The notes: generated by a model not told the origin, from the letters alone. Positions 1 to 32,000 are shown, numbered from the stretch's first letter. The stretch is DNA of 32,000 bases from an uncultured Actinomycetes bacterium (GCA_963843975.1 CAWJMG010000003.1:1140001-1172000); one strand, 5' to 3'. Numbers and translations are program-made.

Positions 1-1
1 C

Positions 2-145
2 GTCGGCGAGGGCCAGCTCGTCGTCAACTGGGAGGCCTACCCCGAGGACGTCGCCGCCCTCGTGCACGCGCACCCCACCCAGAACGAGGCGTTCGGCGAG
101 GCCTTCCTGGCCCTTGCCGGCAAGCCTCTTCACGCACACTCCTGA
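2..145 (+). CDS. lpdA: dihydrolipoyl dehydrogenase (E3), C-terminal fragment; the gene begins upstream of the window
   Basis: Translation from nt 2 gives ...VGEGQLVVNWEAYPEDVAALVHAHPTQNEAFGEAFLALAGKPLHAHS, ending at TGA 143-145. The HAHPTxxEA motif is typical of the dimerisation domain of pyridine-nucleotide disulfide oxidoreductases. The fragment lies directly upstream of the E2 gene. Confidence 0.6.
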   Translation, partial: VGEGQLVVNWEAYPEDVAALVHAHPTQNEAFGEAFLALAGKPLHAHS

Positions 146-225
146 CACACCCCGGGCCGCGCGCCAGGATCTGACGCGCGGCTGCACCGCCCGAACGTCC
201 CCGTACCGAAGGAGTCACGCAGGCC

Positions 226-1966
226 ATGTCGGTCTCCGTCACGTTGCCCCAGCTCGGTGAGAGCGTCACCGAGGGCACGGTCACCCGCTGGCTCAAGCAG
301 GTCGGTGACACCGTCCAGGCCGACGAGCCGCTGGTGGAGGTGTCGACCGACAAGGTCGACACCGAGATCCCCGCGCCCGCCTCCGGCGTGCTGCTCGCGA
401 TCACCGCGGGCGAGGACGAGGTCGTCGCCGTCGGCGGAGAGCTCGGCGTCATCGGTGCTGCCGACGAGGCCGGCGCAGCAGCGCCTGCCGAGGCGCCCGC
501 TGCCCCCGCGCCCGTCGAGGAGCCCGTCGCGGCCCCGGTGGCCGAGCCCGTCGCAGCCCCCGTCGTCGAGGCCCCGGCTGCGCCCGCGGCCCCAGCGCCT
601 GCGGCCGCCCCTGCCGGCGCCGGCACCCCCGTGGTGCTGCCCGCCCTGGGCGAGAGCGTCACCGAGGGCACCGTCACCCGCTGGCTGAAGGCCGTGGGCG
701 ACTCCGTGGCCGTGGACGAGCCGCTGGTGGAGGTCTCGACCGACAAGGTCGACACCGAGATTCCGTCGCCGGTGGCCGGCACGCTGCTCGAGATCACCGT
801 CGGCGAGGACGCTGTCGTCCAGGTCGGCGGCACGCTCGGGGTCGTCGGCGCCGCAGGCGCCGCTCCGGCCGCTGCTCCCGCTCCGGCTGCTCCCGCCCCC
901 GTCGAAGCTTCCGGCGCCGACTCCCGCCCCGGCAGCTCCGGCCCCCGTCGCCGCTCCGGCCCCGGCTCCCGCCCCGGCCGCACCGGCGCCCGCCGCCCCG
1001 GCGGCTCCCGCTGCCCCGGTGGCTCCCGCTGCAGCTGCGTCCGACACCTACGTCACGCCGCTCGTCCGCAAGCTCGCGGCCGACAACGGCGTCGACCTCG
1101 CGTCGCTCACCGGCACGGGCGTCGGGGGACGCATCCGCAAGCAGGACGTGCTCGCTGCTGCCGAGGCCGCCAAGGCCACGGCGGCCGCGCCCGCTCCGGC
1201 CGCTGCGGCCGCGGCCGCAGCACCCGCCGTCGCGGCGTCCCCGCTCCGCGGTCGCACCGAGCCGATGACCCGCCTGCGCAAGGTGATCGCCGAGCGCATG
1301 GTCGAGTCGCTGCATGTCTCGGCGCAGCTCACCTCGGTCGTCGAGGTAGACGTCACGCGCATCGCTCAGCTGCGCGGCAAGGTCAAGAAGCAGTTCGAGG
1401 CCACCGAGGGCGTCAAGCTCTCGTTCCTGCCGTTCTTCGCCAAGGCCGCCGTCGAGGCGCTCAAGCAGTTCCCGCAGGTCAACGCGTCGATCGACCAGGC
1501 CGCCGGCACCGTCACGTACCACGACGGCGAGCACCTCGGCATCGCGGTCGACACCGACCGGGGGCTGCTCGTCCCGGTCATCCGCGACGCCGGCGACCTC
1601 AACATCGCGGGCATCTCGCGCAAGATCGCCGACCTCGCCGAGCGCACGCGCACCAACAAGGTGAGCCCGGACGAGCTCTCGGGCGGCACGTTCACGCTGA
1701 CCAACACCGGCAGCCGCGGCGCGCTGTTCGACACCCCGATCATCAACCAGCCGCAGGTCGCGATCCTCGGCACCGGCGCGGTCGTCAAGCGCCCGGTCGT
1801 CGTCACCGACGAGACCGGAAGCGACTCGATCGCCGTCCGCTCGATGGTCTACCTCGCCCTGACCTACGACCACCGGATCGTCGACGGCGCCGACGCCGCC
1901 CGATTCCTGGTCGCGATGAAGCAGCGCCTCGAGGACGCCAACTTCGAGGCCGAGCTCGGCCTGTAG
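226..1966 (+). pseudogene. sucB: 2-oxoacid dehydrogenase E2 component (dihydrolipoamide succinyl/acyltransferase, DlaT/SucB type), interrupted by an apparent +1 frameshift near 909-912
   Basis: Frame 1 (226 to ~909) encodes two lipoyl domains, each carrying [14 protein letters not shown], joined by Ala/Pro linkers. Frame 2 (~911-1966) continues the Ala/Pro linker. It then gives the E3-binding domain ([34 protein letters not shown]) and the acyltransferase catalytic domain ([17 protein letters not shown]). An RBS GAAGGAG lies at 209-215. After ~910, frame 1 becomes Arg/Gly-rich nonsense. Removing one base would give a 579-aa product. Confidence 0.85.
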
Positions 1967-1980
1967 GAACACGCACCGAC

Positions 1981-2008
1981 GACGGGCCGCCCTCCGGGGC
2001 GGCCCGTC
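1981..2008 (+). terminator. hairpin terminator candidate downstream of sucB
   Basis: GACGGGCCGCCC-tccg-GGGCGGCCCGTC forms a perfect 12-bp GC-rich stem with a 4-nt loop, 15 nt after the sucB stop. There is no clear U-tract, which is common in actinobacteria. Confidence 0.55.
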
Positions 2009-2070
2009 CGCATTCCGAGGCCGTCGGACGTCGCGCGCATGGAACCGGCCAGTGCGGGTATGCCTGCTTC

Positions 2071-2523
2071 ATGACCGACAACCTTCAGAACAGCGCCCGC
2101 GCGAGCATCGACGTCGACGCCGCACCCGACGAGGTCTGGGCCGCGATCACCTCGCCGGACCTCACCCGGCTCTGGATGGCCGGTGCCGAGGTGGCGAGCG
2201 ACTGGACGCCCGGCTCCACCATCACCTGGAGCGGCCTCTGGGACGGCCAGCCGTTCGAGGACTCCGGCACGGTGCTGGACGTCGACGAGCCCCACCGCCT
2301 GTCCACGACGCACCGCAGCGGCGGCAGCGCCGTGGCCGACACCCCGCAGGACGAGCACGTGGTCACGTACGAGCTCGAGCACCGCGGTGACGGCACCCGG
2401 GTCACGGTCACGCAGGAGGGCAAGAGCCCGCGCGGGGTGCCGGAGTACGAGAAGACCTGGCGGCTGATGCTCGAGCAGCTCAAGCAGGTCGTGGAGGACC
2501 GACAGGAGCGCGCTTCCGCGTGA
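2071..2523 (+). CDS. SRPBCC-superfamily protein (AHSA1/START-like domain)
   Basis: ATG at 2071; 150 aa. [38 protein letters not shown]...[15 protein letters not shown]...[20 protein letters not shown] is the typical pattern of Aha1-domain SRPBCC proteins. It forms the in-frame 3' part of the artefactual 765-aa track ORF. Confidence 0.7.
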
Positions 2524-2560
2524 CATGGCGGTCCGCCAGCCGGACGGACAGACTGAGGTC

Positions 2561-3466
2561 ATGAAGGTCGTCATCTCGGGCTCGTCCGGTCTCATCGGCT
2601 CCGCACTCGTGGCCTCGCTGGTGGCCGACGACCACGAGGTGGTCACGCTCGTCCGTCGTACGCCGACCGCCGCGGGCCAGGTGCAGTGGGATCCGTCCCT
2701 CGGCGCCTCGGGCGTGACGCCGGAGCTGCGTGACGCCATCGACGGCGCCCGTGCCGTCGTGAACCTCGCCGGAGCAGGCGTGGCCGAGCACCGCTGGAAC
2801 GATGCCTGGAAGCACCAGATCCTCGACTCGCGGGTAGGCGCCACCACGTGCCTGGCGACCGCGATCACCGACGTCGCGAGCAAGCCCGCGGTCTTCGTCT
2901 CCGGCAGCGCGAGCGGCTTCTACGGCGACACCGGCCCGGTGGCCGTCGACGAGCACGGCCCGCAGGGCAGCACGTTCCTCTCGCAGGTCTGCGCGTCGTG
3001 GGAGCTGTCGGCCGAGCCGGCGCGGGAGGTCGGCGTCCGCGTCGTGCATCCGCGCACCAGCACCGTGGCCGACCCCGACGGCGGCGCCTTCGGCCGCTGG
3101 CTCCCCATCTTCAAGCTCGGCGGCGGCGGCCCGCTCGGCAACGGCAAGCAGTGGTGGTCGCTCATCTCGCTCACCGACGAGGTTCGCGGCATCCGGCACG
3201 CGATCGACACCGACTCCCTCGTGGGCCCTGCCAACTTCGGCGCCCCGGAGCAGACCACCAACGGCGACCTCGCCAAGGCCCTCGGCCGCGCCCTCGGGCG
3301 CCCGTCGCTGCTGCCCGCCCCCGGCTTCGGCCTCAAGGCCGTGCTCGGCGAGTTCGCGGACGAGCTCACCATCAACCAGCGGATGGAGCCCGCGGCGCTG
3401 ACCGCCAGCGGCTTCGAGTTCCAGCACGCCACGATCGCCGCGATCATCGCGGACATGCTCGGCTGA
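2561..3466 (+). CDS. TIGR01777/YfcH-like epimerase-family protein (NAD-binding, DUF1731 C-terminus; Rv2216-like)
   Basis: MKVVISGSSGLIGSALVASL is a Rossmann GxxGxxG start, and the C-terminus ...LTASGFEFQHATIAAII is typical of the family. I prefer ATG 2561 (GAGG 6 nt upstream) over the track start at 2525. Confidence 0.75.
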   Translation: MKVVISGSSGLIGSALVASLVADDHEVVTLVRRTPTAAGQVQWDPSLGASGVTPELRDAIDGARAVVNLAGAGVAEHRWNDAWKHQILDSRVGATTCLATAITDVASKPAVFVSGSASGFYGDTGPVAVDEHGPQGSTFLSQVCASWELSAEPAREVGVRVVHPRTSTVADPDGGAFGRWLPIFKLGGGGPLGNGKQWWSLISLTDEVRGIRHAIDTDSLVGPANFGAPEQTTNGDLAKALGRALGRPSLLPAPGFGLKAVLGEFADELTINQRMEPAALTASGFEFQHATIAAIIADMLG

Positions 3467-4936
3467 TCAGCCGGCGCGGTCCTCGCGGCCGCGGACCTCG
3501 GCGATCCGCCAGCCCTCGCCCTCGAGGGCCGGCAGCGGCGTGAGCGTCACGGTCCACCAGGCCGCCGCACGCTCGGGCACATGCGTGGTGGCGCCGTCCT
3601 GCACCACGTCGTACGCCGCACGCCGGTCGCGGACGGCGAGGAGCACGCGGCCCGCCTCGGCGCGCAGCGGCCGGACCTCCTCGAGCACCAGCTCGCCTCC
3701 CTGGATCCGTGCGTCCGAGCCCGACATCCTCTGCAGCAGCGCGGCGTCCCGCCCCCAGGCGGCACCGGCGGGATCGACCCACCGGGCGAGGTCGTCGCGC
3801 GATCCGGAGGCCAGCGCCGTACGCCGCCCGGAGTCGAGTGCGGCGAGGACGCCCACCCAGTCGACCGCCTGCTGGAGGCCGGCGCCCGGGTCCAGTGCCG
3901 GCGGGTCTGCGATCGATGGCGTGGTGGCGGTCCGGGGGCCGCCATCGGTCGGCATCGGGTCGGCGCTCGCGGAGGACGTCTCCGCCACCGCCGCCTGCGA
4001 CGTCGCCGGAACCGCCTCGGCGGCTCGGGCACCGACCGCGGTGACGGCGCGGACCGCGCCCAGCCCCACCACCGCGACAAGGGCGACCGTCGCGATGGTG
4101 CGCAGGCTCATGGCCGGGCGCCGACGGGCCGGCGCCGCCTCGCGTCGGGCGCGGGCGCGGCCGCCGGGGGTGCCGGAAGCAGCGCGGGCGACCTCGGCGC
4201 CCGCCACCGCCGCGCTCGTGCTCCGCGGGGCGCCTGGACGTGGCGGTGCACCGGTCGCGGACCGTGGAGCACTGACAGCGTCGGGTTCCGCCTGCGGCAG
4301 CGCGGCGCCGGGCTGGTGCCAGAGGGCGTCGAGCAGGCTCTCGGGCCGGCCGCAGGCGCGCAGGAGTCCGGCAAGGCCCCCTGCCTCCGGACGCAGCAGC
4401 GGGTCGGAGTCCGAGGCCCGGAGCGCCGCGAGCACGAGCGCGCCCGGCGCTCCCCCGCGCCCGATGAGCAGACGCACCAGGTCGCCGACCGCGGCGACGT
4501 CGGCCTCGGGCGTCGGGCCGCCGAGCATCCCGGGCGCCGCCCGCCAGCCGAGGCCGGTGCCGGCGAGGTGCACCGAGCCGTCCGGGGCCACGAGGACGCT
4601 CATCGGGTCGACCGAGCCGTGCGCGAGACCGGCGTCGTGCAGGGCCACGAGCGCGTCGGTGACGGCGAGGGCGACGGCGAGCACGTGCCCGGCCCGCAGC
4701 GGCCCCGCGCGGCGCAGGGTGTCGAGGGGGACGGCGCCCGTGGGCACCTCGTGGACGAGGACGGCTCCGGCGTCGGACGCCGACCAGCGCACGAGCGGCG
4801 CGAGCGTCGGTGCCTCGACGGCTCTCAGGCGGTCGAGCGGGCGCACCAGCGCGGGCACGGCGTCCGGGTCGGCCGCGCACGGTCCGGTGCGCTCGACCGT
4901 GGGCAGGGGCTCGTGGGGGTCGTGGCTGCGGCTCAT
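3467..4936 (-). CDS. single-pass membrane protein with a degenerate Ser/Thr-kinase-like N-terminal domain and a C-terminal extracytoplasmic domain (function unknown)
   Basis: I prefer the ATG at 4936, which is M62 of the 550-aa track ORF. The segment ALHDAGLAHGSVDPMSVLVAPDGSVHLAGTGLG resembles kinase subdomains VIb-VII, but HRD is replaced by HGS and DFG by LAG. No Gly-rich loop or VAIK lysine is visible. An Arg/Ala-rich linker, a TM helix (LRTIATVALVAVVGLGAV) and a ~130-aa C-terminal domain follow. Confidence 0.45.
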   Translation of the reverse strand: MSRSHDPHEPLPTVERTGPCAADPDAVPALVRPLDRLRAVEAPTLAPLVRWSASDAGAVLVHEVPTGAVPLDTLRRAGPLRAGHVLAVALAVTDALVALHDAGLAHGSVDPMSVLVAPDGSVHLAGTGLGWRAAPGMLGGPTPEADVAAVGDLVRLLIGRGGAPGALVLAALRASDSDPLLRPEAGGLAGLLRACGRPESLLDALWHQPGAALPQAEPDAVSAPRSATGAPPRPGAPRSTSAAVAGAEVARAASGTPGGRARARREAAPARRRPAMSLRTIATVALVAVVGLGAVRAVTAVGARAAEAVPATSQAAVAETSSASADPMPTDGGPRTATTPSIADPPALDPGAGLQQAVDWVGVLAALDSGRRTALASGSRDDLARWVDPAGAAWGRDAALLQRMSGSDARIQGGELVLEEVRPLRAEAGRVLLAVRDRRAAYDVVQDGATTHVPERAAAWWTVTLTPLPALEGEGWRIAEVRGREDRAG

Positions 4937-5029
4937 GCCCGAACCGTGCCCGCTGCGCGCCGGGCCCCGCTGCCGCCGTCCACAGGATGCGGAGGTGCGT
5001 GCGCCGACGCGACCCGGGACGATCGAGGG

Positions 5030-6274
5030 GTGACTGCGCAGCGCGAGGCCGAGGTGGACGTCGTGGTCGTCGGGGCCGGCCTCGCCGGGCTCGCGGCCGC
5101 GCGGCATCTCGCGGCGCACGGCCGGTCGGCGGTGGTGCTCGAGGCGTCGGACGGCGTCGGCGGCCGGATGCGCAGCGACGTCGTGGACGGCGTGACGGTC
5201 GACCGCGGCTTCCAGCTGCTGAACCCGGCGTACCCGGAGGCGGCCCGCGTGCTCGACCTCGATGCGCTGGCGATGCGGCCGTTCACGGCCGGGGTGATGC
5301 TCGCGGGCGCCGACGGTCGCCGGCCCGTCGTGGCCGACCCGCGGCGTACGCCGTCAGCTCTGCGCTCGACCGTTCTGTCGACGCCGGGGTCGCGGATCCA
5401 GCAGCTGCGCTTCGCGGCGTACGCCGCCGGAGTCGGCTATCTGCCCGTCGACCGCATCATCGACCGCGTCGACACGACCATAGGCGTGCGGCTGAAGCCG
5501 TTCGGCGAGATCACCGACCGCGTGCTCGCGCCGTTCCTGGCCGGCGTGCTGTTCGACAGCTCGATGACGACCTCGCGCCGCTTCGTCGAGCTGGTGCTGA
5601 GGTCGTTCGTCCGCGGAACGCCGGCGGTCCCGGCTCGCGGCATGGGCGCGATCCCCGCGCAGCTCGCCGCCGGTCTCGACGTGCGTGTCTCGACGCCGGT
5701 CCGCGCTGTGTCGCCGACATCGGCGACGCTCGAGGACGGCACGGTCATCGCTGCGCGCGCGGTCGTGGTGGCGACCGACGCCGGTGCTGCGGCCTCGCTG
5801 CTGCCTGGGCTCGAGGTGCCGCCGATGAACCCCGGCACTACCTGGTGGCACCTTGCCGACGTTCCGGATTCCGCTCTCACCCAAGGGATCCCGGTGCTCG
5901 TGGTCGACCCCGACCGCCGCGGCCCGGTCGTCAACACGGTCGCCGTGTCGTCGGCGGCACCGGCGTACTCGCGGGACGGAGACGCGCTCGTGGCGAGCAC
6001 CGCGCTCGGGCTCGACGTCGACGAGTCCGACGTACGCCGCCACCTCGCACTGCTCCACGACTGCGACGTCAGCCGCTGGGACACCGTGGCCGTGCATCGC
6101 ATCGCGGGCTGCGTGCCCTCCATGCCGCCGGGTGCCCCGCTGACGCGCGAGCCGACGTACGACGGCGTGTACGTCACGGGCGACCACCGTGACACCGCCT
6201 CGATCCAGGGCGCCCTGGTCAGCGGACGCCGCATCGCCACCGCCCTGCTGCGCGAGCACCCGCACGGATCGTGA
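5030..6274 (+). CDS. NAD(P)/FAD-dependent oxidoreductase (amine-oxidase/phytoene-desaturase-like fold)
   Basis: VDVVVVGAGLAGLAAARHLAAHGRSAVVLEASDGVGGRM is a classic GxGxxG-(x17)-E-xxxxxGGR dinucleotide-binding start. The C-terminal part includes YVTGDHRDTASIQGALVSGRRIA. The start is taken as GTG 5030 and is uncertain. The gene is divergent from the kinase-like gene. Confidence 0.7.
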   Translation: MTAQREAEVDVVVVGAGLAGLAAARHLAAHGRSAVVLEASDGVGGRMRSDVVDGVTVDRGFQLLNPAYPEAARVLDLDALAMRPFTAGVMLAGADGRRPVVADPRRTPSALRSTVLSTPGSRIQQLRFAAYAAGVGYLPVDRIIDRVDTTIGVRLKPFGEITDRVLAPFLAGVLFDSSMTTSRRFVELVLRSFVRGTPAVPARGMGAIPAQLAAGLDVRVSTPVRAVSPTSATLEDGTVIAARAVVVATDAGAAASLLPGLEVPPMNPGTTWWHLADVPDSALTQGIPVLVVDPDRRGPVVNTVAVSSAAPAYSRDGDALVASTALGLDVDESDVRRHLALLHDCDVSRWDTVAVHRIAGCVPSMPPGAPLTREPTYDGVYVTGDHRDTASIQGALVSGRRIATALLREHPHGS

Positions 6275-6310
6275 GAGCGCGTCGCGCGCGGCTCGCGTAG
6301 GTTCGGCGGC

Positions 6311-7051
6311 ATGACGACGCGACGGATCCTGGCCACCAGCGGCGGCTTCATGCTGGCCGAGAGCGGGCGCGAGAACGCCCGGCGCCCCGGCGGCACGTTC
6401 CTCGAGGCGCTGCGCCTCACGGGCAAGGACCGGCCGCGCGTGCTGTTCGTGCACACGGCGTCCGGCGACGACAAGAACTACCTCGCGCTCTCGTACCAGG
6501 CCACGCGCGACCTCTCGGTGGACGCCGACCACCTCGTGCTGTTCCCGTACCCGAACCAGACGCCCGAGGAGGCCTTCGGCCGCGCCGACGTCGTCTGGGT
6601 CGGCGGCGGCTCGGTCGCCAACCTGCTCGCTCTGTGGCGGGTGCACGGGGTCGACGAGGCCGCGCGCGACGCCTGGGAGCGCGGCGTCGTCCTCGGCGGC
6701 GTCAGCGCCGGCTCGATCTGCTGGCACGTCGGCGGCACCACCGACTCGTTCGGCCCCGACCTGCGCATCGTCACCGGCGGGCTCGGCCTGATCCCGTACG
6801 GCAACGGCGTCCACTACGACAGCGAGGAGCAGCGCCGTCCGATGCTGCAGTCGCTCGTGCGCAGCGGCGAGCTGCCGCTGTCGTACTGCACCGACGACCG
6901 CGTCGGGATCCTGTACGAGGGCACCGAGCCGGTCCGCGTGATCACCGACTACGACGTCGACCCCGAGACCGGGCCGGCGGCGTACCGCGTCGAGCGCACC
7001 GCCGACGGTGGCGTGGTCGAGGCGCGTCTGGCCCCCGGCCCGATCGCCTGA
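6311..7051 (+). CDS. peptidase E / S51-family (type-1 glutamine-amidotransferase-like) protein
   Basis: 246 aa. RILATSGGF...PRVLFVHTASGD...VVWVGGGSVANLL...VVLGGVSAGSICW contains the S51 nucleophile-Ser context GxSAGS. Confidence 0.7.
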   Translation: MTTRRILATSGGFMLAESGRENARRPGGTFLEALRLTGKDRPRVLFVHTASGDDKNYLALSYQATRDLSVDADHLVLFPYPNQTPEEAFGRADVVWVGGGSVANLLALWRVHGVDEAARDAWERGVVLGGVSAGSICWHVGGTTDSFGPDLRIVTGGLGLIPYGNGVHYDSEEQRRPMLQSLVRSGELPLSYCTDDRVGILYEGTEPVRVITDYDVDPETGPAAYRVERTADGGVVEARLAPGPIA

Positions 7052-7138
7052 GCGCCGCATGCGCTGCAACCGTCCTTGACCGACGCAGTGCGACTTGCCG
7101 CCCGCGTGCGACTGCCGCACCTGTGGTGAGGTGGACTC

Positions 7139-8078
7139 ATGAGGACCACCACGATCCCCCTGCTGACCGACAAGCCCTTGCCCGTGATCGGCACCGGTGC
7201 GATGCCGCTGTCCAACGCCCGCGCCGACGGCGAGCTGATGCCGCGCGACGAGGCGATCGCGGTGCTGCACCACGCGTTCGACGCCGGTCTGCGCCTCGTC
7301 GACACCGCCGACATCTACGCGCCGAGCGCGTCCGAGGTCGGGCACAACGAGAGCATCGTCGGCGAGGCCGTGCGCACCTGGGCCGGAGGACGCGACCTCA
7401 TCGTCGTGATCACCAAGATCGGCATCACGCGCACCCCGGGCCCGCCCGAGAGCGAGTGGGGCCGCGACGGCTCGCGCGACTACCTGCTGCGCGCCGCCGA
7501 GGCCAGCGTGACGGCCCTCGGCTTCGAGCCGGACGCGATCCTCAACCATCGCGTCAACCGCGAGCAGCAGCCGTACGCCGACACCGTGCGCGGCATGCTC
7601 GCCGTGCGCGAGGCCGGGTTCGCGCCCGCCATCGGCATCGGCAACATCAACCTCGACGAGGCGCGGATCGCGTGGGAGGTCAGCGAGGGCACGATCGCGG
7701 CCGTCGAGAACGAGCGCAGCCCCCGCTACCGCGGCGACACCGACGTGTTCGAGTGGGCGATCGCGAACGACGTCGCTTACTTCCCGTGGTCGCCGTTCGG
7801 CGGCGGCGACGACGCCCGCAACCTGCCGCTGGCGTACCCGGAGTTCGCCGCCGTCGCGGCCGAGCTGCACGGAGTCCACCGGCGCCGAGGTGACCGCGCA
7901 CGAGGTGGCGCTCGCCTGGCTCGTCTCGCAGGGCCCCACGGTCGTGCCGATCCCGGGCTTCTCCCGCTACCCCACGGCCGACTCCGCCGCGCGCGCGGCG
8001 TACCTCGACCTCAGCGCCGACCAGAAGGCCCGCCTCGACGCCACCGAGGGCAGCAACGAGTCCGTCTACCCCGACTGA
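7139..8078 (+). pseudogene. aldo/keto reductase, interrupted by an apparent +1 frameshift near 7876
   Basis: Frame 2 (7139 to ~7876) gives ...VIGTGAMPLS...LRLVDTADIYA...HNESIVGEAV...FPWSPFGGG...EFAAVAAELHGV. Frame 3 (from ~7878) gives [54 protein letters not shown], the canonical AKR C-terminus, ending at 8078. An RBS GAGGTGG precedes ATG 7139. Repair would give a 312-aa product. Confidence 0.8.
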
Positions 8079-8118
8079 CGCCTGCGCAGCCGCCCCCGCT
8101 TACGCCGGGAGCGAGCGG

Positions 8119-8872
8119 GTGGGGCGGGTCGGTCTCAGCGGGCTTAGGCTTGCCGACGTGACTGTGCAGGTGGGTGCGTCGGCTCGGGTGCCCGGCGCCG
8201 TGGGCGGCATCCCGCTCCGCGTGGTCGGTCTCGGCCCCGAGCTCGTGCCGTACGCCGAGGCCTGGGACCTCCAGCGGGCCACGCACGATCGCGTCGTCTC
8301 CACCGGCTCGGCCGGCGAGATCCTGCTGCTCGAGCACCCGCCCACGTACACCGCCGGCAAGCGCACCCGACCCGCCGACCGGCCGTCCGACGGCACACCC
8401 GTGGTCGACGTCGACCGCGGCGGCCAGATCACCTGGCACGGCCCCGGCCAGCTCGTCGGCTACCCCATCGTGCGGCTCGCCGAGCCGATCGACGTCGTGG
8501 AGCACGTCCGCGTGCTCGAGGACGTGCTCATGACGGTCTGCGCCGGATTCGGCCTCGAGACGTTTCGCGTCGAGGGACGCACCGGCGTCTGGGTCGCGGC
8601 CGACTCCCCGCTGCAGGGCACGCGCCCCGAGCGCAAGGTCGCCGCGATCGGCGTCCGCGTCAGCCGCGGCGTCACGATGCACGGCTTCGCGCTCAACTGC
8701 GACTGCGACCTCAGCTGGTTCGACCGGATCGTGCCCTGCGGCATCGAGGACGCCGGCGTCACCAGCCTCACCGCCGAGGCTCGGCCGCACGATCACCGTG
8801 CAGGACGCCCTCACACCCGTGATCGCCGCGCTCGATGCGCAGTACGGCGTACTCCTCGAGCAGGAAGGCTGA
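8119..8872 (+). pseudogene. lipB: lipoyl(octanoyl) transferase LipB, with an apparent +1 frameshift near 8779
   Basis: ...[15 protein letters not shown]...[18 protein letters not shown]...[37 protein letters not shown] is unmistakable LipB. After ...GVTSLTAE the annotated frame becomes Arg-rich nonsense to 8877. The +1 frame reads [30 protein letters not shown] and stops at 8870-8872. The start is uncertain: ATG 8119 or GTG 8158. Confidence 0.85.
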
Positions 8873-8873
8873 C

Positions 8874-9887
8874 GTGACCGACACCGTCGGAACGACCGAC
8901 TCCAGCGCGACCGACGACGTGGTGCAGACGGCGCCGGACGGCCGCCGCATGCTCCGCATCGAGGCGCGCAACGCCGAGGTGCCGATCGAGCGCAAGCCGT
9001 CGTGGATCAAGACCACGCTCAAGACCGGCCCCGAGTTCCAGCGCATCAGCGGCATGGTGAAGTCCGAGGGCCTGCACACGGTGTGCCAGGAGGCGGGCTG
9101 CCCCAACATCTACGAGTGCTGGGAGGACGCCGAGGCCACGTTCCTCATCGGCGGCTCGCAGTGCTCGCGCCGCTGCGACTTCTGCCAGATCGACACCGGC
9201 CGCCCCGACCCGCTCGACCGCGACGAGCCCCGTCGCGTCGCGGAGTCCGTCGCCACGATGGGCCTGAAGTACGCCACCGTCACCGGCGTCGCCCGTGACG
9301 ACCTGGAGGACGAGGGCGCCTGGCTGTACGCCGAGACCGTGCGCAAGATCCACGAGCTCAACCCGGGCACCGGCGTCGAGGTGCTCATCCCCGACTTCTC
9401 CGGCAAGCCCGAGCTCCTGCAGCAGGTCTTCGACGCCGCCCCCGAGGTGCTCGCGCACAACGTCGAGACCGTGCCCCGGATCTTCAAGCGGATCCGGCCT
9501 GCGTTCCGCTACGACCGGTCGCTCGACGTCATCACCCAGGCCCGCGCGGCCGGGATGGTGACCAAGTCCAACCTGATCCTGGGCATGGGCGAGGAGATCC
9601 CCGAGGTCGTCCAGGCGCTGCACGACCTCCACGACGCCGGCTGCGACCTGATCACGATCACGCAGTACCTGCGGCCGAGCCCCAAGCACCACCCGGTCAC
9701 CCGTTGGGTGAAGCCGGAGGAGTTCGTCGAGCTCGCCGCCGAGGCCACCCGCATCGGCTTCGCGGGCGTGATGAGCGGCCCGCTCGTGCGCTCGTCGTAC
9801 CGCGCCGGGCGCCTGCACCAGCAGGCCCTCGAGGCCCGCGCGGCAGGCCGCGGAGCGACCATCGTGACCGGCGGCGCCTCCGCTTGA
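8874..9887 (+). CDS. lipA: lipoyl synthase
   Basis: Radical-SAM motif CSRRCDFC, N-terminal cluster motif [12 protein letters not shown], and ...SNLILGMGE...[10 protein letters not shown]...RSSYRAG. I prefer GTG 8874 (GGAAGG 6-11 nt upstream), 2 nt after the repaired lipB stop. The track start at 8835 lies inside lipB. Confidence 0.9.
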
Positions 9888-9971
9888 GCACGGGCGGCCG
9901 GGCGGTTCGTCCCGAGCGGCCCCGGCGTCCTACCCTGGGCACCTCACCACCGACCCCCGGAGCGCACACCC

Positions 9972-10646
9972 GTGAGCAGCAACGCGCCGTCCTCGGCCCC
10001 GACCGGCCGCATCGCGCAGATCCGCCAGGCGTACAAGATCACGCGCCAGAACGACCCCAAGATCCCCTGGATCATGGCGGGGGTCTTCCTCGGCACGCTC
10101 CTCGTGATGCTGCTGCTCGGCCGCTTCCTCGGGCCGTTCTGGTTCTGGGTGATCCTCGGCGTCCCCACCGCCCTGCTCGCGACCACGTTCATCTTCGCCC
10201 GCCGCGCCGAGGCCGCGATGTACGCGTCGATCGAGGGCCAGCCGGGCGCCGCGGCGTCCGCGCTCAGCTCGCTGCGCTCGGGCTGGTTCGTCACCCCGGC
10301 CGTCGGCGTCACCAAGAACCAGGACCTCGTGCACCGCGTGCTCGGTCGCCCCGGCGTGATCCTCGTGTCCGAGGCGCCCGCCTCCCGCGCCGCCAACCTG
10401 CTCGCCAACGAGCGCAAGCGGCACGCGCGGTACGTCGGCGACACCCCGATCATCGAGATCCAGTCGGGCAACGAGCCGGGCCAGGTGCCGATCCGCAAGC
10501 TGCAGCGCCACGTGATGAAGCTCGACCGCGCGCTCAAGCCCACGCAGGTCAACGCGCTGCGCAAGCGCCTCGACGCCCTCACCACGACGCCGCTGCCGAT
10601 CCCCAAGGGCCCGCTGCCCAAGGGCACCAAGATCCCCCGCGCCTGA
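9972..10646 (+). CDS. DUF4191 membrane protein (Rv2219-like)
   Basis: 224 aa, GTG start. RIAQIRQAYKITRQNDPKIPW is followed by two TM helices and ...LANERKRHARYVGDTPI.... Its position between lipA and glnA is conserved in actinobacteria. Confidence 0.7.
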   Translation: MSSNAPSSAPTGRIAQIRQAYKITRQNDPKIPWIMAGVFLGTLLVMLLLGRFLGPFWFWVILGVPTALLATTFIFARRAEAAMYASIEGQPGAAASALSSLRSGWFVTPAVGVTKNQDLVHRVLGRPGVILVSEAPASRAANLLANERKRHARYVGDTPIIEIQSGNEPGQVPIRKLQRHVMKLDRALKPTQVNALRKRLDALTTTPLPIPKGPLPKGTKIPRA

Positions 10647-10659
10647 CCCGCAGCGCACG

Positions 10660-10845
10660 ATGACCGCGCTCCCGAACATCGGCGCCCCGGCGACCAGGGC
10701 CCTGACGAACGAGGGCATCACCTCGCTCGAGCTCGTCGCGGGCCGTCCTGCGCGGCGCCTGCTGGCGCTGCACGGTGTGGGGCCGCGGGCGATCCGCATC
10801 CTCGGCGAGGCACTCGAGGCGGCCGGCCTCGACCCGCTCACCTGA
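10660..10845 (+). CDS. small helix-hairpin-helix DNA-binding-like protein
   Basis: 61 aa. LPNIGAPATRALTNEGITSLELV and LHGVGPRAIRILGEAL look like two HhH (hxxhxGhGxxxA) motifs. GC3 is high in this frame. Confidence 0.5.
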   Translation: MTALPNIGAPATRALTNEGITSLELVAGRPARRLLALHGVGPRAIRILGEALEAAGLDPLT

Positions 10846-10859
10846 GCATGAGCGGCCGC

Positions 10860-10880
10860 TTGACTCTCGGGCTACCCGAG
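10860..10880 (+). promoter_or_regulatory. candidate MerR-type promoter/operator: TTGACT -35 box followed by a perfect dyad
   Basis: TTGACT (10860-10865) is followed immediately by CTCGGG-cta-CCCGAG (10866-10880), 17 nt upstream of the MerR-family ATG at 10897. MerR regulators typically bind a dyad in the -35/-10 spacer of their own or divergent promoters. Confidence 0.4.
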
Positions 10881-10896
10881 ACCGGAGCCTGAGCCC

Positions 10897-11751
10897 ATGC
10901 AGGCAGACGGCACCCCCGGCAGCACCCTCCCGATCGGGCAGTTCGCCCGGCTCGTGGGCCTGTCGGTCGGCGCCCTGCGTCACTACGACGAGGTCGGTGC
11001 GCTCGTACCGGCGTACGTCGACCCCGCCACCGGCTACCGGCGCTACGCCCGGTCGCAGGTGGACGACGCCCGCACCGTCGCGCTCCTGCGCGAGCTCGAG
11101 GTGCCCCTCGACGAGGTCCGCGCGGTCCTCGCCGAGGACGACCCCACCGCACGCCGCGCGCTCCTCGCCCGGCACAGCGACCGGGTCACCGCGCGCGTCA
11201 CCCGGCTGCAGCGGGTCCTGCACCGTCTCACCCACCTCGTGGACCCCGACCAGGGTCACGACCACTCCCCCGAGGAGCACGTCATGTCGCAGACCACCAC
11301 CGGCAGCCTCGACACCGAGTCCCAGACCGCCCTCGCCAAGGCCCTCTACAACCGCGTGTGGGAGCTGCTCGAGAAGCCCGACCGCACCCCGGCCGACGAC
11401 GAGGAGCTCGTGCACACCGCGCACGCGTCGCGCCACTTCTGGACCGGCGTCGGCGACGAGAAGAACCGGTCGATCGGCGACTGGCAGGTCTCGCGCGTCT
11501 ACTCCACCCTCGGCCGCGGCGAGCCCGCGGTGCACCACGCTCGTCGCGCGCTCGAGCACGCCCAGAACGTCGAGGGCGAGACCTGGCTGCTGGCCTCGGC
11601 GTACGAAGGCCTCGCCCGCGCCTACGCCGTCGCCGGCGACCGGGCGGCCGCGACCGAGTGGAAGGCCAAGGCCGTCGCGCGACTCGCGGAGGTGGCCGAC
11701 CCGGACGACCGCGAGATCGTCGAGGGCGACATCGCAACCCTGCCCGTCTGA
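10897..11751 (+). CDS. MerR-family HTH regulator fused in frame to a ~155-aa helical (TPR-like) domain of unknown function
   Basis: N-terminus: IGQFARLVGLSVGALRHYDEVGALVPAYVDPATGYRRYARSQVDDARTVALLRELEVPLDEV (MerR HTH plus coiled coil). C-terminal half, from M130 (ATG 11284, preceded by GAGGAG): ...ALYNRVWELLEKPDRTPADDEELVHTAHASRHFW...WQVSRVYSTLGRGEPAVHHARRALEH...ASAYEGLARAY.... No stop codon occurs in any frame between the two parts. Confidence 0.6.
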   Translation: MQADGTPGSTLPIGQFARLVGLSVGALRHYDEVGALVPAYVDPATGYRRYARSQVDDARTVALLRELEVPLDEVRAVLAEDDPTARRALLARHSDRVTARVTRLQRVLHRLTHLVDPDQGHDHSPEEHVMSQTTTGSLDTESQTALAKALYNRVWELLEKPDRTPADDEELVHTAHASRHFWTGVGDEKNRSIGDWQVSRVYSTLGRGEPAVHHARRALEHAQNVEGETWLLASAYEGLARAYAVAGDRAAATEWKAKAVARLAEVADPDDREIVEGDIATLPV

Positions 11752-11777
11752 GCCGGGCTGCCTGGATCGCGCCGCCG

Positions 11778-12287
11778 TCAGCGGCGGACGAGGACCAGGC
11801 CGAGGCTGCGGTCGTGCAGGCCGCGCATGTCGCGGTCCCAGATCAGCGGCGGCACGAGCAGGCAGATCTGCAGGCTGCGCAGGAACGCGCGCACGAAGCC
11901 CGGCGGCGTGCCGTCGAGCCGCAGGACGCCGATGCCGAAGATCCGCTGGCCGAACGACGACCCCGTCGCCCAGGTGAGCAGCGTGAGCTGGACGAGGAAG
12001 ACCCCGAGCGTCGCGAAGGACGACGCCGGGGTGCCGTACGTGAGCCCGGAGAACAGCAGCCGCACCAGCAGGACGCTTGCGAACCAGTCGACCAGGAGCG
12101 CGCCGAGGCGGCGTCCCCAGCGGGCGATCGAGCCGGGGCCGTCGTCGGGGAGACCGAGGCGCTGACCGGGCCAGTCCTGGGTGGGCGGCAGCACGGCGCC
12201 GGGGCCGGACAGCCACGACCCGAGGTCGCGCCGGGTCAGGCCGGGGCCCTGCTGGTCCTCGCCGGGTGTGCTCTCGTCGCGTGCCAC
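11778..12287 (-). CDS. RDD-family membrane protein
   Basis: 169 aa. ...ARWGRRLGALLVDWFASVLL...GQRIFGIGVLRLDG... shows the RDD signature and TM helices. An RDD gene upstream of glnA is conserved in actinobacteria (Rv2219A-like). Confidence 0.7.
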   Translation of the reverse strand: MARDESTPGEDQQGPGLTRRDLGSWLSGPGAVLPPTQDWPGQRLGLPDDGPGSIARWGRRLGALLVDWFASVLLVRLLFSGLTYGTPASSFATLGVFLVQLTLLTWATGSSFGQRIFGIGVLRLDGTPPGFVRAFLRSLQICLLVPPLIWDRDMRGLHDRSLGLVLVRR

Positions 12288-12351
12288 CGGCCCAGGCTAT
12301 GCGGCGTACGGCGACGCCGCCGCCGCAGGTCGCGGCACCCGCGGAGCCCCG

Positions 12352-12402
12352 GTGTCAAGGCGGCGTCAGGGTTCCCGCCCGGGCGTCAAGATCGCGTCAA
12401 GA
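12352..12402 (+). promoter_or_regulatory. four 9-nt direct repeats in two 11-bp-phased pairs; candidate OmpR/KdpE-family response-regulator site
   Basis: GTGTCAAGG (12352-12360), GCGTCAGGG (12363-12371), GCGTCAAGA (12383-12391), GCGTCAAGA (12394-12402). Spacing within each pair is exactly 11 bp. They lie in the 122-bp divergent intergenic region between the RDD gene and the KimA-like gene. Confidence 0.4.
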
Positions 12403-12409
12403 CGGCGAG

Positions 12410-14368
12410 ATGCCGTCGCTGCCCCAGGCGTACGACATAGCCGTGAGCATCATCAAGCGCGCCTTCGTCGGCAGCCCCATCGACTCGTCCGAGGGCCACC
12501 GCACCCTCCTGTCCAAGCGCCTCGCCCTGCCGATCTTCTGCAGCGACCCGCTGTCCAGCGTCGCGTACGCGACCGACCAGATCCTGCTCGTCCTCGTGCT
12601 CGGCGGCACCGCCGCGCTGATGTTCACGCCCTGGGTCGCGCTCGCGGTCATCGCGCTCCTGGCGATCGTCGTCACCTCGTACCGACGCACGGTGCACGCC
12701 TACCCGAACGGTGGCGGCGCGTACGCCGTGGCGCAGGACAACTTCGGCCAGCGCACGGCGCTCGTGGCCGCGAGCGCGCTCGTCGTCGACTACATCCTCA
12801 CGGTCGCCGTCAGCGTGACCTCGGGAGTCGCGAACTTCACCTCCGCGTTCCCGGACCTCGCGCCGTACACGGTCGAGATCAGCGTCGGCCTGGTCATCGG
12901 GCTCACGCTGATGAACCTCCGAGGCGTGCGCGAGTCGGGCAAGACGTTCGCTGCGCCGACGTACCTGTTCATCGTCAGCGTCATGACCCTGATCGTCGTC
13001 GGCGGCGTGAAGATGCTGCTCGGCCAGCCGGTGGTCGCGGAGTCGGCGTCGCTGTCGTCGCAGGCCGCGCAGGCCACGGGGGCCGCCGCGATCTTCCTGC
13101 TGCTGCGCGCGTTCGCGTCGGGTTGCACCGCTCTCACCGGTGTCGAGGCGATCTCCAACGGCGTGCCCTACTTCAAGCCGCCGAAGTCGCAGAACGCTGC
13201 GGGCACCCTGCTCGCGATGGGCGTCCTGGCGATCACGATGTTCGGCGGCGTGACGTGGCTCGCGATCCAGGCCGGGGTGAAGTACTCCGAGGACAACGCC
13301 TCGCTCGGCCTCCCGTCGGACGTCGTGCAGCCGACGGTGCTCGCACAGCTCGGCACCGCGGTGTTCGGTGCCGGGTCGATCGGCTTCTTCGCGCTGCAGA
13401 TCTTCACGACGGCGGTGCTCGTGCTCGCCGCGAACACGGCCTACAACAGCTTCCCGATCATGGCCTCGGTGCTGGGCCGCGACGGCTACCTCCCGCGGCA
13501 GTTCGGGCGGCGCGGCGACAAGCTCGTCTTCAGCAACGGCATCCTGTTCCTCGCCGGCTCGTCGGTGCTGCTGATCATCGCGTTCGACGCGAGCGTGACC
13601 CGCCTGGTGCAGCTCTACATCCTGGGCGTGTTCCTCTCGTTCACGATCTCGCAGGCCGGCATGGTGCGGTGCTGGACGCGCACGCTGCGGACCGCGCTGC
13701 CGTCGGAGCGCACCCGGATCCAACGCGACCGCGTCGTGAACGGCCTCGGAGCGGCCGTGACCGCCGTCGTGCTGGTGATCGTGGTCTTCACCAAGTTCAC
13801 GCACGGCGCGTGGCTCGTGATCATCGCCGTCCCGCTGTTCTACGCCGTGATGATCGGCATCCACCGGCACTACCGCGCGCTCGACGACCGTATGGCTCCT
13901 GCGCCCGGCGGCGTGCGGCTGCCCAGCCGCGTGCACGCGATCGTGCTGGTCTCGCGGCTCCACTCGCCGGCCATGCAGGCCCTCGCGTTCGCCCGCGCGA
14001 CGCGCCCCGACCACCTCGAGGCCGTGCACGTGCAGACCGAGCGCAGCGACGTCCCTGCGCTGCAGCAGGCCTGGGCGGACCGCGGGATCCCCGTGCCGCT
14101 GGTGTGCCTGGAGTCGCCGTACCGCGACCTCACGCAGCCGATCCTCGACCACGTGCGGACGCTGCGGCGCACGAGCCCGCGCGACATCGTGGCCGTCTTC
14201 ATCCCCGAGTACGTCGTGAGCCACTGGTGGGAGGCGCTCCTGCACAACCAGAGCGCCCTGCGCCTGCGCGTGCGCCTGCGCCAGGAGAAGGGCGTCATCG
14301 TGATCTCGGTGCCGATGCAGCTCGAGGACGCGGCCCCGACCCAGGCTTTCGAGAACGCGGTGCGGTGA
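12410..14368 (+). CDS. kimA: APC-superfamily permease, KimA (YdaO)-like putative K+/H+ symporter with a cytoplasmic C-terminal domain
   Basis: 652 aa from ATG 12410; an alternative GTG at 12443 gives VSIIKRAFVGSPI. Motifs are KRLALPIFCSDPLSSVAYATDQIL, YPNGGGAY, LVVDYILTVAVS, FASGCTALTGVEAISNGVP, VLVLAANTAYNSFP and KLVFSNGI. A ~200-aa soluble tail ends ...WWEALLHNQSALRLRVRL.... These match my recollection of B. subtilis KimA. A conservative name would be APC family permease. Confidence 0.6.
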   Translation: MPSLPQAYDIAVSIIKRAFVGSPIDSSEGHRTLLSKRLALPIFCSDPLSSVAYATDQILLVLVLGGTAALMFTPWVALAVIALLAIVVTSYRRTVHAYPNGGGAYAVAQDNFGQRTALVAASALVVDYILTVAVSVTSGVANFTSAFPDLAPYTVEISVGLVIGLTLMNLRGVRESGKTFAAPTYLFIVSVMTLIVVGGVKMLLGQPVVAESASLSSQAAQATGAAAIFLLLRAFASGCTALTGVEAISNGVPYFKPPKSQNAAGTLLAMGVLAITMFGGVTWLAIQAGVKYSEDNASLGLPSDVVQPTVLAQLGTAVFGAGSIGFFALQIFTTAVLVLAANTAYNSFPIMASVLGRDGYLPRQFGRRGDKLVFSNGILFLAGSSVLLIIAFDASVTRLVQLYILGVFLSFTISQAGMVRCWTRTLRTALPSERTRIQRDRVVNGLGAAVTAVVLVIVVFTKFTHGAWLVIIAVPLFYAVMIGIHRHYRALDDRMAPAPGGVRLPSRVHAIVLVSRLHSPAMQALAFARATRPDHLEAVHVQTERSDVPALQQAWADRGIPVPLVCLESPYRDLTQPILDHVRTLRRTSPRDIVAVFIPEYVVSHWWEALLHNQSALRLRVRLRQEKGVIVISVPMQLEDAAPTQAFENAVR

Positions 14369-14391
14369 CCGCGGGTGCCAGACTCGGACGC

Positions 14392-15774
14392 ATGAGCAAC
14401 GGACGAGCGGCTGACGGCGCATCCCTGGTGCGCCGTCAGCCGCTAGTCCGCGTCGCCGCCTTCGTCGTCGGCGTCGCCCTCGTCTGGCTCGCAGCCTCGT
14501 TGGCATCGGCGCACGTGCCGCTCGACCTCGCAGCCGTGCTGCTGGTGATGCTCGCCGTCGTCGTGGCGCTCGCGCTGGTCACCGGCCCCGTGCTGGCGGT
14601 GCTCGCGTCGCTCGCCGTCGTGGTCATCGTCAACTGGTACCTCGTCCCGCCGTACGGCACCTTCCAGGTCGCGAGCACCGAGAACCTCGTCGCCCTCGTG
14701 GTCTTCCCACTCGTGGCAGCGGTGACCGCCGGGCTCGTCGAGCTCGCCGCGCGGGCCAGGGCACGCGATGCCGCGTCTGCCTCGCGCGCGATGCTCATGG
14801 GCGACGTCGCCTCCGACACCGCGGGGTCCCTCGAGCGCGTACGACGTGCCCTCGACCTGGCCGAGCTGCAGCTGATCCGCGCCGACGGCACCGTGGTCGC
14901 GCGGCGCGGCGAGCCCACCGCCGACGACGACGTGGTGCTCGACGCCCAGGGCCCCGACGGCTACCGCCTCGTCGGGACGGGAGTCCCGCGCATCGCCGAG
15001 GACCCCGACTTCATCGCCTCGCTCGCAGCGGCAGCCGTGCGCGCCTACGAGAGCGAGCAGCTCGACCTCGAGAAGTCACGATCCGTCGAGCTCGCAGCCG
15101 TCGACGAGGCGCGGTCCGCCCTGCTCGCGAGCGTCGGCCACGACCTTCGTACGCCCCTGGCCGGCCTGCGGCTCGCCGTCGACACGCTGCGCTCCCCCGA
15201 GGTCGAGCTCGACGACGAGGCGCGCACCGAGCTGCTCGACACCGTCGACGCTTCGACGACGCGGCTCGACGAGCTGATCTCCAACCTGCTCGACATGAGC
15301 CGGCTCGAAGCGGGCGGCCTGCCGGTGCGGCGCGAGGCCGTCGCGCTCTACGGCCTCGTCTCCGCGGCCGTCGCGGGCCGAGCCCCGGGCGCCGTGCTGG
15401 TCCAGGTGGACGACGCGCTCCCTCTCGTGTCCGCCGACCCCGTGCTGCTCGAGCGCGTGGTGGAGAACCTCGTGTCCAACGCTCTGCGGCACGGCCGCGC
15501 CGGCGTCGGGCGCCCCGTCGAGGTGCGCGCGACCCCGCGGACCTCGGCCGTCGTCGTCGACGTCGTCGACCACGGGCCGGGGCTCACGGCGGCCGTCACC
15601 GCCGCACCGCCGCTGGCCGCGTCGCGCAGTGCCGACGGCAGCACCGGGCTCGGCCTCGAGATCGTGCGCCGGTTCTGCGTGGCCATGGGCTCCGAGCTCG
15701 AGCTGCGCGAGACCGAGGGCGGCGGGCTCACCGCCCGCGTCACGCTGCCCATCGCCCGTGGGGGTGCGCGATGA
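14392..15774 (+). CDS. sensor histidine kinase, KdpD C-terminal-half type (DUF4118 membrane domain + short GAF-like linker + HisKA + HATPase_c), lacking the N-terminal KdpD/Usp sensor domains
   Basis: TM block ...VVVIVNWYLVPPYGTFQVASTENLVALVVFPLVAAVTAGLV is DUF4118-like. H-box SVGHDLRTPLAGL, N-box ENLVSNALRHG, G-boxes DHGPGL and GLGLEIV are present. The start is ATG 14392, or GTG 14365, which overlaps the KimA-like stop by 4 nt (GTGA). The stop overlaps the RR start (ATGA). Confidence 0.8.
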   Translation: MSNGRAADGASLVRRQPLVRVAAFVVGVALVWLAASLASAHVPLDLAAVLLVMLAVVVALALVTGPVLAVLASLAVVVIVNWYLVPPYGTFQVASTENLVALVVFPLVAAVTAGLVELAARARARDAASASRAMLMGDVASDTAGSLERVRRALDLAELQLIRADGTVVARRGEPTADDDVVLDAQGPDGYRLVGTGVPRIAEDPDFIASLAAAAVRAYESEQLDLEKSRSVELAAVDEARSALLASVGHDLRTPLAGLRLAVDTLRSPEVELDDEARTELLDTVDASTTRLDELISNLLDMSRLEAGGLPVRREAVALYGLVSAAVAGRAPGAVLVQVDDALPLVSADPVLLERVVENLVSNALRHGRAGVGRPVEVRATPRTSAVVVDVVDHGPGLTAAVTAAPPLAASRSADGSTGLGLEIVRRFCVAMGSELELRETEGGGLTARVTLPIARGGAR

Positions 15775-16700
15775 CCGACCTCCTCGTGGTCGAGGACGAC
15801 GAGCAGCTGCGCAAGGCGCTCGTGCTCACACTGCGCTCGCGCGGGCATGGCGTCACGTCGACCGCGTCCGGCGTCGAGGCAGTGGCGCTCGCGACCACGC
15901 GGAGGTTCGACGTCGTGGTGCTCGACCTCGGGCTGCCCGACCTCGACGGCGTGGCCGTGATCGAGCAGGTCCGCGCGACCAGCGGCGTGCCGATCGTGGT
16001 GCTGTCGGCCCGGCGCGACCAGGCCGACAAGGTGACCGCGCTCGACGCCGGCGCCGACGACTACCTGACCAAGCCGTTCGGCATGGAGGAGCTGCTCGCC
16101 CGGATCCGCGCCGCCCAGCGACGCGCCGGGCCGGTGGCGAGCGCCGGCACCGTGACGACGCCCGACTTCGTGGTCGACCTCGGCCGCAAGTCCGTGCACC
16201 TCGCCGACGGCACCGAGGTGCACCTGACCCCGACCGAGTGGGGCGTGCTCGAGGTGCTCGTGCGCGCGGACGGCCTGCTCGTGCCGGGGGCCGACCTCCT
16301 CGCCCAGGTGTGGGGCCCGGCGTACGGGAGCCAGACCAACTACCTGCGCGTCTACCTCGCGCAGCTGCGACGCAAGCTCGAGCCCGACCCTTCGCGGCCC
16401 CGCTACCTGATCACCGCGGCCGGCCTCGGCTACCGCTTCGATGTCACGGGCTCGGCCGGGGCCTCATCGGCACCCCGCCGCACAAGGATCCCGAGGCTCT
16501 GGCAGGCTGTGCCCCGACGCGCGGCGACGGTGCCGCGGGCCCGTTCGACGGGACCCGCGAGTGGGCCCCCGGGCGGCCCGTGCCCCCTTTTTCGCGGCTG
16601 TCATGCTCGGAAACAAGGTCGAAACAATCGGGACACCGACGGGAAATCCCGCCCCCGTAGGTTCCCCGAGAACGCTGAGGCGAGCCCGCCGCAGCTGTAG
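15771..16700 (+). CDS. OmpR/KdpE-family response regulator; the conserved REC + winged-helix part ends at ~16445 and the ORF then runs 84 more codons to the first stop
   Basis: MTDLLVVEDDEQLRKAL...DVVVLDLGLPDLDG...DDYLTKPF (REC domain); ...LTPTEWGVLEVLV...VWGPAYGSQTNYLRVYLAQLRRKLEPDPSRPRYLITAAGLGYRFDV (winged helix). The remaining tail is Arg/Pro-rich and crosses the glnA upstream regulatory region, so the 3' end is doubtful. Confidence 0.8.
   Translation: MTDLLVVEDDEQLRKALVLTLRSRGHGVTSTASGVEAVALATTRRFDVVVLDLGLPDLDGVAVIEQVRATSGVPIVVLSARRDQADKVTALDAGADDYLTKPFGMEELLARIRAAQRRAGPVASAGTVTTPDFVVDLGRKSVHLADGTEVHLTPTEWGVLEVLVRADGLLVPGADLLAQVWGPAYGSQTNYLRVYLAQLRRKLEPDPSRPRYLITAAGLGYRFDVTGSAGASSAPRRTRIPRLWQAVPRRAATVPRARSTGPASGPPGGPCPLFRGCHARKQGRNNRDTDGKSRPRRFPENAEASPPQL
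16600..16647 (+). promoter_or_regulatory. candidate GlnR operator upstream of glnA
   Basis: The arrangement is GTCAT-n5-GAAAC-n6-GAAAC-n6-GACAC-n6-GAAAT, with pentamers at 16600, 16610, 16621, 16632 and 16643. It resembles the actinomycete GlnR box gTnAc-n6-GaAAc repeated with ~11-bp phasing. It lies 105-150 nt upstream of the glnA ATG. Confidence 0.5.
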
Positions 16701-16751
16701 TGATGCCCCCACAGTCCGTCGGCGAAGCCGGGGACCCCGCGAGGAGGATGG

Positions 16752-18176
16752 ATGTTCAAGAACGCGGAGGAAGTGCTCCGGTTCATCCAGGACGAGGACG
16801 TTGTCTTCGTCGATGTGCGCTTCTGCGACCTGCCCGGAGTGATGCAGCACTTCAACGTGCCGGCGAAGTCCGTCGACATGGCGCTGTTCACCGACGGTCA
16901 GATGTTCGACGGGTCCTCGATCCGAGGCTTCCAGGCCATCCACGAGTCGGACATGAAGATCGTCCCGGACGTGAAGACGGCCTTCCTCGACCCGTTCCGC
17001 AAGGAGAAGACGCTCGTCATCAACTTCTCCATCCAGGACCCCTTCACCGGTGAGCCCTACTCGCGCGACCCGCGCAACGTCGCCGCCAAGGCCGAGGCCT
17101 ACCTCGCCACCACCGGCATCGCGGACACCGCGTTCTTCGCCCCCGAGGCCGAGTTCTACATCTTCGACGACGTCCGCTTCGAGACCAAGCAGAACGCCGG
17201 CTACTACTTCATCGACTCCGTCGAGGGCGCCTGGAACACCGGTCGCGCCGAAGAGGGCGGCAACCGCGGCTACAAGCCCCGCTACAAGGGCGGCTACTTC
17301 CCGGTGCCGCCGGTCGACCACTTCGCCGACCTCCGCGACGCGATGGTCCTCGGCCTCGAGCAGGTCGGCCTCTCGGTCGAGCGCGCGCACCACGAGGTGG
17401 GCACCGCCGGTCAGCAGGAGATCAACTACCGCTTCGACACGCTGCTCCAGGCCGCCGACGACGTCATGAAGTTCAAGTACGTCATCAAGAACGTCGCGTG
17501 GCACGCCGGCAAGACCGTGACCTTCATGCCGAAGCCGCTGTTCGGCGACAACGGCTCGGGTATGCACGTGCACTGCTCGCTCTGGAAGGACGGCGTCCCG
17601 CTGTTCTACGACGAGCTCGGGTACGGCGGCCTCTCGGACATGGCTCGCTGGTACATCGGCGGCCTGCTCAAGCACGCGCCGTCGCTGCTCGCCTTCACCA
17701 ACCCGACGGTGAACTCGTACCACCGTCTGGTGCCGGGCTACGAGGCTCCGGTCAACCTGGTCTACAGCCAGCGCAACCGCTCGGCCTGCATCCGCATCCC
17801 GATCACCGGCTCGAACCCGAAGGCCAAGCGCATCGAGTTCCGCTGCCCCGACCCGTCGAGCAACCCGTACCTCGCGTTCTCGGCGATGCTCATGGCCGGC
17901 CTCGACGGCATCAAGAACAAGATCGAGCCCCCGCAGCCCGTCGACAAGGACCTCTACGAGCTCCCGCCGGACGAGGCCGCTGCGATCCCGCAGGTGCCCG
18001 CGTCGCTGACCGAGGTGCTCGACGCGCTCGAGGCCGACCACGACTTCCTCCTCGAGGGCGGCGTCTTCACGCCCGACCTCATCGAGACGTGGATCGAGTT
18101 CAAGCGCACGATGGAGGTCGACCCGATCCGCCTCCGTCCGCACCCGCACGAGTTCGAGCTCTACTACGACATCTGA
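16752..18176 (+). CDS. glnA: glutamine synthetase, type I (GlnA1-like)
   Basis: 474 aa, with RBS GAGGAGGA at 16741-16748. [29 protein letters not shown]...[14 protein letters not shown]...[13 protein letters not shown]...[13 protein letters not shown]...[28 protein letters not shown]...KDLYELPP. The last motif is an adenylylation-type Tyr context. Confidence 0.95.
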
Positions 18177-18234
18177 GCCGTACCCACCCGGACACAGCCG
18201 AAGGCCCGCCCCCTCGTGGGGCGGGCCTTCGGGC
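18161..18234 (+). repeat. left copy of a perfect 74-bp direct repeat (last 16 nt of glnA + 3' UTR with terminator)
   Basis: CTACTACGACATCTGAGCCGTACCCACCCGGACACAGCCGAAGGCCCGCCCCCTCGTGGGGCGGGCCTTCGGGC is identical, base for base, to 25755-25828. The flanks diverge immediately on both sides. Confidence 0.95.
18198..18232 (+). terminator. glnA intrinsic-terminator-like hairpin
   Basis: CCGAAGGCCCGCCCC-ctcgt-GGGGCGGGCCTTCGG forms a perfect 15-bp stem with a 5-nt loop, 22 nt after the glnA stop. Confidence 0.7.
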
Positions 18235-18315
18235 ATTCCGCCTTCCGAGCCCTTTGGTGTCGTGTCCTCACGAGGGAGCGTTGTGTTGCAACCATCGTTG
18301 CTAACGTGACCGGGT

Positions 18316-18339
18316 CGCGCCCTTCTGGAGGAGGGCGCG
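18316..18339. terminator. hairpin at the distal end of the island operon
   Basis: CGCGCCCT-tctggagg-AGGGCGCG forms a perfect 8-bp stem, extendable with G-U pairs. It lies downstream of the GH32 stop on the minus strand. Confidence 0.35.
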
Positions 18340-18353
18340 GCTCTGTCTAGTCG

Positions 18354-18397
18354 AAGGCCCGGATGCTCCTCCTGGAGGGGAGGCGCATCCGGGCCTT
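18354..18397. terminator. long stable hairpin downstream of GH32 (probable operon terminator)
   Basis: AAGGCCCGGATGC ... GCATCCGGGCCTT forms a 13-bp perfect outer stem. The inner CCTCC/GGAGG pairing gives ~19 bp in total around a GGAG loop. It starts 41 nt after the GH32 stop codon (18438-18440). Confidence 0.45.
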
Positions 18398-18437
18398 GGG
18401 GCGGGTCCCGCGAGCTCGGCGGTATCACCCGATCGAT

Positions 18438-19790
18438 CTACGGGCGCTCCCGTACCCAGAGATCGACATCTACCGGGTCCGACCCGCCCGAGGCGATGCG
18501 CGCCGTCGCCTGCTCCCCCGACGGAACTCGAACCGAACCGACGCCCTCAGCAGCTGACCAAGTCACCTCGAGGATGTCGGCGTCGACGACCATGTCGAGA
18601 GTGCCGCCGCGTCCACGCTCGCCTGGGATGGTCATCAAGACCTCGCCATCAGCGCGTTCCACCGCGACAAGCCCTGAAGCCGCATCGGCAACGAGGGACC
18701 AGCCAGAGTGCGGCATGACGACGTCCACCGTCAGCTGTGAGTCCGCCGCGAGACCGGAGACGAGCCTCCACGGAGTGCTCGCCGGAGGTGCCATATCCGT
18801 CGCCGTTCCCGGCTCCAAGCGCGTCTTCAGCAGGTGAAGGGGAAATCGGCCCCAGAGGGCAGGGTGCTGGGCTACGTGGAGCTTGGCGTCCCTGACGGAC
18901 AGCCGATGAGGCAGGCTCATCGCCGAGCACCAGGGTGACCCTGCGGGTGCCGTGTTGCCTTCCTCCCTGAGCCAGGAGATGGCCGTGGGTGATCCGTCCT
19001 TGTCGACGAAGGTCGTCGTCGCGTAGAGCTGCGGTCCGTGGCTGAAGGTGCCCCATGAACTCGGGCAGAACGTCGACCCGTCGTACTCGCCGAGCGCGTA
19101 GACGACGTTGTGCAGGGTGTCGTCTTCCCACACCGACACCAACATGACCCAGTGCCCGTCGACCTGGAGGAACTGCGGGCACTCCCAGACCTTGCCGCTC
19201 CATACCGGTGCGCGTTCGTCGTTGCTGCGCGAGGCGAGCACGCCCTCGAACTCCCACTCCGTCAGGTCAGCCGACACGCCGTACTGCAGCGCACAGCCGC
19301 CGTGCCCCACGAGCCCGGCCCCGATCACGGCCACCCAGCTGGCCCCGCGCCGCCGGATCTGTGGGTCGCGGAAGGCGATGATGTCGAGTCCCGGAGGAGG
19401 CCCGTCGAGAACGGCGTCCGGTGGGGTGCGGATCCAGCCGGCCATGGTACGAGCAGGTCTCGCGAGGGCCACCGTTCCTCTGCCCCAGTCGTCGTGGGCG
19501 ATGCGGGTGTACGCGAGTACCGGGCCGTCCTGGTCCACGACGGCAGACCCCGACCAGCAGCCGATCTCGCCCACAACTGGTGCGAGAGCGACCTCCAGCT
19601 CCGTCCAGACGATGAGGTCATCGGATAGAGCCTGACCCCAATGGCACGCCGGGTGCCAGGTGACACCGTCCGGGTAGTACTGGAAGAACATGTGGTAGCG
19701 GCCGTCTACGTAGACGATGCCGTGCGGATCGTTCGTCCAGCCCTGCTGGGTTGTGAAGTGCAGCGCCGGGCGCTGCCGATCGTTACTCAC
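18438..19790 (-). CDS. glycoside hydrolase family 32 (beta-fructofuranosidase / sucrose-6-phosphate hydrolase / exo-fructanase type), cytoplasmic
   Basis: 450 aa from GTG 19790 (VSNDRQRPALHFTTQQGWTNDPHG). The three GH32 catalytic motifs are present: WTNDPHG (WMNDPNG), AFRDP (RDP) and WECP (EC). No signal peptide is visible. The upstream 96 codons of the track ORF overlap the GH172 gene and are Arg-rich nonsense. The start overlaps the GH172 stop (GTGAGTAA). Confidence 0.85.
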   Translation of the reverse strand: MSNDRQRPALHFTTQQGWTNDPHGIVYVDGRYHMFFQYYPDGVTWHPACHWGQALSDDLIVWTELEVALAPVVGEIGCWSGSAVVDQDGPVLAYTRIAHDDWGRGTVALARPARTMAGWIRTPPDAVLDGPPPGLDIIAFRDPQIRRRGASWVAVIGAGLVGHGGCALQYGVSADLTEWEFEGVLASRSNDERAPVWSGKVWECPQFLQVDGHWVMLVSVWEDDTLHNVVYALGEYDGSTFCPSSWGTFSHGPQLYATTTFVDKDGSPTAISWLREEGNTAPAGSPWCSAMSLPHRLSVRDAKLHVAQHPALWGRFPLHLLKTRLEPGTATDMAPPASTPWRLVSGLAADSQLTVDVVMPHSGWSLVADAASGLVAVERADGEVLMTIPGERGRGGTLDMVVDADILEVTWSAAEGVGSVRVPSGEQATARIASGGSDPVDVDLWVRERP

Positions 19791-21132
19791 CGGACAGGTA
19801 CCTCCGGCGGATGTCGGCAGCCTGGGCGACGTTGCCGTCCGAAGATGCCCGCGTCTCTTGCGCACGGCCGGCGAGGAAGTCCCGCCGTGCCTTCTGGAAT
19901 GCTTCGTTCCGTTCAGCCGCACCCGCGCGAGCCGCCTTCTGCGCGTCGGTTGTCGCCTGCGCAGGCGTCGCGGTGCCGGGGCCGGTGGCGCGCAGCGGGA
20001 GACGGTCCCCGACCGGTAGGACGCCGAACGGGACCGTGGGCAGCTTCTGATACCAGTAGGCGGTCGAGGAGAAGTCATCAGCGAGGTGGTTGGCGTGCCC
20101 GTGCTCGATGGTGACCTTGATGCGCTTCTTGAACCTCACCGGGTCGGTGATGTGGAAGCGGTAGGAGTGCTGGAAGCCAGGGACGTCTTCTTCGTGGACG
20201 ATGGTCCCGCACATAGGGAATGCGTTGTGCTGCATGCCCCACGCGTGACCGAAGTAGTCCTCGCTGCCAGTGCCGTGAAGGCTGGGAGGCCAGGTGTCGT
20301 CGTCGATGAAGATCATGTCGTCGCCCTCGCCCCACCAGGAACCCTGGAAGTGGCGAACTGCCAGATTGCAGCCGACGTAGTGGCCCTCCCCCTCGATATC
20401 CAGGATGACGTAGTTGCCCTGGCCGTCGAGGTTCGGAACGGATCCGACTTCGTAGCTGTTGGTCTGAAGGTCCGGACCCCAACCGTCGCAAGGCTTCTCC
20501 CTTCGCCATAGCGCGTGGAAGTAGGCGGTGGTCTCAGGCAGCGGCTCCCGGTAAAGCTCGTAGTCGATGTAGAAGTACTGCAAGTAGGGGATGTCGTTCT
20601 GGTTCTCGACCTCGATCCGGGCCCGCGTCCCGAAGGGCATCTGGAAGTAGCTGTTGAACGACGCGCTCCCGCCGAACGTGTGCGTCTCTACGTCCTTGGC
20701 CGATACCGACAAGGGCATCGAGGAGTAGTTGCCCGACAGGGAGTTCATGAGGCCGAAGAAGTCACCGAGCGGCACGAGGACACTCGGGTGCTCCTGGTCG
20801 TCCCAGAAGATCTTGAGCAGGATCTTGCGGTAGTAGTCCGGGTCGACGATCTCCCAGTTCACCCCGAGGGCGTTGTGGATCTCGAGCATGGGGACGCCGA
20901 CGAGCTCGGGTGGGATGAGCCCGGGCCCTGGGGTGATGCGACAGGACTGGGTCATCCAGATGTGGGTGATGCAGCCTGGGCCTTCGATGTCGGCGAGGAC
21001 GACGGATTCACCTGGCCCCACTACCCAGTTGTCCTTGTTGCGACCGCTCTGGTCCCAACTGGACGAGCGCGCGGATCTGGCGTCGCGGACATGGGTGAGG
21101 TCGGCGAGCAGGCCGTGAGGGCCGGGTGCCAT
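19783..21132 (-). CDS. DUF2961 / glycoside hydrolase family 172 protein
   Basis: 449 aa, with RBS AAGGAA 5 nt upstream of ATG 21132. ...GPGCITHIWMT...LLKIFWDDQ...VPLGDFFG...AYFHALWRRE...GEGHYVGCNL...WWGEGDDMIFIDDD...LHGTGSEDYF... are motifs I associate with DUF2961. The last ~70 aa are an Ala/Arg/Gln-rich tail. No signal peptide is visible. Confidence 0.75.
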   Translation of the reverse strand: MAPGPHGLLADLTHVRDARSARSSSWDQSGRNKDNWVVGPGESVVLADIEGPGCITHIWMTQSCRITPGPGLIPPELVGVPMLEIHNALGVNWEIVDPDYYRKILLKIFWDDQEHPSVLVPLGDFFGLMNSLSGNYSSMPLSVSAKDVETHTFGGSASFNSYFQMPFGTRARIEVENQNDIPYLQYFYIDYELYREPLPETTAYFHALWRREKPCDGWGPDLQTNSYEVGSVPNLDGQGNYVILDIEGEGHYVGCNLAVRHFQGSWWGEGDDMIFIDDDTWPPSLHGTGSEDYFGHAWGMQHNAFPMCGTIVHEEDVPGFQHSYRFHITDPVRFKKRIKVTIEHGHANHLADDFSSTAYWYQKLPTVPFGVLPVGDRLPLRATGPGTATPAQATTDAQKAARAGAAERNEAFQKARRDFLAGRAQETRASSDGNVAQAADIRRRYLSGE

Positions 21133-21166
21133 GTGTGTTCCTTTCGAGGTTGAGGAGGGGGCTCGT

Positions 21167-22078
21167 TCAGCCCTTGACGCCGGTCGAGGTGAGGCTCTCG
21201 ACGATCCAGCGCTGCGCCACGAGGTAGACGAGGAAGGCAGGCAGGATCGCGATCGTCGTGGCCGCCATGATCATGGCCACGTCGCCGGTCTTGTAGGGGC
21301 CGAGCATGAGGACGAGGGCGAGCGGCATCGTGGCTGTGTCGATGCTGTTGAGGAAGATCGACGGGGCGAAGTAGGCGTTCCAGGTAGCGAGGAACGTGAT
21401 GACCCCCAGTGCCGAGAGGCCCGGTTTGGCCAGCGGAAGCGCCACGAGGCGGTACACGGTGAACGGACCGGCTCCGTCGATGCGAGCCGCCTCGAGGATC
21501 TCCTCGGGGAGGCCCAAGAAGAACTGCCGCATGAGGAACACGCCGAATGCGCCGGTTAGCGCAGGGAGGATCAGCGACAGCGGGTTGTTGATCAGTCCCA
21601 GGTTCCGCATGAGGATGAACAACGGGATGATCGTCACCTGGACGGGGACCATCAGCGAAGCCAGCAGCGTCACGAGGAGCACGTTTCTCAGCGGGAATCG
21701 CAGGCGGGCGAAGGCATACCCGGCCATGGGGCACAGCACGACTTGGGCGAGGGTCACGACGATCGCGATGACGGCGCTGTTGAGCATGTTGTGCAGGAGC
21801 GGCACGGGCCCGGTGACTGCGTTGATGTAGTTCTCCCCCTGAACGGGGAAGGGCAACCAGTTGGGCGGTAGGTCGTAGGCCTTGGCCGCAGGACGCATCG
21901 ACGTGGAGAACATCCACAGGAACGGCGCCACCATGCCCAAGGCGCCAAGACCAAGGACGATGGTGGCGACTACTCCGCCTGGGCCGGACCTTCGAACTCG
22001 CTGCGACTGCCCTCGACGTCGGGAGGCATGGCGCACCGTCTCCGCAGCTCCGCGCCCTAGGTCTTGCTGGCTACTCAC
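21167..22078 (-). CDS. carbohydrate ABC transporter permease (MalG/CUT1 type)
   Basis: 303 aa with six predicted TM segments. EAA loop: LPEEILEAARIDGAGPFTVYRLVALPLAKPG. The start overlaps the upstream permease stop by 8 nt. Confidence 0.85.
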   Translation of the reverse strand: MSSQQDLGRGAAETVRHASRRRGQSQRVRRSGPGGVVATIVLGLGALGMVAPFLWMFSTSMRPAAKAYDLPPNWLPFPVQGENYINAVTGPVPLLHNMLNSAVIAIVVTLAQVVLCPMAGYAFARLRFPLRNVLLVTLLASLMVPVQVTIIPLFILMRNLGLINNPLSLILPALTGAFGVFLMRQFFLGLPEEILEAARIDGAGPFTVYRLVALPLAKPGLSALGVITFLATWNAYFAPSIFLNSIDTATMPLALVLMLGPYKTGDVAMIMAATTIAILPAFLVYLVAQRWIVESLTSTGVKG

Positions 22079-22997
22079 TGTGGACCCACCTTCGTCGCAT
22101 GCGGAACTGGACCGCCGTCAGGGCGAGGATGATGAGGAACAGGGTCATAGACACGGCAGATGCGTAGCCCATCCGGAACTTCTGGAAGGCCAGCTCGGCG
22201 ATGTACATGACGATCGAGCGGGTGGAGTCCCCCGGCCCTCCACCGGTGAGAACGATGATCGACTCGTAGATCTGGAATGCACCGATCGTGGTGATCGTGA
22301 CGTTGAAGAAGATCGCCGGACTGATCATCGGAGCCACCACTCGACGGAAGCGGGTCCACGGACCGGCTCCGTCGATCTCGGCGGCCTCGATGATGTCCTT
22401 GGGCACGTCCTGGAGCGCCGAGACGAAGATCAACATCGCGAAACCGACGTTGCGCCACGTGTCGACGATGATGACAGTGGCTTTGCCTGCGACGTCACCG
22501 TTGAGCCAGTCGATTCTGGGTAGTCCGACCGAGGTCAGGTAGTAGTTGACGATCCCTGTGTCTTGCTGGAACAGGGCCTGCCAGATCACCGACACGTAGA
22601 CGAGACCGACCAAGGACGGGAAGAAGTAGGCGGACTTCAGGACTTGGCTGATCCCGGCGGGCAGCCGGCGGTTGACAAGGACGGCGAGGATCAACGCGAA
22701 TCCGTTGATCAGGATCACGGCCGCCACCACGTAGATGATCGTGTTCAGGTATGTCGTGTGGAGACGCTCGTCGGTCAGCATCCGCCTGTAGTTGTCCAGG
22801 CCGATGAACTTGGGTGCGGTGACGATGTCGTACTTGGTGAAGCTCAGGTACGCGGCCACGACTAGCGGGCCAAGCACGAACAGCAGAAACCCGAGCACGG
22901 CAGGGCCGATGAACAGGTATCCGGTGACCGCCTCGCTCCGGCGCGCAGGATTGCGCCTGCGCGCCGGAGCCTCGAGGTCGGAGGTCATCGTTGGCAC
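22071..22997 (-). CDS. carbohydrate ABC transporter permease (MalF/CUT1 type)
   Basis: 308 aa. ...AVTGYLFIGPAVLGFLLFVLGPL... with EAA loop VPKDIIEAAEIDGAGPWTRFRRVVAPMISPA. Confidence 0.85.
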   Translation of the reverse strand: MPTMTSDLEAPARRRNPARRSEAVTGYLFIGPAVLGFLLFVLGPLVVAAYLSFTKYDIVTAPKFIGLDNYRRMLTDERLHTTYLNTIIYVVAAVILINGFALILAVLVNRRLPAGISQVLKSAYFFPSLVGLVYVSVIWQALFQQDTGIVNYYLTSVGLPRIDWLNGDVAGKATVIIVDTWRNVGFAMLIFVSALQDVPKDIIEAAEIDGAGPWTRFRRVVAPMISPAIFFNVTITTIGAFQIYESIIVLTGGGPGDSTRSIVMYIAELAFQKFRMGYASAVSMTLFLIILALTAVQFRMRRRWVHSE

Positions 22998-23043
22998 CTC
23001 TCCGCGAGTTCTTGCAGGTGGGGTTTGGACGGGCCGGCCTTCG

Positions 23044-24396
23044 TCAGCCTTCGTCCGCGAAAGCGGTTGTCACTTCCTGGTCGGCCTTGGCGAGTGCCTC
23101 GGAAGCAGGAGTGCCCGCGTAGATCTCCTCCATGGCTCGGGTCACCGCCGGGTCGAGGACGTTGAACACCGTGGGCGCTGCCACCGGCTTCGCCGTGGAC
23201 AGAACCGCGTAGTAGAGCTGCGAGTTCTTGGGAGGTGCAGCAAGGAACTCCGGGCTCGACGCTGCGGTCTTGGAAGCTGGGTTGCCCGACCCGAGCTTGG
23301 CCCACTCTGCCTGCGTTTCGGCGCCGGAGAGCTCCTTGATGTACTCCCAGGCCAGGTCCTTGTTCTCCGACGACGGCGAGATTCCGAAGCCGGAGGTGCC
23401 GAACACGGTCGAGGCCTCGGTCTTCTTCGGCCACGGCAGGATGTCGTAGTCAGCGAAGCCTGCGGTCTTGAACCCGTTGACGAGCCAGTGGCCCGCCCCG
23501 GTCATGGCGATCTTCCCGGCAGGGAACAGCTGGTAGGGGTCTGCGCCCTTGGGTGCCGGCGCCACGCCGTCCTTCACGAGGTCAGCCACGAACTGGTACG
23601 CCTCGGCGACCTTGGGGTCGGTCAGGTTGGATGCCGTCCAGTCTGCGTTCAGTTGGCTGGTGCCGTTGGTGTACAGCCAGGGCGTGAGGCCGAAGTTGAA
23701 GTTCGGGATGCCGAAGCCGTACACCTTGGAGCCGCCACTCCCCGTCGTCAGCTTCTGTGCGTCCGCCTTGAACTCGTCCCATGTCCAGTCAGGGTTCGGG
23801 GTGATGCCTGCCGCCGCGAACATCTTGGTGTTGTAGTAGATCACCATCTGCTGCCACGTCCCTGGCATCAGGTACTGGGTGTCGTTGACAGCGAGACTGT
23901 TGAGCAGGGTCGGGTCCACGTCGCCCGCGATCTTGGCGCCCTCGGGATCGTTGGCGATGTAGTCGCTGATCGGGGCGAACATATCCTTGGACACGCCGAG
24001 GCGGACACCTTCGATGGCGATGTTGATGACGTCGGGAGAGTCACCGGCCGCCTGCTGAGCCACGAGCTTGTTCACGTACTCGGTCCACGTGGTGATGGGC
24101 GTGAAGTTGTCGTTGACCGTGACGTTGGGGTACTTCTTCTTGAACCGCTCCACAACGCCCTTGTAGACCGCCTGATCTGCCGGGTCTCCCCAGTTGGAGA
24201 TGGTCAGAGTGGCCGTGATGTCACTGGGCGGGGCGGTGTAGCCAGCTCCCGATGCCGTGGCGGAGCCTGAGCCGGAGGTCGACGGGCTCCCGTCCGAACT
24301 GCCCGACGAGCAGCCGGTTACGAGCAGGGCTGCACCGAGGAGAGCAGCGCTGGGTGCCAGCAGCCTGCGGAGTCCGGTGCGACGTGTTGCTGACAT
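23044..24396 (-). CDS. ABC transporter extracellular solute-binding lipoprotein (sugar/oligosaccharide, family 1)
   Basis: 450 aa. The signal peptide has a lipobox, LLGAALLVTGCSSGSS. A Ser/Gly-rich linker and a typical SBP_bac_1 body follow (...TLTISNWGDP...YYNTKMF...GAGHW...). RBS AAGGGA. Confidence 0.85.
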   Translation of the reverse strand: MSATRRTGLRRLLAPSAALLGAALLVTGCSSGSSDGSPSTSGSGSATASGAGYTAPPSDITATLTISNWGDPADQAVYKGVVERFKKKYPNVTVNDNFTPITTWTEYVNKLVAQQAAGDSPDVINIAIEGVRLGVSKDMFAPISDYIANDPEGAKIAGDVDPTLLNSLAVNDTQYLMPGTWQQMVIYYNTKMFAAAGITPNPDWTWDEFKADAQKLTTGSGGSKVYGFGIPNFNFGLTPWLYTNGTSQLNADWTASNLTDPKVAEAYQFVADLVKDGVAPAPKGADPYQLFPAGKIAMTGAGHWLVNGFKTAGFADYDILPWPKKTEASTVFGTSGFGISPSSENKDLAWEYIKELSGAETQAEWAKLGSGNPASKTAASSPEFLAAPPKNSQLYYAVLSTAKPVAAPTVFNVLDPAVTRAMEEIYAGTPASEALAKADQEVTTAFADEG

Positions 24397-24399
24397 CGC

Positions 24400-25503
24400 T
24401 CATCCCTTCATGGTTGTGCCCGAACGCCGTCTGGAGGTCGTCGCCGGGCTCTTCTTCCTGCCGCCCAGGGCGGGTGCAGGACGTTGTGGGGCGGGAACCG
24501 CGTCCGGGCCAGAGCAGCAGGACGCGCGGTGGTTGAAGGTCGGGCTGAGGCGGACCGTCGAGGGTCGAGCCTTCGGGTCGGCAAGGCGTCGCAGGAGGAG
24601 GCGCATGGCCTCCCGGCCGATCTCGGCAGCGGGCTGGTCCACTGTGGTCAGCGGCGGCGAGAACAGATCGCCGTACGGCAGGTTGTCGAACGCGGCGAAC
24701 GCGAGATCGTCGGGGATCCGCAGCTGAAGCTGCGCCGCGGCACGGAGGGCGCCGGCCGCCATGGGTGTCGACGCGGTGACGAGGGCAGTCGGACGGTCAG
24801 CTCGTGCGAAGAGCTCCAGCGCCGCCTTCTCCGCGTCACCCGCCATTCCTGTCCCGGTGATGATCAGAGATGGGTCCGGCACGATCCCGTGCCGTTCGAG
24901 TGCCGCCAGGTAGCCGAGCCGTCGTTCGGCCAGGGTGGCAACACCGAGGTCGCCTGCGAGTAGAGCAACGCGCTTGTGGCCGTGGTCAAGGATGTGCGAG
25001 ACCAGCTCCGCCATGGGTTCGAGGTTGTCGACGCCGACCTGGTCGAGGGTCGTGTCCTCAAGACGGTCGAGAAGCACCATGGGGACGCCGGACGACCGCC
25101 ACCGCTCGAGCAGCGCAGGGTCCGATCCCCCCGACGTCGCGATGATCAGCCCGTCGACCCGGCGCTCGGCCAGAACGCGCAAGGCCTCCGCTTCACGGCG
25201 GGGGTCCTCCGCAGAGTTCGCGAGGAGCAACGTCAAGCCGTGCTGGCTCGCCAGCTCCTCAACGCCTCGAACCATCTCGGCGAATACCGGCTGGCCCGTG
25301 TCCGAGACGATCAGGCCGACCGAATCTGTCTGCGACCGGCGCATGGCACGTGCCGAGGCATCCCGCACGTAGCCGGTATCCGCGATGGCGCTCTCCACAC
25401 GTGCGCGGGTGTGGTCCGAGACGTGGCGCGTGCCGTTCATGACGTGGGAGACGGTCGACAGCGAGACCCCCGCGATGCGGGCGACATCGACGATCGTGGC
25501 CAT
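24400..25503 (-). CDS. LacI-family transcriptional regulator
   Basis: 367 aa from ATG 25503. MATIVDVARIAGVSLSTVSHVMNGTRHVSDHTRARVESAI is the LacI HTH, followed by a periplasmic-binding-fold sugar sensor domain. The stop lies 3 nt from the SBP start, so the gene is probably co-transcribed. The upstream 61 codons of the track ORF were rejected. Confidence 0.85.
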   Translation of the reverse strand: MATIVDVARIAGVSLSTVSHVMNGTRHVSDHTRARVESAIADTGYVRDASARAMRRSQTDSVGLIVSDTGQPVFAEMVRGVEELASQHGLTLLLANSAEDPRREAEALRVLAERRVDGLIIATSGGSDPALLERWRSSGVPMVLLDRLEDTTLDQVGVDNLEPMAELVSHILDHGHKRVALLAGDLGVATLAERRLGYLAALERHGIVPDPSLIITGTGMAGDAEKAALELFARADRPTALVTASTPMAAGALRAAAQLQLRIPDDLAFAAFDNLPYGDLFSPPLTTVDQPAAEIGREAMRLLLRRLADPKARPSTVRLSPTFNHRASCCSGPDAVPAPQRPAPALGGRKKSPATTSRRRSGTTMKG

Positions 25504-25516
25504 GTGAAGTCCCATC

Positions 25517-25572
25517 GAAACGATTGCGCGAAACGTTTGCGCCAGAATCTCGCTCGTGTGTGTGCTTGTCAA
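25517..25572 (-). promoter_or_regulatory. candidate island promoter (-35 TTGACA) with a tandem LacI-type operator
   Basis: The minus strand reads TTGACA (25572-25567), then 17 nt, then GATTCT (25549-25544). Next comes GCGCAAACGTTTC GCGCAATCGTTTC (25542-25517), then 13 nt, then ATG. AAACGTTT (25531-25538) is a perfect palindrome of the LacI/CcpA-type core. Confidence 0.4.
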
Positions 25573-25754
25573 CCACCTGCGCACAGTTGGTGGCCACCAC
25601 CTTGAGCCAGCGCCCGCAGCTGCTGTCCGTTTCGCACAGGATTGGCACAACTCGATACCTGGCCGGCCGTACTCGCACACGAGCACATGTCCCGACGTGT
25701 GTAACGCTGCAGGTCAGAGGCCCGGATAGGGCCCGAGACCGGGAGGTTCAGGTG

Positions 25755-25828
25755 CTACTACGACATCTGAGCCGTACCCACCCGGACACAGCCGAAGGCC
25801 CGCCCCCTCGTGGGGCGGGCCTTCGGGC
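25755..25828 (+). repeat. right copy of the perfect 74-bp direct repeat
   Basis: Identical to 18161-18234. It includes the glnA codons for YYDI plus the stop, although no glnA-like sequence precedes it. Confidence 0.95.
25792..25826 (+). terminator. second copy of the glnA terminator hairpin
   Basis: The same 15-bp stem and 5-nt loop as 18198-18232, carried within the right repeat. Confidence 0.6.
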
Positions 25829-25894
25829 TGTCATGGACTCGGTGCGATCGTCGTGGTTGAGTCCGTCCTCCGAGCGATAGGAAGGGATCCCGGC

Positions 25895-26804
25895 ATGCTG
25901 TCGTCCTCGCTGCCGTACTACGACGCCGATGCGCTGATGTCGTTCGGGTACGCCGGTGCGACGGAGGCGATCGTGCGCGCGCTGCGCGACGGAGTCGACC
26001 CCGCGATCGGGCCAGCGCGCAGCAGCGTCGACCTCGCCCACGGCCAGATGCTGCTCATGCCTGCCGAGACGACCACCGCCATGGGCATCAAGGTCGTGAC
26101 GGTGACGCCCGGCAACCCGGCGCAGGGCCTGCCGCTCGTTCACGCGCAGTACCTGCTCTTCGACCGCGCGACACTCGCGCCCACGGCCATGCTCGACGGC
26201 ACGGCTCTCACCACCCTGCGCACACCGGCCGTGTCCGTGGCCGCCGTCCTGCGCCGGCTCCCCGACCGCCCCATCCACCTCGTGGTGATCGGCAGCGGCG
26301 CACAGGCCCACGGGCATGTCGCGGCGTTCGCGGCCGTCCGGGCGCTGGAGACGGCGAGGTACCTCGTGCGTGACCCATTGCGAGCACCGGTCGCGGCCGA
26401 TGCGCTCGGCAGCGCCGAGGCCCGGCGACGCCTGCACGAGGCCGATGTGATCGTCTGTGCCACGAATGCCCGCACCCCGGTGCTCGCGACCGACGACGTA
26501 CGCGACGACGCGATCGTCGTGGCCGTCGGGGCCTACGAGCCACATGTCCGTGAGCCTCGACGGCGCCCTGCTGGCACGGTCGACGGTTGTGGTCGAGGAC
26601 ATCTCGACCGCGCTGCGCGAGGCCGGCGACGTCGTGCTCGCGATCACCGAAGGCACACTGAATGCCGACACCCTCGTCCGCATGCGCGACGTCGTGCTCG
26701 GGACGGTCTCCCCGCTCGACGACAGGCCGCTCGTGGTCAAGACCGTCGGCATGGCCTGGGAGGACCTCGCCGTCGCCGAGGCCGTCGTGGCCGCGTCCGG
26801 TTGA
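25895..26804 (+). pseudogene. ornithine cyclodeaminase / mu-crystallin family protein, with an apparent +1 frameshift near 26555
   Basis: Frame 2 gives MLSSSLPYYDADAL...MGIKVVTVTPGNP...LDGTALTTLRTPAVS...LVVIGSGAQAHGHV...VIVCATNARTPVL...VVAVGAYEPHVRE. Frame 3 then gives LDGALLARSTVVVEDISTALREAGDVVLAI...VVKTVGMAWEDLAVAEAVV, ending at 26804. An RBS GGAAGGGA precedes ATG 25895. Repair would give a 302-aa product. Confidence 0.8.
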
Positions 26805-26871
26805 CGCCCGCGGGCCGCGGCTCCAGCTCGCTGTCCGCGACCCGGCGCGCGAGCCACACGTCGCGCGGCGC

Positions 26872-28161
26872 TCAGGCGTAGCGGAGCAGGAGGTAAGGAA
26901 CGCACAGGGCGATCGACAGAGCCGCCGTGGGTACGCCGTACTTCAGCCACTGCGCGAACGAGATGTGCAGGCCGTTGCGCGCCGCGATGCCCACGATGAC
27001 GACGTTGGCGCTGGCGCCGACGAGGGTCGCGTTGCCACCGAGGTCGGCACCGAGCGCGAGGGCCCACCACAGCGAGCCGTCCTGCCCGAGCGCCGGGTAC
27101 GTCGTCACGAGCGACTCGACCACCGGCGACATCGCGGCCACGTAGGGGATGTTGTCCACGACGGCGGAGATCACCCCCGACGCGCCGAGCACGAGGATCA
27201 GCGTCGGGCCCACCGCGCCACCGGTGGCGCCCGCGAGGACGTCGGCGAGCGCCTGCAGTGCACCCACGTGGACGAGTGCCCCGACGAGGACGAACAGACC
27301 CATGAAGAACAGGAGGGTCTCCCACTCGACGTCGGCTACGAGCTCCTGCGGTCGCAGCGGTGACAGCAGGATGAGAACGCCGGCACCAACGATCGCAACC
27401 ACGGATGGCGCGACGCCCGTCTGCCGCTGCAGCAGGAACCCGACCAGGATCAGCGCCAGCACCACGCCGCTGCGACGCAGCAGCCGGTGGTCCGTGATGG
27501 CCTCGCGCTCGTCGAGCGCCATCAGCGCCGACGCCTTGGCCGGGTCACCCACGAGCGCCGAACGGAAGAGAACCCGCGCGAGCAGCAGGAACGCGGCGAG
27601 GATCACGAGCACTATCGGGGCGAGGTGCGCGAGGAAGTCGGTGAACGTGAGTCCGGCCCTGCTGCCGATGATGATGTTGGGCGGGTCACCCACGAGTGTC
27701 GCGGTGCCGCCGATGTTGGACGCGAGCGCCTCGGCGATGAGGAACGGGATGGGGTTGAGACCGAGCCTGTCGCAGACGAGCAGCGTCACCGGCGCCACGA
27801 GCAGCACGGTGGTGACGTTGTCGAGCAGTGCGGAGGCCCCAGCGGTCACCAGCACCAGCAGCACGAGCACGCGGTAAGGCCGGCCGCGAGCGAGCTTCGC
27901 TGACCGGATTGCCAGGAACTCGAACACGCCGGTCCGCCGGATCACTCCGACGACGAGCATCATCCCCAGGAGCAGGAAGATGACGTCCCAGTCGATGCCC
28001 GTCTCGTGCGAGTAGAAGGCCTCCTCGGACCGGACGATCCCGAAGCCGAGCACGAGCGCCGCTCCCCCGAGCGCGGCCGCCACCCGGTGGATCCGCTCGG
28101 TCGCGATGAGAACGTAGACGCCGACGAAGAGACCGACGGCGACCCAGGCGATCGGTGTCAT
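26872..28161 (-). CDS. ArsB/NhaD-family (SLC13-like) anion/ion transporter
   Basis: 429 aa and highly hydrophobic. ...LVLVTAGASALLDNVTTVLLVAPV...ASNIGGTATLVGDPPNIII... and ...DNIPYVAAM...LGGNATLVGASANVV are the duplicated hairpin motifs of this family. Confidence 0.8.
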   Translation of the reverse strand: MTPIAWVAVGLFVGVYVLIATERIHRVAAALGGAALVLGFGIVRSEEAFYSHETGIDWDVIFLLLGMMLVVGVIRRTGVFEFLAIRSAKLARGRPYRVLVLLVLVTAGASALLDNVTTVLLVAPVTLLVCDRLGLNPIPFLIAEALASNIGGTATLVGDPPNIIIGSRAGLTFTDFLAHLAPIVLVILAAFLLLARVLFRSALVGDPAKASALMALDEREAITDHRLLRRSGVVLALILVGFLLQRQTGVAPSVVAIVGAGVLILLSPLRPQELVADVEWETLLFFMGLFVLVGALVHVGALQALADVLAGATGGAVGPTLILVLGASGVISAVVDNIPYVAAMSPVVESLVTTYPALGQDGSLWWALALGADLGGNATLVGASANVVIVGIAARNGLHISFAQWLKYGVPTAALSIALCVPYLLLRYA

Positions 28162-28622
28162 GCGATGAGTCGATCGACCAGACCGTTGACGGTCACCACG
28201 CCGAGGAACCGCCCCGCGTCCACGACAGCGACGAGCGGCACGTGGGCGGCGGACATCACCGCCGCGATCTCCACCACGGTCGCGTCACCGTCCACAGCGG
28301 TGTCGGGCGCGCGCTCGGGCCGGTCGAGCGCCCGCACGAGGTCGGCCACGGTCAGCGTGCCGAGCGTGGCCGACAGGGCGTCGGCCGACGCCTCGTCCCA
28401 TACCCGCGCGAGCGAGGGGTCGTCCCGCACGTAGGTCGGCAGCGCGACCCGCAGCACCTGCGACGCCGGGATCACGAGGAACCGGCCGTCGGCGTCCACC
28501 ACAAGCCCAGGGAGGCCGGCGGACACGAGGGCGCGCAGGGCGTCGGTCAACGGCTGGCCGGGGACGACCACTGGCGCCGGAACGGCGATGTCTCGGGCTC
28601 GCACGCCGCGAGTCTGCCGCAC
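28158..28622 (-). CDS. CBS-domain pair protein
   Basis: ~150 aa. ...VVPGQPLTDALRALVSAGLPGLVVDADGRFLVI... and ...TVVEIAAVMSAAHVPLVAVVDAGRFLGVVTVNGLVDRL are two CBS motifs. The stop overlaps the transporter start (ATGA). The start is GTG 28622 or 28604. The upstream part of the track ORF was rejected. Confidence 0.65.
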   Translation of the reverse strand: MRQTRGVRARDIAVPAPVVVPGQPLTDALRALVSAGLPGLVVDADGRFLVIPASQVLRVALPTYVRDDPSLARVWDEASADALSATLGTLTVADLVRALDRPERAPDTAVDGDATVVEIAAVMSAAHVPLVAVVDAGRFLGVVTVNGLVDRLIA

Positions 28623-28669
28623 CCAAGCCCCGGGGTGCCCGCGTAAGTGGCCAGTGGCCCGCTTGTAGG

Positions 28670-29719
28670 GTGCCGGACATGGCCGCACCGAGATGTCCCC
28701 GCTGCGGCACGGTCGCCTTCCTCGAGCTGCAGGAGTGTGTGACCTGCGGATCGAGCATGGGCTACCACTACCCCTCGCTCTCGATGGTCCCCGCAACACC
28801 TGAGGGGACGGAGGTCGACGGCACGACGTGGGTGCGCTGCGCGAACTGGTCGTGGCAGTGCAACTGGCTGGTGTCGCAGGAGGACGAGTCCGGGCGCTGC
28901 TTCGCCTGCCGGCTGACCCGTCGACGACCGGACTCCGACGACACGATCGCCCTGGAGAAGCTCGCCGACACTGCTGTTGCCCTGCGCCGGCTCCTGGTGC
29001 AGCTGCTCGCGCTGGGGCTGCCCGTCGTGCCCTACTACGAGCGGGACGGCGGTCTTGCCTTCGACCTTCTGTCGAGCCGAAGCGGCGAGCCGGTGGTGAT
29101 CGGGCATGCCGACGGGGTCATCACCATCGACCTCGCGGAGAGCCTGGACGCCCATCGCGAGGCGTTGCGCGTTCGGCTCGGCGAGCCCTACCGCACGATG
29201 CTCGGCCACTTCCGCCACGAGGTCGGCCACTACTACCAGCAGGTGCTCGTCGCCTCCGAGCCGCTGCTCGGCGAGTGCCGGGCGCTATTCGGTGACGAGC
29301 GCGCCAGCTACTCCGACGCGCTCGACCGGCACTACAGGCTCGGCGCGCCCGACGACTGGGTCGAGAGCTTCATCTCGGAGTACGCCACGATGCACCCGTG
29401 GGAGGACTTCGCCGAGACGTTCGCCCACTACCTGCACATCACCGGCACGCTCGCGACGGCGGCAGCCGCCGGAGTCGTCCTGGACTCCGACCGTGTGGAC
29501 GGCGTCATCCTGCACGACGTCGTCCCCGCCGCCGACTACTCCGACCTGGGACTCGACCGCGCGCTCAGCGACTGGCACTGGCTGTCGATGATGTTCAACC
29601 GCGTCAACCGCTCGATGGGGCAGCGTGACCTCTACCCCTTCACCCTGACCGAGCCGGTCGTCGCAAAGCTCGCGTTCGTGCACCGACTCGTGACCTCCGC
29701 CGGGACCACGTCGTCCTGA
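28670..29719 (+). CDS. putative zinc-binding metallopeptidase with an N-terminal zinc ribbon
   Basis: CPRCGTVAFLELQECVTCGS is a CxxC...CxxC ribbon. HFRHEVGHYY is an HExxH motif. ...EYATMHPWEDFAETFAHYLH... is typical of the zinc-ribbon/Peptidase_Mx-type family. The start is GTG 28670 or ATG 28679. Confidence 0.65.
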   Translation: MPDMAAPRCPRCGTVAFLELQECVTCGSSMGYHYPSLSMVPATPEGTEVDGTTWVRCANWSWQCNWLVSQEDESGRCFACRLTRRRPDSDDTIALEKLADTAVALRRLLVQLLALGLPVVPYYERDGGLAFDLLSSRSGEPVVIGHADGVITIDLAESLDAHREALRVRLGEPYRTMLGHFRHEVGHYYQQVLVASEPLLGECRALFGDERASYSDALDRHYRLGAPDDWVESFISEYATMHPWEDFAETFAHYLHITGTLATAAAAGVVLDSDRVDGVILHDVVPAADYSDLGLDRALSDWHWLSMMFNRVNRSMGQRDLYPFTLTEPVVAKLAFVHRLVTSAGTTSS

Positions 29720-29768
29720 ACCGCCGTCGCGGAGGGATGCCGGCGGGTGTTCTGTACGACACACCTCG

Positions 29769-30134
29769 ATGCCTGGCGCGCAACGCCGCACTCTGCAGGA
29801 CGACGCTTCAAGCGTGGCTGCATCAACGAGCGTTGAACTGTCCCGCCCACGGCCGTCCGACCACGCCTCGGTCGCACTGCTCCAGGCCGTGGCTGACCCC
29901 GTGCGCTGGACAGTGCTGAACCGCCTCGCAGCACAGCCCGCATGCGTGTGCGACATCCAGGAGCACGTGCCCGTCGCCGCGAACCTCCTCAGCTATCACC
30001 TGAAGGTGCTGCGCGACGCCGGCCTGGTCACGGCCACGCGTCGTGGCCGATGGATCGATTACGCCCTCGCCACCGACGCCCGAGACCGCATCGCCGCCGC
30101 ACTGCCGACGTCTCCGGGCGGCAACCGGCCATGA
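29769..30134 (+). CDS. ArsR/SmtB-family transcriptional regulator
   Basis: ...LLQAVADPVRWTVLNRLAAQPACVCDIQEHVPVAANLLSYHLKVLRDAGLVTATRRGRWIDYAL is a winged HTH with a CVC metal/metalloid-site-like motif. The start is uncertain: ATG 29769 or an in-frame GTG ~45 nt downstream. The stop overlaps the next start (ATGA). Confidence 0.8.
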   Translation: MPGAQRRTLQDDASSVAASTSVELSRPRPSDHASVALLQAVADPVRWTVLNRLAAQPACVCDIQEHVPVAANLLSYHLKVLRDAGLVTATRRGRWIDYALATDARDRIAAALPTSPGGNRP

Positions 30135-31183
30135 GCCTGCTGGAACGGATGCCGGAGACGCGCCGTGGTCGCGGACTCACGCTCGCCGCAGCGGGCGCGC
30201 TGTGGTTCGCGGCGTACCAGCTGAACGAGCACCTGTGGGACTGGATCCTCTACGGCGCGCTCAGCCTCGACCCGGCGGCGCGCGTCACGGAGACGATCCA
30301 CTTCTTCCTGTATGACACGATCAAGATCGCCCTGCTGCTCGTCCTCATCATCTTCACGGTCACCTTCCTGCGGTCGTACATGAGCGTCGAGCGCACCCGC
30401 GCCCTCCTCGGCGGCAAGCGCGAAGGTGTCGGCAACGTCATGGCTGCCGGGCTCGGGGTCGTCACGCCCTTCTGCTCCTGCTCGGCGGTCCCCGCCTTCA
30501 TCGGCTTCGTCTCCGCCGGTGTCCCGATCGGCGTGACCCTCAGCTTCCTGATCGCATCGCCCATGGTCAACGAGATCGCGATCGGCATGCTTCTCACGCT
30601 GTTCGGCATCAAGATCACGGCGATCTACGTCGGCACCGGTCTCGTCATCGCGATCGTCGCCGGCTGGATCCTCGGGCGCCTCGGCGTGGAGCGGTGGGTC
30701 GAGCCGTTCGTGTTCGAGACCACACTGCGGGGCAACCCGGTCGACCCGTCCCTCGGGCTCAGCTTCGACGACCGCGTCGCCATGTCGCTGGAGGAGGTCG
30801 GCACGGTCCTGCGCAAGATCTGGCCCTACCTGCTCGTCGGCATCGGGCTCGGCGCGGTCATCCACGGTTGGGTGCCGACGGAGTTCTTCACGACGTACGC
30901 CGGACCGGGCTCGAGCTTCGGCGTGCTCGTCGCGGTCGGCATCGGCATCCCCCTCTACTCGAACGCCGCCGGCATCATGCCGCTCGTCCAGGCCCTGTAC
31001 GAGAAGGGCCTCCCGATGGGGACGCTCCTCGCGTTCATGATGGCTGTCGTCGCGCTCTCGCTGCCCGAGATGATCCTGCTGCGCCGCGTGCTGAAGCCCC
31101 AGCTGCTGGCCGCCTACGTCGGGGTGGTCGGCACGGGGATCGTGGTGGTCGGCTATCTGTTCAACGCGCTGCTCCCGGCGTGA
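30131..31183 (+). CDS. predicted permease (PF03773/ArsP-like family)
   Basis: 350 aa, polytopic. GLGVVTPFCSCSAVPAFIGF carries the vicinal Cys pair characteristic of this family. ...IPLYSNAAGIMPLV... is a second-half repeat. Confidence 0.75.
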   Translation: MSLLERMPETRRGRGLTLAAAGALWFAAYQLNEHLWDWILYGALSLDPAARVTETIHFFLYDTIKIALLLVLIIFTVTFLRSYMSVERTRALLGGKREGVGNVMAAGLGVVTPFCSCSAVPAFIGFVSAGVPIGVTLSFLIASPMVNEIAIGMLLTLFGIKITAIYVGTGLVIAIVAGWILGRLGVERWVEPFVFETTLRGNPVDPSLGLSFDDRVAMSLEEVGTVLRKIWPYLLVGIGLGAVIHGWVPTEFFTTYAGPGSSFGVLVAVGIGIPLYSNAAGIMPLVQALYEKGLPMGTLLAFMMAVVALSLPEMILLRRVLKPQLLAAYVGVVGTGIVVVGYLFNALLPA

Positions 31184-31211
31184 CCCTCCCCCACCCACCC
31201 AGGAGAAGTCC

Positions 31212-31454
31212 ATGATCATCAAGGTCCTCGGCCCCGGCTGCACCAACTGCAAGAACCTCGAGCGCGTCACGCGCCAGGCGGTGGCCGAGCTCGGCCTAGA
31301 CGCCAGCATCGAGAAGGTCGAGGACTACGTCACGATCGCCGGATACGGCGTGATGTCGACCCCGGCCCTCGTCGTCGACGAGCAGGTCGTCGTGTCAGGC
31401 CGGGTGCCGACGGTGTCCGCAGTGCGCGAGCTGCTGTCAGCCGGGACCGAGTGA
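31212..31454 (+). CDS. thioredoxin-fold redox-active disulfide protein (TM0996/MTH895 family)
   Basis: 80 aa. MIIKVLGPGCTNCKNLE carries a CxxC motif, followed by ...YGVMSTPALVVDEQVVVSGRVP. This protein is commonly encoded next to ArsR and the permease above. RBS AGGAGAAG. Confidence 0.8.
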   Translation: MIIKVLGPGCTNCKNLERVTRQAVAELGLDASIEKVEDYVTIAGYGVMSTPALVVDEQVVVSGRVPTVSAVRELLSAGTE

Positions 31455-31544
31455 GACACGCCTGATACCCCCCAGGGTGTCTGCAGGATCACGTTCCGAA
31501 TCAGCCCCTCGGGCGAGGCACGCGCCTACGGTCGACAGGTGACC

Positions 31545-32000
31545 ATGCGAACCGGGCCCGAGCACGTCATCCGCTGGAACGACGACGACGAGGCGTGGGA
31601 GACCACGCTGCGCGGACGAGCGGTGCTCGCCGAGCCACGGCTCAACAAGGGGACGGCGTTCAGCACGGCTGAGCGCGAGCAGCTGGGCCTCGTCGGCCTC
31701 CTGCCGCCGCGCGTTCTGACGCTCGAGCAGCAGGCCAGCCGCGCCTACCTGCAGTACCTCGACCAGCCGACCGACCTCGCCAAGAACGTCTTCCTCACCG
31801 CGCTGCACGACCGCAACGAGGTGCTGTTCTTCCGCCTGCTCGGCCACCACCTGCCGGAGATGCTGCCGATCGTCTACACGCCGACCGTGGGCGAGGCGAT
31901 CCAGCGCTACAGCCACGAGTACCGCCGCCCGCGCGGGGTCTACCTGTCCATCGAGGACCCGCACAGCATGGAGGACGCGCTGCTCGCCACTGGTCGAGCG
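31545..32000 (+). CDS. NAD(P)-dependent malic enzyme, N-terminal fragment; continues beyond the window
   Basis: ...[49 protein letters not shown]...[45 protein letters not shown] is the canonical malic-enzyme N-terminus. The ORF is open to the window edge and is absent from the track because it is unterminated. Confidence 0.85.

Follow-up and report, generated by a model that had tools for sequence, protein, structure and literature searches.

Can a Kdp-type two-component system serve a potassium importer other than the KdpFABC pump? KdpD and KdpE form the textbook potassium-sensing two-component system and are regarded as dedicated regulators of KdpFABC, and KimA is known as a transporter of Firmicutes under c-di-AMP control. 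The question is raised by a 32,000-nt stretch of DNA from an uncultured Actinomycetes bacterium (GCA_963843975.1, CAWJMG010000003.1:1140001-1172000; hereafter the window). There, a first-pass annotation had described a KimA-like gene followed by genes for a truncated KdpD-type kinase and a KdpE-type regulator, and had proposed that a Kdp-type system is hard-wired to this importer in what would be an unusual rewiring. Our analysis bears out the wiring, through synteny in two genomic contexts and KdpE-type boxes upstream of kimA, but not its rarity, since the arrangement is widespread in Actinomycetota. We propose, with a probability of about 0.72 and on the evidence of sequence, that the three genes would make up a self-contained K+-uptake module, in which a KimA-type K+/H+ symporter is co-transcribed with its own two-component system and induced on K+ limitation.

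Three same-strand ORFs are indeed present between an RDD-family gene and glnA, with coding frames backed by GC3 frame analysis (Table 1). Both of the annotated gene junctions exist: at the first, the kimA stop codon TGA (14366-14368) shares bases with a GTG beginning at 14365; at the second, kinase stop and regulator start meet in an ATGA (15771-15774). As to where translation begins, the ATG at 12410 first assigned to the transporter gives way to GTG 12443, which is probably the true start given closest homologues of 641 aa. For the kinase, the overlapping GTG is a real candidate, but ATG 14392 is equally likely, the closest homologues having 460 aa. The 4-nt kimA/kinase overlap is present in more distant relatives. 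The view that the triad is an insertion into the RDD-glnA neighbourhood also holds, as 11 metagenome contigs show lipA-DUF4191-RDD-glnA without the triad, the RDD gene lying immediately 5′ of glnA. The triad is not flanked by repeats that would hint at a mobile element. The nearest relatives of the window's genes are from Nanopelagicales MAGs (80-97% identity). A 22-bp hairpin within 14400-14450, where the kinase gene begins, was weighed as a possible attenuator and set aside, as it is weak in the closest relative (L001) and absent in farther relatives.

Table 1. Features of the locus, in window coordinates, with the observations on which each assignment is based
Feature	Position	Strand	Observations
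RDD-family membrane protein gene	11778..12287	-	Pfam RDD E=2e-10; upstream edge of inserted module
Distal KdpE-type box GTGTCAAGGCGGCGTCAGGGTT	12352..12373	+	Two direct half-sites 11 bp apart; -91 from GTG 12443; 21.9 bits, second-best matrix site of window
Proximal KdpE-type box GCGTCAAGATCGCGTCAAGACG	12383..12404	+	28.8 bits, best site of window (matrix from kdpFABC promoters only)
Candidate -10 element TACGAC	12431..12436	+	6 nt before GTG 12443; conservation only
kimA-like gene, predicted K+/H+ symporter, 641 aa	12443..14368	+	Alternative start ATG 12410; phmmer against PDB 6S3K
Short KdpD-type sensor histidine kinase gene, 460 aa	14392..15774	+	Alternative start GTG 14365; Pfam, AlphaFold2, KdpD alignment
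KdpE-type response regulator gene	15771..16466	+	REC with Asp52 and OmpR-type winged helix; NCBIfam, Pfam
Read-through tail of regulator ORF, 79 codons	16464..16700	+	L001 alignment; GC3
Terminator-like hairpin with T-run	16571..16592	+	Only such site in 12200-16800; sequence kept in L001 intergenic region
glnA (glutamine synthetase)	16752..18176	+	Pfam Gln-synt_C E=1e-138; downstream edge of inserted module

What does the first gene encode? Its resemblance to B. subtilis KimA (YdaO; PDB 6S3K, 8B70 and 8B71), initially noted from motifs, was confirmed by phmmer against 6S3K (E=2e-122, 413 bits, 40% identity), with query residues 15-637 aligned to residues 5-604 of the 607 in KimA, cytosolic domain included. 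All eight of the K+-site and proton-coupling residues listed for KimA (10.1101/2023.07.05.547876; PMC10284832) are identical (D36, Y43, D117, T121, S125, T230, E233 and Y377). These likenesses support its assignment as a full-length KimA homologue without amino-acid permease identity, and we infer that its product transports K+. Of the c-di-AMP contacts, R337, H579, N580, Q581, S582 and R587 are kept and V457 and L461 are changed conservatively, to L and M. The pocket differs from the B. subtilis c-di-AMP network in the replacement of P479 by L and of W592 by Q. Also unlike B. subtilis kimA, the window gene has no detectable ydaO riboswitch, with no Rfam match at gathering score in the window and none in 12100-12600 at E<=10. 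The lack of matches even at this permissive threshold rules out riboswitch control; in its place the gene has KdpE-type boxes and a two-component system of its own.

The kinase corresponds to the C-terminal half of KdpD. Its Pfam domains are DUF4118, HisKA and HATPase_c, and it is collinear with residues ~409-857 of a canonical 858-aa KdpD (34% identity, E=2e-44), whereas the KdpD N-terminal (PF02702) and Usp domains are absent by Pfam, as had been noted from the sequence. Searching with the N-terminal part of a canonical KdpD by tblastn gave no match anywhere in the window. With the NCBIfam KdpD equivalog the kinase reaches 96 bits, where the cut-off is 1123. An AlphaFold2 model (mean pLDDT 85.6) has four TM helices, a small alpha/beta domain at residues 146-197, and DHp and CA domains, with extracytoplasmic loops nearly absent. 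The alpha/beta linker is predicted to be GAF-like, and a fold search of the PDB with the model returned solely DHp-CA histidine kinases and phytochromes. The predicted phospho-acceptor in DHp is His250 (codon 15139-15141). Across 58 homologues the H, N and G boxes do not vary.

The regulator, with Response_reg and Trans_reg_C domains in Pfam, has KdpE as the best of its 106 NCBIfam matches (216.7 bits, full length 1-223; equivalog cut-off 325). Its sequence has Asp52 and the acidic pocket, and the recognition helix NYLRVYLAQLRRKLE is common to this protein and canonical actinobacterial KdpE. Beyond the helix, the consensus LTPTEW...LL.EVWGP...YLRVY.AQLRRKLEPDP...GYRF is the same in 32 triad regulators and in 26 regulators of canonical kdpFABC-kdpDE operons. 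In the window, the 3′ end of the gene is altered. The ORF has 309 codons, ~79 too many for a family whose members have 228-233 aa, because codon 232 is TCA (16464-16466) where L001, the closest relative, has its TGA stop. The GC3 coding signal fades near 16450. The 79-residue tail may impair the regulator, or may reflect an assembly error.

If a KdpE-type regulator controls kimA, where would it bind? Tandem boxes (GCGTCAAGA-N2-GCGTCAAGA) stand 60 and 91 nt upstream of kimA (GTG 12443). Their layout of two direct half-sites 11 bp apart is that of the KdpE site footprinted in M. smegmatis (CCGTAAAGAAACCATCAAGGCC; PMC5401905), which the proximal box equals at 15 of 22 bases. The exact arrangement GTCAAGA-N4-GTCAAGA occurs once in the window (3e-5 expected), 58 nt upstream of kimA. 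Since a loose scan allowing up to three mismatches found two boxes against 1.05 expected and is not significant alone, the significance of the boxes rests on the exact match, its position and its conservation across genomes. A matrix was trained solely on 23 canonical kdpFABC promoters and seeded with the footprinted M. smegmatis site. For 28 of 29 triad loci, the site that it scored highest in the whole locus fell 60-106 nt ahead of kimA; the one locus without a recognisable box is L030. An additional box was found ~31-32 bp upstream of the first in most triad loci. In the reverse test, 20 of the 24 canonical loci showed sites ahead of kdpA. Synteny and boxes together support direct control of kimA by the KdpE-type regulator.

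A scan for sigma-70 consensus promoters found nothing, as expected for a high-GC actinomycete. A candidate -10 hexamer is placed between the boxes and kimA, and TACGAC or TAGGAC occurs at equal distance from the GTG in L001, L003 and L006. Judging from this element, the kimA mRNA would be leaderless or near-leaderless. The hairpin listed in Table 1 is likely to mark the end of the kimA-kinase-regulator transcript.

How general is the arrangement? The first-pass annotation had suggested surveying Actinomycetota for neighbourhoods with a kimA-like gene, a DUF4118 kinase and a response regulator, and the triad does recur. It was found around ~33 of the best 80 kinase relatives in GTDB species genomes, among Actinomycetes and Thermoleophilia, and in 3/3 kinase-anchored and 3/3 KimA-anchored look-ups. 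It occupies two unrelated contexts, one with RDD and glnA and the other with CN_hydrolase and YkuD. Candidate cultured carriers are Cellulomonas sp. T2.31MG-18 (L042) and Streptomyces sp. NPDC005017 (L039). Such recurrence in dozens of genomes argues that the arrangement is more than chance, and the kimA-short KdpD-KdpE wiring is common, not rare, in Actinomycetota. The window contains no kdpA, kdpB or kdpC, and nearly all triad loci are free of these genes, and of one for the KdpD N-terminal domain, within ~8 kb. The searchable literature yielded no account of kimA in a module with a short KdpD and KdpE; a Streptomyces review merely lists KimA-like proteins, as unstudied.

The most likely mechanism follows the logic of the canonical system. 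The sensor would be a KdpD cut to its signalling half (four-helix membrane domain, GAF-like linker and histidine kinase core), and the regulator would be a KdpE orthologue. When K+ is scarce, the kinase would autophosphorylate at His250 and pass the phosphate to Asp52 of the regulator, which would then bind both of the direct-repeat boxes in tandem, their centres lying ~50 and ~80 bp ahead of the kimA start, and activate a promoter with a weak -35 element. More kimA would be made and, by autoregulation, expression of kinase and regulator would rise along with it; with K+ sufficient, the kinase would work as a phosphatase and expression would fall. KimA activity would probably still be inhibited by c-di-AMP, since the main contact residues of the binding pocket are kept. 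The N-terminal domain of KdpD is a serine kinase that phosphorylates the pump subunit KdpB and inhibits it, and the proposed K+-sensing sites of KdpD are all in its TM and GAF domains (PMC11018627). The N-terminal part may be absent here because the module holds no KdpB on which it could act. That the signal is K+, that the regulator activates and does not repress, that c-di-AMP inhibits, and where transcription starts are all what we infer.

Could the system respond not to K+ but to another cue (ionic strength or turgor, Na+ or NH4+, pH), so that KimA is induced in a general osmotic or nitrogen-linked response? In M. smegmatis, low K+ is not the only cue for kdpFABC, which responds to Na+ and NH4+ too (PMC5401905), the module adjoins glnA in the window's lineage and, with so few extracytoplasmic loops in the kinase, the sensed signal is not evident from its sequence. 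We nonetheless consider a non-K+ signal unlikely: the triad is also found away from glnA, its target is a K+ importer, the same boxes precede kdpFABC, and the kinase has retained the TM and linker domains, the reported home of the K+-sensing sites of KdpD (PMC11018627). A related concern is that the genes are neighbours only secondarily, and that the pair of short KdpD and KdpE chiefly serves a canonical kdpFABC elsewhere in the genome, with kimA as a passenger or minor target. Cross-regulation is plausible, as regulator and boxes are indistinguishable from canonical KdpE and its sites, and there are species in which the serine-kinase and histidine-kinase halves of KdpD are on separate chains (PMC11018627). 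However, the boxes are directly upstream of kimA in all but one of the loci scored, the three genes overlap or nearly abut and move jointly between contexts, and kdpA, kdpB, kdpC and KdpD N-terminal genes are missing nearby in nearly all triad loci, all of which makes control of a distal pump as the main task very improbable.

The loss of the regulator's stop codon suggests another reading, that the module is decaying in the window's genome, with a defective regulator and kimA control lost. The TGA to TCA change at 16464-16466 lets the ORF run through the operon terminator and the conserved region upstream of glnA. Yet the catalytic and DNA-binding residues are all intact, GC3 and codon structure are normal in all three genes, the exchange of one base may be a variant of the assembly or of the population, and a protein can keep its function with an added C-terminal tail; we regard decay as quite unlikely. 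That the transporter is instead an APC-superfamily amino-acid or polyamine permease, placing a non-potassium function under a Kdp-like system, can be given hardly any weight. Its best Pfam match is to AA_permease_2 (94.8 bits, against 27 bits for K_trans), and homologues are publicly annotated as 'amino acid transporter' or 'APC family permease', but 'APC family permease' is also the label under which B. subtilis KimA was deposited. The match to KimA is full-length, its specific cytosolic domain included, and the set of K+-site and proton-coupling residues is complete. Moreover, kimA homologues are appended to kdpFABC-kdpDE operons.

A K+-uptake module under its own Kdp-type system, the reading we prefer, can be set against several known arrangements. 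Like KdpD/KdpE of E. coli and M. smegmatis (PMC5401905), the window pair has a kinase with the DUF4118 membrane domain, linker and DHp/CA, and a regulator with the same recognition helix. Unlike the KdpD/KdpE-kdpFABC system, its target is a KUP/KimA-type secondary transporter rather than a P-type pump, its kinase is without the KdpD N-terminal and Usp domains, and its genes stand in the order target-kinase-regulator in one compact operon. A histidine kinase with only TM, GAF and DHp-CA domains is listed as a natural version of KdpD in the survey of Silberberg et al. (2024; PMC11018627). The species there have KdpFABC and a separate KdpD/Usp serine kinase, whereas the window locus has neither and its kinase is linked to kimA.

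Related arrangements also exist, as kimA is attached to canonical kdpFABC-kdpDE operons as well. The operons kdpFABC-kdpD-kdpE-kimA and kimA-paralogue-kdpABC are found in Lentzea, Actinokineospora, Actinomadura and Streptomyces (L041, L046, L049; L038-L083). In these, as in the window, a KimA-type gene lies under the same kind of KdpE box and has a physical link with the Kdp regulon, but full-length KdpD and the pump are kept, both of which the window module has dropped.

In many Actinomycetota, then, KdpD/KdpE logic and the same DNA site would drive another class of K+ importer. For annotation in this phylum, an 'APC family permease' gene followed by a 'DUF4118 protein' gene and a response regulator gene could be read as a K+-uptake module. 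As a natural minimal KdpD, the kinase could help to separate K+ sensing by membrane domain and linker from the pump-directed serine kinase. The module also opens for study K+ sensing by the membrane half of KdpD alone, the possible joint control of one transporter by a two-component system, at transcription, and by c-di-AMP, after translation, and the assembly of KdpD in evolution.

On this last point, a more speculative idea, which we hold only tentatively and think rather unlikely, is that the short kinase may be the original K+-sensing histidine kinase, predating fusion to the KdpB-directed serine kinase and having a KUP/KimA-type transporter as its first client. It may also read K+ status through KimA as a co-sensor, a suggestion that stems from its few extracytoplasmic loops and its tight translational linkage to kimA. 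In an unrooted kinase tree, one clade unites the full-length KdpDs, and the short kinases linked to kimA fall outside it, a topology compatible with an ancestral short form, without proving it.

The component families of the triad are already known; what is new is the wiring, in which a predicted KdpE operator and a short, pump-independent KdpD appear to be dedicated to a KUP-type importer. This wiring is conserved over two Actinomycetota classes, and we found no description of a kimA - short KdpD - KdpE arrangement in the searchable literature. A 2023 review gives the Streptomyces KimA-like proteins as unstudied, and a 2024 KdpD survey has kinases consisting of only TM, GAF and DHpCA domains solely beside a separate serine-kinase chain, in pump-bearing species (PMC11018627).

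The window comes from an actinomycete of 72% GC, and its nearest relatives are uncultured Candidatus Nanopelagicales MAGs. Three plus-strand genes lie between the RDD gene and glnA, with third-position GC backing coding in the expected frames from ~12420 to ~16450. Both gene overlaps proposed in the first-pass annotation, at the transporter/kinase and kinase/regulator junctions, are present (table). GTG 12443 is most likely the transporter start, since the nearest transporter relatives are 641 aa long and the N-terminus read from this codon aligns with that of B. subtilis KimA. In its nearest relatives the kinase begins at the position matching ATG 14392 and is 460 aa long; a 4-nt overlap with kimA is present in farther relatives. 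The first kinase codons of the window contain a 22-bp hairpin (95% complementary, 7-nt loop) that is weaker in the closest relative, L001, and missing from farther relatives; in the window lineage it might reduce kinase and regulator expression relative to kimA.

Features of the window discussed in the text
Feature	Position	Strand	Remark
Amine oxidase ORF	3581-6274		897 codons
ORF overlapping its first half	3467-5119	-	
RDD gene	11778-12287	-	upstream neighbour of triad
Distal box	12352-12373		GTGTCAAGGCGGCGTCAGGGTT; weaker copy
Proximal box	12383-12404		GCGTCAAGATCGCGTCAAGACG
Transporter/kinase junction	14365-14368	+	GTGA, transporter stop and possible kinase start
Kinase-start hairpin	14400-14450		
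Kinase/regulator junction	15771-15774	+	ATGA, kinase stop and regulator start
TCA in regulator	16464-16466	+	aligns with TGA stop of L001
glnA upstream region	16480-16751		~270 bp
Terminator-like hairpin	16571-16592		with T-run
GTCAT-N5-GAAAC-N6-GAAAC	16600-16634		
TAG of regulator frame	16698-16700	+	
glnA	16752-18176		downstream neighbour of triad
Gene block of lower GC	18438-25686	-	62-68% GC, against ~72%

The transporter matches the solved structure of B. subtilis KimA (PDB 6S3K) over residues 5-604 of 607, cytosolic domain included (E=2e-122, 40% identity), and all eight residues reported as coordinating K+ or coupling its transport (D36, Y43, D117, T121, S125, T230, E233 and Y377) are identical. 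The KimA likeness noted earlier from motifs thus extends over the full length, and on sequence grounds we regard the protein as a KimA. The side chains through which KimA contacts c-di-AMP (R337, H579, N580, Q581 and S582) are kept; P479 and W592 are not conserved. We rejected the amino-acid permease identity given by Pfam, a superfamily-generic label under which KimA itself is deposited. Public annotations of the relatives' transporters and kinases are generic.

The kinase has DUF4118, HisKA and HATPase_c domains, and a Pfam search found neither the KdpD N-terminal domain nor a Usp domain in it. Its alignment to a canonical actinobacterial KdpD of 858 aa is collinear and covers residues 409-857 of that protein (34% identity, E=2e-44), in agreement with the initial description of the kinase as a truncated KdpD. 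In the AlphaFold2 model (mean pLDDT 85.6), four transmembrane helices joined by very short loops are followed by a small alpha/beta domain (146-197), a DHp domain whose long helix bears His250, and an ATP-binding domain; the catalytic boxes are unvaried across 58 homologues. The protein reads as a KdpD-family core that departs from pump-tied KdpDs in both N-terminal domain and kdpFABC linkage. Since full-length KdpDs form one clade in an unrooted neighbour-joining tree of kinase cores, with the kimA-linked short kinases outside it, the short form appears to be an old lineage and no recent truncation.

Among 106 NCBIfam models, the best match of the regulator is KdpE, over its full length, at 216.7 bits, below the equivalog cut-off of 325. 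Asp52 and the acidic pocket are present, the recognition helix of the DNA-binding domain is common to triad regulators and canonical KdpE, and the protein would be expected to behave as a KdpE. Its ORF has 309 codons, compared with 228-233 aa in relatives: past the TCA that replaces the stop of L001, the frame runs for 79 more codons, crossing a terminator-like hairpin and the conserved glnA upstream region. The absence of the stop codon could reflect either a genuine lesion or a variant of the assembly. The glnA upstream region is near-identical in DNA to its L001 counterpart and includes a GTCAT-N5-GAAAC-N6-GAAAC element that, we presume, resembles actinobacterial GlnR boxes.

How widespread is this arrangement? 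The triad was present in three of three look-ups of kinase homologues (49-80% identity) and in three of three of KimA homologues (70-79%). We then scanned a kinase alignment over one genome per GTDB species and classified the best 80 loci by tblastn. In about 33 of these, kimA adjoins a short kinase and regulator (kimA is divergent in two, and two are interrupted by contig ends); the carriers are Nanopelagicales, Cellulomonas, Actinotalea, Dermatophilaceae, Micromonosporaceae, Actinophytocola, Sporichthya, Propionibacteriaceae, Aeromicrobium, one Streptomyces and Thermoleophilia/Solirubrobacterales. The remainder are mostly canonical kdpABC - full-length kdpD - kdpE operons. In three others (L041, L046 and L049) kimA lies 3′ of kdpE, as kdpABC-kdpD-kdpE-kimA, and nine Streptomyces loci among the best 80 (L038, L043, L050, L051, L057, L058, L060, L071 and L083) have a KimA paralogue (37-38% identity) immediately 5′ of kdpABC. 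Given these three arrangements, KimA-type genes are tied repeatedly to the Kdp regulon in Actinomycetota. The Streptomyces loci also have a full-length KdpD gene 1-3 kb upstream, with its own box and no regulator beside it; L046 has two tandem full-length kdpD genes and no recognised box.

The triad lies between RDD and glnA in the window lineage (window, L001-L004, L086 and L087) and between CN_hydrolase and YkuD genes in another, and therefore the three genes move as a unit. A DUF4191-anchored search recovered 11 metagenome contigs with lipA-DUF4191-RDD(-)-glnA and no triad, in which RDD and glnA are only ~120-290 bp apart, bearing out the suggestion that the triad is an insertion into this neighbourhood. 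We looked for flanking repeats of the mobile-element type around the window triad and found none.

The 155-bp RDD-kimA intergenic region contains two predicted KdpE-type boxes. Each consists of two direct half-sites at a spacing of 11 bp, an arrangement classic for OmpR-family regulators. The window has a single copy of the exact core (3e-5 expected), and boxes precede kimA in nearly all triad loci, usually as two dimers ~31-32 bp apart. Half-sites and spacing are as in the minimal footprinted KdpE site of M. smegmatis, CCGTAAAGAAACCATCAAGGCC (PMC5401905), which the proximal box matches at 15 of 22 bases. To avoid circularity, a matrix seeded with the M. smegmatis site was trained only on regions upstream of kdpA from 23 canonical loci. 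With this matrix, 28 of 29 triad loci had their best site, over both strands of the whole locus, 60-106 nt before kimA (28.8 bits in the window). In the reverse test, with a matrix from kimA upstream regions, 20 of 24 canonical loci had a site of ≥15 bits no more than 450 nt before kdpA, and 10 of 10 Streptomyces loci had one ~190 nt before the KimA paralogue. An Rfam search detected neither a c-di-AMP riboswitch nor any other Rfam family.

Several loci vary in this region. The sole triad locus without a recognisable box upstream of kimA is L030, a Sporichthya MAG, whose KimA is the most divergent of the set (48% identity). The boxes before kimA in L041 (9298-9412) and L049 (10505-10607) are on the minus strand, in inverted orientation. 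L021 has, beyond two plus-strand pre-kimA boxes, two extra minus-strand boxes ~190-220 nt upstream (~5757-5810) and a short, divergent kdpA-like fragment (4461-4712), which together may be the remnant of a divergent kdp operon that shared the regulatory region.

The most economical reading is that the triad operon is inducible by K+ limitation and autoregulated; we infer the K+ signal, activation, K+ transport and c-di-AMP inhibition from homology and context. All proposed K+-sensing sites of KdpD are in its membrane and linker domains (PMC11018627), exactly the parts that the short kinase retains and with which it could sense K+. The KdpD N-terminal domain acts as a serine kinase whose phosphorylation of KdpB Ser162 inhibits the pump (PMC11018627); loss of this domain may be explained by a client, KimA, that brings no KdpB to phosphorylate. 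It is also possible that the regulator is shared with a distal kdpFABC pump elsewhere in the genome. For the triad operon, a conserved TACGAC 6 nt upstream of GTG 12443 would imply a leaderless kimA transcript, which would put the box centers at about -50 (proximal) and -80 (distal). Since most of the c-di-AMP pocket is kept, KimA activity may still be switched off post-translationally at high K+. Control would then be two-tiered, as it is in Bacillus, with a two-component system in place of the riboswitch.

Elsewhere in the window, the gene block of lower GC encodes a GH32 glycoside hydrolase, DUF2961, two ABC permeases, a solute-binding protein and a LacI regulator, and looks like an acquired island for fructan or sucrose use. 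The amine oxidase ORF matches this family in its last ~400 residues only, its first half is overlapped by a long minus-strand ORF, and L003 has a homologue of 409 aa; the true start of the window ORF is probably near 5050.

Follow-up and report, generated by a model that had tools for sequence, protein, structure and literature searches.

Downstream of glnA in an uncultured, Longivirga-like actinobacterium, a six-gene sugar operon lies between two identical copies of the glnA 3′ end, which raises the question of how it came to be there with no integrase beside it. The stretch of DNA analyzed, here called the window, is 32,000 nt long. Sequences related to the host come from wastewater and other metagenomes. 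An initial annotation described a perfect 74-bp direct repeat, composed of the last 16 nt of glnA and a hairpin with a 15-bp stem, around an island of lower GC content that lacks an integrase, and each of these points held on analysis. No other such pair exists within the 32 kb, a length over which chance cannot produce an exact match of 74 nt. The repeat sets in 16 nt before the end of glnA, stop codon included, leaving the gene intact, and the hairpin within it is strongly stabilized (18161-18240, -42.6 kcal/mol; z = -5.0 vs shuffles). The same annotation had the flanks diverging immediately, which is not so on the left side: 5 of the 9 adjacent nt still match (83 nt at 95%), and this 9-nt partial match left of the repeat is the remainder of the canonical 24-nt glnA core discussed below (TTCAGGTG vs TTCGAGCT). 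Among the reported repeat pairs, none represents terminal inverted repeats at 18235/25754.

The island interior comprises six co-oriented minus-strand genes, assigned by Pfam to GH32, DUF2961/GH172, two ABC permeases, a solute-binding protein, and LacI (Table 1). The island is foreign in composition. Its GC is 0.653, compared with 0.730 to the left and 0.699 to the right, and gene GC3 spans 0.816-0.862 within it (n = 6) against 0.874-0.991 in the backbone (n = 17) with no overlap (Mann-Whitney U = 0, p = 2e-5), such that the offset appears in regional GC and in gene GC3 alike. Recombinase domains (PF00589 or other) and transposase domains are both absent from the island ORFs and from the neighboring ORFs, and a tblastn search of the window with an integrase known from the glnA site (that of L103, below) returned only matches with E > 2. 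A transposon or insertion sequence with target duplication was rejected, given the lack of a transposase and of terminal inverted repeats, and a duplication of 74 bp rather than 2-15 bp. Rfam and ARAGORN found no RNA in the window.

Table 1. Features of the glnA-proximal part of the window, with coordinates counted from its first nucleotide.
Feature	Position	Strand	Description or basis
glnA, type I glutamine synthetase, 474 aa	16752..18176	+	Pfam Gln-synt_N/C
Left repeat copy	18161..18234	+	Last 16 nt of glnA and native hairpin terminator T (15-bp stem)
Left margin, mL	18235..18315	.	81 nt, GC 0.58; tandem GTTGCAACCAT / CGTTGCTAACG
Operon 3′ hairpins (terminators)	18316..18397	-	Retained alongside the cassette in L086 and L091
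GH32 beta-fructofuranosidase, 450 aa	18438..19790	-	Pfam PF00251
GH172 / DUF2961 protein, 449 aa	19783..21132	-	Pfam PF11175
Two ABC transporter permeases	21167-22078 and 22071-22997	-	Pfam BPD_transp_1
Extracellular solute-binding protein, 450 aa	23044..24396	-	Pfam SBP_bac_1/8
LacI-family repressor, 367 aa, first gene of the operon	24400..25503, ATG at 25503	-	Pfam; start read from sequence
Promoter-like TTGACA-17-GATTCT, then LacI-type operator AAACGTTTCGCGCAATCGTTTCG	25512..25571	-	Sequence read and BLAST
Right margin, mR, P-arm-like	25626..25754	+	74% identity over 132 nt to sequence adjoining T in L102
Right repeat copy, T′	25755..25828	+	Preceded by mR
OCD/mu-crystallin family gene	25895..26804	+	Broken by a 1-nt insertion near 26553; corrected product 302 aa
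CitMHS transporter (26872-28161) and CBS-domain gene (28158-~28620)	26872..28620	-	Pfam

The combination of a LacI regulator, a GH32 enzyme, a GH172 (DUF2961) protein, and an ABC importer in one operon recalls Bifidobacterium dentium, in which the operon BBDE_2039-2043 encodes LacI, GH32, the GH172 enzyme alphaFFase1, and an ABC transporter, and uses difructose dianhydride I (PMC8605356, also the source for the function of the GH172 family). The two organisms are only distantly related, and the likeness concerns the set of gene families. Judged by its gene set, the operon probably serves to take up and hydrolyze difructose dianhydride I, inulobiose, or alpha-fructofuranosides. The earlier proposal was fructan use; difructose dianhydrides and alpha-fructofuranosides fit the gene set better than polymeric fructan. 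The GH32 protein differs by a single residue from a 450-aa protein, P0121 (99.8% by blastp), the nearest others being 73-74% identical. The same cassette also occurs at other loci in L086 and L091, where it is 80-82% identical and lower in GC than the host in each case; there, the orthologs of the DUF2961 protein carry recorded GH172 domains and the LacI-type operator is kept (BLAST, 31 nt at 97%). Direct repeats of ~150 nt that contain tandem motifs flank the L086 cassette, next to a tRNA-3′-like fragment, and Rfam and ARAGORN found no RNA in these repeats.

The position of the repeat leads to the glnA 3′ end itself. A family of tyrosine integrases uses the final 24 nt of glnA (18153-18176, TTCGAGCTCTACTACGACATCTGA) as its core site, which is seen in the attP of two viral contigs, L103 and L104, and in the direct repeats of L021 and L073. 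In L103, an IMG/VR contig, non-glnA DNA with tandem arm motifs runs into TTCGAGCTGTACTACGACATCTGAGCC, followed after 30 nt by a PF00589 integrase, and L104 is similarly arranged. Intact or decayed genes homologous to the L103 integrase (42-72% identity) were found downstream of and convergent with glnA in 7 of 80 actinobacterial genomes, at ~500 nt or less in six and 4.4 kb downstream in L053. A 32-bp exact repeat (-26..+5 of the stop) in L073 encloses 9.5 kb encoding an integrase, an HTH protein, DUF3631, a prohead protease, and a capsid protein, while a 24-bp exact repeat in L021 encloses 7.4 kb with a partial integrase gene and GmrSD and AAA_15/21 cargo. For the decay of an integrase at this site, L021 provides a direct precedent, and decayed integrases are also seen in L059, L017, and L032. 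The glnA 3′ end is therefore an attB for this integrase family, and one that is widely used in Actinobacteria by small integrase-plus-capsid elements; no description of glnA as attB was found in the literature searched. The gene set of phage satellites and cfPICI-like families (integrase, repressor, DUF3631, prohead protease, capsid; ~10 kb) is found in L073, L103, and L104, unlike the window island, in which Pfam detects neither an integrase nor an HTH protein, DUF3631, protease, or capsid, and whose cargo is catabolic.

The island shares with L073, L103, L104, and L021 the target gene, the core position (-24/-26 to the stop), the repeat orientation, and, at its right end, a P-arm-like layout of tandem motifs and a AGGTCAGAGG box. 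Within mR, a tandem 11-nt motif pair (GTTTCGCACAG/GATTGGCACAA at 25629-25650) lies 107-126 nt upstream of the core, with CAGGTCAGAGG at 25710-25720, and the diverged half-core TTCAGGTG (25747-25754) sits exactly at the canonical 24-nt core start. The architecture aligns with the attR and attP arms of all four elements; the likeness is one of motif type, spacing, and short box, not of alignable homology, and the short motifs are individually not significant in the window. Taken together, mR and T′ look like an attR, passing from an element-type half-core to a host-type core and then to the native terminator. The left junction differs. Arm motifs occur in mR only, with none beside the left copy, and mL contains no P′-arm motifs and has no match beyond this island lineage. 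Moreover, the identity tract reaches 58 nt beyond the glnA stop, across the native terminator, and at 74 bp is two to three times the length found in elements that carry an integrase at this site. The left junction, lacking a P′ arm and with the native terminator duplicated as well, is not a canonical attL, and for these two reasons the 7.5 kb did not enter by simple integration in a single step. Since canonical elements share only 24-32 bp, plain integration does not account for the left copy; one or more additional recombination steps must be assumed. The attL/attR reading offered in the initial annotation is supported for the attachment site and for the P-arm-like right junction, but not for the left.

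Several other leads on the junctions were set aside. The reading of mR as a decayed glnA 3′ remnant was dropped, its matches being only patchy; the second copy in L099 is clearly such a remnant. Derived substitutions common to both repeat copies lost weight as proof of in-situ duplication, as L100 has the same CTTCGGGC tail. A scan of viral contigs for the mR/T junction gave no match, and matches to the mR motif in these contigs came only from unrelated phages of ~50% GC and were taken as chance.

Further evidence on both margins comes from L102, an independent short-read assembly. Here, the exact junction of GGAGGTTCAGGTG and CTACTACGACATCTGA recurs together with a 74%-identical mR, beside an unrelated 329-aa gene that has no Pfam or PADLOC match. 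On the same contig, mL and the operon are conserved together, with mL-GH32-GH172 99.1% identical to the window. As the mR module recurs next to another gene, the arm is an element-end module and not a random joint. L102 is a k-mer-based contig that could be a chimeric path through T, though the mR′-T junction itself is real sequence, and its order of mR′-T-mL is better explained by an adjacent element than by an excised circle.

What follows glnA was different in each relative examined. It had been predicted that relatives would carry an empty site reading glnA-terminator-OCD, and no such arrangement was found in the relatives examined. All relatives carry a single copy of T, 94-97% identical to the left copy, and lack the island. 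Their arrangements include, among the closest, glnA-T-peptidase (97% nt, L095-98), glnA-T-CitMHS, glnA-T-MarR/CLC-CitMHS, and glnA-T-kdp-OCD. In the nearest (97% nt), 18242-28654 is missing altogether, and the CitMHS/CBS pair, absent in L095-98, directly abuts the glnA terminator in L001 and L085. The corrected OCD protein aligns end to end with homologs of 298-311 aa, none of which exceeds 82% identity or marks an exact empty site. Among relatives with GlnA at least 90% identical, what follows the glnA terminator takes seven or more different forms. The site after glnA is therefore a hypervariable hotspot, and the OCD gene itself belongs to the variable region. In a contig search with GlnA, the best match was 90% identical among the matches listed, and a metagenome scan with a 30-nt repeat pattern gave two loci, both without the island. 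Inserts that lack an integrase were also found between degenerate glnA 3′-end duplicates in L099 and L010 (~150 and 122 nt), which do not stop at the canonical core.

These data make it reasonably likely that the island is an att-bounded, integrase-less, CIME-like element. CIMEs are decayed remnants of ICEs or IMEs that keep attL and attR; Streptococcus thermophilus carries examples at the fda 3′ end. Published work describes the concept and tandem accretion, and gives an example from Actinobacteria, the thaxtomin region TR1 of Streptomyces scabiei (PMC5704250, PMC8369830). As in CIMEs, an accessory operon lies between repeats that derive from an att site at a conserved gene's 3′ end, integrase and transfer genes are lacking, the family's other elements use the site as well, and L102 hints at tandem or adjacent elements. 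Unlike in CIMEs, only the right end resembles a proper armed att site, the left being a core with a duplicated terminator, and the elements that use the glnA site look like small capsid-encoding phages or satellites rather than ICEs.

Under the CIME-like reading, the right repeat copy would be the attR scar of one of the small capsid-encoding, phage- or satellite-like tyrosine-integrase elements that insert at the glnA 3′ end with the last 24 nt as core, retaining mR, the diverged half-core, the host-type core, and the native terminator. The integrase gene and P′ arm would since have been lost, their place taken by a second T, the 81-nt margin, and the horizontally acquired six-gene operon. 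The most economical account, we infer, has two steps. In the first, an element would have undergone canonical integration at the glnA core. In the second, recombination with a closely related glnA-T-mL-operon allele would have replaced most of that element, int and P′ included, through a homologous crossover within glnA and an illegitimate joint immediately left of mR, putting T on both sides; alternatively, the second step may have been an aberrant excision that captured T, followed by re-integration. The sequence of these events, how the operon came between the sites, and mobility at the present day are likewise inferred. RecA-dependent recombination across the 74-bp repeats could lead to loss of the island today; excision by an integrase acting in trans is doubtful, because the attL lacks arm sites. 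The mechanism is one already known, that of a decayed or hitch-hiking island.

An alternative dispenses with site-specific recombination. Homologous recombination, of which the homology-facilitated illegitimate type is one form, turns over integration hotspots between conserved core genes. Foreign DNA may have entered by this illegitimate route, or by Campbell-type RecA integration of a circularized fragment bearing the end of glnA and its terminator, with glnA as the highly conserved homology anchor and the 74-bp duplication as the portion of the donor anchor beyond the illegitimate joint. The window resembles such hotspots in its conserved left anchor, in the seven or more cargos among relatives, and in the partial anchor duplicates of L099 and L010, whose integrase-less inserts lie between longer, degenerate copies. 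The site also varies among close relatives with no integrase there in any of them, and the left junction, with no P′ arm and with identity spanning the whole native terminator, is equally in keeping. The mutual identity of the copies, where relatives differ at 2-5 positions, is in line with gene conversion or with a homologous event that happened very recently. We nonetheless regard this origin as unlikely. Hotspot turnover predicts neither a conserved arm-like module by the repeat nor a boundary at an integrase core, and it leaves unexplained the conservation of mR in L102 (74%/132 nt, identical junction, different gene), the layout of its motifs, which is that of the P arms of proven glnA-site elements, and the start of the residual similarity at -24/-25, as in canonical cores.

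A somewhat less probable possibility is that the island is a functional mobilizable unit with mR-T-mL as its attP, served in trans by an integrase from elsewhere in the genome or from a co-resident glnA-site element, and that L102 represents its circular or tandem form. The L102 order mR′-T-mL-GH32 is that expected of a circle junction or of the internal att of a tandem array, the two repeat copies are perfectly identical, and trans- and cis-mobilization of integrase-less, att-bounded elements is documented (PMC5704250, PMC8369830). Against this, the L102 arm is only 74% identical where the operon is 99.1% identical, and the gene beyond the arm is not lacI; another element at the glnA core, upstream of T-mL-operon, explains L102 more simply. 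The absence of arm-motif copies from mL, and with them of a P′ arm, also speaks against it. Less probable again is a broader form of this idea, in which mR-T-mL is a working attP and the island a catabolic, cis- or trans-mobilizable one that relies on the attachment site of small capsid-encoding, satellite-like elements targeting glnA in Actinobacteria, and perhaps also on their integrase and capsids, such that sugar traits hitch-hike on satellites between strains.

An assembly artefact, raised in the initial annotation and taken here as a wrong path through a 74-bp repeat common to two strains or to chromosome and episome, is very unlikely: the source appears metagenome-assembled and the OCD gene carries a 1-nt indel, but the 2.76-Mb contig suggests long reads spanning the 7.5 kb, the T-mL-GH32 junction (at 99%) and the mR/T junction both recur in the independent short-read assembly, and even a mis-threaded path needs real molecules with both island-T junctions, as a circle or an integrated copy.

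Overall, the locus offers a concrete, checkable example of a metabolic trait left in an attachment-site hotspot after the element that delivered it decayed, here the capacity of an uncultured Longivirga-like actinobacterium to import and hydrolyze sugars of the difructose-anhydride type. Knowledge of the glnA 3′ att site helps to annotate islands and prophages and to detect gain and loss at strain level in metagenomic data.

The 74-bp repeat bracketing an island without an integrase, as described in the initial annotation, is borne out. Its two copies are identical, each opening with the final 16 nt of glnA (C TAC TAC GAC ATC TGA) and continuing into the native terminator, a hairpin with a 15-bp stem (-42.6 kcal/mol for an 80-nt stretch, z = -5 relative to shuffled sequences). 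The accompanying claim that the flanks diverge at once needs amending on the left, where 5 of the next 9 nt still match (83 nt at 95%). A domain search of the six island genes and the neighboring ORFs detected no recombinase domains. The lower GC proposed for the island survives proper statistics: its GC content is 0.653 vs 0.730 and 0.699 outside, and the GC3 of its six genes (0.816-0.862) does not overlap that of 17 backbone genes (0.874-0.991; U=0, p=2e-5). Within the left margin, which adjoins the operon's 3' end, 18280-18312 is a low-GC patch carrying a tandem or palindromic, operator-like GTTGCAACCATCGTTGCTAAC.

Features of glnA, the island and its right-hand neighbor (window positions)
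Feature	Position	Strand	Description
glnA	16752-18176		Gln-synt_N + Gln-synt_C domains
T	18161-18234		left repeat copy
mL	18235-18315		left margin
GH32	18438-19790	minus	
GH172/DUF2961	19783-21132	minus	
ABC permease	21167-22078	minus	
ABC permease	22071-22997	minus	
Solute-binding protein	23044-24396	minus	
LacI	24400-25503	minus	
Promoter-like element + LacI-type operator	25512-25571		putative
mR	25626-25754		right margin
T'	25755-25828		right repeat copy
OCD	25895-26804		OCD/mu-crystallin family gene

On sequence evidence, the glnA 3' end is a real attachment site. When its last 24 nt were scanned over viral contigs, two matches were found (L103 and L104). In L103, a capsid gene is followed by non-glnA DNA that bears AGTCCGCA motifs in tandem, by TTCGAGCTGTACTACGACATCTGAGCC and further motifs and, 30 nt on, by a PF00589 tyrosine integrase; L104 encodes portal and capsid proteins and has a comparable site. 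Among 80 diverse actinobacterial glnA loci searched by tblastn, seven feature a homolog of the L103 integrase downstream of glnA and convergent with it: intact in L016, L032 and L073, frameshifted in L059, partial in L021, and a fragment in L017. Its distance to glnA is at most ~500 nt in all but the seventh, L053, where it is 4.4 kb. Flanking repeats were found at two of these loci. In L073, a 32-bp exact repeat (-26 to +5 relative to the stop codon) surrounds 9.5 kb (10460-19998) comprising an integrase, an HTH repressor, DUF3631, a prohead protease and a capsid gene. In L021, a 24-bp exact repeat surrounds 7.4 kb (11402-18838) with the partial integrase, GmrSD and AAA_15/AAA_21, and this island is a decaying element with defense-type cargo at the glnA end. 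The viral contigs and these loci thus show that the glnA end is widely used, that integrases decay there, and that the canonical identity tract is 24-32 bp. The L073, L103 and L104 elements are small (~9.5 kb), share the gene set given above for L073 and in this resemble capsid-forming phage satellites.

The sequence of the island's right junction looks like an attR hybrid core. Left of T' it reads GGAGG TTCAGGTG | CTACTACGACATCTGA, with TTCAGGTG covering the start of the canonical core (-24 to -17) and matching glnA TTCGAGCT at 4 of 8 positions. The P-arm-like margin mR features a tandem pair of 11-nt motifs, GTTTCGCACAG and GATTGGCACAA, 107-126 nt from the core (the motif of mR-like arms being GTTTSGCACAGGWTTGGCAC), together with a CAGGTCAGAGG box. 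In a core-anchored alignment, the P arms of L021, L073, L103 and L104 carry tandem motif pairs of their own in matching columns, and a AGGTCAGAGG-like box is common to all of them except L103. In all four the P-arm motif is repeated on the P' arm, between core and integrase; in the window, no arm motif adjoins the left copy.

The same parts recur in L102, an independent Logan assembly of sample ERR14064712. It matches the window at 99.1% identity from mL across GH32 and into GH172, and at 95.8% in T. Left of T it possesses no glnA, but instead an identical junction, GGAGGTTCAGGTG|CTACTAC, and then 132 nt with 74% identity to mR, in which the motif forms a perfect tandem, GTTTGGCACAG GTTTGGCACAA. 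Beyond this arm comes an unrelated ORF of 329 aa (2348-3337), entered at its stop codon, truncated at the contig end and without a Pfam or PADLOC match; it presumably belongs to the cargo of a different glnA-site element. Most simply, the glnA core of the L102 strain would be occupied by a further element of this family, located upstream of T, mL and the operon. This recurrence argues that the junction between T, mL and the operon is genuine and shared, and that arm, half-core and core comprise an element-end module rather than a random joint.

The window GlnA is identical to the database protein P0227 and its GH32 differs from P0121 by one residue, both proteins being encoded on one 2.76-Mb contig. 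Among named organisms, Longivirga aurantiaca (Sporichthyaceae; GlnA 469/474 identical) is the nearest, and related contigs derive from wastewater and other metagenomes. All relatives have a single copy of T, 94-97% identical in close ones, and what follows it differs in every relative examined. In four JGI contigs (L095-98; 97% nucleotide identity, GlnA 472/474), T is followed by a Zn-ribbon/peptidase gene matching the window from 28655 onward, and the entire stretch 18242-28654 is absent. The transporter gene CitMHS directly adjoins T in L001/L085 (GlnA 90%), and follows MarR, a hypothetical gene and a CLC channel in L081/L084. T precedes Fic and a transporter in L083, and a methyltransferase, a two-component system and a copper oxidase in L092-94. 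L100 has the order glnA-T-kdpFABCDE-OCD, and L099 has glnA-T, a small ORF, a LuxR/AAA_16 gene, a degenerate glnA-end copy, CitMHS, CBS, OCD and malic enzyme. The DNA after glnA is therefore a hypervariable hotspot, and OCD itself belongs to the variable region. The empty site predicted in the initial annotation, glnA-T-OCD, was not found among the relatives examined, which carry these other arrangements.

In L099 (1-3465), the insert after the glnA terminator encodes a 901-aa LuxR/AAA_16 regulator and a 107-aa ORF, with no integrase; the second copy, directly before CitMHS, is ~80% identical and internally deleted, and covers ~150 nt from the 3' end of glnA and its terminator. In Terrabacter sp. 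Root85 (L010, 11306-13107), 122 nt of the glnA 3' end are duplicated at 89% identity; the second copy lies 1.7 kb downstream of the gene, and the interval holds a single 519-aa membrane-protein ORF and no integrase. The window OCD gene is broken by a 1-nt insertion (26540-26560), reading GAGCCTCGAC instead of the expected GAG CTC GAC; the corrected product, 302 aa long, matches homologs of 298-311 aa from end to end, and the break reflects either recent pseudogenization or an indel error in the consensus. A second variable spot lies ~1 kb past the first, where 29724-31464 (ArsP-type permease) is swapped in L095 for a shorter segment (3591-4183) with a STAS-domain gene, between flanks of 93% identity. 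A kinase/regulator block is, as a whole, present in some close relatives and absent from others. In this region (12452-15774), a permease-like ORF (to 14368) and a histidine kinase (from ~14391/14449) are separate and in different frames, with a 22-nt near-perfect hairpin between them (14400-14450); in L083 they are fused as one 1113-aa gene, with halves 81% and 55% identical to the window.

Overall, the island is probably an att-bounded, integrase-less, CIME-like island (cis-mobilizable element). It would fall within the CIME definition, att-bounded without integration genes (PMC5704250), but its left att site is incomplete; Streptomyces scabiei TR1 provides an actinobacterial precedent (PMC8369830). 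The right copy would be the attR scar of an element whose integrase and P' arm have since been lost, and the left copy glnA's own end and terminator. Of the attL/attR reading first proposed, the genuine att site and the attR-like right end stand, but the left junction lacks P' motifs and the duplication contains 58 nt of terminator beyond the canonical 24-32 bp, such that a step beyond integration is needed. Most economically, the resident element would have been mostly replaced by recombination with a close allele bearing glnA-T-mL-operon, via a homologous crossover in glnA and an illegitimate join just left of mR; alternatively, an aberrant excision may have captured T before re-integration. 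The two copies agree with each other at every position, and relatives show 2-5 differences from them, which fits a recent event or gene conversion.

Recombination alone, with an integrase never involved, agrees with the missing P' arm and with the longer, degenerate duplicates of L099 and L010, but is unlikely, as it leaves both the conserved arm module and the boundary at the core position unexplained. It is rather improbable that the island is a still-functional unit mobilized in trans, with mR-T-mL as its attP: the order of parts in L102 is compatible with this, but the arm there is 74% identical vs 99% for the operon, and P' motifs are lacking. An assembly artefact is very hard to credit, as the contig measures 2.76 Mb and both types of junction recur independently.

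Elsewhere, L086 (786-kb contig) and L091 both carry the six-gene cassette, at unrelated loci and with 80-83% DNA identity over window 18316-25546, and in each host its GC lies 3-7 points below the flanks. In L086 it is flanked by imperfect ~150-nt direct repeats (3878-4018 and 11532-11685; 84-90% identical) that carry a hairpin as well as two to three GTGCCATTTC motifs in tandem. The right copy adjoins a tRNA-3'-like GGTTCGAGTCCTCTCGGGCGCGC, at which ARAGORN and Rfam identified no gene. These repeats may be the att sites of a tRNA-targeting element family. The same protein families comprise a Bifidobacterium dentium operon, the locus of the founding GH172 enzyme, a difructose dianhydride I (DFA I) synthase/hydrolase, in a strain reported to grow on DFA I (PMC8605356). 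By this analogy, the likely substrate is a difructose anhydride, inulobiose or alpha-fructofuranosides acquired by ABC uptake; the fructan use initially proposed would then be uptake and hydrolysis of these sugars rather than use of the polymer.

At least three assemblies carry the island, with GH32 identities of 98% or more, and 97%-identical relatives lack it; it therefore behaves as a strain-level gain/loss trait, as had been anticipated; the 74-bp repeats would permit RecA-dependent, scar-free loss of the operon. As a more general by-product, these data identify the glnA 3' end as a common site in Actinobacteria for small integrase-plus-capsid elements.
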